A stretch of 51,538 nucleotides of DNA. Source: a virus (taxonomy: Duplodnaviria; Caudoviricetes). The DNA is taken from IMG/VR virus record IMGVR_UViG_3300048571_000060, positions 1 to 51,538 of that record. The stretch is one strand, 5' to 3'. Shown one piece after another: positions 1-51,538 of this stretch. The position numbers were made by a program, and so were the translations under genes. Within the stretch, counting starts at the first letter, position 1. Every line of letters starts with the position of its first letter. The notes beneath the pieces are model-generated. The model worked only from the letters and a program-made list of their open reading frames with translations, was not told where the DNA came from and did no database searches.

Positions 1-120
1 TCGTACAGTCGCAGAGTCCGACGCTCGTACAGTCGCAGAGCCCCACGCTTCAACAGTCGCAGAGTCCGACGCTCGTACAGTCGCAGAGTCCGACGCTCGT
101 ACAGTCGCAGAGCCCCACGC
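1..120. repeat. Terminal direct repeat (assembly overlap) identical to 51419-51538
   Basis: The same five 24-bp units occur in the same order at both ends. Confidence 0.9.
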
Positions 121-331
121 TTCAACAGTCGCAGAGCCCCACGCTTCAACAGTCGCAGAGTCCGACGCTCGTACAGTCGCAGAGCCCCACGCTTCAACAG
201 TCGCAGAGTCCGACGCTCGTACAGTCGCAGAGTCCGACGCTCGTACAGTCGCAGAGTCCGACGCTCGTACAGTCGCAGAGCCCCACGCTTCAACAGTCGC
301 AGAGTCCGACGCTCGTACAGTCGCAGAGTCC
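1..331. repeat. 24-bp tandem repeat array (13 full units plus a partial unit)
   Basis: Units are (tcgtac|ttcaac)agtcgcagag(tccgacgc|ccccacgc). There are no unique spacers. Confidence 0.97.
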
Positions 332-591
332 GTAATTAAATAACCTATATTTGTTGAAATATTAACATAGATTAAATGCTCATTACATAATTCTTGCCCC
401 AATTCAGCTAATAATGGACAGTCAATAACCTTGTTGTCACAGCAATAATTGAAATTATCAGTTATGACTTTAAATAACTCAGCAAATGTTTCAGACTTAA
501 ATGCTCTTTGATATTCTGATTGACACGCAGAAGCTTCTTTTGCTCTTTTTACGATTTCAGACTTAAAGTCTATAAATTTTTGGTTTTCCAT
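1..591 (-). CDS. 5' part of an octapeptide-repeat (probable beta-solenoid) protein that spans the contig junction; about 250 aa after trimming the 120-bp terminal overlap
   Basis: Not in the ORF track. ATG at 591 gives MENQKFIDFKSEIVKRAKEASACQSEY...GYLITD followed by SAT-VRASD / SAT-VEAWG units. The frame is open to base 1 and continues in frame at the window end. Confidence 0.85.
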   Translation of the reverse strand, partial: MENQKFIDFKSEIVKRAKEASACQSEYQRAFKSETFAELFKVITDNFNYCCDNKVIDCPLLAELGQELCNEHLIYVNISTNIGYLITDSATVRASDSATVEAWGSATVRASDSATVRASDSATVRASDSATVEAWGSATVRASDSATVEAWGSATVEAWGSATVRASDSATVRASDSATVEAWGSATVRASDSATVR

Positions 592-602
592 TGGTTCTAT
601 TT

Positions 603-929
603 TTATTTTGAGTTAATTATTTCTTCAATTGTGTCGTCTTTTTGTGGTATTTCTGTTTTAGGACATTCTCTATAGAAATAATGCAATGCGTGGTATAGTT
701 CAAAAGTTGCTTCTTCGCTTAAGGAGAGTCCTGTTGTTTTTACTTTTCCTTTGCAGGATAGATGGCTTTTGATTATACCTTTTCCAACTTCTTTAGTCAA
801 CGCCTTAAAAATCAAAACATTCTTTTTAGACAGATTACCAGTTTTCTTATTTGAAATTGGTTTAATAATATCAATACGTCTGTTGCTTGATTTTATTTTA
901 ACTCCATTATTGCTTACAGTTATTTTCAT
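603..929 (-). CDS. hypothetical protein
   Basis: 108-aa ORF tightly packed in the - strand operon. Confidence 0.7.
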   Translation of the reverse strand: MKITVSNNGVKIKSSNRRIDIIKPISNKKTGNLSKKNVLIFKALTKEVGKGIIKSHLSCKGKVKTTGLSLSEEATFELYHALHYFYRECPKTEIPQKDDTIEEIINSK

Positions 930-931
930 GA

Positions 932-1321
932 TTAATACATTATTAGTTTAACATTATTTAAAGCGCAGAACACTTCTGCCTGGCTATGTAACTGGTCAAT
1001 GTAGAATTTGTCGTCTCCGTAGTCAACGTCTTTGTTGCTGAACTTTTGCACGTAAGATAAAAAACCTTGCAACTCGTCATTGATACAAAGCACACCAATA
1101 ATATCAATACCAGCGATTTCAATTAGATGGTTAGTGTTTGATAGGTTTACTGTTAGATTTAGGTAAAAGAATTTGTCTTTTAGAGTTGCAAGTGCGCCGC
1201 TCTTAAATTCTACTTGTTTTATAATAACGCGGTTTTCGTCATATTCAATGAATGCTAACAGACCGCCATACCAAGCATATAAGCTAATGGTTCGTTCGTC
1301 AAAATTGTGGTTTACTTTCAT
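932..1321 (-). CDS. hypothetical protein (probable start MKVNHNF at 1321)
   Basis: ORF-track entry 932..1381; the internal ATG has an AT-rich leader. Confidence 0.6.
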   Translation of the reverse strand: MKVNHNFDERTISLYAWYGGLLAFIEYDENRVIIKQVEFKSGALATLKDKFFYLNLTVNLSNTNHLIEIAGIDIIGVLCINDELQGFLSYVQKFSNKDVDYGDDKFYIDQLHSQAEVFCALNNVKLIMY

Positions 1322-1381
1322 AATGTTTTTAGTTATATCTACGGAGCAAATGTAAGACGTTTTTTCGTTCCACCAAAACAT

Positions 1382-2261
1382 TTCGCAAAAATCTGATAAA
1401 AAATGTGAAAGTTATATCAATTGCGGTTTTTTTATCGAGTTAAAAACACTTCACGACGATATAACGATTCAGTGTGATTGATTGCGAAGATGACTATAAA
1501 GTTATATCGTGTTTTTAAAACCATGTCAGATTCACAATACCACAATTCCGACGCTTGGCAAAGGTTTTTTTGTTATATCGTTAGTCTGGGTCGATTTTTG
1601 AACCTTTCACAACGCCGGCAATCAACCGGAAATACCCGGCAAGAAGACGTTACATAGCAGTTGATGTAGTGAAATGGAGTTGCGTGGCCATCTACTACTA
1701 CGACATCCGGCCGCTAGGCACGGTACCGGAAGGCGTTACATAGCAGTAGGTGGAGTGAATCTCTAGAGAAGTTACCAGGCTAATACTATAGGTAGAATCT
1801 CCACTACTACTCCACTGACCAACCCCTCCATAACCGCACACACAGGCCTGGTGTCGTAGTAGTTGAACAAAACGCCTACTCCACTAACTACAACAACTCA
1901 TTGATACCTAGATAGATAGATGACTTAAACCTACTACTACCTACTCCACTGATGAGTTATATCTATCACGACCGATATAACTAATAAGACGACTGACTCA
2001 GTGGCAAGTGTTGTCTTATTGTCTGAATGATATAACTATCACAACTAACTGTCTGAATCGTTTAGTTACTTTGCTCGATTTCCTGTTTGGTCGCAATATG
2101 TTACGCACTTCAATTCACATCAACTGAGCACAGATTTCAGCCTTGTTATGTAGACCGTTAAGAATTTTTGTATATTTGTAAAAATAACAAAATTATCAAC
2201 GTCCGGCACGCCTTTAACCACGAGTCTTCCGGTCATTACGTAACCAAACATAACCAAATCA
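1382..2261. other. Large non-coding, repeat-rich region between the divergent gene blocks; candidate cos/packaging site and/or replication origin
   Basis: No ORF of 60 aa or more. It holds 7 copies of GTTATATC/GATATAAC, 3 of CTACTCCACT and 2 of CGTTACATAGCAGT, and lies directly upstream of terS. Confidence 0.55.
2171..2178 (+). promoter_or_regulatory. Bacteroidota-type -7 promoter element (TATATTTG) upstream of terS
   Basis: Matches the TAnnTTTG consensus, 83 nt before the ATG at 2262. Confidence 0.5.
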
Positions 2262-2933
2262 ATGGCAGACTTGAATAAAGAAGAGTTCGCGGCAATGTGT
2301 CATACCACTGTTGCAATCATCAACACAAACATCAATCGTGAAAAGATTGTGTATGATAAAAAGGCAAAATTAATTGATTCAGACGACCCATTAAACAAAG
2401 CATTTTTCAGAAAGTATATGTCAATGTCTGAACAGAAAAAGATTAGAGTTCCAAAAGATGAAGACATAGCAAAACTGTATGACAAAGTGGTTCAAAAAGC
2501 CACTGCTGATGTTGAAACACAACAAAAAGAAACCAAACGAGCCAAGCAACACGACAAGTCACAGAAGAATGTTGACATGGCTGAACGTAAATTGGCCGCT
2601 GATACGCTGTTACAGGAAGCGAAAGCAGAAAAGGAACAAATGAACCTTCAAAAACTGGCTGGTAAATTAATTCCGGTTGATTTAGTGTTTGCGATTTTAA
2701 ACATTCACAATCACGACATATTTGCCACTTTTCAAAACGACGTTGAAAACCTTGCATCAGTGTACTGCGATATCTTGGCAGGCGGTGACCGTAAAAGACT
2801 GGCAGAGATAACGGGTAAGTTGAGTGAAAAGCTAAATGATTCAGTAACTCGCGCAAAGGATGTGGCGTTATCAAGTTTAGAAAATGCAATTGAAGATTAC
2901 CGTGAAACAAGAAGCCGCGGTGAAAGTAAATAA
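2262..2933 (+). CDS. terS: terminase small subunit (lambda Nu1-like)
   Basis: N-terminal HTH-like segment, coiled coil ending in 'GKLIPVD', position upstream of terL. Confidence 0.75.
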   Translation: MADLNKEEFAAMCHTTVAIINTNINREKIVYDKKAKLIDSDDPLNKAFFRKYMSMSEQKKIRVPKDEDIAKLYDKVVQKATADVETQQKETKRAKQHDKSQKNVDMAERKLAADTLLQEAKAEKEQMNLQKLAGKLIPVDLVFAILNIHNHDIFATFQNDVENLASVYCDILAGGDRKRLAEITGKLSEKLNDSVTRAKDVALSSLENAIEDYRETRSRGESK

Positions 2934-2934
2934 A

Positions 2935-2960
2935 AGGAAAGCTGATGCCTGAAGTAAGCA
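2935..2960 (+). promoter_or_regulatory. 26-bp leader element, copy 1 (AGGAAAGCTGATGCCTGAAGTAAGCA)
   Basis: Exact inverted copy at 47826-47851; both copies end 20 nt before an ATG. Confidence 0.6.
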
Positions 2961-2980
2961 TAAATTTAATTTAAAAAATC

Positions 2981-3220
2981 ATGAGTAAAACTATTGGAGA
3001 AAAAAGGGTGAGAACAGATTTCAACCCTGGCAACAATGACACGGTTCAAAATTTAAAAGAAAAATTCGCTCATCTAATTAATGATGTTGAAGAATTAAAA
3101 TCATTTAAAGTACCTGGTCCAGGCCCAACAACTGACGGTGAAAAATTACGTTTGATTTCACTTGCTCAAACGGCGCTTGAAGAAGCGTGTATGTGGACAG
3201 TGAAAGCCGCTACGGCTTAA
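2981..3220 (+). CDS. Acb2/Tad1-like helical-hairpin protein (putative anti-defence nucleotide sponge)
   Basis: 79 aa. The C-terminal RLISLAQTALEEACMWTVKAAT resembles the RxxSLAxTxLEEAxMW motif of the Acb2/Tad1 hairpin family. Confidence 0.6.
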   Translation: MSKTIGEKRVRTDFNPGNNDTVQNLKEKFAHLINDVEELKSFKVPGPGPTTDGEKLRLISLAQTALEEACMWTVKAATA

Positions 3221-3229
3221 TTGACTTTA

Positions 3230-3264
3230 AAGGGCGGGGTATATTACTCGCCCTTATTTTTTTT
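3230..3264 (+). terminator. intrinsic terminator after the Acb2/Tad1-like gene
   Basis: AAGGGCGG.../...CTCGCCCTT stem followed by a T8 tract. Confidence 0.65.
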
Positions 3265-3273
3265 GAAGAAATT

Positions 3274-5331
3274 ATGGGAATAGAAGATATTTGGCTTGAT
3301 AAGATGCGTGATTTTCACGACAAACTATACCAATATAAGACGGTTAAAGCAGTACCGTCTGAGTGGGTTGAAAAAAACATTATACTAACAAATGAGGTTT
3401 CAAGATTCAGCGGACGATTTAGCTACGACCTGTCGCCATACGCTCGTGAAATTATTGACCATTTACATCCATCCAACCCGTCCAGAGTTGTGACGGTAAT
3501 GAAGGGGGCTCAATCAGGAATTACGCAAGGGGTAATCGTGCCTGGTATGGCGTGGATTATTGATGAGCATCCTGACAATTTTTTATTCACTGCTTCAGAC
3601 AAAGAGATAGCCAAAAAAACCATCGTACAACGTTTTGACCCACTGATGCGTTCAAGCGGACTAAGTCATTTGATTAGACCAAATGTCATACGAGCAAAAG
3701 GCCAGCGTTCAGGTGACACTGACTTTTCAAAAGAGTTTGCTGGCGGAAATGCAATCATCGAGGGAACGAACAATGCAGGTAAGTTCAGGTTCTTTTCTGT
3801 GAAAACTGTTTTTATGGATGATTTCGATAACGCACCTAGAGCCGATAAGACAGAGGGGTCAATTCGTAAGCTGGTTGAGGGACGTCAAACTTCATACGGT
3901 AATTTGGCGAAAACTTATTATGTGAGTACACCAACAATCACGCAGACATCAAATGTTTATGAGATGTATATGCAAGGCGACCAAAGGAAATGGCATTGGC
4001 CCTGTCCTGATTGTGGTGTTTATGTGCCAAGTGAATGGCAAATTAAACTTGAAGACGGCAGTTATGCTGGAATCGTTTGGGAATTGGACGAGCAAGACAG
4101 GTTAATTAAATCAAGTGTGGCGTTTAGATGTCCAGAATGCGGCTACAGAATCACGAATCAAGAGAAGCATGATTTGAATATATTGGGAAAATGGATACCT
4201 ACTGCTGAGCCAGAGGATGATACGATAATAAGTTACTACATGAACTCACTAATTATTCCGCCGGGCTTTATTAATTGGGTTGATTTGGTTAAGGAGTGGC
4301 TGAAAGCAGTACCGCCAAAGGGGAAAATCAATGTTGATTTGCTGAAAGTTTTCAACAACGTTCGTCTTGGTTTGCCGTTTGAGGAGATTGGTGAGATTCC
4401 AAAAATCATGCAGTTAATGGAAAACGTTCGTGATTATAAATTGGGTTACATTCCTGATGTGACTTCTGAAAAGGATGGCAACGGTGAGATTGTTTTGATA
4501 ACGTTAGCGGCTGACTTAGGTGGTATTATGAATAGTGAAGTTGAGGACGTTCGAATTGACTGGGAGATTGTAGCCTGGTCAGCCAACGGAGCAAGATACG
4601 GAATCAATCAGGGAAGCTGTGGTACTTTTAAACGTAACTTCAAGAAAAACAAAAAAGAAAAGGATGATGATTTTGACCGTGAAAGATATACTTATATGCA
4701 CGGAATGAAAAACAGCGTTTGGCCGTTGCTTGAGGAAATTATCAAAGGCGATATACCAAGTGAATCAGGTAATACCTACAATGTGAAGTTGAGTTTGGTT
4801 GATACCGGACACTTTACACAACAGGCCTATCAGTTTGTTAAGTCGTGTCACAGCGGAGCCAATTGGGTTTTTGGTGTTAAAGGTGTGCCTGAACAAAATT
4901 ACAGACGTGATTCAAAAGATGTGGCCGCTGTTAAGAAATCACCCAACGTTGCCAATTTATATTTGCTTGATGTTGAACAGCTGAAAGATAAATTAGCCGC
5001 CAATATGAAGTTACGTTTGAGTGATGACGGAACGCAAGAGGATGGCTTTATGAATTTCCCACAACCTGAAAAAGGAAAGTATTCGTTGAAAGGATATTTC
5101 AAACATTTTGAAAGTGAGACACGAAAAGAAAAAACTGAAAACGGAGAATCAGTTGGCTTTAAATGGGAAAAGAAAAACTCAACAGTTGAAAATCACTTTT
5201 GGGATATAAGTGTGTATAACGATGCGGCGCGATATGTGTTTATAGATTTAATCAAACGCACGAATCCAACCAAATACAAAGACTTGAATTGGGCCACGCT
5301 TGTTGAGTTGGTTTTAGGTTTTGCAAAATAA
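3274..5331 (+). CDS. terL: terminase large subunit (lambda GpA family); probable start MGIEDIW at 3274
   Basis: Walker A 'VMKGAQSGIT', Walker B 'VFMDDFD', 'VSTPT', CPxCG zinc knuckles, C-terminal 'NHFWD'. Confidence 0.93.
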   Translation: MGIEDIWLDKMRDFHDKLYQYKTVKAVPSEWVEKNIILTNEVSRFSGRFSYDLSPYAREIIDHLHPSNPSRVVTVMKGAQSGITQGVIVPGMAWIIDEHPDNFLFTASDKEIAKKTIVQRFDPLMRSSGLSHLIRPNVIRAKGQRSGDTDFSKEFAGGNAIIEGTNNAGKFRFFSVKTVFMDDFDNAPRADKTEGSIRKLVEGRQTSYGNLAKTYYVSTPTITQTSNVYEMYMQGDQRKWHWPCPDCGVYVPSEWQIKLEDGSYAGIVWELDEQDRLIKSSVAFRCPECGYRITNQEKHDLNILGKWIPTAEPEDDTIISYYMNSLIIPPGFINWVDLVKEWLKAVPPKGKINVDLLKVFNNVRLGLPFEEIGEIPKIMQLMENVRDYKLGYIPDVTSEKDGNGEIVLITLAADLGGIMNSEVEDVRIDWEIVAWSANGARYGINQGSCGTFKRNFKKNKKEKDDDFDRERYTYMHGMKNSVWPLLEEIIKGDIPSESGNTYNVKLSLVDTGHFTQQAYQFVKSCHSGANWVFGVKGVPEQNYRRDSKDVAAVKKSPNVANLYLLDVEQLKDKLAANMKLRLSDDGTQEDGFMNFPQPEKGKYSLKGYFKHFESETRKEKTENGESVGFKWEKKNSTVENHFWDISVYNDAARYVFIDLIKRTNPTKYKDLNWATLVELVLGFAK

Positions 5332-5398
5332 ATTTGGTTGAATGAAATCTTTTTGTAAATTAGCATTGAAGTAATAAAATTTTTTTCATGATGATGTG

Positions 5399-5434
5399 AA
5401 AAGACCCAGATAAAATTATTCTGGGTCTTTTTTT
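5399..5434 (+). terminator. intrinsic terminator after terL
   Basis: 12-bp inverted repeat AAAAGACCCAGA/TCTGGGTCTTTT plus T tract. Confidence 0.8.
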
Positions 5435-5464
5435 GATTAGTTGATACCTTTTTTTGTAAGTTTG
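5432..5464 (+). promoter_or_regulatory. Bacteroidota sigma-A-type promoter (TTTG-N21-TAAGTTTG) for the head genes
   Basis: Matches the -33/-7 consensus; ends 7 nt before the ATG at 5472. Confidence 0.6.
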
Positions 5465-5471
5465 TGAGATT

Positions 5472-5759
5472 ATGGAATGCACTGTCAAAGAATATATTCA
5501 ATCCAAAGCCAGTCTTGATTTAAAGATTGCCGCAATAACGTCGCTGATAGACAACATGCTACTTTCAGCCATTGACGCTATCGATACCAGCGGAACTGCT
5601 TCATATAGTATGGACGACGGTCAAATGAAAGTGACGACTGAATATCGTAGCATAGAACAAATCACGAAAGGAATTTTAGCTCTTGAAAAAATTCAACAAG
5701 TATATATCAACAGACGAAACGGATACGTTACGGTTCTACGAAGCCGCTTAAATTATTAA
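5472..5759 (+). CDS. head-to-tail joining protein (lambda gpW-like)
   Basis: Small helix-hairpin-helix protein ('SYSMDDGQMKVTTEYRS') between terL and portal. Confidence 0.65.
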   Translation: MECTVKEYIQSKASLDLKIAAITSLIDNMLLSAIDAIDTSGTASYSMDDGQMKVTTEYRSIEQITKGILALEKIQQVYINRRNGYVTVLRSRLNY

Positions 5760-5762
5760 AAT

Positions 5763-7391
5763 ATGAATTTAAAATTTTGGCAAAAAAAGCCCACAAAAGT
5801 AACAGCTGAATTGGTTGACGAGCAAATGTCGTCATCACAACCAAGTTCAGTCCTGTTTATAGGTGGAGGGCGGGTTGGATATAATCCAATTTTGCATGAC
5901 GTCTTTGATGGAGAAAAAACGCCAGGTGAACTTGGTGCCGTTTATGACACGTTGCCTGACCATTTAAGGTTGAGACTTCGTGCTTATGATATGAATTTGA
6001 AAACTGACATTATCAAAATCATAACAGGAAAATTCTTCAAATGGGTCATTGGTAGTGGCTTAAAACTTCAAGCCGAGCCAGATGAAAATGTTTTATCGAT
6101 GAGCGGTATTACAATTGATGCGGCAAAATTCAAAAAAGATGTTGAAGGACTGTTTAATTTATACTCAAGTTCTAAATATAGTGACTATCATCAAAAAGAT
6201 TGGCTTCATGAAAAGGCATCAGATGCTTTTAAAACCAGCTTTTTAGGTGGTGACTGTTTATGTGTAATTAGATTTAACAAATACGGACCAAACATTCAAG
6301 TAATTGACGGTCAACAAGTGTCGACGCCATTTGATGAAAAAGGAAAGGTAGAAGGAAATATTATTAAAGCCGGAATTGAGCTGGATAAGTCAGGAAAACA
6401 CGTGGCATTTTGGGTTTCGGCCTGTAAAGATGAAACTGGTTCCATTGGACATACTAGAATTGAAGCAGAAAACTCAAACGGGAACTTGGTGGCGTGGATG
6501 ATTTACGGAAACAAAGAACGTATTGACCATCACAGAGGTATTCCAATGATTTCGTCAATTCTTGAAAAAGTTGCCAAGCTGGACAGATTTGTTGAAGCGT
6601 CTGTAAGTAAAGCAGAGCAAACAGCGAATGTCGTTTACGCATTTAAGCACAAATCAGAATCAACAGGTGAAAACATATTAACTCAATCATTAAGTTCAAA
6701 AAGAAACGACGGTGATGCAGAGGAATCAGTGTATGAAAAATCAGGTCGTACGGCGGCAATGTTACGCCAAACAACTTCATCAACAGTTTTAAACTTAACG
6801 CCTGACAGTGAATTACAGGCTTTAGCTAATGCAGGTGAAACATCGTTTAATGAATTTTTTAGAGCGATTTTTGTGTGCTTATGTGCATCAATTGACATAC
6901 CTGAGGAAGTTGCTTTACAAAAATACGAACAAAATTATTCAAGTTCTCGTGCCGCGATTAACGGTTGGGAACATATTGTTGAAATCTATCGTCAAAAATT
7001 TTCAAAAAAGTTCTACGAACCGTTTTACAGAGCTTGGCTTGAATGGCAAATCCTTACTGATAAGATTTCAGACGACGGATTCTTACGTGCAAAAGCTGAA
7101 GATGATGTTATGGCGATGGAAGCTTATTTCAATGCACGATTTACAGGCAAGAAAATGCCACATATTGACCCACTAAAAGAAGCGAAAGCGATTAGAGCCA
7201 TGCTTGGTGAAGACGTTACTGCTTTAATCAGTTTTGAACAAGCTACTGAAATGCTTGGCGCTGGAGATTGGATGTCAAATTACAAAAAATTCCTTGAGGA
7301 ACGAAAAATCGCACCTTTACCAATAGTAGAAAATGAAACAGACAAAAACAACGGCAAAAAACCAAGCGTGGGCTCAGCACCTAAGAAGTAG
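5763..7391 (+). CDS. portal protein (lambda gpB family)
   Basis: 'LRLRAYD', 'VIGSGLKL', 'RGIP', 'NYSSSRA' and 'HIDPLKE' motifs. Confidence 0.92.
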   Translation: MNLKFWQKKPTKVTAELVDEQMSSSQPSSVLFIGGGRVGYNPILHDVFDGEKTPGELGAVYDTLPDHLRLRLRAYDMNLKTDIIKIITGKFFKWVIGSGLKLQAEPDENVLSMSGITIDAAKFKKDVEGLFNLYSSSKYSDYHQKDWLHEKASDAFKTSFLGGDCLCVIRFNKYGPNIQVIDGQQVSTPFDEKGKVEGNIIKAGIELDKSGKHVAFWVSACKDETGSIGHTRIEAENSNGNLVAWMIYGNKERIDHHRGIPMISSILEKVAKLDRFVEASVSKAEQTANVVYAFKHKSESTGENILTQSLSSKRNDGDAEESVYEKSGRTAAMLRQTTSSTVLNLTPDSELQALANAGETSFNEFFRAIFVCLCASIDIPEEVALQKYEQNYSSSRAAINGWEHIVEIYRQKFSKKFYEPFYRAWLEWQILTDKISDDGFLRAKAEDDVMAMEAYFNARFTGKKMPHIDPLKEAKAIRAMLGEDVTALISFEQATEMLGAGDWMSNYKKFLEERKIAPLPIVENETDKNNGKKPSVGSAPKK

Positions 7392-7698
7392 AGTAGGCGA
7401 TACTGTATCGCATCTAGATTCGACTTGGATAAACTTGAACGGCAAAAATTCAGAACCAAGTATTGGTGATGATTGGTTAATGGTTGAACCGCCAGCCAGC
7501 GGTGCTGGTTTTGTGCAATATAAACAGACATTTGTATCAGCAGGTGCGCCATTCAACATAACTGCTGGAGCGACCGTCTTATTTGCAACTATAAACCAAG
7601 TACCAACATTTAATTTTAGTCAAGTAGGCGTCGTGGTAACAGTTGCTGACGCTATCGCAGATGATACTGTTGATTTTTACGGAACAATAAACATATAA
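7333..7698 (+). CDS. hypothetical virion-associated protein with a possible carbohydrate-binding-like N-terminus
   Basis: W...VGDTVSH...W...NSEP...DW pattern; overlaps the end of portal. Confidence 0.5.
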   Translation: MKQTKTTAKNQAWAQHLRSRVGDTVSHLDSTWINLNGKNSEPSIGDDWLMVEPPASGAGFVQYKQTFVSAGAPFNITAGATVLFATINQVPTFNFSQVGVVVTVADAIADDTVDFYGTINI

Positions 7699-7710
7699 AA
7701 CCAAAATAAC

Positions 7711-9588
7711 ATGAAAACAAAATTGATTTTTTTAATGCTTTTAACGAGCTTTTTGTCCTTATCGCAGAATAAACCTGCGAGATTTGTGAATGGCGTTCAA
7801 ACTCCCGGCGTCGTTCCTTCAACTATTGGAACGGGAGTTGGAATCAATACAACTGACCCGCAAGGAATTCTTGATATTCAATCAACTGATTTAACGCTGT
7901 TAATTCCAAGAATGACAACCGTTCAAAAAGCGGCCATCACACTTAAAGAGGAGTCATCATTGATTTATGACTTAACCTTACATTCATTTCAGTATTGGGA
8001 CGGAACTGTTTGGACCAATTTAGGCGGCGGAGGCTCACAAAACCTCGAGCAAGTGTTAACAGAGGGAAACGAAAGCACGACAAAAGATGCTATATTCCGT
8101 TTAGACGCTGATAAATATTTAAAGATAAACCGAGCAGACCAAAGAATTGAGTTTTGGGATGAAAGTATTGATGAGTTTAGTTCTGTTTCATCTTGGAACA
8201 AATCAGAGTTTATTTTAAACGACGGGACTATATCAAACACCATTACTACAAGTGGAATTGCCGTTACTGAAACTGGCGGTAACTCTATTGAAGTTACAAA
8301 AGATGTAATAGGTATTGTAGATGATTTAGGAAATTTAGTTAATTTAACTCCCGGAATATTAGCAATATCTAACGGAATTGATGTTTTAGAAATATCTACC
8401 ACAAAAATAACCCTAAACGGAGTAAATTACCCATTCCCAACAGGAGCAACAAGTCCTTTAGCAACTTTAGCGGATATAACGGGCGGAGCAACAAATTTAG
8501 GCTACACGGCATCCCCAACAAACGGAATAGTTACAAGCGATACAGGCACGGATGCAACGATTCTATTAGCAGACGGCACAAATTCGGGGTTATTAAAACC
8601 AGCTAAATACACCGTTTTAGAAAATACAAGCGGGACGAATACAGGTGATAACGCTACCAATACACAATATAGCGGATTAGCATCAAGCAAACAAGATACT
8701 TTAGTAAGTGGGACGAATATTAAAACCATAGAAGGAAATTCTCTTTTAGGTAGTGGAAATATTGATTTGTCAAAATCGGATGTAGGACTTTTAAACGTTG
8801 ATAATACAAGCGATGCAAATAAGCCTGTTTCAACAGCAACACAGACAGCTTTAAATTTAAAGTCAAACATCGCAAGCCCAACTTTCACAGGAACAGTTAC
8901 AACACCCGCTATAATTATAAGTTCAGAAACGGCTTCGAGAATAGCCTCGTTTGACGCTTCAAAAAACGTTAAAAGTTTAGATACCGCTACTTATCCAAGT
9001 TTAACAGAATTGGCTTACGTAAAAGGCGTTACAAGTGGTATTCAAACGCAAATAACCACAAACGCCACTAATATAGACACAAAGCAAAGCAAGATATCAA
9101 CAATGGCTTTAACAAGCGCATACGCACTCACAAACACAACGTCTTTGCAAAAAGCGTTTAACGTAGGGATTAGCGGTAATGGAGCTTTTAACGCAACCTT
9201 GAACAAGTTGTATCGTTTTAAAGCACTTATAAATATGACGGGGTTACCCGCTTCAGCATCAACTATATCATTTGGATTTTTAGGAACGGCAACAATCACA
9301 ACTACTTATACGGCTTTAGGAGCTAAAGCAAGTACTTTAGCGGGTGGCAACAACCCTAACTTATATGTTATTCAAACCACAGCAAGTTCAGTTGTGGCTT
9401 CAAGTTCAGGTGCAGTGACGGGCAAACTTATGATTGACGGTATTATAAGATGCACGGGAGCGGGTACGGTTATCCCCTCGATTTCTGTTTCGGTAGCTGG
9501 TGCAAGTATGCAGGCTGAAATTGATAATTTTTGTGCGTTTGAAGAGTTAGGCTCCAACACGCTAACAGCAACCAGCGATATTGATTAA
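7711..9588 (+). CDS. Thr/Ser/Gly-rich fibre-like protein with an N-terminal signal-peptide-like segment
   Basis: MKTKLIFLMLLTSFLSLSQ leader, 'VGINTTDP..LDIQST...LLIPRMTT' domain, fibre motifs 'KQDTLVSGTNIKTI' and 'KSDVGLLNVDNTSDANKPVSTATQTALNLK'. Confidence 0.65.
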   Translation: MKTKLIFLMLLTSFLSLSQNKPARFVNGVQTPGVVPSTIGTGVGINTTDPQGILDIQSTDLTLLIPRMTTVQKAAITLKEESSLIYDLTLHSFQYWDGTVWTNLGGGGSQNLEQVLTEGNESTTKDAIFRLDADKYLKINRADQRIEFWDESIDEFSSVSSWNKSEFILNDGTISNTITTSGIAVTETGGNSIEVTKDVIGIVDDLGNLVNLTPGILAISNGIDVLEISTTKITLNGVNYPFPTGATSPLATLADITGGATNLGYTASPTNGIVTSDTGTDATILLADGTNSGLLKPAKYTVLENTSGTNTGDNATNTQYSGLASSKQDTLVSGTNIKTIEGNSLLGSGNIDLSKSDVGLLNVDNTSDANKPVSTATQTALNLKSNIASPTFTGTVTTPAIIISSETASRIASFDASKNVKSLDTATYPSLTELAYVKGVTSGIQTQITTNATNIDTKQSKISTMALTSAYALTNTTSLQKAFNVGISGNGAFNATLNKLYRFKALINMTGLPASASTISFGFLGTATITTTYTALGAKASTLAGGNNPNLYVIQTTASSVVASSSGAVTGKLMIDGIIRCTGAGTVIPSISVSVAGASMQAEIDNFCAFEELGSNTLTATSDID

Positions 9589-9627
9589 TAATTAAATCAG
9601 AATTTTTAACCTTTAATATTTATAAAA

Positions 9628-10002
9628 ATGGAAAACTTTTTTCAAACAAAATGGGGCTCAATGCTCAAGGCTTTTTTAGGAATGATTCTTGCTTACATGA
9701 TGGCCAACGGAGGGACTTTGGCTGCATTAGGCTTGTCAGCTTGGCTTGGCGCACTTGGAGTAGGTGTCGTAGCACTTTTAATCAAATGGTTGACAGGAGA
9801 AACAACCGGATTTTTCAACACCTGGTACGGTGGTCTTTTGAAAACTTTTATTCTTGTCAGTTTAGGTTACATTGTTGAACATCAAGGATTTGTTGGATTG
9901 AATATTGGCGCATTATTGAACGCTGGTATTGTTGCAGTGATTACAGTTATTGTCAATCAGTCTAATCCAGGTGATACAAGATACGGAACCGTCAGAGCAT
10001 AA
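9628..10002 (+). CDS. putative holin (about 4 TM segments, internally duplicated)
   Basis: Hydrophobic 124 aa; halves begin FFQTKWGSMLKAFL and FFNTWYGGLLKTFI; lies next to the endolysin. Confidence 0.55.
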   Translation: MENFFQTKWGSMLKAFLGMILAYMMANGGTLAALGLSAWLGALGVGVVALLIKWLTGETTGFFNTWYGGLLKTFILVSLGYIVEHQGFVGLNIGALLNAGIVAVITVIVNQSNPGDTRYGTVRA

Positions 10003-10008
10003 TTAATC

Positions 10009-10032
10009 AAACCGCCTTTCGGGGCGGTTTTT
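10009..10032 (+). terminator. intrinsic terminator
   Basis: AAACCGCCT-TTCG-GGGCGGTTTTT hairpin. Confidence 0.75.
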
Positions 10033-10050
10033 AAAAACCTACTAAAAAAA

Positions 10051-10425
10051 ATGGAAGACACTTTTGATAAAAAACCATTCACTGTTAGTTTAAGCCTTTT
10101 AATCACAATAATATCATCAACAATTATGTTGACTTTTGTGATTGTGTCTTTTTATTTTGAATCAAAAATCGAACAATCAGAAGAAGTAACAGCAACAAGG
10201 CAAGAAGTTAGTCAAGTAAAACAGCAAATTGAAATCGTCTCAACAACCTTAACAAACGTCGTCAACAATCAAAATGACATGAAAAGCAAATTCAACTATC
10301 GATTTAAAATTGACAGTACTCAAATTCAAGGTTTAGTTGAAGATGTTCACGAGTTAAAATATTACGCACAAAGAAATCAAGGCTCTTTAAACAGTCAAAA
10401 AGGATATTCATATAACGATAAATAA
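10051..10425 (+). CDS. single-TM coiled-coil protein (holin, antiholin or spanin-like)
   Basis: N-terminal TM segment followed by a coiled coil; directly upstream of the endolysin. Confidence 0.5.
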   Translation: MEDTFDKKPFTVSLSLLITIISSTIMLTFVIVSFYFESKIEQSEEVTATRQEVSQVKQQIEIVSTTLTNVVNNQNDMKSKFNYRFKIDSTQIQGLVEDVHELKYYAQRNQGSLNSQKGYSYNDK

Positions 10426-10433
10426 ATAAAATC

Positions 10434-11381
10434 ATGGAATTAAACCTAAAAAGATTACACAAAACGGCACACGAAACAATTGGTGAGCTATATGTTGACG
10501 GAGTTTTTGAATGTTACACGCTTGAGGACAAAGAACGTGAAGTTAAAATTAAGAGCGAAACAGCTATTCCAAAAGGAACCTACAAAGTTATAATCAACAT
10601 TTCAAACAGATTCAAAAAAACAATGCCACTATTAGTTGACGTACCAAATTTTGAAGGAATTAGAATTCATTCAGGAAACACCAATCATGATACTGAAGGG
10701 TGTATTTTGGTTGGTAAAACAAGGGGTGATGATTACATTGGTGGCTCTAGAGTTGCTTTTGCTAAATTAATGGAAAAATTGAAAAAAGCAAAAAGCATTT
10801 CAATCACAATATCATGTTTTTTACTGTTTATGTTTTGTTCGTGCGGAGCTCGTAAACGTGACCAAACTAAAGTTGTTGAGGATTTAAAAACATCTTCACA
10901 AACAACAATGGTTGACACTACGAAAACCAAAAAAGCAAAAACCAAAAATATCAAAAAAACTGTTACAACCAAAAAGAACGACAAAACCAAAACAACGATT
11001 AAAACAACGGTTCAAGAACCTATTGACGGTTCAAAGCCAGGTATAATTGAAAATCCTGATGGAACCAAAACTGTTTTAAATAATTCAAAGCAAACAACAA
11101 CAAAAACAGAGGTTTTAAACGATAAAAAAGAAACCAAAGCAAAAGACATCAAGCAAGACGAATCAGACGGAGAAATTGAAGATAAAGGCCTGTCAGGCTC
11201 GACTGCTGATAAAAGCGACGGCAACAAGTCAGCCGAAGAAAACCATGTTGATAGAAAAGGCGTTTCGTTTTCAACTATTTTGTGGTTAATTTTGATAATC
11301 ATACTGTTACTGATATGGATTTTTAGGAAAAATATTCCGTATGTGAAAAATCTTTTCATAGATAAGTCTTTGAATCAATAA
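10434..11381 (+). CDS. endolysin (DUF5675, L,D-transpeptidase-like) fused in frame to a lipoprotein with a C-terminal TM segment (u-spanin-like)
   Basis: 'TIGELYVDG..ECYTLED', 'TAIPKGTY', 'IRIHSGN...DTEGCILVG', then lipobox-like FCS-C at residue 137 and C-terminal TM 'TILWLILIIILLLIWIFRK'. Confidence 0.75.
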   Translation: MELNLKRLHKTAHETIGELYVDGVFECYTLEDKEREVKIKSETAIPKGTYKVIINISNRFKKTMPLLVDVPNFEGIRIHSGNTNHDTEGCILVGKTRGDDYIGGSRVAFAKLMEKLKKAKSISITISCFLLFMFCSCGARKRDQTKVVEDLKTSSQTTMVDTTKTKKAKTKNIKKTVTTKKNDKTKTTIKTTVQEPIDGSKPGIIENPDGTKTVLNNSKQTTTKTEVLNDKKETKAKDIKQDESDGEIEDKGLSGSTADKSDGNKSAEENHVDRKGVSFSTILWLILIIILLLIWIFRKNIPYVKNLFIDKSLNQ

Positions 11382-11400
11382 TTTTATATATATTTGTGAT

Positions 11401-12672
11401 ATGATAAATTTTGCACTTGCCAAAGAGATATATGGCTTAACGCCGTGGATGATGGACTTACAAAGTCTTCCAGCCATGTCGTCAATTCTACAGGATATCA
11501 AACGTGGCGTAAGATTTGAACAGGTTGAAGAAAAACTGAACAGCATTCAATTGTATGACTTCAAAAATGACGTTAAAATAATTGATAGAGAATATCATTT
11601 AAACAATAATTTGGATTTTGAAGCGATTGCAATCGTTAATTTGAACGGACCAATTACTTTGAGCGGCGGAATGTCAACTGAAGGAATGGAGCAAATTTCA
11701 TCCAAAATGTTACGAATGAATCAAGATGATAGAGTTAAAGCGTTTTTGTTTCTTGGAAACAGTGGCGGTGGCTCAAGTTCGGCTGTTGAAGTAATGTCTG
11801 ACACTATAAATGAAGTCAAAAAAACGAAGCCAGTTTATATGTTAGTGACCAAGGGCGGAATGTTAGGTTCAGCCGCATATGGTATTGGCTCAGCAACTGA
11901 TAAGATTTACAGTGAGTCAGGAATGAATATTGTAGGTTCAATTGGAACAATGATTCAATTTGAAGGCAAGGAAGCAAACAGCACTGACAAGGACGGAACT
12001 AAAAATATCAGATTATATGCAACCAAATCAGTTTTGAAAAACAAAGGATTTGAGGAAGCTTTAAATAATGATAACTATACGGTTTTAATTGATGAACTTT
12101 TAGACCCAATAAACGAAAATTTTATTGAAATGATTTCAACAAACAGACCAGCAATCACATCAACAACGTTTGATGATGGCGCTGTTCACTTTTCAAAAGA
12201 TGTAGTTGGTTCATTTGTTGATGGCATTGCTTCATTTTCAGAAGTAGTTGAATTCATTAAAGCTGACACAAAATTTTCAAACAACAATAAGGAGGAATTT
12301 CGAACAAGTACTAATAATAAAAATAATGTAAAGATGACAAAAGCAGAATTCAAAACTGCCAATCCAACTGCTTACGCTGAAATCGTCGCAGAAGGAATCG
12401 CCCAAGAAAAAGACAGAGTTGGTGCGTGGATGGCTCATGCTGATACAGACATTGCGTCCGTTAAAGCGGGTGTTGAAGGCACCGAAACACTTTCACAAAC
12501 ACAAAGAGAAAAATTCTTTGTAAAACAGAACTCCAAAAACAAGGTTTCGGCTATTGTTGAGGAATCAGCTGATGACGTCAATCCTGACGAATCATTAACT
12601 GATGTGAAAAAAATTGCTAACCAGAAAAAGGACGCTGAAATAAAATCAGCATTTGGATTCGAATTAACTTAA
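11401..12672 (+). CDS. prohead protease (S49/SppA family, lambda gpC-like) with a C-terminal scaffold region
   Basis: 'NSGGG', 'SAAYGIGS', 'VGSIGT'; low-complexity linker followed by MTKAEFKTANP, a likely nested scaffold start. Confidence 0.88.
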   Translation: MINFALAKEIYGLTPWMMDLQSLPAMSSILQDIKRGVRFEQVEEKLNSIQLYDFKNDVKIIDREYHLNNNLDFEAIAIVNLNGPITLSGGMSTEGMEQISSKMLRMNQDDRVKAFLFLGNSGGGSSSAVEVMSDTINEVKKTKPVYMLVTKGGMLGSAAYGIGSATDKIYSESGMNIVGSIGTMIQFEGKEANSTDKDGTKNIRLYATKSVLKNKGFEEALNNDNYTVLIDELLDPINENFIEMISTNRPAITSTTFDDGAVHFSKDVVGSFVDGIASFSEVVEFIKADTKFSNNNKEEFRTSTNNKNNVKMTKAEFKTANPTAYAEIVAEGIAQEKDRVGAWMAHADTDIASVKAGVEGTETLSQTQREKFFVKQNSKNKVSAIVEESADDVNPDESLTDVKKIANQKKDAEIKSAFGFELT

Positions 12673-12677
12673 TCGCA

Positions 12678-13121
12678 ATGGCAAGAGTAATTAGAACAAC
12701 ACAGAGAAACGCTACTAGAAATCAATCTACTGTAGACTTTCAAAGAGAAAATCTGTTCCTGTTTGGTAACAGATATTCAGAAGCGGTTTTTAACAACAAC
12801 ACAGGTGATAACTTGAATGTAGAGTCAGGAATCCTTGTTATTAGAAACACGGCGGCGGCGGCGCAAATTTTGCCAACAACCAATTTAACTTTAGCGAGTA
12901 TCATTGGTATATTAAAATATGACGGTGAAAGCGTGTTGGAAGACGCAGATACTACCAATGTAAATTATTGCACGAGTGGTGATATTGACGCTGGTCTTAT
13001 TGTTTTTCCTGCTGGAGTGACTTTAAACACAGTCGTTGGCACCAAGATTTTAAAAGATGTATTAACTGACCTTGGATTCGTTTTGTTTAACGTTGAAGAA
13101 GGTTCAAATTTCGATAACTAA
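12678..13121 (+). CDS. head decoration protein (lambda gpD-like)
   Basis: Size and position between protease and capsid; 'IIGIL' core. Confidence 0.65.
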   Translation: MARVIRTTQRNATRNQSTVDFQRENLFLFGNRYSEAVFNNNTGDNLNVESGILVIRNTAAAAQILPTTNLTLASIIGILKYDGESVLEDADTTNVNYCTSGDIDAGLIVFPAGVTLNTVVGTKILKDVLTDLGFVLFNVEEGSNFDN

Positions 13122-13123
13122 TT

Positions 13124-14206
13124 ATGATATCAATTCAAGAACATAGTGCTACCATAGCCAAGAAAGTTGTTGGTAAATTTATTGAGGATATTCCGGTAAG
13201 AGCTGGATTTGCCGCATTGTTTCCAACAGTAACAACACCAACTCTATATGTAGATGTTGAAGTTGAAAGAGACAGTGACCTAATTTCAGTTGACGTACAG
13301 CGTTTCACTGAAGGAAACAAAAACAAATACACTAAATCAAGCGAACATACATACGTTCCGCCTTTTCACAAAGAGGACTATGACTTTGCACGTGATGAAG
13401 TTTATTTGAATACAGTTGCTTTAGGTGTTACAGATGCGGCAGGAGCCAACCAGGCTATTGCTCAAAACGCATTGAAAAACATCAGAAAAAACCGTAAGAA
13501 AATTGAACGTGCAATCCGTAAACAACAGGCTGACGTTTTACAAACAGGAATCGTGACGTTGAAAAACGGCGATAGTATTGATTACAGACGTAGAGCTGAA
13601 TCAATTGTTGATATTGATGTTGCTGGTATTTATTGGAATGTAGCTAACTCAAATCCAATGACGGATTTGGCCGCGGCTATGACGTTCTTACGTGACACCG
13701 GAAACTCAAACTCTGCCACTATCAATGTGGTAATGAGAACTGACGCCATGACTGCTTTCTTGGCCAACGCCAAGGTTAGAGAATTAGCTGAGGTTCGTAG
13801 AATCAACAGAATTGAAATCGATATGCCACAATTTAGTGAAGCTACCGGAATGGCATTCCATGGTCAAGTTAGTGCTGGTGACTGGGTTGTAAATCTTTGG
13901 ACTTATAATGAGAAGTACACTGATAAAACAGGCGCCGTCAAATATTACTTGACACGTGAAAACGTGATTGTATTGCCAGGTGATTTTGAAGGTAAAACAG
14001 TATTTGGTGGTCTTCCGTATATGCGTGAAACCAACATCGGAGGCGCGACAGTTAAAGTGCCAGGAGTTATGGAAGCTGATTTCCTTTTACGTGCTTACGA
14101 CGACGAGAAAACGATTTCAAGCACATTGGAATTGACTTCAGCTCCGTTGGTAGTTCCTTTCACGATAGATAAAATCTATACAATGAAAGTTTTAGCAACT
14201 GTATAA
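13124..14206 (+). CDS. major capsid protein (lambda gpE family)
   Basis: 360 aa; 'LQTGIVTL', 'NPMTDL', C-terminal 'SAPLVVP'. Confidence 0.88.
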   Translation: MISIQEHSATIAKKVVGKFIEDIPVRAGFAALFPTVTTPTLYVDVEVERDSDLISVDVQRFTEGNKNKYTKSSEHTYVPPFHKEDYDFARDEVYLNTVALGVTDAAGANQAIAQNALKNIRKNRKKIERAIRKQQADVLQTGIVTLKNGDSIDYRRRAESIVDIDVAGIYWNVANSNPMTDLAAAMTFLRDTGNSNSATINVVMRTDAMTAFLANAKVRELAEVRRINRIEIDMPQFSEATGMAFHGQVSAGDWVVNLWTYNEKYTDKTGAVKYYLTRENVIVLPGDFEGKTVFGGLPYMRETNIGGATVKVPGVMEADFLLRAYDDEKTISSTLELTSAPLVVPFTIDKIYTMKVLATV

Positions 14207-14220
14207 AACAAGTTTAATCA

Positions 14221-14241
14221 AAGGCGGTGAAAGCCGCCTTT
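14221..14241 (+). terminator. hairpin / probable terminator after the capsid gene
   Basis: AAGGCGGT-GAAA-GCCGCCTTT. Confidence 0.6.
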
Positions 14242-14256
14242 AAATACCTAAAAACC

Positions 14257-14718
14257 ATGTCAAAGTTAAGAAAATTTAAAGTTTTAGTGATTCAACATTT
14301 GTTGAAAAACAACAAAACAGCAAAAAGTGGCGACATCATCGATGAAACCAAATTTATCAATCTTGAAGATTCATTAAAAGGCAACTATGTTGTTGAAGTT
14401 TTTGAAGATAATAGTGAAAAAGCTGATAAGTCAAAAGACAAGTCAAAATCGAAAGATAAAGACAAAACAAAGGACAAGTCAAAGGACAAGAAAGCTGACA
14501 AAGGCGATAAGAAAAACACTGATTCTGACGCTAATGTTGACGATGCCGGCGACAATACTGCTACAGAGCTTGAAAATGAGTTGAAAAAAGTAAAAAGAAT
14601 GAATAAAGAAACGTTGATTGGATATGCAACAGAGAACAAATTAAGTTTTGACCCTGAAGCCAACAAACAAGTAATTCTTGATTCAATCGTTGAACAGCTA
14701 ACAACAGCTAAATCTTAA
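14257..14718 (+). CDS. Lys/Asp-rich protein with a C-terminal HeH/Rho-N-like helical motif (gpFI position)
   Basis: ATG at 14257, after the hairpin; KDKSKDK tract; 'MNKETLIGYATENKL...NKQVIL'. Confidence 0.6.
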   Translation: MSKLRKFKVLVIQHLLKNNKTAKSGDIIDETKFINLEDSLKGNYVVEVFEDNSEKADKSKDKSKSKDKDKTKDKSKDKKADKGDKKNTDSDANVDDAGDNTATELENELKKVKRMNKETLIGYATENKLSFDPEANKQVILDSIVEQLTTAKS

Positions 14719-14731
14719 AAAATGAACTATT

Positions 14732-15136
14732 ATGGGTGGAAATTTGCTTGATAGAGCAAGAAGAGATTCAAAGAAGTACATAACTAAAGGCGGTTTCCAA
14801 GATGACATTATTTTGGAAACCGTTGATGGTTTAACCACTATTGAAACCACAGGCTTTGTTTCAAAGCATTGGATTAATTTTGGTTCAGATGGATTGCCGA
14901 TGAATTCAAAAAATGCACACATCACACTTGATGAAAGTGCTTTAATACTATTAAACTACCCTGTCAGAAATAATGATAACGAAGTTCATTTACAAAACCA
15001 TAGAGTTCGCACAAAGGACAGTACTGGTCAATTGAAAACTTATGTTATAAAAGAATGGTATCCTGATGAAACATTGGGCTTGATTGCCTGCATTTTGGGA
15101 GATTTTGAAGAAACAATAATAGAAGAAGAGCCATGA
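14732..15136 (+). CDS. putative head-closure / head-tail connector protein
   Basis: Position and size; beta-rich sequence. Confidence 0.55.
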   Translation: MGGNLLDRARRDSKKYITKGGFQDDIILETVDGLTTIETTGFVSKHWINFGSDGLPMNSKNAHITLDESALILLNYPVRNNDNEVHLQNHRVRTKDSTGQLKTYVIKEWYPDETLGLIACILGDFEETIIEEEP

Positions 15137-15735
15137 GTTTGATACCAGGAATTATACCGCCACAAGGATTTGAAGTCGTCAGAGATGCGATTGGCGCCAT
15201 TTTGAAAACAGAATTGGAAGCTCAAAAAGTTAGACAAACGTTGACTGAAAACATAGCAGTATTCAACGCACGAAGCACACCATTTCAACATTCTGAAAAG
15301 CTGATGATTAATGTGCTTTGTGATTCAGCTGATTATGGCAGTATTAATGAAAAGTCAGCCAGCGGAATGACTAATTTTTTTATTGACATATATGTTTCAG
15401 CAAAAGAAAAAGAATCAGTTGATGGCGGCTATGCCGCAACCGTTTTAAAAGATAAGTATCTAGGTATGATAAGGTTTATACTGCAAGACCATCACTATAT
15501 GATTTTAGGCTTACCTGTTGGTTCTATTTTGGGAACTTATGTTACAGGATGGGAAAATTTTGAACCAAATAATACGCAAGACACATCGTTTGTAAAGATG
15601 GCAAGACTCACTTTTTCAGTAAGAATTTGTGAAGACCAAACTTTATGGGCTGGTATTGAAATAAATACTATATTTACAAAAGTAAAATTAGACCTAACAG
15701 ACTTAGGCTATCAATATGAATTAACAACAAATTAA
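15133..15735 (+). CDS. putative tail terminator / neck protein
   Basis: Immediately upstream of the sheath gene. Confidence 0.5.
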   Translation: MSLIPGIIPPQGFEVVRDAIGAILKTELEAQKVRQTLTENIAVFNARSTPFQHSEKLMINVLCDSADYGSINEKSASGMTNFFIDIYVSAKEKESVDGGYAATVLKDKYLGMIRFILQDHHYMILGLPVGSILGTYVTGWENFEPNNTQDTSFVKMARLTFSVRICEDQTLWAGIEINTIFTKVKLDLTDLGYQYELTTN

Positions 15736-15747
15736 AAAAAGAAAATT

Positions 15748-17274
15748 ATGACTGCAATCTCAACAGCCATTGGTTTAGAACGGAAATCAAGAGTTTCCGG
15801 CTATAAAATCAAGAAAGGCTTTTTCGACAATGCAACTCCAAACCTTAGACAAGTTATTGCGATTTTTGGAGAAGCGAACACGGCTAATCAGGCGACGCTT
15901 GATTTAGACAAATATGAAGCCACATCAGAACAAGAAGTGGCTGAAAGATATGGTTACGGTTCTCCGCTTCATCAAATGATGAGGATTTTAAGACCTAGAA
16001 CCAGTGACGGTATTGGTGGAATTCCAACTATTATTTTTCCTCAGGCAGTTGAGGTTGGCGCTACTGCTACGACACACACTTGGACGGTAACAGGAAACGC
16101 AACGAAAAACGCGACTCATACCGTAGTGATTGCCGGAAGAAGAAGTCTTGATTTTCAAAATTATTCGTATAACGTTGTTATTGGCGATACAGCTATTGAA
16201 ATTGCCACAAAAATGGCTGACGCTGTTAATGGTGTTTTATCAAGCCCTGTTACTGCTGACGCAGACGACGAAGCTGTTGATTTAGTAACAAAATGGAAAG
16301 GATTGACATCAGCCAATTTGGTAACAAGAATTGATAATGGCGGAGTTGATGCTGGAATCACATACGTTCAATCAGCAACTGTTGATGGTGCTGGAACTGT
16401 TGATTTATCAGGTGCTTTGGCTCAATTTGGTGACGATTGGAATACTATTGTTATAAATCCTTATGGTGACAACGAAACTATTTTAGCCACTCTTGAAGCG
16501 TTTAACGGATTTCCGTTCGATGAAAATCCAACAGGACGATATGAAGGAAGAATTTTCAAACCGTTTGTTGCTTTGTTTGGTAGCACATTGGATGATAAAG
16601 ATGATTTAGCTGCTATCACAGACGACGAAGCAAGAATCAATGAAGTAACCAATGTATTATGTTCAGCACCAAAATCTGAAGGTTTTCCGGCAGAAGCGGC
16701 GGCCAATGTTGCTTACTTGTTGGCGAGAACAGCACAAGACACGCCTGAGTTAGATGTTTGTGGTAAATCTTACCCAGATATGCCTATTCCTGATGATAGA
16801 CTAATTGGTGACATGGCCAACTACAATAACAGAGACTTACTTGTTAAGAAAGGATGTTCAACAGTTTCGCTTGAAAATGGTAGATATTTAATTCAAGATT
16901 TGGTAACCACTTATCATCCTGAAGGCGAGATGCCATTGCAATATGCTTATCCAAGAAACTTGATGATTGATTGGAACATCAAAGATGGCTATATCATTCT
17001 TGAAAAACAGAATGTCAGAGACCACGTTTTAGTTGCTGACGGACAAGTTACTGATGTAGCCAAAAGCGTTAAGCCAAAACAATGGAAAGCAGTTTTATAT
17101 GATTATTTTGAAGACTTGGGCGTTAGAGCTTTAATCAAAGATCCAGACTTTTCAAAAGGAAGTTTGACCGTTCAAGTAAGTCAAGATAATCCAGACAGAT
17201 TTGAAACGTTTTTCAGATACAGAAGAACAGGAGTTGCGAGAATTCAATCAACAGACGCTGAAGCTGGTTTTTAA
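15748..17274 (+). CDS. contractile tail sheath protein (Mu gpL-like)
   Basis: 'YGYGSPLHQM', 'LVTKWKG', 'DLVTTYH', 'NPDR'; 508 aa. Confidence 0.85.
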   Translation: MTAISTAIGLERKSRVSGYKIKKGFFDNATPNLRQVIAIFGEANTANQATLDLDKYEATSEQEVAERYGYGSPLHQMMRILRPRTSDGIGGIPTIIFPQAVEVGATATTHTWTVTGNATKNATHTVVIAGRRSLDFQNYSYNVVIGDTAIEIATKMADAVNGVLSSPVTADADDEAVDLVTKWKGLTSANLVTRIDNGGVDAGITYVQSATVDGAGTVDLSGALAQFGDDWNTIVINPYGDNETILATLEAFNGFPFDENPTGRYEGRIFKPFVALFGSTLDDKDDLAAITDDEARINEVTNVLCSAPKSEGFPAEAAANVAYLLARTAQDTPELDVCGKSYPDMPIPDDRLIGDMANYNNRDLLVKKGCSTVSLENGRYLIQDLVTTYHPEGEMPLQYAYPRNLMIDWNIKDGYIILEKQNVRDHVLVADGQVTDVAKSVKPKQWKAVLYDYFEDLGVRALIKDPDFSKGSLTVQVSQDNPDRFETFFRYRRTGVARIQSTDAEAGF

Positions 17275-17301
17275 TTATTAACTTTGTAAAAAATAAACAT
17301 T

Positions 17302-17712
17302 ATGGCAAAATATTCAGGTGGTGATTTGATTGAAATAACTTGCAATCACCCAACTTTAGGAAGTTTCAAATTCGCAACTAAATCAAATGAAAGTTATACG
17401 CTTGACCCAGGCGGGAATCGTTCAAACGACGACGCGAATGGTGTTACAGGTGATGGAACTTTTATTGACCAAGTAAATAGAGTTCGTTGGGGATTTGAAG
17501 GTCCTTTAATGGCTGACTTTACTTCAGGAAATGAAATGGACAATCTTCCAAAATTGGCCGCGAGTGCTGAATTGGGAACTTGGACATTCACACATATCAC
17601 AGGCGTGGTTTGGAGAGGTCGAGGAAAGTTTGTTGGAGATATCCAAATTGACACAAACACGGCACAACTAACAGCGAAGTTGGCAGGTGGCGGAATTCTT
17701 GAAAAATTATAG
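17302..17712 (+). CDS. tail tube protein
   Basis: 136-aa beta-rich ORF directly after the sheath. Confidence 0.75.
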   Translation: MAKYSGGDLIEITCNHPTLGSFKFATKSNESYTLDPGGNRSNDDANGVTGDGTFIDQVNRVRWGFEGPLMADFTSGNEMDNLPKLAASAELGTWTFTHITGVVWRGRGKFVGDIQIDTNTAQLTAKLAGGGILEKL

Positions 17713-17721
17713 TATTTAATC

Positions 17722-17743
17722 AGCGGGACTTCGGTCCCGCTTT
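17722..17743 (+). terminator. intrinsic terminator with a UUCG tetraloop
   Basis: AGCGGGAC-TTCG-GTCCCGCT-TT. Confidence 0.75.
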
Positions 17744-17766
17744 AACATTTTAAAATTAGAGCAGAA

Positions 17767-18204
17767 ATGAAAACAGAAAACAAAGTATCAAGAGAGGTTG
17801 CAATTCAAGAAGTAACAGTCTTTTTGAAAAAATACAAATCAAAAGAGTTTAGCAGAGGAAAATTGACTGATGATGTGATTGAAGAAGATTACATTGATGT
17901 TATTGAAGCCATCGAAGAAGGCTTACTTGTTTTTGACGATAAAGGAAAACCAAAGTACACGTTAAGAAATCCACTTTATGCGACAGCAGAAGACAAGAGT
18001 TTAACTGTTACAGAAGTCACTTTTAGAGCCCGAATCAAGGAATCTGATAAAAATATGTTAATGGATAACCTAGACATCAAGAAACAGATGGGAACCTACA
18101 CGTTAAAATACATATCATTTATCACCCAATTAAGCATGACTGAAGTCAAAGAGCTTGAAAAGGATGATTTTGAAGTACTTAATCAAATCTGCTCGGTTTT
18201 TTAG
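17767..18204 (+). CDS. tail assembly chaperone
   Basis: Lies between tube and tape measure; ends in the slippery sequence G GTT TTT TAG. Confidence 0.75.
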   Translation: MKTENKVSREVAIQEVTVFLKKYKSKEFSRGKLTDDVIEEDYIDVIEAIEEGLLVFDDKGKPKYTLRNPLYATAEDKSLTVTEVTFRARIKESDKNMLMDNLDIKKQMGTYTLKYISFITQLSMTEVKELEKDDFEVLNQICSVF

Positions 18205-18371
18205 GTCGGTGGTCACTCGGTACTCATGACGCTGAAATCAAAAGCATCGTCAATGAGTACCATTGGTCACCAGAAATTATAGGAAATTTGTACTGCGATG
18301 ATTTAGATTATGAAGGATTGCTTTTTTGGTACAAAAACCTAGAAGAATTACACTCAAAAATACCCAAATAA
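18201..18371 (+). CDS. -1 frameshift extension of the tail assembly chaperone (P2 gpE'-like)
   Basis: Open -1 frame with no ATG: LGRWSLGTHDAEIKSIVNEYHWSPEIIGNLYCDDLDYEGLLFWYKNLEELHSKIPK*. HWSP..I..L resembles the gpE' motif. Confidence 0.75.
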   Translation, partial: LGRWSLGTHDAEIKSIVNEYHWSPEIIGNLYCDDLDYEGLLFWYKNLEELHSKIPK

Positions 18372-18382
18372 CAAAATAATAA

Positions 18383-20296
18383 ATGCCGGCATCAATTAAA
18401 ATACCAACTATATTTACAGCAGTAGACAAGTTTTCAGACATTGTTTCGAGAATGTCGAAAAATGTTAAAAAATTTGGTTCAGACGGCATTGGTGCGGTAA
18501 AAAGATTTGATAATACTATCACTTCTTCATTCAAAAGATTAAGCAATTTAAGTCAATTGGCATTGGGTCTTGGATTTGGCGCGATATTTATGTCCGCCAT
18601 TAACAACAATATAGCCTACGAGGACAGCCTCGCTTCAGTCGCCGCAGTGACTGGCGCCACCGGAAAAGATTTGGCCTTTTTAGAACAGCAGGCCATGAAA
18701 ACGGCTAAATCTCAAAAAATGCTTGGTGCTGATGTATTTAAAGCCTATGAATTAATTGCAAGTGCGAAGCCTGAATTATTAACCAATACAAAACTACTTG
18801 ACGAAGTTACCAACGCCGCTGTTACATTATCAAAAGCGGCAAGGATGGAACTTGGTCCAGCGTCAGACTCATTAACAACTTCATTAAATCAATTTGGACT
18901 TGGTGGTGAGAAAGCATTATCGGTGATTGATAACTTGGCGGCTGGTACCGTCTATGGTGCATCAAGCATTGTTCAAACATCAGATGCCTTGTCTAAATTT
19001 GGTACTATTGCCGCGGCCACAGGTACGAAAATAGATGAATCAATTGCTTTGATACAGTTAGTGTCGCCGTTTGAAAAAGGTGCTGAAGCTGGAACAAAAT
19101 TAAGAAACGTTTTATCAAATATGGCATCAGCCAAAATACTACCTCCTGACGCCATTAAAGCGATGGAAAAATATGGAGTTAGAACTTCAATCTTAACAAG
19201 CAAAACAGCAACTTTAGATGAAAAGTTGAAAGAAATGTCTAAAATTGGAAAAGACACTACGGCAGTGATTCAAGTTTTTGGAAAAGAAAATGCTGGTTTG
19301 GCTCAAGGACTTTTAAATAATGCTGACAAGTTTGATGAAATGCTTATAAACGTTAACAAATCAGGAGCCGCGATGGATATGGCTAAAACAAATACCAATA
19401 CATTTAAATTCGCACTTGACAGCATTAAAACTTCGTTTTTAAACACAACAACTGCAACTCAAAGCAACAACGCGACTCTAGATATGTTTAAATCACTTCT
19501 GTTTTCGGTTGGAGATAATATGGATACGATTGTCACCGTAGTTTTAAGCCTTGTCGCGGCGTATGTCTTGATGAAAGCAATTATTATCACGACAACCGCA
19601 TTGACTTGGGCTTATAATGTGGCTTTAGGGGTTTCAACAGCAGTGACGAACACAAATAATATGGCTTTGATTGGTAATGTGACGGCTCAAAATGCTTACA
19701 AAGTTGCTATGGCAATCAGCACCGCTGTTACTTGGTTAGCCACTTCAGCTTTTGGAGCTCTTGCAATCGCTATTTGGTCTGGTTTATGGCCTGTATTGGC
19801 AATCATAGCCGCAGTCGTGGCAATTGTCGCAATCTTCTTATATTGGGATGAAATTTGTGCTTGGTTTGGAGCACAATGGTCTAAATTTACTGGCTGGATT
19901 AGTGAGCTTTGGGGTAAAATTGTATCATTCTTTCAAGAATTTGATCTTAAATCATTTTTTATCGGTATTGGACAAGCCATAATAGAATGGATATTATTTC
20001 CTTTAAAAATGGTTCTTCGATTGGTTGCTTTGATACCTGGAAAAGTTGGAAAAGCGGCTCAGAGTGGTTTAGATAAATTAAACGAGATGACTGACTTGGA
20101 AGCAATGGTTGGTGATAAAAAAGCAGAAGTCCTACCAAGTACTGGTCAAGCAGGAAGCGAAGCGGTAATTAATTCAAAAACCCAAAACAATGTAGCTATA
20201 TCAATAAAAGATAAAGGTAAAAACGTTGAAAGCGTTGACCAAAAAGGTCAAAATAATATTCCTATATTTATGTCAAACACTCAAAACGCTTTTTAA
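18383..20296 (+). CDS. tail tape measure protein (TP901-like core)
   Basis: Ala-rich; 'GAEAGTKLRNVL', 'VFGKEN'; hydrophobic and Trp-periodic C-terminal half. Confidence 0.9.
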   Translation: MPASIKIPTIFTAVDKFSDIVSRMSKNVKKFGSDGIGAVKRFDNTITSSFKRLSNLSQLALGLGFGAIFMSAINNNIAYEDSLASVAAVTGATGKDLAFLEQQAMKTAKSQKMLGADVFKAYELIASAKPELLTNTKLLDEVTNAAVTLSKAARMELGPASDSLTTSLNQFGLGGEKALSVIDNLAAGTVYGASSIVQTSDALSKFGTIAAATGTKIDESIALIQLVSPFEKGAEAGTKLRNVLSNMASAKILPPDAIKAMEKYGVRTSILTSKTATLDEKLKEMSKIGKDTTAVIQVFGKENAGLAQGLLNNADKFDEMLINVNKSGAAMDMAKTNTNTFKFALDSIKTSFLNTTTATQSNNATLDMFKSLLFSVGDNMDTIVTVVLSLVAAYVLMKAIIITTTALTWAYNVALGVSTAVTNTNNMALIGNVTAQNAYKVAMAISTAVTWLATSAFGALAIAIWSGLWPVLAIIAAVVAIVAIFLYWDEICAWFGAQWSKFTGWISELWGKIVSFFQEFDLKSFFIGIGQAIIEWILFPLKMVLRLVALIPGKVGKAAQSGLDKLNEMTDLEAMVGDKKAEVLPSTGQAGSEAVINSKTQNNVAISIKDKGKNVESVDQKGQNNIPIFMSNTQNAF

Positions 20297-20297
20297 A

Positions 20298-20795
20298 ATG
20301 GCAATCACTAAAGACCTACATATTTACGAAAGTGGTAATGGCGGAGAAATGCTGTTATTGAACGGTGATTTAACAATGGCTGAAACTCTTTATCAAACCA
20401 TATACATTGCTTTATTTGGCGGAAATGTTGAACAATCTACATTGGGTAATGAAAATGAAAATGATGAAATAGTTAGTGTTGAGCGATTTGACTATTGGGC
20501 CAACGCTTTACTTTGGAAAGATTCAAAATCAAAACAATTTAATTCTGAAACCGAAAAAACGTTGCGAAACGTAACAACCAACAGTCTTGGAAGATTAAAG
20601 GTTAAAAGTGCCGTTGATAATGATTTGGTTTTCTTAAAAAAAATCGTCAACTTCGAATCTAATGTATTAATTTTAGGAGTTGATAAAATAAAAATTCAAA
20701 TTATAATTAACGAAATACAAAATCAATCTAACAGGATTTTTCAGTTTGTTTGGGATAACGCAAAACAGGAATTGATTTTAGACAAAACTATATAA
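20298..20795 (+). CDS. baseplate protein (Mu gp46-like); start MAITKD at 20298
   Basis: 'GDL....TLYQTIYIALFG', 'YWAN'; precedes baseplate J. Confidence 0.65.
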   Translation: MAITKDLHIYESGNGGEMLLLNGDLTMAETLYQTIYIALFGGNVEQSTLGNENENDEIVSVERFDYWANALLWKDSKSKQFNSETEKTLRNVTTNSLGRLKVKSAVDNDLVFLKKIVNFESNVLILGVDKIKIQIIINEIQNQSNRIFQFVWDNAKQELILDKTI

Positions 20796-20796
20796 A

Positions 20797-21972
20797 ATGG
20801 CTTACATACCAACTATTCTTGAAATATATCAAAACATTGCAAATGATTTGAAGAACAAATTGAATTTATCTGACGATGAGTTGAAAAAGGTTCTAGATGC
20901 TTTTGCGGCCGTCATAGCGGCTCAAGTAAAATTAAATTATTTGTTTTTAGCTGATATTCAAAACAATGTTTTTCCTGATACTGCTGATTCTGAATTAAAT
21001 GGTGGAACATTAAATCGCCACGGTCTAATACAGTTAAACAGATTGCAACTACCAGCAACAAATGGCGTTTTCACAATTAAAGTGAATTCAGTCGTTGGTA
21101 GTGTATTAAGAGCTGGTTTAACATTTAAGTCAAATGACGACAGTTTAAATCCTGGTAAAATATATATATTAGATGTTGAGCAAATTACAGCCAATGCAGA
21201 ACAGGAAATTGATGTTAGGTCTATTGATGGCGGAGTTGATTATGCTTTAAGAATTGGTGACGTCTTAACAATAACTGAACCAGTGATAGGTGTTGAGCAA
21301 ACTGTTGAAGTAACTACAATCGTTGAACAACCGTTAGCGGCTGAAAGCGAAGATGTTTACAGACAACGAATAATTGACAGTATTCAGCTTGAACCACAAG
21401 GCGGAGCAAAAACAGATTATAGACTTTGGGCTTCAGACGCTCAAGGTGTTAGAAATGTTTATCCGTATGTAAAAGATTTTGAAGCTGGAACGGTGCAGGT
21501 TTTTGTTGAAGCAACTGAAATAGACAGTACTGATGAACACGGAACACCAACGCCTGAAATTTTGCAAGAAGTTGAAGATGTTATTCGTTTTGACCCAGAT
21601 GAAACCAAACCAACATACGAAAGAGGTCGTTTGCCAATTCAAGCAGGATTGGAAGTTTTACCAATTGCCACAAATCCGGTTGATGTTACAATTACAGGGC
21701 TTGAAACTGATACAGTTGATATTCGTAATGCAATAGAATCTAATTTGAAAGAATATTTACTTCAAATTAGACCATTTGTAGCTGGTGGGGATTTGGCTCG
21801 AAACAAAAGTGACATCTTGTATTCTGCCAGACTTCAAGCAGTTGTTACAGACGTGATTTCATCATCGAACTTTTTTGTCGATTTTTCTATGCAGGTAAAT
21901 GGTAATGATTTGTCAAGTTATTTGTTTTCTAAAGAAAATATTCCATATTTAAGAAATTTAGTATTTAATTAG
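20797..21972 (+). CDS. baseplate J-like wedge protein (Mu gp47)
   Basis: 'FPDTAD', 'ESEDVYRQRI', 'PQGGAKTDYRLWA', 'GTVQVFV'. Confidence 0.9.
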   Translation: MAYIPTILEIYQNIANDLKNKLNLSDDELKKVLDAFAAVIAAQVKLNYLFLADIQNNVFPDTADSELNGGTLNRHGLIQLNRLQLPATNGVFTIKVNSVVGSVLRAGLTFKSNDDSLNPGKIYILDVEQITANAEQEIDVRSIDGGVDYALRIGDVLTITEPVIGVEQTVEVTTIVEQPLAAESEDVYRQRIIDSIQLEPQGGAKTDYRLWASDAQGVRNVYPYVKDFEAGTVQVFVEATEIDSTDEHGTPTPEILQEVEDVIRFDPDETKPTYERGRLPIQAGLEVLPIATNPVDVTITGLETDTVDIRNAIESNLKEYLLQIRPFVAGGDLARNKSDILYSARLQAVVTDVISSSNFFVDFSMQVNGNDLSSYLFSKENIPYLRNLVFN

Positions 21973-21973
21973 T

Positions 21974-22738
21974 ATGAGCGAAAAGACAGTACATAGTTTA
22001 GGAACGCCACACGGATTGAACACTCCGCACAAAAACCCATACGAAGTAAATCTTGATTTACAGAATTTGGGTATTTTGTCAAGTCAATTGTATCCAACGG
22101 GTAGAGCTTGGTATGGTCCTGAAAATGGAATTTTTGAAAACTTACACGCGGCAATTAATCTGTCTTTTGCCAGGTTAATTAAAGATTCTAGACTGTTTTT
22201 AGATTCTTTGTTTCCTGATAACCCAAATTTTACGTCAGCAGATGCAACTCTTTGGGAATATAGACTTGGGTTAATTACAAATGAAAGCCTCGATTTAGAA
22301 TTACGAAAATCAGCAATCAGAAGAAAACTTGGCCATCCAAACAATGTTAAAGCCAGACAAAGTGCTTTATTTATCGAACATCAGTTACAGTTAGCAGGTT
22401 TTGACGTTTACATTCATGAAAACACACAACCATATCAAACGCCTGGTGATATTATAGCTATTTCGTTGAATAGCGTTCAGCATGGCGAACCAACACAACA
22501 CGGAAGCGGAACACAACACGGAAGTGATGGGTATTCGGTTATTGCAAATAGTATAAGGGAAATTGAATCTTACGCTGTTGGCTCAGCAGATAATCTTTGG
22601 GCAACATTCTTTATCGGAGGACAGGTTTTAGGCGATATGGCGACAGTTCCTTACAACAGATTAAAAGAATTCAAGGAATTAGTAATTAAACTGAAGCCAG
22701 CTCACTTGGTGGCTTTTACATTTATAAATTATGTATAA
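21974..22738 (+). CDS. baseplate wedge protein (Mu gp48/YmfQ-like)
   Basis: 'LYPTGRAW', 'WEYRLGL', 'KLKPAHLVAFTFINY'. Confidence 0.8.
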   Translation: MSEKTVHSLGTPHGLNTPHKNPYEVNLDLQNLGILSSQLYPTGRAWYGPENGIFENLHAAINLSFARLIKDSRLFLDSLFPDNPNFTSADATLWEYRLGLITNESLDLELRKSAIRRKLGHPNNVKARQSALFIEHQLQLAGFDVYIHENTQPYQTPGDIIAISLNSVQHGEPTQHGSGTQHGSDGYSVIANSIREIESYAVGSADNLWATFFIGGQVLGDMATVPYNRLKEFKELVIKLKPAHLVAFTFINYV

Positions 22739-23793
22739 TGAGAAATAAAGGAACTTTAGTAAACATTGACAATTCAGATTTAGCCAAATATCCAGCTGGT
22801 AGAATCAAAAATCAAACCGGAGCCGGTGATGGAACTCCTGTAAATGAAGAGGTTTACGGTGATTTGCACGAGGCAAAAGACAAATTAATGCGTTTATATG
22901 GAATTGCTTATAATGGATTGCCTGATAATGAGACGAATGGATATCAATTAATTGACGCCTTGATTGCTTTGGCATCAAAAAATGATTTTATTGTAGGTCT
23001 TGGCGTCACCGGAGTTGTTTTGAACGTTGCTCTGAAACTTGGAAAACTAAAAGATAACGAAGCATTCATTTTAAAAGCAGGAGTTGATTTTGATGAATTA
23101 AATGTAACAATCAAAGGTTCTGATAACGTGACAAAACCAGTCACTGTTTTGGGTGAATTTAAAGTTGATGAATATGTAAGAATGATAAGTACTCCTGGCT
23201 CAATAGTCTTAATTAGAATGGTTGACTCGTTTAATCTTGATTTGATGGTTAATGAATTAGCTTACTTAAAAGCGGCCTCGATTCCTGAAGACATTGCCGG
23301 AGTGCTACTAACCAAAGCCTGTACACCTGGTTCAGCTTTGGCGGCCTTTGTGAATAGAGTAATTGGTGATGATTCAGATGATTTTTTAGCGACAGCAATT
23401 AGAAACGGATTGTATCCAAAAGAGCATTGGACAATTGTCAATGCCATTGGGGCAAATAAAGTTAGAAATATAGGAACTTTATCAAGTTGGAATGTTGAAG
23501 TTCCAATAGTTGGAGCTACTTTTCCGGTCACTGGCGATATCGCATCAGCAACCGTAACAGTAAAAAGTGACAATACGAACGTCATTAGAGTTGTGGTTAA
23601 CAACACGATGACTGATTTAGCTTATTATGTTAGAACTTTTATTGAAGGAAATAGTGGTGACATAAGAAATGATAACTCAGTTGGTTCATTAATCTTTAAA
23701 CCAATTAATGAAACGACATTTGACATTACTATGAGAGAATTTACAAGTCAGACGCAAAGTTTAAAAATCCATTTTGAAGTGGTTAAAATATAA
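22738..23793 (+). CDS. tail fibre protein 1
   Basis: Mu-type fibre attachment N-terminus 'YPAGRIKN....DGTPV'; follows the wedge genes. Confidence 0.7.
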   Translation: MRNKGTLVNIDNSDLAKYPAGRIKNQTGAGDGTPVNEEVYGDLHEAKDKLMRLYGIAYNGLPDNETNGYQLIDALIALASKNDFIVGLGVTGVVLNVALKLGKLKDNEAFILKAGVDFDELNVTIKGSDNVTKPVTVLGEFKVDEYVRMISTPGSIVLIRMVDSFNLDLMVNELAYLKAASIPEDIAGVLLTKACTPGSALAAFVNRVIGDDSDDFLATAIRNGLYPKEHWTIVNAIGANKVRNIGTLSSWNVEVPIVGATFPVTGDIASATVTVKSDNTNVIRVVVNNTMTDLAYYVRTFIEGNSGDIRNDNSVGSLIFKPINETTFDITMREFTSQTQSLKIHFEVVKI

Positions 23794-23799
23794 AAAGAA

Positions 23800-24972
23800 A
23801 TGAGAACAATTAAAGGACAAGGGTTTCCACAAGACGGTGATGACGTAAAATTTCCTGATGGACAAATTAGAAATGAAACAGTATCTGAATCAGGCACTCC
23901 GGTTGTTAGAGAATTGTATGGCGATATTGTCACAAATGTCTACAAAATTTTGCGTGATGCCGGAATTGAAGCTAACGAATTAGAGGATAGCGAAACGGCT
24001 GGATATCAACTTCTTGAGGCATTGAAAAAATTTGCCAATTCATTAAATGATATCAGACAGATTTTAACCGTAGATGATTTAGACATCACAGCAGTCTTTA
24101 ATTTTGATTCATTGCCTGATAATTACGTTTTTATAGGACAAATCACTGAAGATATTTTGGCTGGAGAAAACTATACGATAAAGGGTGCTGGTGATGATGA
24201 ATTTCCTTTAACATCTTCAGTCACTATTTTAGCGTCAAGCCTTGTTTTGGTGACTTTAAATGAAGATGGCTGTAGTATTACTCAATTAAACCAAGTTTCG
24301 ACGTTGGCTGACAAATATATCGCCATACCATTTGGAACGCCATTAAGTTTTAATGACTCAAAAAATTTATTATATTATTCAGACGGCGTTTTGTTCAATG
24401 ATAGTCCAATGTCATGGTTGATTGAAAACAGGATTCAAACCTTTGCAGGTACAACAGATGTTAAAATCTGCGATGTTATTTTTCACAAAAAACATCTAAT
24501 TTGCTTAACGAAAAACATAGATACTGAAGCATATCAAATCTATGCTTTTCATCAAGATGATTTTAATACCGTTGTAGGTACTCCAGACATTTTAATAACC
24601 AATGCTGGTGATAATGTACCATATATGTATTGTGATGGTCAATTTGTTTATTTTTCAAATTCAACTGATGAAGTGAATGATACTGAAGAAGATTGGTTTT
24701 TTGCAAAATTCTTATTTGACCCAGACAATTTTGAATTAAACTATTCAGGAAATTTTCAAATAGAAAATGGATTTGTAAAAACCACAAATGTATTTATCAC
24801 AGATGAAAAATTATTTACATTTATTTTAGGAGTTTTAACTCGATTTGAGTTTGGTGGTCTTTTGGCTAATGATAATTTAGGTTTTTTCAACACCATTAAC
24901 GGTGTTGTCTTTAAACTTAATGGCTCGACGTATTATAGTAATGGTGAAATTGGTGCGAAATGGCAATATTAA
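23800..24972 (+). CDS. tail fibre / receptor-binding protein 2
   Basis: N-terminus paralogous to the preceding ORF ('FPDGQIRN....GTPV..ELYGD', 'GYQLLEAL'); different beta-rich C-terminus. Confidence 0.65.
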   Translation: MRTIKGQGFPQDGDDVKFPDGQIRNETVSESGTPVVRELYGDIVTNVYKILRDAGIEANELEDSETAGYQLLEALKKFANSLNDIRQILTVDDLDITAVFNFDSLPDNYVFIGQITEDILAGENYTIKGAGDDEFPLTSSVTILASSLVLVTLNEDGCSITQLNQVSTLADKYIAIPFGTPLSFNDSKNLLYYSDGVLFNDSPMSWLIENRIQTFAGTTDVKICDVIFHKKHLICLTKNIDTEAYQIYAFHQDDFNTVVGTPDILITNAGDNVPYMYCDGQFVYFSNSTDEVNDTEEDWFFAKFLFDPDNFELNYSGNFQIENGFVKTTNVFITDEKLFTFILGVLTRFEFGGLLANDNLGFFNTINGVVFKLNGSTYYSNGEIGAKWQY

Positions 24973-25703
24973 ACGTCAACGACAGCGAAATGATTGGCTT
25001 AACTGCTAAATTAGAAAGATTGAATAAATCAGCCTTTCCGAACGCTGTTAGAAATACGTTGAATAAAGCTGGATTTGAAACAAAAAAGCAAATTCCAAAG
25101 TCAGCTGAAAAGGTTTTTACAACCAGGGACAAGACGTTTTTTAAACGCTTTTCAATTGTGAATAAAGCAAAAGGATTTGATGTCAATAAAATGATTGCAA
25201 CAGTCGGAATCAACGCAAATTTAAATCACGAATTGGCTGAAAACCTTGAAGCTCAAGAGTTTGGCGGTTTAGTAAGAGCCAAAAAACTTATTCCGCATGA
25301 TAAAGCGAGGGTTTCAGGCAGTCAATCTAAACGAATAGCGGCACAGAATAAAATGCCAAAGGTTCAAATCCACAATGCCACTACGGCCTTTAAAGCACAC
25401 AAAGGAACTCGTAAAAGCAAATTTATTGCCGCGGTTATGAGTACTGCGAAAAGTGGTAAAAAACATATGATGTTGAAAACCGGAACAATTGGTATGGTTT
25501 ACGAAGTTACATCAATCAACAAAGGCAGAGAGAAAGTTAGTTTTAAAATCAAAAAACTATACGCTGTTAGAGATAAAAAGAATCATCAAGTACGTGGCAG
25601 ACATTTTATGCTTGATGCGGCAACCGTTGCTTCAAAAGATATGGAAAAATATTATATTGAAAATGCACAATATCAATTTGACAAAGAACTAAAGAAAAAA
25701 TGA
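24960..25703 (+). CDS. basic tail completion / neck protein
   Basis: 'AVRNTLNKAGF' N-terminal helix and C-terminal 'RHFMLDA'. Confidence 0.5.
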   Translation: MAILNVNDSEMIGLTAKLERLNKSAFPNAVRNTLNKAGFETKKQIPKSAEKVFTTRDKTFFKRFSIVNKAKGFDVNKMIATVGINANLNHELAENLEAQEFGGLVRAKKLIPHDKARVSGSQSKRIAAQNKMPKVQIHNATTAFKAHKGTRKSKFIAAVMSTAKSGKKHMMLKTGTIGMVYEVTSINKGREKVSFKIKKLYAVRDKKNHQVRGRHFMLDAATVASKDMEKYYIENAQYQFDKELKKK

Positions 25704-26911
25704 GCTGGAAAGAAAGGTTAGAGAACATAAAATTTACGATTACCACAGGTGATGGCAAGTCGTTTTATCCGCTTTGGAAAGTTGCTGAAAAGGAACTTGA
25801 CTTTAACGTATCTAGATATGATTTTATAGATGTTGAAGGAAGTTTTGTTGATAGAAAAAAAGCTCAAGGCAGTAAATTTCCTTTGGTGTTTTATTTTCAA
25901 GGTGATGATAATATTGAACAATGCAACGACTTTGAAAAATCAACAAAAGACAACAGGCTTTGGACTATTGAGCATCCGTTTTATGGCACGTTAAAAGGTC
26001 AGCCAACAAACTTAAAACGAAACGATTCATTCTACAACGTGACTGAAATAGTTGTTGATTTTTGGGAAAGTCTTACTGATGATTTTCCAATGTCAAAAAC
26101 TTCTGTGAAAGATAATGTTCGCGCAAAAGTAACTTCAATAAATGAATTAACTGCAAGACAGATAGTTGAAAACACACAACCATCAACAAGTGATATTTCA
26201 GCACTTAAAAATCAAACCACTTTAACAGCGGCCAAATTTAAGCCTGACGCACTTTCTTTCAACGACTATGTTAATATTGTAAAAACAGGAATCAAAACCA
26301 CAGACGACTTGATTACTGATACGCAAACGTCAATTGAAAACCTGCAAAAAATTGTTTCGGCACCAGCTGATTTTTATACTTCAGTAAATGATAAAATAAA
26401 ATCATATAAAGATTCGTATTTGTTGATGAAAGCTTCAATCACAAGTTTGTTTGATAAGTACTTCTTTGAAGGACAGGCATCAAGTGTTATTTGCGGGATG
26501 TGTCTTGCCGCAGTTAATCCTGGTGATGATGAATACACTACAAGAAATGAAGTTGAAGCAGTGAGTGATTTGATAAATGAAATTTATGCTGATTACTTAA
26601 CCACTCTAGATGCCAACCAGGTTTCGATATACGATGTTGACAATACTTGGACGCCAAATATTAATATACAGTTAAGTCTAACCAACTTGGTTTCAGAAAC
26701 GTTAAATGGTTTATTTTCATTATCTTTCGACGCAAGACAGGAACGGATATATGAACTGCTTGATGACAGCAATTTAATCATTTTAACTCACAGATTTGTT
26801 GGCTTGGATGCTGATGACAAAAACATTGAAAATTTCAAAAAAATCAATGGAATTAAAAATGATGAAAATTTCATAATTAGAAAGGGCAGACAGATTAAAT
26901 ATTTTGTATAA
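25700..26911 (+). CDS. Mu gpN-like DNA circularisation / tail protein
   Basis: 'MSWKERL' start, 'IEHPFYG', LysM-like C-terminus. Confidence 0.75.
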   Translation: MSWKERLENIKFTITTGDGKSFYPLWKVAEKELDFNVSRYDFIDVEGSFVDRKKAQGSKFPLVFYFQGDDNIEQCNDFEKSTKDNRLWTIEHPFYGTLKGQPTNLKRNDSFYNVTEIVVDFWESLTDDFPMSKTSVKDNVRAKVTSINELTARQIVENTQPSTSDISALKNQTTLTAAKFKPDALSFNDYVNIVKTGIKTTDDLITDTQTSIENLQKIVSAPADFYTSVNDKIKSYKDSYLLMKASITSLFDKYFFEGQASSVICGMCLAAVNPGDDEYTTRNEVEAVSDLINEIYADYLTTLDANQVSIYDVDNTWTPNINIQLSLTNLVSETLNGLFSLSFDARQERIYELLDDSNLIILTHRFVGLDADDKNIENFKKINGIKNDENFIIRKGRQIKYFV

Positions 26912-27927
26912 TGAAGATAAAAATAGCTGGAGAATTTTATAGTTTTTTTGACAAAGTAATCATCAATGAAAAACTTGATTCGGTTGCTTCGTTATTTTCT
27001 TTTGATGCAAGATTTAATCCTGATAACGAACAGCATAAAAAAATCTTTAGACCGCTGTCATATTTGCCAGTCGAAATATATGACGACGCTGGTGCATTAC
27101 GTTTGACTGGCACTCTTGTAAATACTGCTTTAGGTAGCAACTCACAGAGGGATTTGCAAAATTTAAGTGGTTACAGCAAGGCCGGAGTTTTGGAAGACTG
27201 CTCAATACCTGTTTCGTCGTACCCGCTTGAAAGAATAAATGTTTCACTCACAGACATTGCTACTAGATTGTTGGCACCGTTTGGAATTTCGTTTATTGTC
27301 GAAAAATCAGCTGAAAGAAGCATGAAAGAAATCTATCCAAAAACTACGGCAGAACCCACTGATTCAGTCAAAGACTTTCTTTCAAAATTAGCTTCACAAA
27401 AAAATATCGTTTTAGGCCATACGGCGACTGGTAATCTACGTTTTTTTAAACCAGACATCCACGCAAAGTCTAAAGCATTTTTGACTGAGCAAAACACGAT
27501 AACCATGTCTTTGGGCATAAATGGCCAAGCTATGCACTCAAATATCTCAGTAATTAGACAGCCGTCAAAAGAAAACATATCATTATCAGCAGTAGATACA
27601 ATAACCAATCCAATGGTTTTAGCCAAACGAAGTATTGTAAAAACATTGTCGTCAGGCACTGAAACAGATACAAAAAACGCGGCTGATAATGTATTGGCAG
27701 ACGAGCTTAAAAATATCAGTATTGATGTTGAGTTAAGAAAATACATTGATGTTAGGTGTGGTGACATTGTTGATGTACACAACCACGAAATCTTTTTATT
27801 TAACAGGACTAGATTGATGGTTTCAGAATTAAATGTTTCGCAATCAAAAAATGAACAATCAATGAGTCTAAAATTAGTTTTGCCTGAAACATTTACAGGA
27901 CAAACACCAAAAAATATATTTGTATGA
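26911..27927 (+). CDS. baseplate hub protein (Mu gp44/gpP-like)
   Basis: 'GYSKAGVLEDCS', 'LLAPFGI', C-terminal 'LKLVLPETF'. Confidence 0.8.
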   Translation: MKIKIAGEFYSFFDKVIINEKLDSVASLFSFDARFNPDNEQHKKIFRPLSYLPVEIYDDAGALRLTGTLVNTALGSNSQRDLQNLSGYSKAGVLEDCSIPVSSYPLERINVSLTDIATRLLAPFGISFIVEKSAERSMKEIYPKTTAEPTDSVKDFLSKLASQKNIVLGHTATGNLRFFKPDIHAKSKAFLTEQNTITMSLGINGQAMHSNISVIRQPSKENISLSAVDTITNPMVLAKRSIVKTLSSGTETDTKNAADNVLADELKNISIDVELRKYIDVRCGDIVDVHNHEIFLFNRTRLMVSELNVSQSKNEQSMSLKLVLPETFTGQTPKNIFV

Positions 27928-28409
27928 CAATCGCGGTAGTGAAAGAAATTTTGATAAAAGGCGCCAAGCGTTTTTTAAAAGTCCAAGAGTATGGCGTAAA
28001 GACTGCTGATGTAGTGGCTGACTTTGGTGACGACTCTGCTCCGTTAAAGGATATGATTGCTATATACAGCAAGACAGCCATAGCAGGTGAGGAAATTATT
28101 ATTGGATATATCAATTCAAACCAAATAGCACAACCAGGCGAAAAAAGAATTTTCAGCTTAATGCCTGACGGAAGTTTGTCTTTTGATATTTACTTGCGTA
28201 ATGATGGAACTTGTGAAATTGGTGGCAACGTTGATAACGCTGTTAGGTATTTGGCTTTAAATACTGCTCTGCAATTACAGGTACAGGCAATAAATGCTCA
28301 ATTAACTGCCATTTCTTTGGCGATTGCAGGTGTTGGCGGAACCTACACACCTGCGCCAATAACTCTAGATTTAACGTCAGCCAAAATTGAAGAAGTTAAG
28401 ACTTCTTAA
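27924..28409 (+). CDS. baseplate spike / assembly protein (Mu gp45-like)
   Basis: 'FGDDSAP', 'PGEKRIFS', 'IYLRNDG'; follows the hub gene. Confidence 0.7.
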   Translation: MTIAVVKEILIKGAKRFLKVQEYGVKTADVVADFGDDSAPLKDMIAIYSKTAIAGEEIIIGYINSNQIAQPGEKRIFSLMPDGSLSFDIYLRNDGTCEIGGNVDNAVRYLALNTALQLQVQAINAQLTAISLAIAGVGGTYTPAPITLDLTSAKIEEVKTS

Positions 28410-28683
28410 AGTCCTTGATTAAATCAGCTCTAGACACGATAAGCACTTTTAGAACCGCATCTATTAAATCTGTTGGTTCTTTTGTGTACCCTTCTTTTTC
28501 AAAACGCCATAACTTTGTGTAAATAGATGACTCTGTTGAATCAGACATTAACTTCGCTTTGAAAATTTGTTTTGATAGTTGTCTTTTTGTTTTGGTTTTT
28601 TTTTCAGCTGGTTCTCTTTGAATTCTAACTGAATCATTTATGATAATACAGTTGTCAATATCTAAAAATTTTGTTGCCGCCAT
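28396..28683 (-). CDS. hypothetical protein (possible DNA-binding)
   Basis: Last gene of the - strand block; its 3' end overlaps the convergent spike gene. Confidence 0.55.
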   Translation of the reverse strand: MAATKFLDIDNCIIINDSVRIQREPAEKKTKTKRQLSKQIFKAKLMSDSTESSIYTKLWRFEKEGYTKEPTDLIDAVLKVLIVSRADLIKDFKKS

Positions 28684-28686
28684 AGT

Positions 28687-29091
28687 TTAAAATTTTATTG
28701 TCTTTGTTTTGACGTTTTTAATTAGTTTTTTTACTTCTTTGATAGTCTTGCCCTTAAAATCTCCTTCGTAACAGGAAATCGCTTCTTCTACTGTTATACA
28801 CAGGCGCCAAATATTCCCTTCACGCTCCCAGGTTTTTGCCCATTCCAACTGCTTCCGAATGCGACTAATTTCATGTCTAGAGCCAGGTGTTTTTAATTCA
28901 GTAGCAACGTTGAATTTCTTGCTAAAAAATATAAAATCAGCCACACCAGGAATGATTCCAATAGCTCTGGCTTTAAATGCTTGAATGGCATGGTTTCGTT
29001 CATTTGAAATGTGAAACAGTTGCCCTGATTTGTCAGGATATAGCTCAGAGTGTTTCCGAGCTATATCTGACTGAAGCTTTTCCTCTCGCAT
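28687..29091 (-). CDS. VRR-NUC (PD-(D/E)xK) nuclease
   Basis: 'EEKLQ', 'FHISNE', 'GIIPGVAD', 'ELKT'. Confidence 0.85.
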   Translation of the reverse strand: MREEKLQSDIARKHSELYPDKSGQLFHISNERNHAIQAFKARAIGIIPGVADFIFFSKKFNVATELKTPGSRHEISRIRKQLEWAKTWEREGNIWRLCITVEEAISCYEGDFKGKTIKEVKKLIKNVKTKTIKF

Positions 29092-29600
29092 TAAAAAGGT
29101 AAATCATCATCTTCATCAATGTCGCCTTTTTTACCGGACGTATCATTTGCAGAACCTTGATGGTCTTCAAAATCTTTGATGTTACCCAAAATAGGCAAGG
29201 CTTTGAATTTTTCTTTTTCTTTTTCAGAACATTCGCTCCATTTTTTGTTTCCGTTTTGAGCGATAAATCCGTTCTGTCCAAAGTCGTCTTGTGGTGTTTT
29301 TGTAACCACTGACAATGCTAAATAAACAGCGTCTTCTTTTCCTTCAACCAAACAGTTTTCTTTGATTGGAATAAACAGTCCTTTAATCTTGTCGCCTTTT
29401 TTGTTTTTCTTCGTCATAATGACGTGAACCAACTTTGTTAGCGCAATACTACCTGAGAATTTCTTTTGAGTGAATTCAGTGTTTTTGTTGCTTGGTTTTT
29501 TGTCTTTTCCTTTCTCAGGTTTTTTTGTGTCTTTTTTAGAAGACTCTTTTGCTTTCGCTTTTTCAGGTTTTTTGTCTTTCGACTTTTCAGCTTTTGCCAT
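29091..29600 (-). CDS. putative single-stranded DNA-binding protein with a Lys-rich N-terminal extension
   Basis: Acidic tail 'DEDDDLPF'; 'PILGN' core typical of Bacteroidota phage SSB-like proteins. Confidence 0.65.
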   Translation of the reverse strand: MAKAEKSKDKKPEKAKAKESSKKDTKKPEKGKDKKPSNKNTEFTQKKFSGSIALTKLVHVIMTKKNKKGDKIKGLFIPIKENCLVEGKEDAVYLALSVVTKTPQDDFGQNGFIAQNGNKKWSECSEKEKEKFKALPILGNIKDFEDHQGSANDTSGKKGDIDEDDDLPF

Positions 29601-29618
29601 TTTTACATTGTTTAATTA

Positions 29619-31247
29619 TTAATATCTATTTCTGCAATCGTTAATCACAAATTGTGTTCTGCTCGGCTTCCAATTATTTGCCGCCGCATATTCTTTAATG
29701 GTTGTTTCACCATCTCTAATCCAAAGCATTCTATATAACCAATTCATATGGTGTTTTTTAATTGAACGGTAAGCAGTTAATTCATCAAAGTCCATATCCT
29801 TAAACGCTTTTGGCTTAATTGAATGTCCTTGTTCATCAACTAATTCAGCAAGAACCAAATCAACTTCTTTTGCTTTAGTTTTGTCTGGGTATTTGAACCC
29901 GCAAAATGGACAAAGTTTGTAAGCCGCCAAAATTAATCGTTTACAGCCTTTCTTGATTTTTGCGGCGCCCTTTATTCGTTCGCCTTTTGAATCCTCGCCA
30001 CATATTTTCATTGGCGGTATTCCTCCGCCTGGCTTGACCTCATCATGCCACAAACTCCAATCCCTATCTACATCGTATGGCCCAAAACGTGCTTTATTTC
30101 CGCCAAAATCCAAAACAGTGAAGTGAGTTTTAATAGGTTGATTTTTGTCCTTTAAAATTCTACCGCCACGTCCCAACATTTGCAGGTATAAAACCAGCGA
30201 CATTGTTGCTCTGTACAATGCAATGACGCGAACACTTGGGTCGTCAAAACCAGTAGTTGCAATATCTACATTCACTAAAACGGCGTCGTTATTGCTTTTA
30301 AACCACTTAAACACATCATCACGTTCTCCACTCAATTTGTGAAAATGCTTTTGATATAGCTTAAACGATTTAAAGCGTTCTTTGAACAATGCTTCGTTGG
30401 CTTGATTCCATTTTTTAGGTTCCTTTGGCGCTGTTTTTTTGCTTGATATAAATTTAGCGTTCACACCCTGTTTTTTTAGCTCTTTGGCTGTCTTAATAGC
30501 GTGTTCAACGTTACAACAGAACACCATCATTTTTTGTCCTTTGCAGTGAGTTAAATAGTTTTTTACTAACCCTCTGTAGAGTTTAGCGTTATCAAACTTT
30601 TTAAACATTGAAGTTTCAGAAAAATCACCCTTCATTTTGTTTACTGCTACATTTGTCAAGTCAGGTGTGCCGCAATCAAGAATGTCACAGTTCAAAAGAT
30701 AGCCTTTTTTAATTAGCCACTTGATTGGTTTTCCACGAACGATTGAATTATACTGAATACCAAGTTGAGTCATTTTTCCGGCCCTTGTTGGTGTCGCAGT
30801 AAAACCAATCACATATTTGTTTTCAAGAAAACTATCATCAAACATATGGTTGAATTCCTGTTTGTGTGCTTCGTCAATAATGATTAAGCCAACGTGGTCT
30901 CTAATAAAATTGTACCACATAGGAATTGTCATTCTGTTTCGTAACGTTTGTGACATTGCTATATAAATGCTCTTCGATTTGTCAATGAACTTGGTGCCGG
31001 CTTGAATGTAGTAAGGATTCATATCGAAGCTTTCTATCGTTCCGCCAGCTTGTGATAGAAGTTCAGTTCTATCTGTTATTATCAACACTTTTTTGTTCTT
31101 CAAAGATGTTTGTTTTGCAATATATGAAAACATTACAGTCTTACCTGAACCAGTCGGCGATTGCCCGATAACTCGTTTGTTGCCTTTTTTAAATTCCTTC
31201 AATATTTCTTTTACAAATTGTCCCTGGTGCTTATATAGTGTAATCAT
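29619..31247 (-). CDS. superfamily 2 helicase (DEAH, RadD/ResIII-like) with a Zn finger
   Basis: 'SPTGSGKT', 'IIDEAH', 'TATP', 'TTGFD', 'QMLGRGGR', 'CPFCG'. Confidence 0.92.
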   Translation of the reverse strand: MITLYKHQGQFVKEILKEFKKGNKRVIGQSPTGSGKTVMFSYIAKQTSLKNKKVLIITDRTELLSQAGGTIESFDMNPYYIQAGTKFIDKSKSIYIAMSQTLRNRMTIPMWYNFIRDHVGLIIIDEAHKQEFNHMFDDSFLENKYVIGFTATPTRAGKMTQLGIQYNSIVRGKPIKWLIKKGYLLNCDILDCGTPDLTNVAVNKMKGDFSETSMFKKFDNAKLYRGLVKNYLTHCKGQKMMVFCCNVEHAIKTAKELKKQGVNAKFISSKKTAPKEPKKWNQANEALFKERFKSFKLYQKHFHKLSGERDDVFKWFKSNNDAVLVNVDIATTGFDDPSVRVIALYRATMSLVLYLQMLGRGGRILKDKNQPIKTHFTVLDFGGNKARFGPYDVDRDWSLWHDEVKPGGGIPPMKICGEDSKGERIKGAAKIKKGCKRLILAAYKLCPFCGFKYPDKTKAKEVDLVLAELVDEQGHSIKPKAFKDMDFDELTAYRSIKKHHMNWLYRMLWIRDGETTIKEYAAANNWKPSRTQFVINDCRNRY

Positions 31248-32914
31248 TCATTCATCAATATTTCACCGTTTTCAATTAGTATCTCACCGTCTTTTAATTG
31301 TGATGCTTTGAAATCACCTGTCCAATTTATGAACAGCCACAAATCTAATTCTTTAGCCATTTTCTCTAACAGCGTTTTAGTTTTTGAATCAATAGGTACG
31401 TCGTCAATCCATAAATACGGCAACGTTTTGTTTTTCTTGCTCAATAAGTAATTTTGAATCAACAAACAAATCATTGGCTTTTGAGTGCCACTATATGCAG
31501 ACACTTTTCGCAGGTCTTTGTTTTCGTTGTTGAAATATTTCTTATCATAACTGCCATCGTACATTAAATAAATGTTTTCATCTTCATCATTGTTTTGGTC
31601 CGTGCAAATGTACAATCCTTTAACTCCGGTATCAATGTTAGTTAGCTTGTCATAATAGTCTTTTTTAATGTTGTTGACGACTTGGTTAGCGTCAGACCAG
31701 TCATGAAACGAATTTATAGCTTCACTGTCTTTGTTATATGTTTTGGCGCTGTTTAAAGCCTTTTCAGCCGTCTCAAGTTGTGATTTCAATTCAGTATCAT
31801 CAAACGCATTTTCAGAATCTTTTAATGTTTGATATTTTTCAGATACTTCTTTATGTTCTTTCAGTAGTTTAAACAGTACTTTGTTTGATTTGAATTCTTT
31901 TGCTTTTGATTTGATTTTTCCTTTATCGTTGAATTCAATTTCATCTTCAATTTCTCCAAGATTTGGAATGTGTTTTTTGATGAATGCTTTTATTGAGTCA
32001 AGATGCTCACCATTTTCGTTATCACGCCATAATTCAAAAAGTGCGTCATTTACTTTTTTAATATTTTCAGCTTGAAGTTTTCTTGCGGTATTTTTAAGAA
32101 CAATTTCACCGTTGATTTTGCGAACGTCTGCAACAATTTCAAAACCTCTAGAGCTCAATTTACTTAATTCAGCATCCCTTGTCTGCTCTAGACTCGTTTG
32201 TGCTAAAGTAATTTTAGACTCAATGGTATTGTAGTCTTTTTGCAGTTTTTCAACATCCTTTAATTTTCTACGGTCAGTAAATATCATGCCCTTTTTAGTC
32301 ATGTCGTCAGCAATTCCGCCAACTTCTTTACGCTTCATATCCTTGTGGTTTCTTTCGTTTTTAGCGATTTCAATTTTGTGGATAATTCCTTTGGTATAAT
32401 CAGGATGCTTTTTGTCGTAAATAACGCCCTCGGCTTCAAGTTCGTTTTTATATAGTTCCAGCAGTATGTTTCGTTGAACGGTTGGATTTTCACTTGTCAA
32501 CTCATCCAGGCGCCAAGTCAACGCTGTTTGCAATGACTTTAAATAACTGGCTGGTGTTGCTCGTTGTCCGTCTATCACAACGTCTTTAACTTTGTTGCCG
32601 TCTTTATCAATGCCATAAAGGAAATAACTGAGTGACTGATTTTTGTCAGTTCTGCAACCAACATAGATGCTCATATCTCCGTCAGAAAGTTGGGCAGTGA
32701 CGTCAATGTCACCATATAGGTTTTTGTCAGTTAAAACGCCGCTTCCTTGAGTAGTTAGCCGCATGGCTCTATTGAGTGTGGTTTTACCCGCACCAACTTC
32801 GCCCTTTACGATTGTTAGCCTGTTTTTTTCATTAAACGTCAAGTTGACGGCTTTTAAACCGCCAAACTGATGTTCAATTGAAAGGCCTATGATTTTAACT
32901 TGTTTCTGTTTCAT
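31244..32914 (-). CDS. SMC/Rad50-like coiled-coil ABC ATPase
   Basis: Walker A 'GEVGAGKTT', long coiled coil, signature 'YSGTQ', Walker B 'LWIDD'. Confidence 0.75.
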   Translation of the reverse strand: MKQKQVKIIGLSIEHQFGGLKAVNLTFNEKNRLTIVKGEVGAGKTTLNRAMRLTTQGSGVLTDKNLYGDIDVTAQLSDGDMSIYVGCRTDKNQSLSYFLYGIDKDGNKVKDVVIDGQRATPASYLKSLQTALTWRLDELTSENPTVQRNILLELYKNELEAEGVIYDKKHPDYTKGIIHKIEIAKNERNHKDMKRKEVGGIADDMTKKGMIFTDRRKLKDVEKLQKDYNTIESKITLAQTSLEQTRDAELSKLSSRGFEIVADVRKINGEIVLKNTARKLQAENIKKVNDALFELWRDNENGEHLDSIKAFIKKHIPNLGEIEDEIEFNDKGKIKSKAKEFKSNKVLFKLLKEHKEVSEKYQTLKDSENAFDDTELKSQLETAEKALNSAKTYNKDSEAINSFHDWSDANQVVNNIKKDYYDKLTNIDTGVKGLYICTDQNNDEDENIYLMYDGSYDKKYFNNENKDLRKVSAYSGTQKPMICLLIQNYLLSKKNKTLPYLWIDDVPIDSKTKTLLEKMAKELDLWLFINWTGDFKASQLKDGEILIENGEILMNE

Positions 32915-33687
32915 ATTATTTTGAAATTAGTAACTTTGAAATATTGTTTCTCGTAGTCTTCATTGTGATTGTCTGTTGTGATAGTTAAAAGAGCTTTTTT
33001 GTTTTTGATTCTTTTACCAACACCATTAACAGTTGGAAGTCCGTATCTGTGACCATCATAATACATTTCTTTAAACATCCCATTGTTGAATCTTAAATGA
33101 CCGTAAACCAAATCGTTATAGTAAGCAAAATAATCAGCCACTGATAAGTTTTTAGCAAACTCAACTTCAACATCAATAGTTTTATCAATCAATTCAACAT
33201 ATAGTTTTTGACGAGCATCATAACGCTGTTGATTGTATTTGATTTCATCAGCTTGTTCTTGTGTTTGATAAACTTCGTCTTCAAACTTAACCCAATTATA
33301 TCTATCAACTAAAATTGATTCAATAAGTTCTTTTTGCTCACCTACTGCTTTGTTGGTTAAAAACCATGAATAATAGCTTTCATCATCAACGTCTGAAAAT
33401 TTTCTACCTGTATATTTACCAATTCCAAAAAAATCTGATGGAAAAGGCGATGCGTTGTTAGTTGACTTTTCAAATGAACGTGTGATACCTCTTAATTCTT
33501 CATTGATTGGAACGCCTGGATAAAGTGCTTTCACTTTGTCTAATGATATTGAAACGTTTTTGCAATAAAGATATTTATATGATGTGCCTGAGTGCCAATG
33601 CTTACCATAGGCGTCAGTGGTATAGTGCTCTTCCTGTAATACGTCCCACAATGTATAAAACTGATTAGCAAATCCTATTGTCGTCAT
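32911..33687 (-). CDS. hypothetical early protein
   Basis: 258 aa with a 'GIGKYTGRKFSDV' (FGKY-like) motif; directly downstream of promoter copy 1. Confidence 0.75.
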   Translation of the reverse strand: MTTIGFANQFYTLWDVLQEEHYTTDAYGKHWHSGTSYKYLYCKNVSISLDKVKALYPGVPINEELRGITRSFEKSTNNASPFPSDFFGIGKYTGRKFSDVDDESYYSWFLTNKAVGEQKELIESILVDRYNWVKFEDEVYQTQEQADEIKYNQQRYDARQKLYVELIDKTIDVEVEFAKNLSVADYFAYYNDLVYGHLRFNNGMFKEMYYDGHRYGLPTVNGVGKRIKNKKALLTITTDNHNEDYEKQYFKVTNFKII

Positions 33688-33704
33688 TTTGTTGTTTTTT
33701 TATT

Positions 33705-33770
33705 GTTGTTCTACTCTGCGAATGTACGACAATAAATTAACCTGCAAAATTTTTCGCAAACTTTTTTTCA
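33705..33770 (-). promoter_or_regulatory. conserved early promoter/operator element, copy 1 of 4
   Basis: - strand TGCGAAAAATTTTGCA...TACATTCGCAGAGTAGAACAAC. Confidence 0.75.
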
Positions 33771-34654
33771 CTTATTTTCAATTTATCTTGATTCTGTTTG
33801 TAAAAATCAATTGACTTATACAGTATTTCCCGCAGGTTACCGCCTTTGGTTAAAAATTGATTTAATGCGTTTTCAGATATGATAATTCGTTTAAGCAATG
33901 CTTCCTGGTGCATTTTAGACGCTTTGATTACTTGAATTGTAATTGGACATTCCTTCAAAAAATCTTTGTATAAATCCATTATATCACCGTCATAGTACAA
34001 ATACTTTCTAATATCAATTGGCGGCTCAGATACCACATAGTAGGTGATTGGTACTTGCCAAGCAATCATCTGTCCTTGAACTTGCCAAAAGTCAATCCCC
34101 TTATCATCCATCATTTCAAAAGTTCTTTCGTAATGCGTTCCCCACGCCGTACAGGCTTTCATTTCAACACTTGCAAGAACAACACCTTTTTCATCTTCAA
34201 ATATCGAATCACTTGAAACTCCAGCGTTTGGCATCATTGGAAACTGTTTAAAACCAACACTTTTGATTCTTCCATGAATTCCCATTTCTTTCAATTTTCG
34301 CTTGGTAGCTTTTTGAATAAGTGGCTCGACTTTTGTGCCGTACTGCATTTCCTTTGTCCCTTGTCCCATATCAATATATCTGCCAGTCTTACGTTCCATC
34401 GCATTTTCGTAGATATACTTTAAAGCAGTATTTCCAAAGTGAAATAATTTATCAATTTCATTCCACGTAATACGTCCGCCTGACTGCGAACAAGACATTA
34501 GATTTTTAAGTTGTGCGCCAGTCCAACGTCCTAACCGCTCTAGACGCCACTTCTCTGTTCGTTGCAGGTCTTTTGGCTTTTTAGCTTTCTTTTCCTTTGG
34601 CAAATCAAGATTAATGTCTGATTGTTTTGGTTTTTTAAATTCACTTTTTGGCAT
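33737..34654 (-). CDS. YqaJ / lambda-exonuclease-like recombination nuclease (start MPKSEF at 34654)
   Basis: 'QRTEKWRLERLGRWTG', 'MQYGTKVEP', 'GVSSD', 'VEMKA', 'WQVQGQM'. Confidence 0.85.
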   Translation of the reverse strand: MPKSEFKKPKQSDINLDLPKEKKAKKPKDLQRTEKWRLERLGRWTGAQLKNLMSCSQSGGRITWNEIDKLFHFGNTALKYIYENAMERKTGRYIDMGQGTKEMQYGTKVEPLIQKATKRKLKEMGIHGRIKSVGFKQFPMMPNAGVSSDSIFEDEKGVVLASVEMKACTAWGTHYERTFEMMDDKGIDFWQVQGQMIAWQVPITYYVVSEPPIDIRKYLYYDGDIMDLYKDFLKECPITIQVIKASKMHQEALLKRIIISENALNQFLTKGGNLREILYKSIDFYKQNQDKLKISEKKFAKNFAG

Positions 34655-35162
34655 CTTTCTTTGATTTTTTAGGTTCTGTTTTTGGTGCCATGCTATATCC
34701 GGCAGATACTGCTCGTCCAAGGTTTCGTCCAAATACATTTCCAAAAGTTGCAAGGGCGTTCCCTATTGCAGAAGTCCTGGCGTTTGGCGCACAATACTCA
34801 AGCGAGTTTGGGATTTTGCCCAGCGGAAACTTATGCACTAAAGACCCACTTTTTGCCGCTATAGGCTTTGCGCCTGTGCCGGATATTGTACGGTATTCAG
34901 CATTCGGATAGCTTGGCAAACATAGTATTTTTACAGTACACAAGATTTCATTTTCAATCTGTTCATACTGTTCATCAAACACATCGAATTGGTCAAACAG
35001 GATGTCGGCCAGCGCCTGTTGTATTGGAATTGGAATGTAGCTTGACGACTTGCCTGCTCCAAGGCTTCGTGACTTAATCCAGCTTTCTTTTGGTGCTTGG
35101 TTTATTGCATCACGCCAAGCGTCTTTTGATGCAAACCTGTACGTTTCTTTTGTTTCTGACAT
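34641..35162 (-). CDS. Rad52/Sak-like single-strand annealing protein
   Basis: 'YIPI', 'CTVKI', 'GTGA', 'AIGNALATFGNVFGRNL'; adjacent to the exonuclease. Confidence 0.7.
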   Translation of the reverse strand: MSETKETYRFASKDAWRDAINQAPKESWIKSRSLGAGKSSSYIPIPIQQALADILFDQFDVFDEQYEQIENEILCTVKILCLPSYPNAEYRTISGTGAKPIAAKSGSLVHKFPLGKIPNSLEYCAPNARTSAIGNALATFGNVFGRNLGRAVSAGYSMAPKTEPKKSKKDAKK

Positions 35163-35164
35163 AA

Positions 35165-35542
35165 TTATTTTTTATCTATAGTTTCAAATCTTCTAATTGG
35201 AATCAATACTTGTTCGTTATTTAACCAAACACCAAACTCTTGAACGTCTGTATTTTCAGTCAATATATAGCAGTCATTTTCAATATCATCTTCAACGCCA
35301 ATCATCCAATATGGTAATCCGTAACGAAGTTTCCAGATTTTTTTTCCGCCAGGACCATATTTGTCAAGTGTAAGAAAGTCACTTTTTACTGCGACCCTTA
35401 ACTTTATGTTGAACTCGAATATCTGCTGTCTTGTTCGCTTTTTTAGATTTTTTATTTCCTTTACTATCTTTTTTGACTGAATCGCCTCCTTTGCCTTTTT
35501 TTCCGGCTTTTTTGTCTTTTTTGCTTTTTGTTTTTTCATCAA
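35165..35542 (-). CDS. hypothetical protein with a Lys-rich N-terminus
   Basis: ORF in the operon. Confidence 0.6.
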   Translation of the reverse strand: MMKKQKAKKTKKPEKKAKEAIQSKKIVKEIKNLKKRTRQQIFEFNIKLRVAVKSDFLTLDKYGPGGKKIWKLRYGLPYWMIGVEDDIENDCYILTENTDVQEFGVWLNNEQVLIPIRRFETIDKK

Positions 35543-35765
35543 TTTCTGCTATAATTTTTTTAACTTCTTTTTTAGTATAGCCAATTCTATTGTTGTGAGC
35601 CATACAGCATATCCAACAACTTTCTATCGTGCTATGTCCAGCAAAGCCAGATTCAGTTGTAGTGCCGTCAGCATTTAAAAATGAACAAAGCCAACCTCTG
35701 TCTTTCGTCATGGCTGGCACTTTTATAGGGATTAATTCACCCTCAAACTTTCTTGAATAAGGCAT
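35379..35765 (-). CDS. hypothetical protein with a Lys-rich C-terminus
   Basis: ORF in the operon; overlaps the next gene. Confidence 0.5.
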   Translation of the reverse strand: MPYSRKFEGELIPIKVPAMTKDRGWLCSFLNADGTTTESGFAGHSTIESCWICCMAHNNRIGYTKKEVKKIIAEIDEKTKSKKDKKAGKKGKGGDSVKKDSKGNKKSKKANKTADIRVQHKVKGRSKK

Positions 35766-35882
35766 ATGGTTTTTGAAAATCTATATTACTGTTATACTTT
35801 TCGCTTTCGACTGAAATACCACAGCCTTTTAATGCTGTGGTAACTCCAATCGCTTTCAGTGGTATTTGCCTTTTTTGCTTTT

Positions 35883-36035
35883 TCATATTTTTTCAACGTA
35901 TAGTTTTGAAATTGGATATTTTGTTGGTTGCTCTTTTGATAGTTTTTTACGCATTCCATAAGCCAATGAAGCTGTTGAATAAGTGCCTACTATTTCGTAA
36001 TCTTTCTTATTTAATTTAAATCTTAATTGATACAT
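35883..36035 (-). CDS. small hypothetical protein (50 aa, MYQLRFKLNKKDYEIVGTYSTASLAYG...)
   Basis: Below the ORF-track cutoff; ATG 15 nt downstream of promoter copy 2. Confidence 0.55.
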   Translation of the reverse strand: MYQLRFKLNKKDYEIVGTYSTASLAYGMRKKLSKEQPTKYPISKLYVEKI

Positions 36036-36050
36036 TTTGCTGGTTTTATC

Positions 36051-36116
36051 GTTGTTCTACAGAACGAATGTACGACAATATTTTTAGTCTGCAAAATTTT
36101 TCGCATATTTTTTCAA
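36051..36116 (-). promoter_or_regulatory. conserved early promoter/operator element, copy 2 of 4
   Basis: Shares TGCGAAAAATTTTGCA, TTGTCGTACATTCG and GTAGAACAAC with copy 1. Confidence 0.75.
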
Positions 36117-36124
36117 GTTTTTTA

Positions 36125-36979
36125 TTAATACTTGATTCCATAGCTGTTGGCAATATAAAAAAACGTTGACAAAGATATTCGATTCATATTTCTACAACGG
36201 TCAAACTTCAAATCTGCGGCTTTTTGTTTATAGCCATGATTATATCTGCTTATTCTGTGAAAGTACTGCCTGCCTGTTTCACCAAAAGCATTGTACAAAG
36301 AACCAGCAATTTTTACCCAATCATTGTAATCAGTAGTGATGTCAACAGCATTCTGTTCAATTAACGAAACAACTGATTCAACTTTGTTTAGGTTTGATTT
36401 TGAAACTCCTGTAAATTTAACTTTTTTGAATTTTTTCTTTTTGGGTATTTGAAACAGTTTTGCGTCAGGATTATAGTAAGCAGTTTTGTCATAACTAAAA
36501 AACCGCAAACGAGTATAATCTTTACAACTTTCATCAATGTTAATTCCAATTGATTTAAGCGACTTTCTAAAATGTATAAAGTATTTTATCAGCTTATCTT
36601 TTTTGTCGATTTTAATAATAGCGTAGACGCCTTCATTACTGACTGAAAAGCCTGTGTACAATGTTGCCGGATGATGACTTAAATATTCCTTGACAGCGTT
36701 CATATCTGCAACCGGGTTTTCTTTCTTATCAATATCTAGACAGATTAGTTCGTTTTTTGATTTAATGTTGTCTAGATTCCTTACTTTTTTAAAAGTGGCT
36801 GAAACTGTTATGCACGGAATTTTCAGTTTGGCTTTTGGGTCTTTGGTTTTTCTGTAATTGACTATTTTGTTTTTGAGTTCATCAGGTGGGTTAATAGTGT
36901 CAGACAGCCATTTATCAAGACTGACGTCTTTTGGCTTTGTGTCTGACACGTTATTGAAATATGATACTTTTATTTTCAT
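36125..36979 (-). CDS. primase-like protein (BT4734/VirE N-terminal-like domain plus PriCT-2)
   Basis: 'KLKIPCITVS', 'ICLDID', 'SVSNEG', 'IDESCKDYTRLRFFSYD', 'DYNDWVKIAGSL'. Confidence 0.8.
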   Translation of the reverse strand: MKIKVSYFNNVSDTKPKDVSLDKWLSDTINPPDELKNKIVNYRKTKDPKAKLKIPCITVSATFKKVRNLDNIKSKNELICLDIDKKENPVADMNAVKEYLSHHPATLYTGFSVSNEGVYAIIKIDKKDKLIKYFIHFRKSLKSIGINIDESCKDYTRLRFFSYDKTAYYNPDAKLFQIPKKKKFKKVKFTGVSKSNLNKVESVVSLIEQNAVDITTDYNDWVKIAGSLYNAFGETGRQYFHRISRYNHGYKQKAADLKFDRCRNMNRISLSTFFYIANSYGIKY

Positions 36980-38067
36980 TATGCTTTGTCAAGCAATACC
37001 GGAGCAATTAAACCACGCATTTTCTTTTCACTAATACAGAATAGATTCTGTTTGCCAAGACTGAATTCAGCGTCTTTTTCAAATACACTTAAAACTTCAA
37101 TCAACATTTTTGAATTAAAACCAATTGTCAATTCTCCTTTGAATTTGATTGGTAAATCTTCCTTAACTCTGCTTGAGCTATTTATGTTATCACAACTTAA
37201 ATTCAAATTATCATTAGTGATGATTAATTTAATTGTTTGAACCTTTTCTTTTGACGACAATGCTGTTACACGTCTAATCGCTGTTAGGAACTTTTCTTTG
37301 TTAATTATAATTGGTGTGGCGTCGTCAACCGTGTCAACAATTTTTTTAAATATCTCAATAGGGAATTTTCCATTTTGTTGTATAGCCATTACCTTTTTAC
37401 GTCCAAATTTGAAGAAGATAGCATTTTCGTTATACTTCATTTCAACATTTGTATTTTCGTCAAGCAGGTTTTGAATGGCTGTTGAGGCTCTACCACTAAT
37501 AAGGATATCAAATTTGTCACCGCTACCTTTTACAACTTCTTGAAACAAACTAACTTTATTGGTTGAGCGTATTGTGATTTTTTTACCTATTTGAATTGAC
37601 AAGTTTGCCATTGGCTCCAAATCATTATCAATAACGAATTTGTTCGCAACCTTTAAAGTCTTTTTCAAATGTGTTGCATCAATTTCAGCAGTAAGTTTCA
37701 TTTTTTCGTCCTTTGCGTCTGGGTAAATAGCCGCATCTTCTAACGGGATTTTAAAATCACCACTCTTGTGCATAACGACACAATTCTTATCGTCAATTTT
37801 AAGCGTGATTTCCTGGTTCTTAATACTTTTCAATGCCGCTATAAACATCGAGTGGTTGATGCAAAAAACAACTAAATCTTCGTTCTTAATGTCAACTGAA
37901 TTTTCGCAACGAACTTCGTGATTGTCACCTGTTACGGTTAGTTCGTTTTTCTTGATATCAATCTTAACGCATTGTAAGATTGGCACCATGTGTCCGGGAT
38001 TGATTACTGCTTGAAGTGGCTCCAAAGCAGTAATCAGTGAGTCGCTGTTAATTTTTATTTTTGTCAT
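36979..38067 (-). CDS. dnaN: DNA polymerase III beta sliding clamp homologue
   Basis: 362 aa; 'PILQCVKI', 'GKFP', 'IGFNSKMLIEVL', 'GLIAPV'. Confidence 0.85.
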   Translation of the reverse strand: MTKIKINSDSLITALEPLQAVINPGHMVPILQCVKIDIKKNELTVTGDNHEVRCENSVDIKNEDLVVFCINHSMFIAALKSIKNQEITLKIDDKNCVVMHKSGDFKIPLEDAAIYPDAKDEKMKLTAEIDATHLKKTLKVANKFVIDNDLEPMANLSIQIGKKITIRSTNKVSLFQEVVKGSGDKFDILISGRASTAIQNLLDENTNVEMKYNENAIFFKFGRKKVMAIQQNGKFPIEIFKKIVDTVDDATPIIINKEKFLTAIRRVTALSSKEKVQTIKLIITNDNLNLSCDNINSSSRVKEDLPIKFKGELTIGFNSKMLIEVLSVFEKDAEFSLGKQNLFCISEKKMRGLIAPVLLDKA

Positions 38068-38377
38068 TTGATATGTTTTTAAATTTTACATTCAGTTTCA
38101 CTGCCGGATTTTGTGCAAGGTTTGAAAATGTTTTAGCAATTTTCAATCCCTCTTTTTCATCTTTAAACTCAACAGTTACATCAATTTCACCTTTGTAACC
38201 ATTCTCAACGACGCCTTCCATAAGTTCAGCGCATTGTGATTGAGTTAATTTTTTAACATTACCTTTCAAGTCAACAAGTGAGCCGCTGATTTTTGGATAA
38301 ATTCGTTCTTTTCTACCTAAATATCTATCGTGCATATGAATATCATGCAGTTGATTTGTGTTCATTGTTTTTTCCAT
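38048..38377 (-). CDS. hypothetical protein
   Basis: ORF between queE and the clamp gene. Confidence 0.6.
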   Translation of the reverse strand: MEKTMNTNQLHDIHMHDRYLGRKERIYPKISGSLVDLKGNVKKLTQSQCAELMEGVVENGYKGEIDVTVEFKDEKEGLKIAKTFSNLAQNPAVKLNVKFKNISNDKNKN

Positions 38378-38378
38378 T

Positions 38379-39089
38379 TTATACGCCTGTTTTTTGGTTC
38401 CAAATTACTATGTGAAGTCTTTCTGAATATCTGATGCCTTGTTGAATACATAGCTCAGCAACTATTGGTCTTGTCACAGCTAATTTGTCTTGTGTTTCGC
38501 CAGCTGGCATTAAACAGACGTTTGCCATATTAAGATGGTCACCATAGTCCTGCAAGATATCTATAAAATCTTCTTTTTGTGCGATTACAAATTTGAAAAT
38601 TATCTTTTTTCTAATCTGCGGTAAATTGTTTAAGAATTGAATCACTAATGGCTTGACTCTGCGTTCATATGGTTCGCCACTGTTTGCAAGTTTTGGAGAA
38701 CAGTTCCAATATTCAACATTAGAAATCATACCATCATTTGGCATAAGAGTTCCATTGGTTTCAACTTCTATGATTGGAAGAAAACCAAATTGTTCAAAAA
38801 ACCATTCAATGAACTCAACTATTTTCTTTTGATGCATAAGTGGCTCGCCGCCTGTAAACACCAAGTGAGCACCATATTTTAAAATTTGAACCTCCTCATC
38901 AGTAAACACTTCACTGAATGGTGTTTTTGTGCCCTTGCGCCATACTTCAATAGTATCGCAGACCCAACTGTCAGATTGACATAATATGTTACATCCTGAT
39001 AGACGTACAAAAATTGCCGGAATGCCCATTGTTTGGCCCTCGCCCTGAATACTGTAAAATTTTTCTGAAATAAATAAGTTATCTTTCAT
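38379..39089 (-). CDS. queE: 7-carboxy-7-deazaguanine synthase (radical SAM); start MKDNLF at 39089
   Basis: 'EKFYSIQGEG', 'FVRLSGCNILC....CDT', 'TGGEPL', 'VETNGT', 'CSPK', 'RLH'. Confidence 0.93.
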   Translation of the reverse strand: MKDNLFISEKFYSIQGEGQTMGIPAIFVRLSGCNILCQSDSWVCDTIEVWRKGTKTPFSEVFTDEEVQILKYGAHLVFTGGEPLMHQKKIVEFIEWFFEQFGFLPIIEVETNGTLMPNDGMISNVEYWNCSPKLANSGEPYERRVKPLVIQFLNNLPQIRKKIIFKFVIAQKEDFIDILQDYGDHLNMANVCLMPAGETQDKLAVTRPIVAELCIQQGIRYSERLHIVIWNQKTGV

Positions 39090-39570
39090 CTTCAAATGGA
39101 TTAAATTGTGGATTAAATTGCATTCTATTAAACTCGTCCCAATCAAAATGAAGCAAAGTCATGTATCTTTCAACTGTTTGTTGGTCAAGTCCTGTTTTGT
39201 TTGATATAGTGGTTGGTTTGATTTCTAATTCTTTCAACCTTGCAACTGCTTGAGCGATACCAAGATAATCAAGTCTTGACTGATGCACATTAAGGGCAAT
39301 TCTATAAAGCTCGTATTCGCCTGGTTTCAATTCACCTAAATTGTAGCATAAGATTTTTTTAAGTCTGAGAGCCTTTAGTGTTTTGAAATACTTTCCACCG
39401 TCAACAATTAAGTATTGGCCATCATGTTCACAAACAGTGATTGATTTATACTGCCCAAAATGATTGTTGATTCTGTTCATTGTCACTGCCACGTTTTTGT
39501 CAATTGGCTCAACAGTGTGAAAGTTTGGCTTAATTATTTTGTCAGTTTTTAAAATTTCAAATCTTCCCAT
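39079..39570 (-). CDS. ParB/Srx-like N-terminal domain protein with a C-terminal HTH
   Basis: 'FGQYKSITV....QYLIVDG' pattern with a degenerate Arg patch; 'TISNKTGLDQQTVERY' HTH. Confidence 0.65.
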   Translation of the reverse strand: MGRFEILKTDKIIKPNFHTVEPIDKNVAVTMNRINNHFGQYKSITVCEHDGQYLIVDGGKYFKTLKALRLKKILCYNLGELKPGEYELYRIALNVHQSRLDYLGIAQAVARLKELEIKPTTISNKTGLDQQTVERYMTLLHFDWDEFNRMQFNPQFNPFEDER

Positions 39571-40349
39571 ACGATACCTTTTTTATTCCAAAGTTGTGTG
39601 ATATATTCTTGTGTTTTTTTTGTTTCAATAATTGCTTTTTCAAGCCGTTGCCAATCGTCGTCGTAACATTCGATTGATTTCGCTTTAAATATGTCGTCTC
39701 GTTCACTAAAAGCCATTATAGGACGCGAATATCGTCCGAAAATTACCGTGCTTAATGGCGACGTAGAATCGACGCTAAAAAACGGATATCGTTCAATCAG
39801 CCCTGTTTTTGTCATTGCCAAACCGTGAACCTTAACTTTGTCACGAGTAATTGAAAATATCTTATCTAGATACGGTAACGAATCGTTCGCGATTAAAATA
39901 TAATCTTGACCTTCATTAACCCAATCCTGTAAGACGGTAAAAGTAGCATTGTCTAACGTCGGATGATATACGCGACAAAATTTAGCAACCAAACCATCTA
40001 ACGCCTGGACTTTGTAATACATTTCATCAATCTGCTCTTTTGGTAAATCAAGATAAACGTCAAACTCAACAAATACGAGTTTTCTATGTTTGTTTGCTTT
40101 AATGTATTCAAAGTATTCATCAATAAATTCACCAGCTGGTTTCAATTTTGTTTTACGCTTCATACCTATTGGCGTCATAGCGGCTTTGTTCCAACTATGA
40201 GCACCACTATCAACCATTAAAAAATATTCGTCATTCCAAGTGTCAATCTGCTTTCTTTCGTTAAGCATTGAATAGAGTTTTGGAACGTTGTGTTTGTAGC
40301 AGTTCAATTCACTGCCTCTGGTATCGCTACCAGCCACCATGATTAACAT
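39549..40349 (-). CDS. dpdA: DpdA-like TGT-fold DNA guanine transglycosylase
   Basis: 'MVDSGAHS', 'VYH', 'KVHGLA' and 'FFSVDSTS' TGT-fold motifs inside a folE/queD/queE cluster. Confidence 0.7.
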   Translation of the reverse strand: MLIMVAGSDTRGSELNCYKHNVPKLYSMLNERKQIDTWNDEYFLMVDSGAHSWNKAAMTPIGMKRKTKLKPAGEFIDEYFEYIKANKHRKLVFVEFDVYLDLPKEQIDEMYYKVQALDGLVAKFCRVYHPTLDNATFTVLQDWVNEGQDYILIANDSLPYLDKIFSITRDKVKVHGLAMTKTGLIERYPFFSVDSTSPLSTVIFGRYSRPIMAFSERDDIFKAKSIECYDDDWQRLEKAIIETKKTQEYITQLWNKKGIVWEDLKF

Positions 40350-41488
40350 TTTTCAATCAGTTTAGATATATAATAATGTTCATGCCATACATTGAATTCT
40401 TGATTTCCTATATCGTTTAACATTATGTAGGTTTTAAGTTTTCTACCTAAATCACAAATATATGCGACATTATGATGTTGTTGACGCTTGTGAATACAAT
40501 CGTTTAAAACCTTAACAGCAGATTCAACTTTGAATGGTTGATACAATCTGTCAGGATTTAAGATTTCAGGAAAGCTTCTAAAGTCAGGATAACATACGTC
40601 ACAATCAAACAGCGTGGCTTCAATTAAAGTCCAACTCACATAGTCTTGCAAAGCTGAATTAAATTGTACTTTACTTTTTTGAAGTTCAGTATAATATTCC
40701 TCTTTTGACAGTCCGGCTTTTAAAATAAACCTATCATTTTCAGACGCTATGTATTTCATATAATCAACAAAGCCAGGTATCGAGCTTTTAAACTCACTTC
40801 CAGACGTTGTAACAACCCATTTATAATCAGTATTTTCACGTAAAAAACGCAAAGCAGTTTCAACCATAAAATAAGGATTTTTTTCCTTATCTAATCTAGA
40901 TGTATAAATAATTTGGTCGCGTTTTGCGTAGATTTTTTCGCAAGTCTTAACGGCTAATTCCGCATGAATTGGCAATCCAACCACGTGAATTGGTGCTTTA
41001 AATCCGGCTTCACGAAGTTGTTGTTTATGGATGCCGCTACCAACGAAGATTCCTTTATGATAAGCATCAATACCAAGTTCAAAATGACGCATCCATTTTC
41101 TCATTGGGTGAGTAAAGTCATATTCGTCTACGCTTTGAGCGTGAAGCATTGAATAGACGTCAACTTTGATGTTATACAAATCAAGCATATAAAAGACTGA
41201 TTCAATTCCCGGCGTCCAAAAGTCCTGTAAATACAAAATGTCTCCGGTTTTTACAATTCCTCCAGATATAGCATTCATAAGCTGTTGGCATTGACTCATT
41301 GAATAAACTCCCCGACCATAAGCATCTAAAACTGAACCAACCCTAATTTCGTTGGTTTCAATTTCACCACGTAATTGAATAAAATTGATTTTCTTGCTTT
41401 TAAATGTTTCAGGAATCCATTGTTCGCTGAGCTGATAAGTGTATCGCTCTTTAAGTGGTTCAAGACCAAAGTACCATAAATTTCTCAT
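40343..41488 (-). CDS. GT-B fold glycosyltransferase (GT4-like)
   Basis: 'IIYTSRLDKEKNP', donor-binding D-x7-E 'QDYVSWTLIEA', 'YPDFRSFPE'. Confidence 0.82.
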   Translation of the reverse strand: MRNLWYFGLEPLKERYTYQLSEQWIPETFKSKKINFIQLRGEIETNEIRVGSVLDAYGRGVYSMSQCQQLMNAISGGIVKTGDILYLQDFWTPGIESVFYMLDLYNIKVDVYSMLHAQSVDEYDFTHPMRKWMRHFELGIDAYHKGIFVGSGIHKQQLREAGFKAPIHVVGLPIHAELAVKTCEKIYAKRDQIIYTSRLDKEKNPYFMVETALRFLRENTDYKWVVTTSGSEFKSSIPGFVDYMKYIASENDRFILKAGLSKEEYYTELQKSKVQFNSALQDYVSWTLIEATLFDCDVCYPDFRSFPEILNPDRLYQPFKVESAVKVLNDCIHKRQQHHNVAYICDLGRKLKTYIMLNDIGNQEFNVWHEHYYISKLIEKC

Positions 41489-41501
41489 AAACTGCTCAGT
41501 T

Positions 41502-41945
41502 TTAAATGTCGTGACGGTCGTGAATGTAGTCTTGACGGGTTACTTTTTGTCCATTGTGAAGCGTGAAACAATACATTTCGTGACTTCTAGGACACACTTT
41601 TATAGAATCGCTACTCTTTAGCTCAGCCAACTCTGGAACGTCAATCCAAAGCAGGATATGACATTTTAAAATCATGCTTTTTGGAATCTCTTTAATGTTG
41701 TCAGGCTTTGCTTCAAGCGTAAACATTTTTTTATCCTCGTCAATTAGCTTTTCAATAATTTCCCAGGTGATTTTTTGTTGAGTGTTTGTGCCTGACATTT
41801 TTGAAATCAACGTTGGACCAATTAGTATGTGGTTAAACTTTTTAACAACTGTTTCGAAAGTGTCAAAATCATCACTCACAAACAGCGTTTCCAATCCAAA
41901 AAGACGTCCTTCAATCTCTTTGCCGTACCAATATTTTTTTCTCAT
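41502..41945 (-). CDS. unknown protein within the modification cluster
   Basis: 'WYGKEIEGRLFGLETLFV'; start overlaps the stop of the DpdL-like gene. Confidence 0.7.
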   Translation of the reverse strand: MRKKYWYGKEIEGRLFGLETLFVSDDFDTFETVVKKFNHILIGPTLISKMSGTNTQQKITWEIIEKLIDEDKKMFTLEAKPDNIKEIPKSMILKCHILLWIDVPELAELKSSDSIKVCPRSHEMYCFTLHNGQKVTRQDYIHDRHDI

Positions 41946-42289
41946 AGTTCAATAATGATTTCAGCTCCGTTTTCATTGTCCTCAAGAACTTTGCAGTAAT
42001 TGAGCTGAAAAGTTTCAATCAACCTAACTGCTATCATTTCACAGCTCATTGAGTTAAAATCATGCACTGATTTTTCATTGCCATACATTTTTTTCAACCA
42101 CAATGTGATTTCACGCTTTAATTCAATAATCTCAACATCCCTGTCAAGGTGTGTGACTGCTTTTTTGCATTCGATGTGAAAGATGTGTCTGTGAGGAAAT
42201 TTCAAGAATGAAACTTCTTCGATAGGGCACTCAGGCCAATGGTGAATGCCCTCTACTTGAAGATTTACAATGATATTACTTTTTTGCAT
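41942..42289 (-). CDS. dpdL: QueD-like T-fold protein, DpdL-like (putative CDG decarboxylase); start MQKSNI at 42289
   Basis: 'EGIHHWP', LxxxHRHxF (LKFPHRHIF), 'DRDVE', 'SCEMIA', 'EDNENGA'. Confidence 0.65.
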   Translation of the reverse strand: MQKSNIIVNLQVEGIHHWPECPIEEVSFLKFPHRHIFHIECKKAVTHLDRDVEIIELKREITLWLKKMYGNEKSVHDFNSMSCEMIAVRLIETFQLNYCKVLEDNENGAEIIIEL

Positions 42290-42905
42290 TCTTTTTTGAT
42301 TTTTTATTTGATTTTTTATCCGTTGCAGGTTTGTCAGATGCTGTTGGCTTGTCTGCCGCAGGTTTGTCAGCGCCTTTTTTGTTTTTAGTAGCATCTGTTG
42401 CCAATTTGGCTTTGTGCAATTTGATAACGCTCCAAATTCTACCGTAAGACACATCATGTTTAGTGGCGTAGGCGTTGATGTCAAATTTTGCCGGGTCTTT
42501 GTCGTAATCTGCACGAACTTTGTCAAAGAATTTTTTGTCCAATTTTTTGTGATTGCTTAAATTTGATTTAGCTTTCTTTACCTCTTTAGGCTTGTCAGCC
42601 GCTTTGTTTTTTCCTTTGTCAGCCGCTTTTGGCTTGTCTGCTGACTTATCTGTCGCAGTTGCTTTAGGCTTGTCAGCTGTTTTGTCAGCGGCTTTTGGTT
42701 TATCGTCTGCCGTTGCTTTTGGTTTGGCTGTTTGAAAATAGCGTTCTTTCAAAACGTCTACTTTAAATGCTTTTCTTTCTCCGTTCACAGTCAAACGAAC
42801 TGTTCCTTTGTTTGCTGTTACTGGTAATTTTGTCAATCTGTTTGTGATTGTTCCGTCCTCACTCATATCGTAGTTAGGCGCTTCTGCTAATTTTAATGTT
42901 TTCAT
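42276..42905 (-). CDS. Lys/Ala-rich putative DNA-binding protein (NUMOD4-like N-terminus, KPKAADK repeats, HTH-like segment)
   Basis: 'PNYDMSEDGTITN....VRLTVNGERK'; histone H1-like composition. Confidence 0.6.
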   Translation of the reverse strand: MKTLKLAEAPNYDMSEDGTITNRLTKLPVTANKGTVRLTVNGERKAFKVDVLKERYFQTAKPKATADDKPKAADKTADKPKATATDKSADKPKAADKGKNKAADKPKEVKKAKSNLSNHKKLDKKFFDKVRADYDKDPAKFDINAYATKHDVSYGRIWSVIKLHKAKLATDATKNKKGADKPAADKPTASDKPATDKKSNKKSKKNAKK

Positions 42906-42934
42906 GATACTCGTTTTTTAAGTTTTTAAAATAT

Positions 42935-43180
42935 TTATTTAATTAATTTGCCACAAAGTGGATAGATTCTCGTATAGTAATTGGTACCTGGTTTGATGTG
43001 CTTTGTTCCTTTAAATGTGATTTTCTCTTCAGCGATGTGGTCTTGTCTACTTGCATATCCAATACAGCCTCTGTCGTTGCTTTCAACGTTTTTAGTCCCT
43101 ATCAGTTTTCCATCTACTATATATTCAATGAAAAAGCCTAATTCTTCAAACCTTGTTTCGTGTAATGTATTTGAATCCAT
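42935..43180 (-). CDS. small hypothetical early protein (start MDSNTL at 43180)
   Basis: ATG 13 nt downstream of promoter copy 3. Confidence 0.65.
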   Translation of the reverse strand: MDSNTLHETRFEELGFFIEYIVDGKLIGTKNVESNDRGCIGYASRQDHIAEEKITFKGTKHIKPGTNYYTRIYPLCGKLIK

Positions 43181-43193
43181 CTTGTTTGTGTTT

Positions 43194-43259
43194 GTTGTTC
43201 TACTCTGCGAATATATGAACAATATTTTAACCGCAAAACATTTTGCAAACTTTTTTCAA
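43194..43259 (-). promoter_or_regulatory. conserved early promoter/operator element, copy 3 of 4
   Basis: - strand TGCAAAATGTTTTGCGG...TATATTCGCAGAGTAGAACAAC. Confidence 0.75.
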
Positions 43260-43267
43260 GATTTTTT

Positions 43268-43753
43268 TTATTCAGCTATGTAAATCGCTGAATTCTTATC
43301 GTGCTCTATACATTCCACTGAAAGCAATTTTACTCGATTTTCTATAAAATCACTTTCAATTTGCTGTTCGATGAAGTCAAATACATACTTTGCAAAAGCT
43401 TCACAACCAACATTTGGCATAGTTCTTAATTGAATTAACTGCATTGTATCGAAGTCGTCAAAATATTCATACATAGGGTCATCACTTGCGACAACTGTTG
43501 TATGGTCAAACATATAATTGAACCAGTCTTTAATGGTTACAACTTTTTTAGGTAGTTTTCCTGGCGTGTTTTCTTTCAGCTTTGTTTTTAAAAATCCAAA
43601 GTCTTGGACCCAATTTTTATCATCAAGTCCTTTGGCTTGAAAGGTAAGTTTGAAACTAACTGAATATCCGTGTAAAAAGTTGCAATGCGAATTCGCTCGC
43701 CATTGTCTAAAACAGGTACTAAAACCGTCTACTAATTTAGTTGATTGATACAT
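43268..43753 (-). CDS. queD: 6-carboxy-5,6,7,8-tetrahydropterin synthase
   Basis: 'CFRQWRANSHCNFLHGY', 'WVQDFG', 'FDHT', 'GCE', 'EHDKNSA'. Confidence 0.9.
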   Translation of the reverse strand: MYQSTKLVDGFSTCFRQWRANSHCNFLHGYSVSFKLTFQAKGLDDKNWVQDFGFLKTKLKENTPGKLPKKVVTIKDWFNYMFDHTTVVASDDPMYEYFDDFDTMQLIQLRTMPNVGCEAFAKYVFDFIEQQIESDFIENRVKLLSVECIEHDKNSAIYIAE

Positions 43754-43755
43754 AA

Positions 43756-44406
43756 TTATTTAGTGTTTAAAAATTCGTTTCTTACTTCTTGATTTTCTTT
43801 AAACGACCCGCCCAATTTTCTTGTTGTGGTCCAGCAGTTTTTATCCTCAATCCCTCTTGCTTTAACGCAATGGTGAACAGCTCGTATTTCAACAGCTACG
43901 TCTTCAGTTTCCAAAATTAAAACCAATGCCGCTTGTATCTGCAAAGTCAAACGTTCCTGAATTTGAGGTCGCTTACTAAAAAACCTGACAATCCTGTTTA
44001 ATTTTGAAAGCCCCAAAACTTTGTCCTTTGGAATGTAGGCAACTTTGGCGACACCTTCAATGTTTTGAAAGTGATGCTCACACACACTACTCACATCAAC
44101 ACCGCCCTCAATAACCATTTCGTCAGCTTTGAATTTGTTATGCACGTTGGTACATTTTGGAAAGTGGTCATAATTTAATCCTTCAAAAATCTCACAGCTG
44201 AACATCTTTGCAATTCGCATTGGTGTATCCTGCAGACTGTCGTCATTTAAGTCAAGGCCTAACGCTTTCATAATGTGCGTAAAACTTTCCTCAATAATTG
44301 TTTTTTGCTCTTCAGTTTTGTATTTACCATTCACAAATGGCGTTTCAATACCAAGTTCCTTCAAATGTTCGTGAACCTGTTTTCCTAATTCCTTGTCTGT
44401 GTTCAT
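43756..44406 (-). CDS. folE: GTP cyclohydrolase I
   Basis: 'DTPMRIAKM', 'SVCEHH', 'GLSKLNR', 'RPQIQERLT', 'HHCVKARG'. Confidence 0.96.
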   Translation of the reverse strand: MNTDKELGKQVHEHLKELGIETPFVNGKYKTEEQKTIIEESFTHIMKALGLDLNDDSLQDTPMRIAKMFSCEIFEGLNYDHFPKCTNVHNKFKADEMVIEGGVDVSSVCEHHFQNIEGVAKVAYIPKDKVLGLSKLNRIVRFFSKRPQIQERLTLQIQAALVLILETEDVAVEIRAVHHCVKARGIEDKNCWTTTRKLGGSFKENQEVRNEFLNTK

Positions 44407-44407
44407 A

Positions 44408-44647
44408 TTATTCTTCTTGATTTTCTGGTTTCTTTAGATTGTGTGTTTCAATAAGTTTTAACACTTTCATTTCAAGCCCTGTAAAAGTTTTGAATGAAAA
44501 GAATTCACCGTTAAACATTCCCTGAAATGGATTCATCCAATTAGGTCCTTTGGCTTTGTGCCAAATGTCAAGCCCGTTTTCTTCGTTGTTGAAAGTGAAT
44601 TCCTCACCGTCAATCAGTTGCTGTTTTGTGAAAAGTTGATTATTCAT
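44408..44647 (-). CDS. small hypothetical early protein
   Basis: 79 aa; ATG 13 nt downstream of promoter copy 4. Confidence 0.7.
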   Translation of the reverse strand: MNNQLFTKQQLIDGEEFTFNNEENGLDIWHKAKGPNWMNPFQGMFNGEFFSFKTFTGLEMKVLKLIETHNLKKPENQEE

Positions 44648-44660
44648 TTTGTTGGTTTTA

Positions 44661-44726
44661 GTTGTTCTACTCTGCGAATATATGACAAGATTTCTAACCG
44701 CAAAATTTTTCGCATATTTTTTTCAA
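44661..44726 (-). promoter_or_regulatory. conserved early promoter/operator element, copy 4 of 4
   Basis: - strand TGCGAAAAATTTTGCGG...TATATTCGCAGAGTAGAACAAC. Confidence 0.75.
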
Positions 44727-44923
44727 ATCTTACTAAAATATTTATCAATTGTCTTACTTATCATATAATGGCTTACTCCAAATTTTTGCTTCATCGCTTC
44801 ATATGTATTGTTCTTTTCCTTCAAATAGAACTCAATTATCTGTTCTTCAAGATATGGCGTTAACTCAACAGGCGAAAGCTTTGTTCCGTTATTATTAAAA
44901 CGGGAGGTCGTCTTGCTCTTCAT
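44723..44923 (-). CDS. small HTH-like protein
   Basis: 'TYEAMKQKFGVSHYMISKTI' HTH pattern. Confidence 0.55.
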   Translation of the reverse strand: MKSKTTSRFNNNGTKLSPVELTPYLEEQIIEFYLKEKNNTYEAMKQKFGVSHYMISKTIDKYFSKI

Positions 44924-46118
44924 TTATTTTTCCATTAAATTCATTCGCTTGATGCGAAGGTGATTCAGTACTTGCGGCTATTCCGTTATAGTCAACCCAA
45001 TAACGCTGAATGCCGCCCTTCATAATTTTGTGCTTGGTGTGTTTTGCCAATGCTTTGCCCATTGGAACTGAACTCATCTTTGATTGAAACGCTGGAACAT
45101 TAACCAATATTTTCTGTATCACTTCACTGCCTGAAAGCATCTCGCCATCACCCTTTGCATTGTTGCAAGTAAAGTATCGTAAAAACAATTCTTCCTCCAA
45201 ACTAACAGTTCTAAATTTTTCATTTGATTGGTTGATTTCACGGATTTCATCAATATTGAACCAATGCCTGTAACCGTCTTTCCATAGCTTATACGCTTGA
45301 GCCCAAATCATATCAGGGTTGATTTTATGTCTATAATCAATACTTTTTACCTTAAACACCAACCAACGTCTGTTTCCTGTTGTATCTGATAGAAACTTAT
45401 CCTCGTTGACTGAGCCTAAAAAAGATGCTCTTCTGACAAGATGTGACGTGTACCGCCCATAAGATTTACGAACGCTGATTCGTTGTCTTGTGATATATGA
45501 TTTAATTGCTGAAATGTCATTGCTTCGCAAAGTTTCAAGTTCGTCCAAGTGAATAAACCAATATTGACTCAAGTACATTGTGTGGTCCTTGTTTTTGGTG
45601 TCAATATTTCCTTCATACAGATATTCAGATTGAAATTGCTTTGGCAATAATGAACGCATCCACCTGGTTTTTCCAACTCCTTGTCCGGATTGAAAAACCA
45701 AACAAACGTCATTTACGCTGTCTGTTCGCAGTAGGCAGTCAATACATCCAACAAGATACCGTTCTAAAGTTTTTTCAAAGTGCTTATCATTATCAGTCTT
45801 GATAGTTTTTGAAATCTTTTTAATCCAATTTTTACCGTCCCATTTTGCAAGGTTGTCAAAGTATTCTTCAAATGGATTGTATTCTGTGGCAAAATCCATA
45901 CTTTCAATAAATATATCAACCTTGTCTGAGGGAACGTCTATGTGTTCAGCCATCAACTCAAGCAGTATTGATTTTCTATATCTATCGTCGTATTTTTTCC
46001 ATTTTGAATTCTTTTTGTTTTTCCTAAACTCATAGAAGTTGGTTACAACATTGAAACGAAATATGTATTTAGATGAAATGTAGTTGAAAGCATTGCTGTT
46101 CTTTCCATTAAATTTCAT
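44895..46118 (-). CDS. VapE/VirE-like P-loop helicase
   Basis: 'YNPFEEY', 'WDG', 'SGQGVGKT', 'LDEL', 'RKSYG', 'FLSDTTGNRRW'. Confidence 0.88.
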   Translation of the reverse strand: MKFNGKNSNAFNYISSKYIFRFNVVTNFYEFRKNKKNSKWKKYDDRYRKSILLELMAEHIDVPSDKVDIFIESMDFATEYNPFEEYFDNLAKWDGKNWIKKISKTIKTDNDKHFEKTLERYLVGCIDCLLRTDSVNDVCLVFQSGQGVGKTRWMRSLLPKQFQSEYLYEGNIDTKNKDHTMYLSQYWFIHLDELETLRSNDISAIKSYITRQRISVRKSYGRYTSHLVRRASFLGSVNEDKFLSDTTGNRRWLVFKVKSIDYRHKINPDMIWAQAYKLWKDGYRHWFNIDEIREINQSNEKFRTVSLEEELFLRYFTCNNAKGDGEMLSGSEVIQKILVNVPAFQSKMSSVPMGKALAKHTKHKIMKGGIQRYWVDYNGIAASTESPSHQANEFNGKINEEQDDLPF

Positions 46119-46319
46119 TTATTTTCTATTTTTTGTTGCTTTGGTAATTCTATGAATTTTTGCGCGGTTGTATCTTTGTTCGTCTATTTCATTAACTCTG
46201 CCTTTTTTGTCAGCTTCCCAAAATTTGAAGCCGTTTTTTGTTGTAAGTAGCACTCTGCCATCTTTTAATTCTATTTCACTGCTTATTAGGTTTTGATTTT
46301 TGAATTCGGTTAGCTCCAT
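46119..46319 (-). CDS. hypothetical protein
   Basis: 66-aa ORF abutting its neighbours. Confidence 0.6.
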   Translation of the reverse strand: MELTEFKNQNLISSEIELKDGRVLLTTKNGFKFWEADKKGRVNEIDEQRYNRAKIHRITKATKNRK

Positions 46320-46321
46320 AA

Positions 46322-46693
46322 TTATTGAGTGGTTAATGTTATTGTTCCTTTTCTTACCTCTGCATGAATGACGTTCTTAACTACAATTCTTTGCGTGGCC
46401 GTCAATTGGCTTTGTTTTTGCATTATGAGGTTATATTCTTTTAAATATTCACCAAGCGTCTTAAATGGCATTTTAGGCACTTTGCTCATCAGCATTGGTT
46501 TCGTAAAATTCATAAATGCACTATACTCTTCATCAGTCTTGAATGACTCACGTGTTACAGGTATGGGTACTTTTTGAATTGGTTTTGGGACGATTACAGG
46601 TTTGACTGTTTGCTTATTAGCTCTAGATATTGCAATTGTTTTGCCGTGGTCTACGTGACCAATCGTGCCTAATGGTATTACTTTCTTTGCCAT
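46322..46693 (-). CDS. hypothetical protein carrying an EF-Tu G1/P-loop peptide at its N-terminus
   Basis: MAK...GTIGHVDHGKT; the remainder lacks GTPase motifs. Confidence 0.7.
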   Translation of the reverse strand: MAKKVIPLGTIGHVDHGKTIAISRANKQTVKPVIVPKPIQKVPIPVTRESFKTDEEYSAFMNFTKPMLMSKVPKMPFKTLGEYLKEYNLIMQKQSQLTATQRIVVKNVIHAEVRKGTITLTTQ

Positions 46694-46881
46694 TCTTTCA
46701 AATGTAATTAGTTAAGCAAATCAAGGACAGGTTGTAGATACAACGACAACAAGATGAAATTTGTGAAGATGTCCTGTCCTTTATTGCTATAAAATATTTT
46801 TTGAAATGTTTTTTGATTGCTTCATCTTATTATTGCATCTACATGAGCGAAGTAAAGCATAACATTTCGGATTGGCAAGAA

Positions 46882-47805
46882 TTATTTTTTCTTTTTGTCT
46901 TTTTTCTTATCCTTCTTTTTGCCGACTTCAGCCAACGCATCATTGTCAATGCCCTTGTCTTTCTTTTTGTCTTTGGATTTTTCAGATTTTTTATCTTTCT
47001 TTTTATCCCCTTTGACATGAGCTTCAACTTCTGCAACTACAACCGGATTATCCTTTGGCAAGTTTGCCAACAGTAAATCAACAATTCTGTTCACAACACC
47101 ATCCTCATCAGTGTCTGATGTAATGATTGGAAGTTTGTGTTTGTTGATTAGCTTGATAAGTTTTGTTAAACTCATACCTGCTAAATGCTCGTGAAATTCA
47201 CCAACCGTGTCATATCCGCTAACCATTTCGATAAGTTGTGCAACATCTATAGGTGGTTCGAAAGCTTCAGCCGGAGTTGCTGGCGTTAGAGTAGTCGCAT
47301 CTTCGTCCTCACTGCTGTCTTTATCTTTTTTCTTATCCTTCTTTTTGTCCTTGCCGTCTTTTTCAGACTTGTCCTTGCCCTTGTCAGCCTTTTTGTCTTT
47401 TTTAGCTTCTTTTGATTCGTTTGTTGGTGCTTCAACATCCATTTCAGCCGCGAATTTTTTCATGTCATCAACAATCGCTTTAACAAAATATGCACGACCT
47501 TTATTGGTTTGCTTAACATCCAAAGCATGAGTCAACAATGACTTGCCAAACGTTCTTGTTCTGATATCAAAATCAGGATTAATTTCCAATAATGCTTCCT
47601 CAATTTCTTTTGCAATCATGTAGGTTCCTTTTGAGTCACTGGCTTCAGCGAACACAATGTGGTCAATTACCAAAGAATCTTCTTGACTGCCTGGTTTTGA
47701 TTTTTGTTCAACAACTTTTTTTCCAACTGCTTCAGCAAAAGCGGCCACAACCTTTGGGTCGCCTAACGCTTCTAATACTGCTTTAACTACTAAATTCTGT
47801 TCCAT
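46882..47805 (-). CDS. hypothetical protein with two Lys/Asp low-complexity tracts
   Basis: 307 aa; KDKK repeats; preceded by the 26-bp leader element. Confidence 0.75.
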   Translation of the reverse strand: MEQNLVVKAVLEALGDPKVVAAFAEAVGKKVVEQKSKPGSQEDSLVIDHIVFAEASDSKGTYMIAKEIEEALLEINPDFDIRTRTFGKSLLTHALDVKQTNKGRAYFVKAIVDDMKKFAAEMDVEAPTNESKEAKKDKKADKGKDKSEKDGKDKKKDKKKDKDSSEDEDATTLTPATPAEAFEPPIDVAQLIEMVSGYDTVGEFHEHLAGMSLTKLIKLINKHKLPIITSDTDEDGVVNRIVDLLLANLPKDNPVVVAEVEAHVKGDKKKDKKSEKSKDKKKDKGIDNDALAEVGKKKDKKKDKKKK

Positions 47806-47825
47806 TTTAAATATTTATTTATTTT

Positions 47826-47851
47826 TGCTTACTTCAGGCATCAGCTTTCCT
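47826..47851 (-). promoter_or_regulatory. 26-bp leader element, copy 2
   Basis: Exact reverse complement of 2935-2960. Confidence 0.6.
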
Positions 47852-47958
47852 ATTAAATTATTTTTCTTTTTTTACAAATTTCACACTCTAATTCTCTTGA
47901 ATAACGACCATGCAAAAACGCAATCACTCTCCATTTACATCTATGCTTTGTTGGTTTT

Positions 47959-48144
47959 TCAATCTTCTTCAATATCAGTTAATACATATCCTTTAGGTGG
48001 CAGATGAATCAAACATCTTCCATTTTCTTTATAGCACGTACAATCTTCTTCATCATCAACAATCATTGAAACTGAGTCTTCTTTATCTTCATAGTTTGTA
48101 AAAAAATCATTAAAGATTCCGGTTATTGTAAGCAGTTTTTTCAT
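47959..48144 (-). CDS. hypothetical protein
   Basis: ATGA-coupled to the upstream gene. Confidence 0.55.
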   Translation of the reverse strand: MKKLLTITGIFNDFFTNYEDKEDSVSMIVDDEEDCTCYKENGRCLIHLPPKGYVLTDIEED

Positions 48145-48479
48145 TTTGCTATATATATGGCCGTTGGTCTATCATATTTCTTTACAACACCAGCGTCAAC
48201 AGAGTAATCACCAACATCTTCAATGGTTGGTTCTTTATCACACTTAACAGCATAATGAATTTGACACCCTGCCACGATTACATGATTATCTTCAGGTCCA
48301 ACTTTTGCAAACCAATTTGATGACCTGATGTTTGTTTTGATACCTAAAAAGGAATCCTCAATGATTTTTACGTCACCCCAGACTGCTCTGTACTGTTTGC
48401 CGTCAGGTCCAAAAAACCAAGCGTCTGTGGTTATTAAATAGTTTCCTGTCATAATATTATGGATAAATAGGTTTTTCAA
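48141..48479 (-). CDS. hypothetical phage protein
   Basis: 'YLITTDAWFFGPDGKQYRAVWG'; the true start may be the internal MTGNY. Confidence 0.65.
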   Translation of the reverse strand: MKNLFIHNIMTGNYLITTDAWFFGPDGKQYRAVWGDVKIIEDSFLGIKTNIRSSNWFAKVGPEDNHVIVAGCQIHYAVKCDKEPTIEDVGDYSVDAGVVKKYDRPTAIYIAK

Positions 48480-48708
48480 TTAATAAAAAAGGCAACACAC
48501 AAAGCGCAATCATGACCAATGCAAAACAACAGAACGGCAACCACAATTTGAACACTTTCTTTTCGTAATCAAAATCCTTGGTTTGTGCTTTCATAATCCT
48601 GTATTCGTTGTTGGTCTTTATGTAAAAGCCAGTCAATACTGCTGTTGTTATTAAAATTATAATTGCAAACCAACTCAATGATTCACCACAGATTGCTAAT
48701 TGTTTCAT
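48457..48708 (-). CDS. small 2-TM membrane protein
   Basis: Two hydrophobic segments. Confidence 0.55.
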   Translation of the reverse strand: MKQLAICGESLSWFAIIILITTAVLTGFYIKTNNEYRIMKAQTKDFDYEKKVFKLWLPFCCFALVMIALCVLPFLLIEKPIYP

Positions 48709-48709
48709 C

Positions 48710-49147
48710 TTAATAGTGCATTGTTATATAATGAAAATTTGATGAGTGACGCAGTCTATAAAGACACGTTTCAATCAACATTGGAACGTTTCCAATATGT
48801 TTAACTAATTTGACTCTGTTTGTTTGATATAAGTCAATTTTTTCAACCTCCATCGTTCTTAAAGTTTTGTCAGTTGTGCCTGTAAAGATAGTGACATTGA
48901 AACCTGTGCTATCATTATTGATACCTTTCATTTCGCCAACTTCAATAAGTTGTTCAGCACTGATGTCAAGACCAGATTCTTCTTTCAGTTCGCGAATCAC
49001 TGCCTGCATTGGAGTTTCGTCTTCTTCAATTTTACCACCAATACCATTCAAACAGCCTTTTTGCCATTCTGGTTTTTGCTTTTGGATTAACCATACCTTT
49101 TCAACATTATGTGTAAATAAAAAGGCGACTACATAATTTGTTATCAT
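48710..49147 (-). CDS. NUDIX hydrolase
   Basis: Nudix box GGKIEEDETPMQAVIRELKEESGL. Confidence 0.9.
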   Translation of the reverse strand: MITNYVVAFLFTHNVEKVWLIQKQKPEWQKGCLNGIGGKIEEDETPMQAVIRELKEESGLDISAEQLIEVGEMKGINNDSTGFNVTIFTGTTDKTLRTMEVEKIDLYQTNRVKLVKHIGNVPMLIETCLYRLRHSSNFHYITMHY

Positions 49148-49461
49148 GATTTTATTGTTTTAGGTGCCGGTTTCAACGGCGTTAGATACTTTTCTTTTTT
49201 CTTTTGAAGCTTTTTATTCACTATACGATTGATTTTTCGTTTGTTGAATAACATTTCAGCTGAGCGCATCGCAATCTTCATATCAGCCAGCTCACTATAT
49301 ACGTCATTCAATAGCTTTTTCTTGTCGATCTTTGTTGGACATTTTAATTGGTGTAATGCAAGGCCCAATTCTTGAGACTCTTCCTGTATTTTGTCAACAG
49401 TTGCAACTTCTCCAAACTTCCTAATCAGTTGCTTGATTATCTTTAGGTTTTCAGCTGTCAT
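49144..49461 (-). CDS. MazG-like nucleotide pyrophosphohydrolase
   Basis: 'KIQEESQEL' and 'SELADM' acidic motifs. Confidence 0.65.
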   Translation of the reverse strand: MTAENLKIIKQLIRKFGEVATVDKIQEESQELGLALHQLKCPTKIDKKKLLNDVYSELADMKIAMRSAEMLFNKRKINRIVNKKLQKKKEKYLTPLKPAPKTIKS

Positions 49462-49655
49462 TTTTTGGTTAGTGATTCAGGTTGGTTTAATTTTTCAAAC
49501 TCTATTAACTTGTCTAGATGCTCAACTTTCTTTTGATAAAATATAATCAGCAAATTTAAATAAACGGTCGCCTTATCAATCAATATCATTATAAAAATTG
49601 CCACACAAAATGCTGTCCAAGGATATTCAGCCAATACTGCAAAAAAGTATTTCAT
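49458..49655 (-). CDS. small membrane protein
   Basis: Hydrophobic N-terminal half; ATGA coupling to the next gene. Confidence 0.55.
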   Translation of the reverse strand: MKYFFAVLAEYPWTAFCVAIFIMILIDKATVYLNLLIIFYQKKVEHLDKLIEFEKLNQPESLTKK

Positions 49656-49658
49656 AAC

Positions 49659-49916
49659 TTAGGCGGTATAAAATTGTATGGTTACTTTGGTTTTGTCTTT
49701 TAATTCAAATCTCTTTTGATGAAAACCATTGACATTCATTATCTTTTGCTTGTCACCAATTTTAACTCTACCTGCTTCAATATATAAGCCACTAAAATTT
49801 TCTAATTGACGCATGGCATTACAAATTTTGTTGGCTATATAGATGGCTTGTTCTTTGCTTAATCCAGCGTCAACCATTTGAGCGGTGTATAATATATGAT
49901 ATTGAGTTGTTTTCAT
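49659..49916 (-). CDS. hypothetical protein
   Basis: 85-aa ORF in the operon. Confidence 0.6.
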   Translation of the reverse strand: MKTTQYHILYTAQMVDAGLSKEQAIYIANKICNAMRQLENFSGLYIEAGRVKIGDKQKIMNVNGFHQKRFELKDKTKVTIQFYTA

Positions 49917-49958
49917 AAATCAAGTTTAAATAGTTTTCTTAATAGTTCAATGGTTGGG

Positions 49959-50516
49959 TTAAGACCTTTTAACCGTTGGTATTTTTCTAACGGTGTGCTT
50001 GGTTTTCTTTTTTGGGATTTCTTTTGCATATTTGCCCTTTATTAATGCTTTATATAATTTTTTTCCTTCCACAAATTCAGACACATAATTAGGCGTTGAA
50101 TTGTAAAAATCAATACACAAATCAATCACTTCGAGTTGCTTTTTTTGGTCTTCATATGATTCTTCAAGTAAAGTAACCCATCTTGAAATTCTTTCATTAG
50201 TCCTGTTGTCAATTGCCATTTGCTCAGCCATGTTTTTTGAGTTGTCAATAAACATTTGTTTGAGTATTTTTTTAACATCTCCGTGAACAAATAAAGAATC
50301 TCCATCAGCGTAATATATAGCATAGTCTTCGCTTTCTTGACATTGAAATGAAATGGTTGTTGAAACGTCTCCAATTATTATATCTCCTTCTTGATATATT
50401 GAAAGGTTTGGTATTGAATCCCACTCTATTAAATTTGGTTGAGGATTCTGACTCGCTGGTATGTTTGATTGAGCCACTGCTATAAAAGGCAACAATAATA
50501 AGATTATTTTTTTCAT
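49959..50516 (-). CDS. hypothetical secreted protein
   Basis: Bacteroidota-type signal peptide MKKIILLLLPFIAVA-Q. Confidence 0.65.
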   Translation of the reverse strand: MKKIILLLLPFIAVAQSNIPASQNPQPNLIEWDSIPNLSIYQEGDIIIGDVSTTISFQCQESEDYAIYYADGDSLFVHGDVKKILKQMFIDNSKNMAEQMAIDNRTNERISRWVTLLEESYEDQKKQLEVIDLCIDFYNSTPNYVSEFVEGKKLYKALIKGKYAKEIPKKKTKHTVRKIPTVKRS

Positions 50517-50518
50517 AA

Positions 50519-50815
50519 TTATTTATATTCATTTAGTCGTTCAATAATTTCAAGTTCAGTCATTTCTCCTAACTGTCTAAACAGCATCTGTCCGTCTTTG
50601 TAAATCATAAATGTTGGCAGTCCTTTAATGCGTAAGGCGTCAGCTAATTCCTGGTTCTTATCAACATCTATCTTGACAACTTTTACAGTATCATTGGCAA
50701 TTGCTGAAACATTTCTAATCACCGGAAGCATTTGATTTGATGTGTCGTTCCAATCAGTGTAAAACATAATTAAGACGGCGACTTTGCTATTGATTAATTC
50801 TCCAAATTTTGACAT
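50519..50815 (-). CDS. thioredoxin-fold protein lacking the CxxC active site
   Basis: 'VLIMFYTDWNDTSNQM', 'KIDVDKNQELA', 'IKGLPT'; contains no cysteine. Confidence 0.85.
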   Translation of the reverse strand: MSKFGELINSKVAVLIMFYTDWNDTSNQMLPVIRNVSAIANDTVKVVKIDVDKNQELADALRIKGLPTFMIYKDGQMLFRQLGEMTELEIIERLNEYK

Positions 50816-50817
50816 GG

Positions 50818-51249
50818 CTATTGATTTAAATTGTTAAGTATTTTTGAAACTACCATGAACGGTAGAGTGTTGGTTTGGTTGTTTGATTTCATGTAATCAA
50901 AATACATTTTAGCAACTTGTATCAAGTCAGGCGTCATCTCACAGGCCTTCATATCAGCACGTCTAACAAACAGCCCAACACATTTGCCGTTGGCGTCATT
51001 TAAATGTAAAATAGATTCTTTATCCTCTATCCAAGGCGCTGGCGAATGTGTGTGTACAACGACTGGTCTTGTTGTGTTGATGGCATCAGTCATTGACAAT
51101 CCTGAGCCAATTAAATTCAATATTACAATAATCTTATCAATTGAATTTACTTTTTGATAGATGAGTTTGATTTGTTCAAGGCTAAATGCAGTCGTAAATG
51201 ATAATGACTCAAGTAGTCTTTCCTCTGTGAATGTTAGTCTTTTTGGCAT
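50818..51249 (-). CDS. hypothetical protein
   Basis: 143 aa with an 'HSPAPW' motif. Confidence 0.65.
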   Translation of the reverse strand: MPKRLTFTEERLLESLSFTTAFSLEQIKLIYQKVNSIDKIIVILNLIGSGLSMTDAINTTRPVVVHTHSPAPWIEDKESILHLNDANGKCVGLFVRRADMKACEMTPDLIQVAKMYFDYMKSNNQTNTLPFMVVSKILNNLNQ

Positions 51250-51256
51250 GGCTTAA

Positions 51257-51538
51257 TTATTGGTTCTTTTGTTCAAATACCGCGATATTTTCAGCCAACA
51301 CAATTCTATTTTGATTTGTGTATCTTAAAATTACTTTGTCTGAAATTTTATGTTCAATCGTATTGTACGAATTAATATACGCAGAGTCCGACGCTCGTAC
51401 AGTCGCAGAGTTCCACGCTCGTACAGTCGCAGAGTCCGACGCTCGTACAGTCGCAGAGCCCCACGCTTCAACAGTCGCAGAGTCCGACGCTCGTACAGTC
51501 GCAGAGTCCGACGCTCGTACAGTCGCAGAGCCCCACGC
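51257..51538 (-). CDS. 3' part of the junction-spanning octapeptide-repeat protein
   Basis: Repeat units followed by SAYINSYNTIEHKISDKVILRYTNQNRIVLAENIAVFEQKNQ*; stop at 51257-51259. Confidence 0.85.
   Translation of the reverse strand, partial: AWGSATVRASDSATVRASDSATVEAWGSATVRASDSATVRAWNSATVRASDSAYINSYNTIEHKISDKVILRYTNQNRIVLAENIAVFEQKNQ
51381..51538. repeat. 24-bp tandem repeat array (continuation of 1-331)
   Basis: 6 full units plus a partial unit; one variant unit (ttccacgc, VRAWN). Confidence 0.97.

What the first reader, a model, noticed from the sequence alone, without database searches (positions are those of the whole stretch)
38379..44406. queC-less 7-deazaguanine DNA-modification cluster with a coupled glycosyltransferase: candidate new hypermodified base
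Seen: one co-oriented - strand block reading folE, queD, (two inserted ORFs), T-fold LxxxHRHxF protein, unknown ORF, GT-B glycosyltransferase, TGT-fold DpdA-like protein, ParB-like protein, queE. Most junctions from the T-fold gene to queE overlap. I recognised no queC, queF or gat-queC anywhere. Established: FolE, QueD and QueE make 7-carboxy-7-deazaguanine (CDG), and DpdA enzymes swap guanine in DNA for 7-deazaguanine bases. From memory, a QueD-like T-fold protein (DpdL) was proposed to decarboxylate CDG to 7-deazaguanine. Inference: the phage installs CDG or unsubstituted 7-deazaguanine, and the glycosyltransferase then adds a sugar. I know of no characterised glycosylated deazaguanine in DNA.
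Basis: partly seen in the sequence, partly recalled or inferred. Interest (0 to 1): 0.88.

Follow-up and report, generated by a model that had tools for sequence, protein, structure and literature searches.

The report
Sugar transferase inside phage deazaguanine genes
A complete freshwater phage genome carries the genes that swap guanine in its DNA for a 7-deazaguanine, and built into that gene set is a sugar-adding enzyme that recurs beside the same genes in hundreds of unrelated phages, which predicts a sugar-bearing purine in DNA that has not been described.

Summary
Observation confirmed. The window is a complete 51.5-kb phage genome. Its minus strand carries FolE, QueD, two small ORFs, a DpdL-type protein (LxxxHRHxF), a 147-aa unknown, a GT-B/GT4 glycosyltransferase, a DpdA1-like transglycosylase, ParB and QueE. 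Six-frame searches find no QueC, QueF, ThyA, PRTase or cytidylyltransferase.

The coupling is real and general. At least 258 IMG/VR contigs encode this GT. In 83 loci it sits beside DpdL (54), a TGT-fold gene (74) and the 147-aa family (59). All 18 isolate records with a clear GT homologue also carry DpdL, including PA5oct and ACP17. Of 80 DpdL loci, 55 have the GT. The 11 phiST-type loci (DpdA3 plus a CGPG_00066-like gene), whose type makes plain dDG, have none.

A sugar-phosphate nucleotidyltransferase accompanies the GT in 24 of those 83 loci.

What the GT transfers, and onto what, is not shown. I found no paper describing it. This scan has already flagged the same module on other genomes. 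Best reading, about 0.5: the deazaguanine ends up carrying a sugar.

The parts
43756..44406 (-). FolE, GTP cyclohydrolase I (GTP to H2NTP)
   Evidence: Pfam PF01227 7.6e-58; NCBIfam FolE equivalog 2e-90, 302 bits against a cut-off of 202
43268..43753 (-). QueD-like CPH4 synthase (T-fold); motif CxxxHGY, as in the phiST and phiSM QueD
   Evidence: PF01242 5.1e-14; phrog_2389 1.2e-42; alignment A6
42935..43222 (-). orf95, unknown; homologues in the nearest relatives only
   Evidence: No family. tblastn 70% in L004, 45-46% in L007 and L038
42276..42905 (-). orf209, Lys/Ala/Asp-rich repetitive protein of unknown function
   Evidence: No family above threshold. Homologues in L004 (46%) and L007 (32%)
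41942..42289 (-). DpdL-type QueD paralogue (proposed CDG decarboxylase)
   Evidence: phrog_17812 9.3e-22; 37.5% to the phiST DpdL region, E 3e-12; LxxxHRHxF invariant in 10 of 10
41502..41945 (-). orf147, a conserved family of unknown fold found only with the GT. Invariant W6, G8, E10, E12, G13, R14, H39, E78, H96, K110, D113, Y140, D143 suggest an enzyme
   Evidence: Alignment A2. No Pfam, PDB or Atlas match. Present in 59 of 83 GT loci; 17 of 17 occurrences in DpdL loci are with the GT
40343..41488 (-). GT-B fold, GT4-like (retaining-type) nucleotide-sugar glycosyltransferase
   Evidence: AF2 pLDDT 89.5. Foldseek: BshA 2.4e-12, then MshA, glycogen synthase, SenB, WlaC. PDB profile hit WlaC 0.0012. 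Invariant R198, K203, D282, E290. 860 homologues
39549..40349 (-). DpdA1-like DNA guanine transglycosylase
   Evidence: phrog_887 4.8e-16. 28% over 90% to phiSM DpdA, which the paper names DpdA1. Invariant D47-S48-G49 and D194-S195. Same DpdA-ParB pairing as phiSM
39079..39570 (-). ParB-like N-terminal domain protein, partner of DpdA as in phiSM
   Evidence: phrog_16545 2.5e-07 and five further ParB or related families; NCBIfam parB 0.0021; synteny
38379..39146 (-). QueE, radical-SAM CDG synthase (likely start at the ATG at 39089)
   Evidence: phrog_2076 1.9e-55; PF13353 4.8e-07; five NCBIfam QueE models down to 6.1e-19, all below their equivalog cut-offs
48710..49461 (-). Nudix hydrolase (48710-49147) and MazG-like NTP pyrophosphohydrolase (49144-49461). 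Possibly associated, since a MazG sits next to DpdL in phiST
   Evidence: phrog_1198 2e-14; phrog_18193 6.1e-32 and phrog_2245 1e-07; phiST layout. The association is inference only

Best explanation
This is a DpdL-type, queC-less 7-deazaguanine DNA-modification operon with a built-in sugar-transfer step.

Proposed pathway:
1. FolE, QueD and QueE make 7-carboxy-7-deazaguanine (CDG) from GTP. This is established chemistry for these families.
2. DpdL is proposed, but not proven, to decarboxylate CDG to 7-deazaguanine.
3. The DpdA1-like transglycosylase, with its ParB-like partner, exchanges guanine in phage DNA for the deazaguanine base after replication. The genome has a beta-clamp but no polymerase gene that I recognised.
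4. The GT4-like glycosyltransferase uses a nucleotide-activated sugar to glycosylate the deazaguanine. It acts either on the free base before insertion or on the base in DNA. The virion DNA would then carry a sugar-bearing 7-deazaguanine.
5. orf147 is a co-inherited enzyme. I infer that it either creates the acceptor group or tailors the sugar or base.

Shown here: gene identities, the GT fold, conserved donor-binding residues, and tight conserved linkage of GT, DpdL and TGT-fold genes.

Inferred: every chemical step after CDG, the acceptor, the donor sugar, and whether the sugar persists in DNA.
For: 1. Pathway genes are identified. QueC, QueF, ThyA, PRTase and cytidylyltransferase are absent from a complete genome.

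2. The GT looks like a working enzyme. The AF2 model has pLDDT 89.5. The top PDB matches are GT4 retaining transferases: BshA E 2.4e-12, then MshA, glycogen synthase, SenB and WlaC. R198, K203 and D282-x7-E290 are invariant in 39 sequences. Reading these as the GT4 donor-binding motifs is recalled.

3. Linkage in uncultured viruses. 258 of 304 candidate IMG/VR stretches encode a relative, and 80 loci were kept. Among 83 loci (80 IMG/VR plus 3 isolates), a TGT-fold gene lies directly beside the GT in 74, DpdL in 54 and orf147 in 59. Many of the loci are cut short. The 416-aa neighbour hits Pfam TGT at 26.8 bits, above the 26.3 cut-off.

4. Linkage in isolates. 18 of 23 phage records with a GT hit also have a DpdL hit within 0-4 kb: BUCT-ZZ01, ACP17 (2 records), Phosso, BUDD, X1, BCSR5 and 11 PA5oct-like records. 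The other 5 are weak hits (18.9% identity, E 1e-5).

5. The GT travels with three different DpdA types and in different gene orders. It is the best-conserved protein of the module: 53-57% identity to marine T4-like contigs, against about 26% for QueE.

6. Sugar-activation genes ride along. An RfaE-domain-II/TagD-like nucleotidyltransferase lies between orf147 and DpdL in 24 loci (PF01467 7.4e-12; phrog_7878 2.1e-35). In the DpdL survey, 12 of 12 of its occurrences are with the GT. BUCT-ZZ01 has a second, weak GT (PglJ-like, 6.9e-4). PA5oct gp164 is weakly GalE/SDR-like (5.6e-4).

7. A natural contrast. Among 80 DpdL loci, the 11 phiST-type loci (DpdA3 and/or a CGPG_00066-like gene) all lack the GT. 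phiST DNA contains plain dDG (PMC10516641, passages read).

8. [quoted passage not shown] Its modified G was not identified chemically (PMC12191111, passages read).

9. The phiSM backbone is syntenic with the window, with QueC, QueF and DpdM where the window has DpdL, orf147 and GT. A tailoring cassette appears to have been swapped.
Against: - No chemistry is shown for any GT-bearing phage.
- 7-deazaguanine has no hydroxyl. A sugar would need the CDG carboxylate, an exocyclic N or O, C7, or a group made by orf147, and none of these has precedent here.
- The window itself encodes no nucleotidyltransferase, so any donor must come from the host.
- The GT family is acidic (median pI 5.5, median net charge -10). 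That is not what one expects of a DNA-binding enzyme and weakly favours a small-molecule acceptor.
- GT presence tracks DpdA lineage. All 11 DpdA3-type loci are GT-minus, and the four GT-minus DpdA1-like loci sit on separate long branches. Co-inheritance alone could therefore explain part of the linkage.
- The window GT is below the Pfam PF00534 threshold (14.2 against 26.4 bits).
- The DpdA fold was not modelled. hhalign against the Pfam-positive TGT family found only a 20-column motif, probability 9.9%.
- The counts come from related sequences and are not independent events.
Confidence: 0.5

Rival explanations
1. The GT is an accessory or biosynthetic factor needed to make or insert the deazaguanine, and the final DNA base is plain dDG (or dCDG). 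The sugar, if any is transferred, is transient or sits on an intermediate. The GT (with orf147) would fill the role that the CGPG_00066-like protein fills in phiST-type clusters.
For: - GT and the CGPG_00066/DpdA3 pair are mutually exclusive in 80 DpdL loci: 0 of 11 against 53 of 55 loci with the other DpdA types.
- In the paper, DpdL plus DpdA of phiST and of the GT-bearing ACP17 gave no dDG in E. coli. [quoted passage not shown]
- DG lacks an obvious sugar acceptor.
- The acidic GT fits a small-molecule substrate.
Against: - Four DpdA1-like plus DpdL loci have neither the GT nor a CGPG_00066-like gene (L088, L090, L091, L164), so neither looks obligatory.
- Dedicated sugar-activation genes (nucleotidyltransferase in 24 loci, a second GT in BUCT-ZZ01) are a large investment for a transient handle.
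- PA5oct is targeted by sensors of hypermodified DNA, although these also hit preQ0-type phages.
Confidence: 0.22
2. The GT modifies something other than the deazaguanine: another DNA base, a phage or host protein, or a host surface glycan. It sits in the operon only because of shared early expression.
For: - GT4 enzymes mostly act on sugars, lipids, small molecules and proteins (top hits).
- The GT shows only fold-level likeness to a phage 'DNA alpha-GT' (rank 21, TM 0.49).
- In T4-like contigs the module lies among replication genes (polymerase, clamp, clamp loader, dUTPase).
Against: - There is no ThyA-type hydroxymethylase in this complete genome to make hmC or hmU.
- Adjacency to DpdL and a TGT-fold gene is kept across sipho-like, T4-like and jumbo phages despite rearranged order and swapped DpdA types.
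- All 18 isolate records with clear homologues also carry DpdL.
- The family is almost absent from cellular genomes: 3 small MAG contigs among genomes of 185,579 species.
Confidence: 0.1
3. DpdL is not a decarboxylase in GT-bearing clusters. The base inserted is CDG or another 7-substituted deazaguanine, and the GT esterifies or otherwise glycosylates that substituent. DpdL and orf147 would then perform other tailoring.
For: - DpdL activity has never been shown (PMC10516641).
- CDG has a carboxylate that could accept a sugar.
- VH7D DpdA2 can insert CDG at low efficiency (Table 2 of the paper).
- dCDG occurs in a Sulfolobus virus.
Against: - The window DpdL keeps the full LxxxHRHxF signature and is 37.5% identical to phiST DpdL, whose phage contains dDG and no dCDG.
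- Acyl glycosides are labile.
Confidence: 0.12

Closest known systems
DpdL/DpdA3 2'-deoxy-7-deazaguanosine (dDG) system of Cellulophaga phage phiST (Cui, Hutinet et al., NAR 2023, PMC10516641; passages read)
   Same: FolE, QueD and QueE without QueC. A DpdL paralogue with LxxxHRHxF, 37.5% identical. A MazG-type pyrophosphohydrolase is in the genome. The host phylum is probably the same.
   Different: phiST has DpdA3 and a 159-aa CGPG_00066 protein and no glycosyltransferase. The window has a DpdA1-like enzyme with ParB, plus orf147 and a GT4-like GT. In 80 DpdL loci the two layouts never mix.
dPreQ1/mdPreQ1 system of Cellulophaga phage phiSM (DpdA1, ParB, QueC, QueF, DpdM)
   Same: This is the nearest isolate backbone. 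The clamp is 38.7% identical and DpdA 28%. The gene order FolE ... DpdA-ParB ... QueE-small ORF-clamp-primase-like is the same.
   Different: phiSM carries QueC, QueF and the methylase DpdM. The window carries DpdL, orf147 and the GT instead.
T4-type DNA glucosyltransferases (alpha- and beta-GT acting on 5-hydroxymethylcytosine)
   Same: GT-B fold enzymes encoded by a phage next to base-modification genes. They are the precedent for sugar added to a modified base in DNA.
   Different: The likeness is at fold level only: 'DNA alpha-GT' of cyanophage S-TIM5 is rank 21, E 1.4e-7, TM 0.49. The nearest solved structures are GT4 small-molecule transferases. No hydroxymethyl handle is encoded here.
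Mannosyl- and galactosyl-queuosine of animal tRNA (QTMAN/QTGAL)
   Same: A 7-deazaguanine derivative in a nucleic acid that carries a sugar (abstract of PMC12518689 seen). That QTMAN belongs to family GT4 is recalled, not tested.
   Different: That system acts on RNA, not DNA. The sugar sits on the cyclopentenediol of queuosine, which this pathway cannot make. No homology was tested here.
GT-bearing isolates with the same module: Pseudomonas phage PA5oct group, Acidovorax phage ACP17, Synechococcus phage BUCT-ZZ01, Sinorhizobium phage Phosso, Xanthomonas phages BUDD and X1
   Same: GT homologue (23-36% identity) next to DpdL and a TGT-fold gene, with QueE nearby. PA5oct DNA has a modified G of unknown chemistry (PMC12191111).
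   Different: They carry a different, larger TGT-fold type (416-540 aa). No orf147 homologue was detected. They are jumbo or T4-like genomes with their own polymerases.

Membership tests
DpdL (proposed CDG decarboxylase, QueD paralogue) | Signature LxxxHRHxF replacing the QueD motif CxxxHGH | tested here: met
   The window protein reads L-K-F-P-H-R-H-I-F. L29, H33, R34, H35 and F37 are invariant in 10 of 10. The motif definition comes from PMC10516641.
DpdL (proposed CDG decarboxylase, QueD paralogue) | Sequence homology to phiST CGPG_00067 | tested here: met
   tblastn 37.5% identity over 95% of the query, E 3e-12. CGPG_00067 lies under the match.
DpdL (proposed CDG decarboxylase, QueD paralogue) | T-fold structure | tested here: inconclusive
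   No Pfam PTPS hit. Only phrog_17812, of unknown function.
DpdL (proposed CDG decarboxylase, QueD paralogue) | Context: FolE, QueD, QueE and a DpdA, without QueC | tested here: met
   QueC gives 0 candidates in a complete genome and is found in 0 of 80 DpdL loci.
DpdL (proposed CDG decarboxylase, QueD paralogue) | Decarboxylation of CDG to 7-deazaguanine | not testable with these tools
   Also unproven in the source paper, where heterologous expression gave no dDG.
DpdA / TGT-fold DNA transglycosylase (DpdA1-like) | Profile match to TGT/DpdA families | tested here: inconclusive
   phrog_887 4.8e-16 over residues 160-263. No Pfam TGT hit. NCBIfam DpdA 0.087. No PDB sequence hit with a 31-sequence profile. 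hhalign against the Pfam-positive TGT family gives probability 9.9%.
DpdA / TGT-fold DNA transglycosylase (DpdA1-like) | Homology to an annotated phage DpdA | tested here: met
   28% over 90% of its length to phiSM DpdA, E 5e-6. 27-32% to Edwardsiella phage and mycobacteriophage 'DpdA-like' genes, E 4e-9 to 2e-7. phiSM DpdA is called DpdA1 in the paper.
DpdA / TGT-fold DNA transglycosylase (DpdA1-like) | Two catalytic Asp motifs of TGT enzymes (DSGG-like and a second D-containing motif) | tested here: met
   D47-S48-G49 and D194-S195 are invariant in 31 sequences. The second motif aligns with that of the Pfam-positive TGT family. Assigning these as the catalytic motifs is recalled.
DpdA / TGT-fold DNA transglycosylase (DpdA1-like) | Guanine exchange in DNA | not testable with these tools
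   No experiment was possible.
GT-B fold, GT4-like glycosyltransferase | Two Rossmann-like domains (GT-B fold) | tested here: met
   The model has pLDDT 89.5 and pTM 0.89. At least 500 PDB matches have E <= 0.001, led by GT4 enzymes with TM 0.60-0.64.
GT-B fold, GT4-like glycosyltransferase | Pfam Glycos_transf_1 (PF00534) above threshold | tested here: not met
   The window protein scores 14.2 bits against a cut-off of 26.4. Many 53-65%-identical homologues carry PF00534 in the precomputed table.
GT-B fold, GT4-like glycosyltransferase | Donor-binding Arg/Lys and an E-x7-E-type motif in the C-terminal domain | tested here: met
   R198, K203, D282 and E290 (D-x7-E) are invariant in 39 sequences. 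The R/K stretch aligns to WlaC. The motif definition is recalled.
T4-type DNA base glucosyltransferases | Specific similarity to alpha-GT or beta-GT beyond the shared GT-B fold | tested here: not met
   Absent from the 34 PDB rows printed (ranks 1-50, which leave out further chains of entries already listed). In BFVD, a 'DNA alpha-GT' appears only at rank 21 with TM 0.49.
QueE (CDG synthase) | Profile match to QueE families | tested here: met
   phrog_2076 1.9e-55 over the full length. Five NCBIfam QueE models at 6.1e-19 to 3.7e-11, all below their equivalog cut-offs.

The most novel reading that the evidence does not exclude
Phages carrying this DpdL-GT-(orf147)-DpdA module replace guanine with a glycosylated 7-deazaguanine. 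That would be the first sugar-bearing purine in DNA. It would be made by a GT4-type enzyme and a new enzyme family (orf147). The module is widespread in marine and freshwater phages (at least 258 IMG/VR contigs) and present in culturable phages such as PA5oct and ACP17.
Probability: 0.45. Interest if true: 0.9.

Novelty: new variant of a known kind. Interest (0 to 1): 0.8.

Why it matters
Every sugar-bearing DNA base that I know of is a pyrimidine: hmC and hmU derivatives, and base J (recalled). The eight 7-deazaguanines counted in the 2023 paper (abstract) include none named as sugar-bearing in the abstract or in Table 1.

A glycosylated deazapurine would be a new class of natural DNA base. 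It would have consequences for restriction, CRISPR and glycosylase-based defences, for sequencing of environmental viromes, and for enzyme tools.

The module is common: at least 258 GT-encoding and at least 593 DpdL-encoding viral contigs. It occurs in isolates that can be grown, so the prediction can be tested at once.

It may also explain two published loose ends:
- The unidentified modified G of PA5oct.
- The failure of DpdL plus DpdA from ACP17 to make dDG in E. coli.

The survey also shows two mutually exclusive DpdL layouts. One is GT with DpdA1-like or large TGT enzymes. The other is a CGPG_00066-like gene with DpdA3. This gives a natural control for experiments.

Tried and rejected
- **Single-sequence AF2 of the GT**: pLDDT 35, useless. 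It cost one of the two structure jobs, so DpdA, DpdL and orf147 could not be modelled.

- **Complex prediction, GT (A1) with DpdA (A3)**: no verdict (scores 0.35, 0.00, 0.00). It counts neither for nor against binding.

- **orf147**: no Pfam, PHROG or NCBIfam family. No PDB hit with a 20-sequence profile at E up to 10. The Atlas gave only chance-level eukaryotic hits and holds no model. No tblastn hit in isolate phages at E 0.01. No HMM hit to the small ORFs of the phiST, MA9V-3, ACP17, PA5oct or BUCT-ZZ01 clusters. I therefore reject the idea that it is the homologue of phiST CGPG_00066 at the level of sequence. An analogous role stays open.

- **DpdA profile** against PDB sequences and hhalign against the large TGT family: nothing beyond one motif.

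- **Near-identity DNA search** of the cluster in isolate phages: no match.

- **'DpdL is missing from orf147-GT-TGT contigs'**: rejected for the one record with enough DNA. DpdL lies about 30 kb away in a 72-kb fragment. The other four records are 9-36% complete.

- **GT-minus versus GT-plus DpdA tree**: GT-minus rows sit on long separate branches. The tree cannot tell glycosylation at the base level from glycosylation at the DNA level.

- **Promoter and terminator scan**: counts at or below the shuffled expectation; no use.

- **Sequencing runs**: only assembled contigs of freshwater metagenomes, with no RNA holder listed and no raw or long reads. Nothing can be said on expression or on miscalls at G. 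Short identical pieces in four further runs show only that the phage or near-identical strains recur.

- **pI of the GT family**: a weak hint only.

- **Literature**: six searches and passages of five papers gave no glycosylated deazaguanine in DNA. The 2024 MMBR review on 7-deazaguanines, known to me only from a reference list, did not appear in any of my search listings, was not looked up by id, and was not read. Supplementary Data S1 and S12 of PMC10516641, which list DpdL phages and their genes, could show whether the authors already noted the GT.

Full report
**What is there.** The window is a whole virus record of 51,538 bases with direct terminal repeats, estimated 100% complete. The minus strand from 44406 down to 38379 carries ten co-oriented genes:

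| Gene | Coordinates | Main evidence |
|---|---|---|
| FolE | 43756-44406 | PF01227 7.6e-58; NCBIfam FolE 2e-90 |
| QueD | 43268-43753 | PF01242 5.1e-14; phrog_2389 1.2e-42 |
| orf95 | 42935-43222 | no family |
| orf209 | 42276-42905 | no family |
| DpdL-type | 41942-42289 | see next paragraph |
| orf147 | 41502-41945 | no family |
| GT | 40343-41488 | GT-B/GT4 fold |
| DpdA-like | 39549-40349 | phrog_887 4.8e-16 |
| ParB-like | 39079-39570 | phrog_16545 2.5e-07 |
| QueE | 38379-39146 | phrog_2076 1.9e-55 |

From orf209 to QueE every junction overlaps, except a 13-nt gap before the GT (coordinates). A consensus scan found no excess of promoters or terminators inside the block, which says little either way.

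**The T-fold protein is a DpdL.** It is 37.5% identical over 95% of its length to the phiST region that holds CGPG_00067 (E 3e-12). That is the protein the 2023 NAR paper renamed DpdL (PMC10516641, passages read). The paper's signature LxxxHRHxF is present, and it is invariant in 10 of 10 aligned relatives. The activity of DpdL is a proposal. The authors could not obtain dDG in E. coli from DpdL plus DpdA of phiST or of ACP17.

**No route past CDG, and no pyrimidine handle.** Six-frame family searches of the complete genome gave these results:
- QueC: 0 candidates, while the control rang in 14 of 14 genomes.
- QueF: only a sub-threshold match on FolE.
- ThyA-type hydroxymethylase: none.
- Cytidylyltransferase-like enzyme: none.
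- PRTase: none at E up to 0.01.

I did not search ThyX or ArcS.

**The glycosyltransferase.**
- Folded alone it gave a useless model. With 39 homologues it gave pLDDT 89.5 and pTM 0.89.
- Foldseek against the PDB puts GT4-type retaining GT-B enzymes on top: BshA 2.4e-12 (TM 0.64), a mycobacterial mannosyltransferase, glycogen synthase, SenB, MshA and WlaC.
- A sequence profile finds only WlaC, at E 0.0012.
- R198 and K203, and D282 with E290 eight residues on, are invariant. I read these as the GT4 donor-binding motifs from memory.
- The window protein itself is below the Pfam threshold.
- The family is large (860 proteins at E <= 1e-5) and unusually conserved, at 53-72% identity.
- It is essentially viral. 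A scan of one genome for each of 185,579 prokaryote species found three hits, all on roughly 4-kb MAG contigs.

**The transglycosylase.**
- The 266-aa protein matches phrog_887.
- It matches phiSM DpdA (28% identity, 90% coverage) and mycobacteriophage and Edwardsiella phage DpdA-like genes.
- In 31 homologues, D47-S48-G49 and D194-S195 are invariant.
- phiSM DpdA is DpdA1 in the paper.
- phiSM is also the nearest isolate. Its clamp is 38.7% identical, and the order DpdA-ParB ... QueE-small ORF-clamp is the same.
- Where phiSM has QueC, QueF and DpdM, the window has DpdL, orf147 and the GT. This looks like a swapped tailoring cassette on a shared backbone.

**Is the GT coupled to the pathway? 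Uncultured viruses.** In IMG/VR, 258 of 304 pattern matches encode a GT relative, and the best 80 were fetched. I clustered same-strand ORFs within 7 kb of the GT in 83 loci, the 80 plus three isolates. Many of these loci are cut short.

| Neighbour of the GT | Loci (of 83) |
|---|---|
| TGT-fold protein of about 416 aa, directly beside the GT (PF01702, 26.8 bits, cut-off 26.3) | 74 |
| orf147 family | 59 |
| DpdL | 54 |
| Cytidylyltransferase-like nucleotidyltransferase between orf147 and DpdL (PF01467 7.4e-12; phrog_7878 2.1e-35; best NCBIfam rfaE domain II and TagD, below cut-offs) | 24 |
| HGPRT-like PRTase | 18 |

FolE, QueD and QueE lie 4-8 kb upstream in the long loci.

**Is the GT coupled to the pathway? 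Isolates.** 23 phage records have a GT hit. 18 of them also have a DpdL hit 0-4 kb away. The other five are marginal hits at 18.9% identity. Annotated maps show three different gene orders:
- ACP17: TGT-GT-DpdL-QueE.
- PA5oct: TGT-GT-DpdL.
- BUCT-ZZ01: TGT-DpdL-GT.

**The reverse survey.** I examined the best 80 loci by tblastn and then by HMM for the negatives.

| DpdA type in the locus | GT present | GT absent |
|---|---|---|
| phiST-type (DpdA3 and/or CGPG_00066-like) | 0 | 11 |
| Large TGT type | 26 | 1 |
| DpdA1-like | 27 | 4 (3 of them moved out of 'none' after the HMM step) |
| None recognised | 2 | 9 |

- 55 of the 80 loci have the GT, and none has QueC.
- The one GT-absent locus with the large TGT, L151, has an unassigned 332-aa ORF in the GT's position.
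- The four GT-absent DpdA1-like loci are L088, L090, L091 and L164.
- The nucleotidyltransferase (12 of 12) and orf147 (17 of 17) occur only with the GT. The PRTase occurs with it (8) and without it (5).
- On a DpdA tree, the GT-absent rows are separate long branches.
- These loci are related sequences, not independent events. They are also the 80 most like the window's DpdL.

**What the linkage means.** The GT keeps its place next to DpdL and a transglycosylase through changes of phage type, gene order and DpdA family. In several lineages it brings sugar-handling genes with it: the nucleotidyltransferase, a second weak GT in BUCT-ZZ01, and a weak GalE/SDR-like gp164 in PA5oct. That is the pattern of a pathway enzyme that uses an activated sugar.

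The layout known to give plain dDG, that of phiST, never has it. PA5oct, which has it, carries a modified G whose chemistry was not determined (PMC12191111).

I therefore put about 0.85 on the GT belonging to the deazaguanine pathway, and about 0.5 on the end product in DNA bearing a sugar.

**What argues for caution.**
- DG has no hydroxyl, and no acceptor is evident.
- The GT family is acidic (median pI 5.5), which suits a soluble acceptor better than DNA.
- The GT is mutually exclusive with the CGPG_00066/DpdA3 pair. That can also be read as two alternative accessory solutions to the same problem, with plain dDG as the product (rival 1).
- The complex prediction for GT with DpdA returned no verdict and is not evidence.

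**orf147.** Twenty diverse members share W6, G8, E10, E12, G13, R14, T20, F22, H39, E78, H96, L109, K110, D113, Y140 and D143. That pattern is typical of an enzyme. Nothing known matches it. It is absent from the ACP17, PA5oct and BUCT-ZZ01 clusters, so it is an accessory of the GT module in some lineages and not part of its core.

**Earlier work of this scan.** A look-up by sequence shows that the same module was already flagged on other genomes. Two follow-up agents reached the same reading (e1-3260081, e1-5825831). Those notes are not independent evidence. Every count in this report comes from my own calls.

**Verdict.**
- The system is a new variant of the known phage 7-deazaguanine DNA-modification systems.
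- It carries a well-founded, directly testable and still unproven prediction of a glycosylated deazapurine in DNA.

Noticed in passing
window 28687-38067 and 44895-46118: The replication block has a helicase, an SbcC-like ATPase, an exonuclease, two primase-like genes and a beta-clamp. I recognised no DNA polymerase gene anywhere I scanned. The phage may rely on the host polymerase, which would fit a post-replicative base exchange.
   Followed up: partly
window 43268-43753; L084, L166, L054, L011: The phage QueD proteins of these clusters, including those of phiST and phiSM, read CxxxHGY instead of the canonical CxxxHGH. Two other cluster types (L053, L164) keep HGH.
   Followed up: partly
L011 6488-7033, L017 5078-5584, L001 1093-1554, L003 8309-8743: An HGPRT-like phosphoribosyltransferase (NCBIfam HGPRTase, 138-143 bits, just under the cut-off of 150) sits in many DpdL clusters, with and without the GT (8 and 5 loci). 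It may recycle the guanine released by DpdA or make a deazaguanine nucleotide.
   Followed up: partly
L096, L099, L112, L113, L121, L126, L130, L131, L133, L136: Homologues of phiST CGPG_00066 (30-42% identity) lie between DpdL and DpdA3 in ten of the eleven phiST-type IMG/VR loci (L115 has a DpdA3 hit only). The 2023 paper, working from GenBank phages, reported no homologues in other deazaguanine phages.
   Followed up: partly
L164 2575-3126: A GT-less DpdL/DpdA cluster carries a Vut_1 (PF02592) membrane protein, E 5.5e-07. I recall that the preQ0/preQ1 transporter YhhQ belongs to this family.
   Followed up: no
L151 2179-3177 and 4486-6096: In one contig, an unassigned 332-aa ORF occupies the GT's slot between DpdL and the large TGT. 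A Cpn60-type chaperonin follows.
   Followed up: no
window 42276-42905: orf209 is a Lys/Ala/Asp-rich protein with repeated KPKA/ADK units flanking a short non-repetitive core. It overlaps the DpdL start by 14 nt. It has homologues only in the closest relatives.
   Followed up: no
window 48710-49461 and 50519-50815: Nudix hydrolase, MazG-like pyrophosphohydrolase and a thioredoxin lie at the far end of the minus-strand early region. phiST has a MazG next to DpdL.
   Followed up: no
L168-L170: The only GT hits in the cellular genome collection are roughly 4-kb contigs binned into a gammaproteobacterial MAG and a Nitrosopelagicus MAG. They are most likely viral contigs binned by mistake.
   Followed up: no
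L001 3010-4353; L003 7779-8297: BUCT-ZZ01 has a second, weakly GT4-like protein (PglJ-like, 6.9e-4) next to its TGT gene. PA5oct gp164 is weakly GalE/SDR-like (5.6e-4). These hint at more elaborate sugars in those phages.
   Followed up: no
window 38379-44406 in runs X1-X6: Identical or near-identical pieces of the cluster occur in several freshwater metagenome runs. The phage's habitat is therefore probably freshwater. Its nearest isolates infect marine Cellulophaga.
   Followed up: partly

What the first reader, a model, noticed from the sequence alone, without database searches (positions are those of the whole stretch)
46322..46693. Small phage protein starting with an exact EF-Tu P-loop peptide
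Residues 9-19 (nt 46669-46637) are GTIGHVDHGKT, identical to the G1 motif of bacterial EF-Tu, after an EF-Tu-like MAK start. The remainder is a Pro-rich linker and short helical domain with no DxxG or NKxD, so it is not a GTPase. An 11-residue exact match is unlikely by chance. Inference: a molecular mimic, either a decoy for defences that target EF-Tu (for example Lit-type proteases or Doc-type kinases) or a competitor for an EF-Tu partner.
Basis: partly seen in the sequence, partly recalled or inferred. Interest (0 to 1): 0.7.

Follow-up and report, generated by a model that had tools for sequence, protein, structure and literature searches.

The report
Phage protein arm copying EF-Tu's P-loop
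A small accessory protein of a freshwater phage carries, on a floppy N-terminal arm, a letter-for-letter copy of the phosphate-binding loop of the bacterial translation factor EF-Tu; it cannot be a GTPase, its relatives carry only blurred versions of the loop, and what the arm binds is still unknown.

Summary
ORF 46322-46693 (-) encodes a 123-aa protein whose residues 9-19 are GTIGHVDHGKT, and no other G-motif is present.

It is not a GTPase. AlphaFold gives a disordered arm (residues 1-40) and a confident three-helix C-terminal domain with no known fold or family.

It is not an assembly artefact or a recent tuf fragment:
- Other runs' contigs carry the same allele.
- Similarity to tuf stops sharply outside about 36 nt.
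- Codon choice is the phage's own.
- The first codons of the motif are shared by descent with a relative.

The protein belongs to an orphan family of 38 small proteins. In 3 of 3 related viral contigs the family member sits directly upstream of a VapE-like helicase.

None of the 37 homologues has the exact peptide. Many keep a hydrophobic strand plus glycine loop at the same place, some with perfect Walker-A spacing, and many have lost it.

Best reading: an accessory early protein whose conserved C-domain does the family's job. Its fast-evolving arm displays a P-loop-type peptide of EF-Tu type.

Specific EF-Tu mimicry remains possible but untested. This scan reported similar EF-Tu peptides on other phage DNA before.

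The parts
46322..46693 (-). Gene for the 123-aa protein P0001 (stop codon 46322-46324)
   Evidence: Single possible start. 37 homologues found.
46637..46669 (-). Eleven codons encoding GTIGHVDHGKT, identical to the EF-Tu G1 region. The Walker A GHVDHGKT is 46637-46660.
   Evidence: The exact 33-mer occurs in 1 stretch of the genome collection of 185,579 species, a Pseudomonadales MAG tuf with random flanks.
46553..46693 (-). N-terminal arm and linker (residues 1-47): predicted disordered, variable in the family
   Evidence: AF2 block means are 46, 46, 51 and 63 for residues 1-40, with residues 1-18 below 50. Arms of the 38 members are listed.
46325..46552 (-). Conserved orphan C-terminal domain (residues 48-123), three helices at 54-63, 80-91 and 99-115
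   Evidence: pLDDT 88-97. Invariant N107 and R114; near-invariant T64, P76, Y87, L97, Q101, R102, H110, G116 and L120. No Foldseek, Pfam or PDB match.
46694..46881 (-). 188-nt intergenic region ahead of the gene. It holds a 9-bp inverted repeat (within arms 46719-46731 and 46773-46785) around a conserved 41-nt core.
   Evidence: 3 compensatory pairs against L005.
46119..46319 (-). 66-aa ORF (phrog_18387, unknown function) between P0001 and the helicase
44895..46118 (-). VapE/VirE-like helicase (407 aa), downstream neighbour
   Evidence: Pfam PF05272 at 3.3e-42. PHROG DNA helicase at 5.9e-79.
46882..47805 (-). 307-aa ORF (phrog_17367, unknown function), upstream neighbour

Best explanation
P0001 is an accessory early-region protein of a complete 51.5-kb freshwater phage related to Cellulophaga phage phiSM. 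It belongs to an undescribed family of small proteins (81-146 aa) with two parts.

1. A strongly conserved three-helix C-terminal domain of about 75 residues, with no known fold. It carries the family's common function. That function is inferred to be binding of a phage or host partner or of nucleic acid in the replication module.

2. A disordered, fast-evolving N-terminal arm joined by a Pro/Lys-rich linker. Ancestrally the arm carried a short hydrophobic strand followed by a glycine-rich, Walker-A-type loop.

In this phage the loop is letter for letter the EF-Tu G1 motif. The peptide is inherited inside the family. It was not freshly copied from a host tuf gene.

The protein cannot hydrolyse GTP. 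The arm most likely works as a tethered, displayed peptide that engages a partner.

Shown: anatomy, family, synteny, non-GTPase status, non-recent origin. Inferred: that the arm is a binding or bait peptide. Unresolved: whether its identity to EF-Tu matters.
For: Record and relatives
- The record is a complete virus record with direct terminal repeats.
- It shows 72% nt identity to phiSM-like Cellulophaga phages over the GTP cyclohydrolase and VirE region.

Family
- 38 members with a conserved C-domain.
- No fused longer forms were found.

Structure
- Arm pLDDT is below 50 and the C-domain is above 88.
- The same pattern appears in a distant member, P0028: arm 51-71, with a helix after the loop.

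Arm motif
- 15 of 38 arms match [ILVMAW][ILVMAT]G.{1,5}G, against a mean of 2.8 and a maximum of 8 in 2000 shuffles.
- A strict Walker A occurs in 4 of 38, against 0.15 expected.
- The motif occurs on both sides of the midpoint root of a tree built from the C-domain only.
- It occurs in 8 of 9 rows of one basal clade, with two invariant Gly.

Descent
- The window and L005 share the codons GGC ACG for the first Gly-Thr of the motif, and L004 has GGA ACG.
- P0005 reads GTVGNVGKT. P0017 reads TVGHIAHGTTT, and its best PDB hits are EF-Tu.

Not a recent tuf copy
- Flanks match a tuf gene at 10/45 and 13/45 nt.
- Bacterial tuf contigs in four metagenomes align only to 46636-46671.
- Codon choice is typical of the phage (simulation P = 0.38).

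Accessory status
- tblastn of 50,697 phage records at E <= 10 gave only the N-terminal peptide of Aggregatibacter phage S1249 (2 records of that one phage), so no family member is seen there and phiSM lacks the family.
- The slot upstream of the helicase varies.
- The helicases are 81-82% identical, while the small protein is 53-57% identical to the same three phages' copies (P0006, P0011, P0012).
Against: No partner or ligand was identified and no experiment exists.

The arm has been lost in many family members: 23 of 38 lack the regex motif, although P0001, P0016 and P0017 carry variants that the regex misses. It is therefore dispensable for the family's core function and could be neutral baggage.

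The family rows are related, so the shuffle statistics overstate independence. The tree has only 75 columns and many open forks, so the ancestral state of the four inner loop residues is not settled.

A purely generic arm does not explain an exact 11-of-11 match.
Confidence: 0.45

Rival explanations
1. Specific EF-Tu mimic. In this phage lineage the arm is selected to be identical to EF-Tu strand beta-1 and P-loop. It acts as a decoy, pseudosubstrate or competitor for a host, competitor or defence factor that recognises that part of EF-Tu.
For: - The 11/11 identity is far beyond chance, while the adjoining linker is unrelated to EF-Tu and differs from the relatives' linkers.
- If the motif is ancestral, as searches suggest, keeping 11 of 11 residues while the sister arms drifted implies purifying selection here.
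- Unrelated small viral ORFs carry the same peptide. L015 against L031: 24 of 27 EF-Tu-derived residues are identical with 9 synonymous codon changes, against 16 of 42 identical in the rest.
- PHROGs holds two such families, phrog_27465 and phrog_12626.
- These ORFs also lie in early or replication regions.
- An enzyme aimed at this very loop exists: the Tre-Tu toxin ADP-ribosylates EF-Tu Asp21 (PMC9825190, passages read).
- EF-Tu is used or cleaved by defence systems: Lit, type IV Thoeris and Avs7 (PMC13581612, passages read).
Against: - None of the 37 homologues keeps the peptide.
- No close variants exist to measure selection. The nearest relative is 62-66% identical, and the other runs carry the same allele.
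- The arm is predicted disordered, whereas Tre-Tu needs folded GTP-bound EF-Tu (PMC9825190).
- In that paper's structure legend, Avs7 binds EF-Tu domains II-III, not the P-loop.
- By recall, Lit and Doc act at other sites.
Confidence: 0.22
2. Relic without a function of its own. The arm is a decaying remnant of an old capture of a GTPase 5' end, or a short-patch conversion from tuf helped by the pre-existing GT[IV]GH...GKT similarity. The exact match in this phage is historical accident.
For: - Arms are lost or degraded in many lineages. P0011 has lost the glycines that its arm-mate P0006 keeps.
- Arms and C-domains are reshuffled among close relatives: P0005 and P0007 share an arm, and P0006 and P0011 share another, yet the C-domain tree pairs P0005 with P0011 and P0006 with P0007 at 99% support. 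Recombination at this spot therefore happens.
- Identity to tuf at the DNA level cannot discriminate. Any tuf matches 23-31 of the 33 nt.
Against: - Neutral retention of 11 of 11 residues next to a freely diverging linker is improbable.
- The GxxxxGK spacing persists in distant lineages while the inner residues vary (7 of 38 by a loose pattern), which is the signature of constraint.
- Two Gly are invariant in 8 of 8 members of one clade despite linkers that cannot be aligned.
- Conversion is not supported by flanks or codon use.
Confidence: 0.2
3. Working mini P-loop. The strand, Walker-A loop and following helix bind phosphate groups (NTP or DNA backbone), perhaps after oligomerisation, and assist the neighbouring VapE-like helicase.
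For: - Walker-A spacing is kept in several distant members.
- A helix follows the loop in P0028.
- P0028's arm hits ArsA, NRas, VCP-like ATPases and a designed 'phosphate-loop protein' (6c2u) in PDB sequence space.
- The family member lies directly upstream of the helicase in 3 of 3 related viral contigs.
- By recall, short beta-P-loop-alpha peptides have been reported to bind nucleotides and ssDNA.
Against: - The arm has low confidence in both AF2 models.
- There is no Walker B and no beta-sheet core.
- Some arms look Rossmann-like, not P-loop-like (P0025).
- Many members lack the arm.
- The family is absent from cultured phiSM-like phages that carry the same helicase.
Confidence: 0.1

Closest known systems
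Bacterial EF-Tu (Pfam PF00009 GTP_EFTU), end of strand beta-1 and G1/P-loop
   Same: Residues 9-19 are identical to the G1 region as seen in the tuf genes fetched here (for example L067, and the 59 IMG/VR matches). The Walker A is GHVDHGKT.
   Different: Only residues 4-21 match (15.5 bits against a cut-off of 26.5). There is no G3, G4 or G5 and no G-domain fold. The protein is 123 aa, against about 390-400 aa for EF-Tu.
Small phage ORFs that start with the EF-Tu N-terminus (phrog_27465, e.g. Aggregatibacter phage S1249 D11S_2248; phrog_12626; IMG/VR loci L010/L059 and L015/L031/L036)
   Same: A small non-GTPase phage protein that displays GTIGHVDHGKT and sits in an early or replication-recombination region. 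P0001 hits phrog_27465 at E 1.2e-4 over residues 2-19.
   Different: Those ORFs copy a longer stretch, about 27-35 residues including the EF-Tu N-terminus and helix alpha-1, and that stretch is their best-conserved part. P0001 copies only 11 residues. Its conserved part is an unrelated C-domain, and its relatives do not keep the peptide.
Generic P-loop and Rossmann beta1-glycine-loop-alpha1 openings
   Same: Family arms resemble them: P0028 resembles ArsA, NRas and VCP, and P0025 resembles lactate dehydrogenase, glycine oxidase and D-aspartate oxidase.
   Different: All these hits are weak (E 0.008 to above 1). There is no nucleotide-binding domain behind the loop.
Tre-Tu / Tri-Tu (T6SS Rhs ADP-ribosyltransferase acting on EF-Tu Asp21 in the P-loop; PMC9825190)
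   Same: It shows that the very loop copied here is a target of a bacterial toxin. P0001 keeps the equivalent Asp (D15).
   Different: The known immunity protein Tri-Tu works as a lid on the toxin, not as an EF-Tu mimic. The toxin needs folded EF-Tu-GTP. No such toxin is linked to this phage or its unknown host.

Membership tests
Translational GTPase / EF-Tu (PF00009) | G1 Walker A, GxxxxGK[ST] | tested here: met
   GHVDHGKT at residues 12-19.
Translational GTPase / EF-Tu (PF00009) | G3 DxxG and G4 NKxD motifs | tested here: not met
   The regex finds none.
Translational GTPase / EF-Tu (PF00009) | Score above the Pfam gathering cut-off over the G domain | tested here: not met
   15.5 bits against 26.5. 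Only profile positions 2-19 of 188 match.
Translational GTPase / EF-Tu (PF00009) | Alpha/beta G-domain fold | tested here: not met
   AF2 gives a disordered arm plus three helices and no strands.
phrog_27465 (EF-Tu-N-terminus mini-proteins of phages) | Match along the whole 59-position profile | tested here: not met
   P0001 matches only profile positions 9-26 (E 1.2e-4). S1249's ORF matches positions 1-59 at 4.2e-45.
New orphan family (P0001, P0004-P0026, P0028-P0031, P0033-P0042) | Conserved C-terminal domain with invariant N107 and R114 and near-invariant T64, P76, Y87, L97, Q101, R102, H110, G116 and L120 | tested here: met
   Alignments A2 and A4. E-values to members range from 1e-36 to 6.5e-6.
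New orphan family | Position directly upstream of a VapE-like helicase | tested here: inconclusive
   Met in L004, L005 and L006. In the window a 66-aa ORF lies between. The context of the other 34 members could not be fetched (closed; empty).
Anti-defence decoy or pseudosubstrate | A defined host or defence enzyme that binds or modifies the displayed peptide | not testable with these tools
   The host is unknown and no binding data exist.
P-loop NTPase (general) | Walker B and a five-stranded core behind the Walker A | tested here: not met
   The protein is 123 aa with an all-helical ordered part. Across 38 members Pfam gives only sub-threshold hits: AAA_14 in 2 of 38 and nSTAND3 in 1 of 38.

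The most novel reading that the evidence does not exclude
The arm is one instance of a wider, undescribed phage strategy: displaying strand beta-1 and the P-loop of EF-Tu on small early proteins. The display would act as bait or pseudosubstrate for a host, competitor or defence enzyme that recognises or modifies this loop, for example an Asp21-directed ADP-ribosyltransferase. In this family the bait is tethered to an orphan effector or anchor domain. It is evolving in an arms race, which would explain the drift, loss and recombination of arms, and the exact copy in this phage.
Probability: 0.17. Interest if true: 0.8.

Novelty: new variant of a known kind. Interest (0 to 1): 0.5.

Why it matters
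If the arm really acts through its identity to EF-Tu, it would point to an unknown host or defence activity aimed at the EF-Tu P-loop. It would also give a handle, bait peptide plus tether plus anchor domain, for fishing that activity out.

The case is useful even without that. It shows a family in which a Walker-A-type loop survives for a long time on a disordered arm with no NTPase domain behind it. It also adds an independent architecture to the small phage ORFs that carry EF-Tu's N-terminal peptide (phrog_27465, phrog_12626, IMG/VR loci).

I found no description of those ORFs in three literature searches. I saw only the listings and the starts of the abstracts, plus passages of two papers.

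The conserved C-terminal domain is a new orphan family of phiSM-like phages, next to the VapE-like helicase.

Tried and rejected
GTPase reading: rejected.

Assembly chimera with a tuf read: rejected, because independent contigs span the site.

Recent tuf fragment: rejected.
- The exact 33-mer scan of the genome collection found one Pseudomonadales MAG tuf.
- I read that as the chance level, by my own rough estimate that a few exact hits are expected among 185,579 species.
- DNA identity over the 33 nt is uninformative. It is 23-31 of 33 for 59 tuf-like matches in 59 of the 60 IMG/VR loci. One locus, L025, has its match cut by the end of the locus and dropped out of my scripts.

Fold and family of the C-domain:
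- Foldseek against PDB: best E 4.5.
- Foldseek against BFVD: best E 0.089. A Cellulophaga phage phi18:2 protein scores E 0.22 with probability 0.84, a lead only.
- PDB sequence profile: best E 0.066.
- Pfam on 38 members: only sub-threshold hits, Tfb2_C in 5 of 38 (best 5.2e-4), CHDNT in 3 of 38 and BrxC_wHTH in 1 of 38.
- ESM Atlas: scores of 0.80 or lower and TM below 0.5.
- None of these is good enough to name a fold.

Fused longer forms: none found, which is weak evidence.

Binding to the neighbouring helicase: complex prediction gave 'no answer' (score 0.00, mark 0.32). This is neither for nor against binding.

Expression: no RNA holder was listed.

Population variation: the four runs laid (X2, X7, X9, X10 of the 13 listed) gave no variant of the gene. 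X2, X7 and X9 carry the same allele and X10 does not cover the gene apart from tuf look-alikes. No dN/dS could be measured.

More family members or contexts: the metagenome scan with A1 found none. The viral scan with P0017 found none.

Rows dropped from the family:
- P0027, a 775-aa low-complexity repeat protein and a spurious hit.
- P0032, a 52-aa fragment.
- A6 (36 rows, used for the second fold) also left out P0034 and P0035, which have long branches.

One search returned exactly 60 loci. That may be a cap, so the list of other EF-Tu-peptide ORFs is a lower bound. The window's own record was not among them.

Ideas not tested:
- The arm as a DnaK-type binding site (recalled motif).
- An antisense RNA against host tuf mRNA. 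The listed tuf contigs in the same samples differ by 2-6 letters over the 34-36 nt.
- A Bacteroidetes-type promoter box just before the ATG. The consensus is recalled, and the box is not conserved in L005 by eye.

Supplementary files of the two papers were not opened.

Full report
**1. The observation**

The minus-strand ORF 46322-46693 translates to a 123-aa protein, P0001, beginning MAKKVIPLGTIGHVDHGKTIAISRANK.
- Residues 9-19 are GTIGHVDHGKT.
- A regex check finds one Walker A (GHVDHGKT) and no DxxG, [NT]KxD or SA[KL].
- The ATG at 46693 is the only ATG/GTG/TTG before the conserved domain, and an in-frame stop lies seven codons upstream.
- Pfam GTP_EFTU matches residues 4-21 only, at 15.5 bits against a cut-off of 26.5.
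- The first 30 residues find EF-Tu (and EF-1-alpha) chains among the PDB sequences shown, best E 9.5e-4.
- With the window's own residue frequencies, the 11-mer is expected about 5e-10 times in the six frames of the window.
- Contigs assembled from other public runs span the motif and both flanks with 0 or 1 differences (X9 record 25 and X2 record 12). It is not an assembly chimera.

**2. Where it sits**

The window is a whole virus record of 51,538 bp with direct terminal repeats. It is related to Cellulophaga phage phiSM and its kin, with 72% nt identity over the GTP cyclohydrolase I and VirE region. Near-identical DNA occurs in runs labelled freshwater metagenome.

The gene is the first after a 188-nt intergenic gap. 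Downstream, on the same strand, come:
- a 66-aa ORF (phrog_18387);
- a 407-aa VapE/VirE-like helicase (PF05272, 3.3e-42);
- small ORFs;
- 7-deazaguanine pathway genes, GTP cyclohydrolase and QueD-like.

**3. The family**

Word-indexed and exhaustive HMMER searches gave 37 homologues of 81-146 aa, none with a Pfam domain or a name. One spurious low-complexity hit and one 52-aa fragment were dropped.

The C-terminal 75 residues or so are well conserved. N107 and R114 are invariant, and T64, P76, Y87, L97, Q101, R102, H110, G116 and L120 are nearly so.

AlphaFold2 with the family alignment gives pLDDT 88-97 for residues 41-120, with helices at 54-63, 80-91 and 99-115. Residues 1-18 are below 50.

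I could not name a fold for this domain:
- Foldseek finds nothing at E <= 0.001 in PDB or BFVD.
- A profile search of PDB sequences finds nothing.
- Pfam on all 38 members finds nothing above threshold.
- The ESM Atlas finds nothing convincing.
- No longer, fused forms were found.

Context:
- In the three related viral contigs that could be fetched, the family member lies directly upstream of the helicase (L004, L005, L006).
- Cultured phiSM lacks the family. It has a 340-aa Toprim-like gp62 in that slot.
- gp62 relatives are present in L004 and L006 but absent from the window.
- The helicases of these phages are 81-82% identical. The small protein is 53-57% identical to the same three phages' copies, P0006, P0011 and P0012.
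- This is therefore an accessory, fast-evolving gene in a variable slot. It is not a core replication gene.

**4. The arm in the family**

None of the 37 homologues has GTIGHVDHGKT, but the arm is not random either.

Arm sequences seen:
- GTVGNVGKTTT (P0005)
- GTVGHTGQP (P0006)
- IAVVGGGNIGKATAVSRANK (P0004, the nearest relative, which shares the following ...SRANK with P0001)
- TVGHIAHGTTTT (P0017)
- IVGQGKVGKT (P0013)
- VGAGKVGKTT (P0023)
- IVGAGQIGKTT (P0028)
- LVGSGVVGAST (P0025)

Counts:
- 15 of 38 arms match a strand-plus-two-glycine pattern, against a mean of 2.8 and a maximum of 8 in 2000 shuffles of the arms.
- A strict Walker A occurs in 4 of 38, against 0.15 expected.
- A loose pattern occurs in 7 of 38.

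Distribution:
- On a tree built only from C-domain columns, motif-bearing arms lie on both sides of the midpoint root.
- In one basal clade, 8 of 9 rows carry the motif. Two glycines are invariant there, although the linkers behind them cannot be aligned.
- Many lineages have lost the arm.
- Arms and C-domains are recombined among close relatives. P0005 and P0007 share an arm, and P0006 and P0011 share another, yet the C-domains pair P0005 with P0011 and P0006 with P0007 at 99% support.

What the arms resemble in PDB sequence space:
- P0017's arm resembles EF-Tu (top three hits, E 0.38-0.74).
- P0028's arm resembles ArsA, NRas, VCP-like ATPases and a designed 'phosphate-loop protein'.
- P0025's arm resembles Rossmann openings such as lactate dehydrogenase.
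- All of these hits are weak.

**5. Origin of the exact copy**

- Against a real tuf gene that happens to share the whole 33-mer (L067), the flanks are random, at 10/45 and 13/45.
- In four metagenomes, many bacterial tuf contigs align to 46636-46671 only and then run on unlike. This gives a depth spike and loose ends at exactly those borders.
- Codon choice within the 33 nt is typical for this phage given the residues (simulation P = 0.38).
- In the DNA alignment of gene starts, the window and L005 share GGC ACG for the first Gly-Thr, and L004 has GGA ACG. At least the first half of the motif is therefore inherited within the family.
- Together with P0005 (a two-residue gap, otherwise 7 of 9 identical by my count) and the full-length P0017 version, an EF-Tu-like loop seems old in this part of the family. 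The window's phage would have kept it intact, or restored it.
- The tree is too weakly resolved (75 columns, 10 open forks) to fix the ancestral inner residues.

**6. The same peptide elsewhere in phages**

A degenerate-DNA scan of IMG/VR for the 11-mer returned 60 loci, which may be a cap. My scripts read 59 of them. L025's match is cut by the end of the locus.

Most are full-length tuf genes, either host flanks or giant-phage EF-Tu genes, or contig-end fragments. Several are small complete ORFs that start like EF-Tu and then diverge:
- L010 and L059: about 95 aa with a Cys-rich tail.
- L015, L031 and L036: about 70 aa.
- L061: the same 59-aa ORF as in Aggregatibacter phage S1249 (both records are 43,970 bp).
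- L007: a 304-aa protein with the motif inside.

In L015 against L031, the EF-Tu-derived part is 24 of 27 identical with 9 synonymous codon differences, while the rest is 16 of 42 identical. That is purifying selection on the peptide in that family.

PHROGs holds two such families of unknown function.

These ORFs also lie in early regions:
- between NinB- and NinG-like genes in L036 and S1249;
- after DnaD- and DnaC-like loaders in L059.

Earlier notes of this scan report the same kind of thing on other genomes. They are AI notes. I had found the IMG/VR cases before reading them.

**7. Literature**

Three searches listed no paper on small phage proteins carrying the EF-Tu P-loop peptide. I saw the listings and the starts of the abstracts.

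- Passages of PMC9825190 show that the T6SS Rhs toxin Tre-Tu ADP-ribosylates Asp21 of the EF-Tu P-loop. It needs EF-Tu-GTP, and its immunity protein works as a lid on the toxin.
- Passages of PMC13581612 list EF-Tu as a target (Lit, type IV Thoeris) or a component (Avs7, through domains II-III) of defence systems.
- The cleavage and phosphorylation sites of Lit and Doc are recalled, not checked here.

**8. Reading**

Shown:
- a real, translated, non-GTPase protein;
- an orphan conserved C-domain;
- a disordered arm with a P-loop-type motif that is old in the family, variable and often lost;
- no recent tuf import;
- an accessory position next to a VapE-like helicase.

Inferred:
- the C-domain carries the family's function;
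- the arm is a tethered peptide that meets a partner.

Odds (they do not sum to 1; the remainder is left open):
- about 0.45 for this general reading;
- 0.22 that identity to EF-Tu is itself the point (mimic or decoy);
- 0.2 that the arm is a relic without function;
- 0.1 that it is a working phosphate-binding mini-loop helping replication.

The complex prediction with the helicase gave no answer and counts neither way.

**9. Verdict**

It gains some indirect support from other phage ORFs.

This is a new orphan family and a new variant among phage proteins that carry a host-like peptide. Interest is moderate (0.5).

Noticed in passing
window 46719-46785 (minus strand, upstream of the gene); L005 about 3790-3850: A 9-bp inverted repeat encloses a 41-nt core that is nearly identical in the related contig L005. 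The stems differ at 3 pairs, and all 3 changes are compensatory. It could be a terminator of the upstream gene, an operator, an RNA element or part of an origin.
   Followed up: partly
L036 8525-8872; L002 2474-2653 (Aggregatibacter phage S1249); L059 4688-5011; L010 about 1250-1540; L015 about 1466-1690: Small viral ORFs begin with the EF-Tu N-terminus through GTIGHVDHGKT and then diverge. They lie between NinB- and NinG-like genes (L036, S1249) or after DnaD- and DnaC-like loaders (L059). In L015 against L031 the EF-Tu part is 24/27 identical with 9 synonymous changes, and the rest is 16/42 identical. PHROGs families 27465 and 12626 hold such proteins.
   Followed up: partly
L007 4007-4921: A 304-aa viral ORF carries GTIGHVDHGKTTLAAAL in its middle (residues about 180-196) between unrelated sequence.
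   Followed up: no
window 46599-46692: In four freshwater metagenome runs the summed contig depth jumps to 26-448 over this stretch only. Many bacterial tuf contigs align to 46636-46671 and then diverge, with loose ends at 46636/46638 and 46669/46671. This is a caution for read-mapping studies of this phage.
   Followed up: yes
window 44895-47805 compared with L001 (phiSM), L004, L005 and L006: The slot upstream of the VapE-like helicase is variable. The gp62-like 340-aa Toprim-like gene is present in phiSM, L004 and L006 but absent from the window (no ORF of that size in L005). The 66-aa gp61-like ORF is in the window and in phiSM. The P0001 family is in the window, L004, L005 and L006 but not in phiSM.
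   Followed up: partly
proteins P0005, P0006, P0007 and P0011: N-terminal arms and C-terminal domains have been recombined. Arm pairs (P0005 with P0007; P0006 with P0011) disagree with the well-supported C-domain pairs (P0005 with P0011; P0006 with P0007).
   Followed up: partly
window 43268-44406: GTP cyclohydrolase I-like and QueD-like genes, as in the 7-deazaguanine cluster annotated in phiSM (QueC, QueF, a tRNA-ribosyltransferase-like gene and a ParB-like gene). This suggests modified DNA bases in this phage.
   Followed up: no
L014, L016, L019, L026, L037, L042, L048, L049, L053 and L066 (contigs of 250-620 kb): Very large IMG/VR contigs encode full-length or near full-length EF-Tu-like ORFs, often with non-canonical N-terminal extensions.
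   Followed up: no
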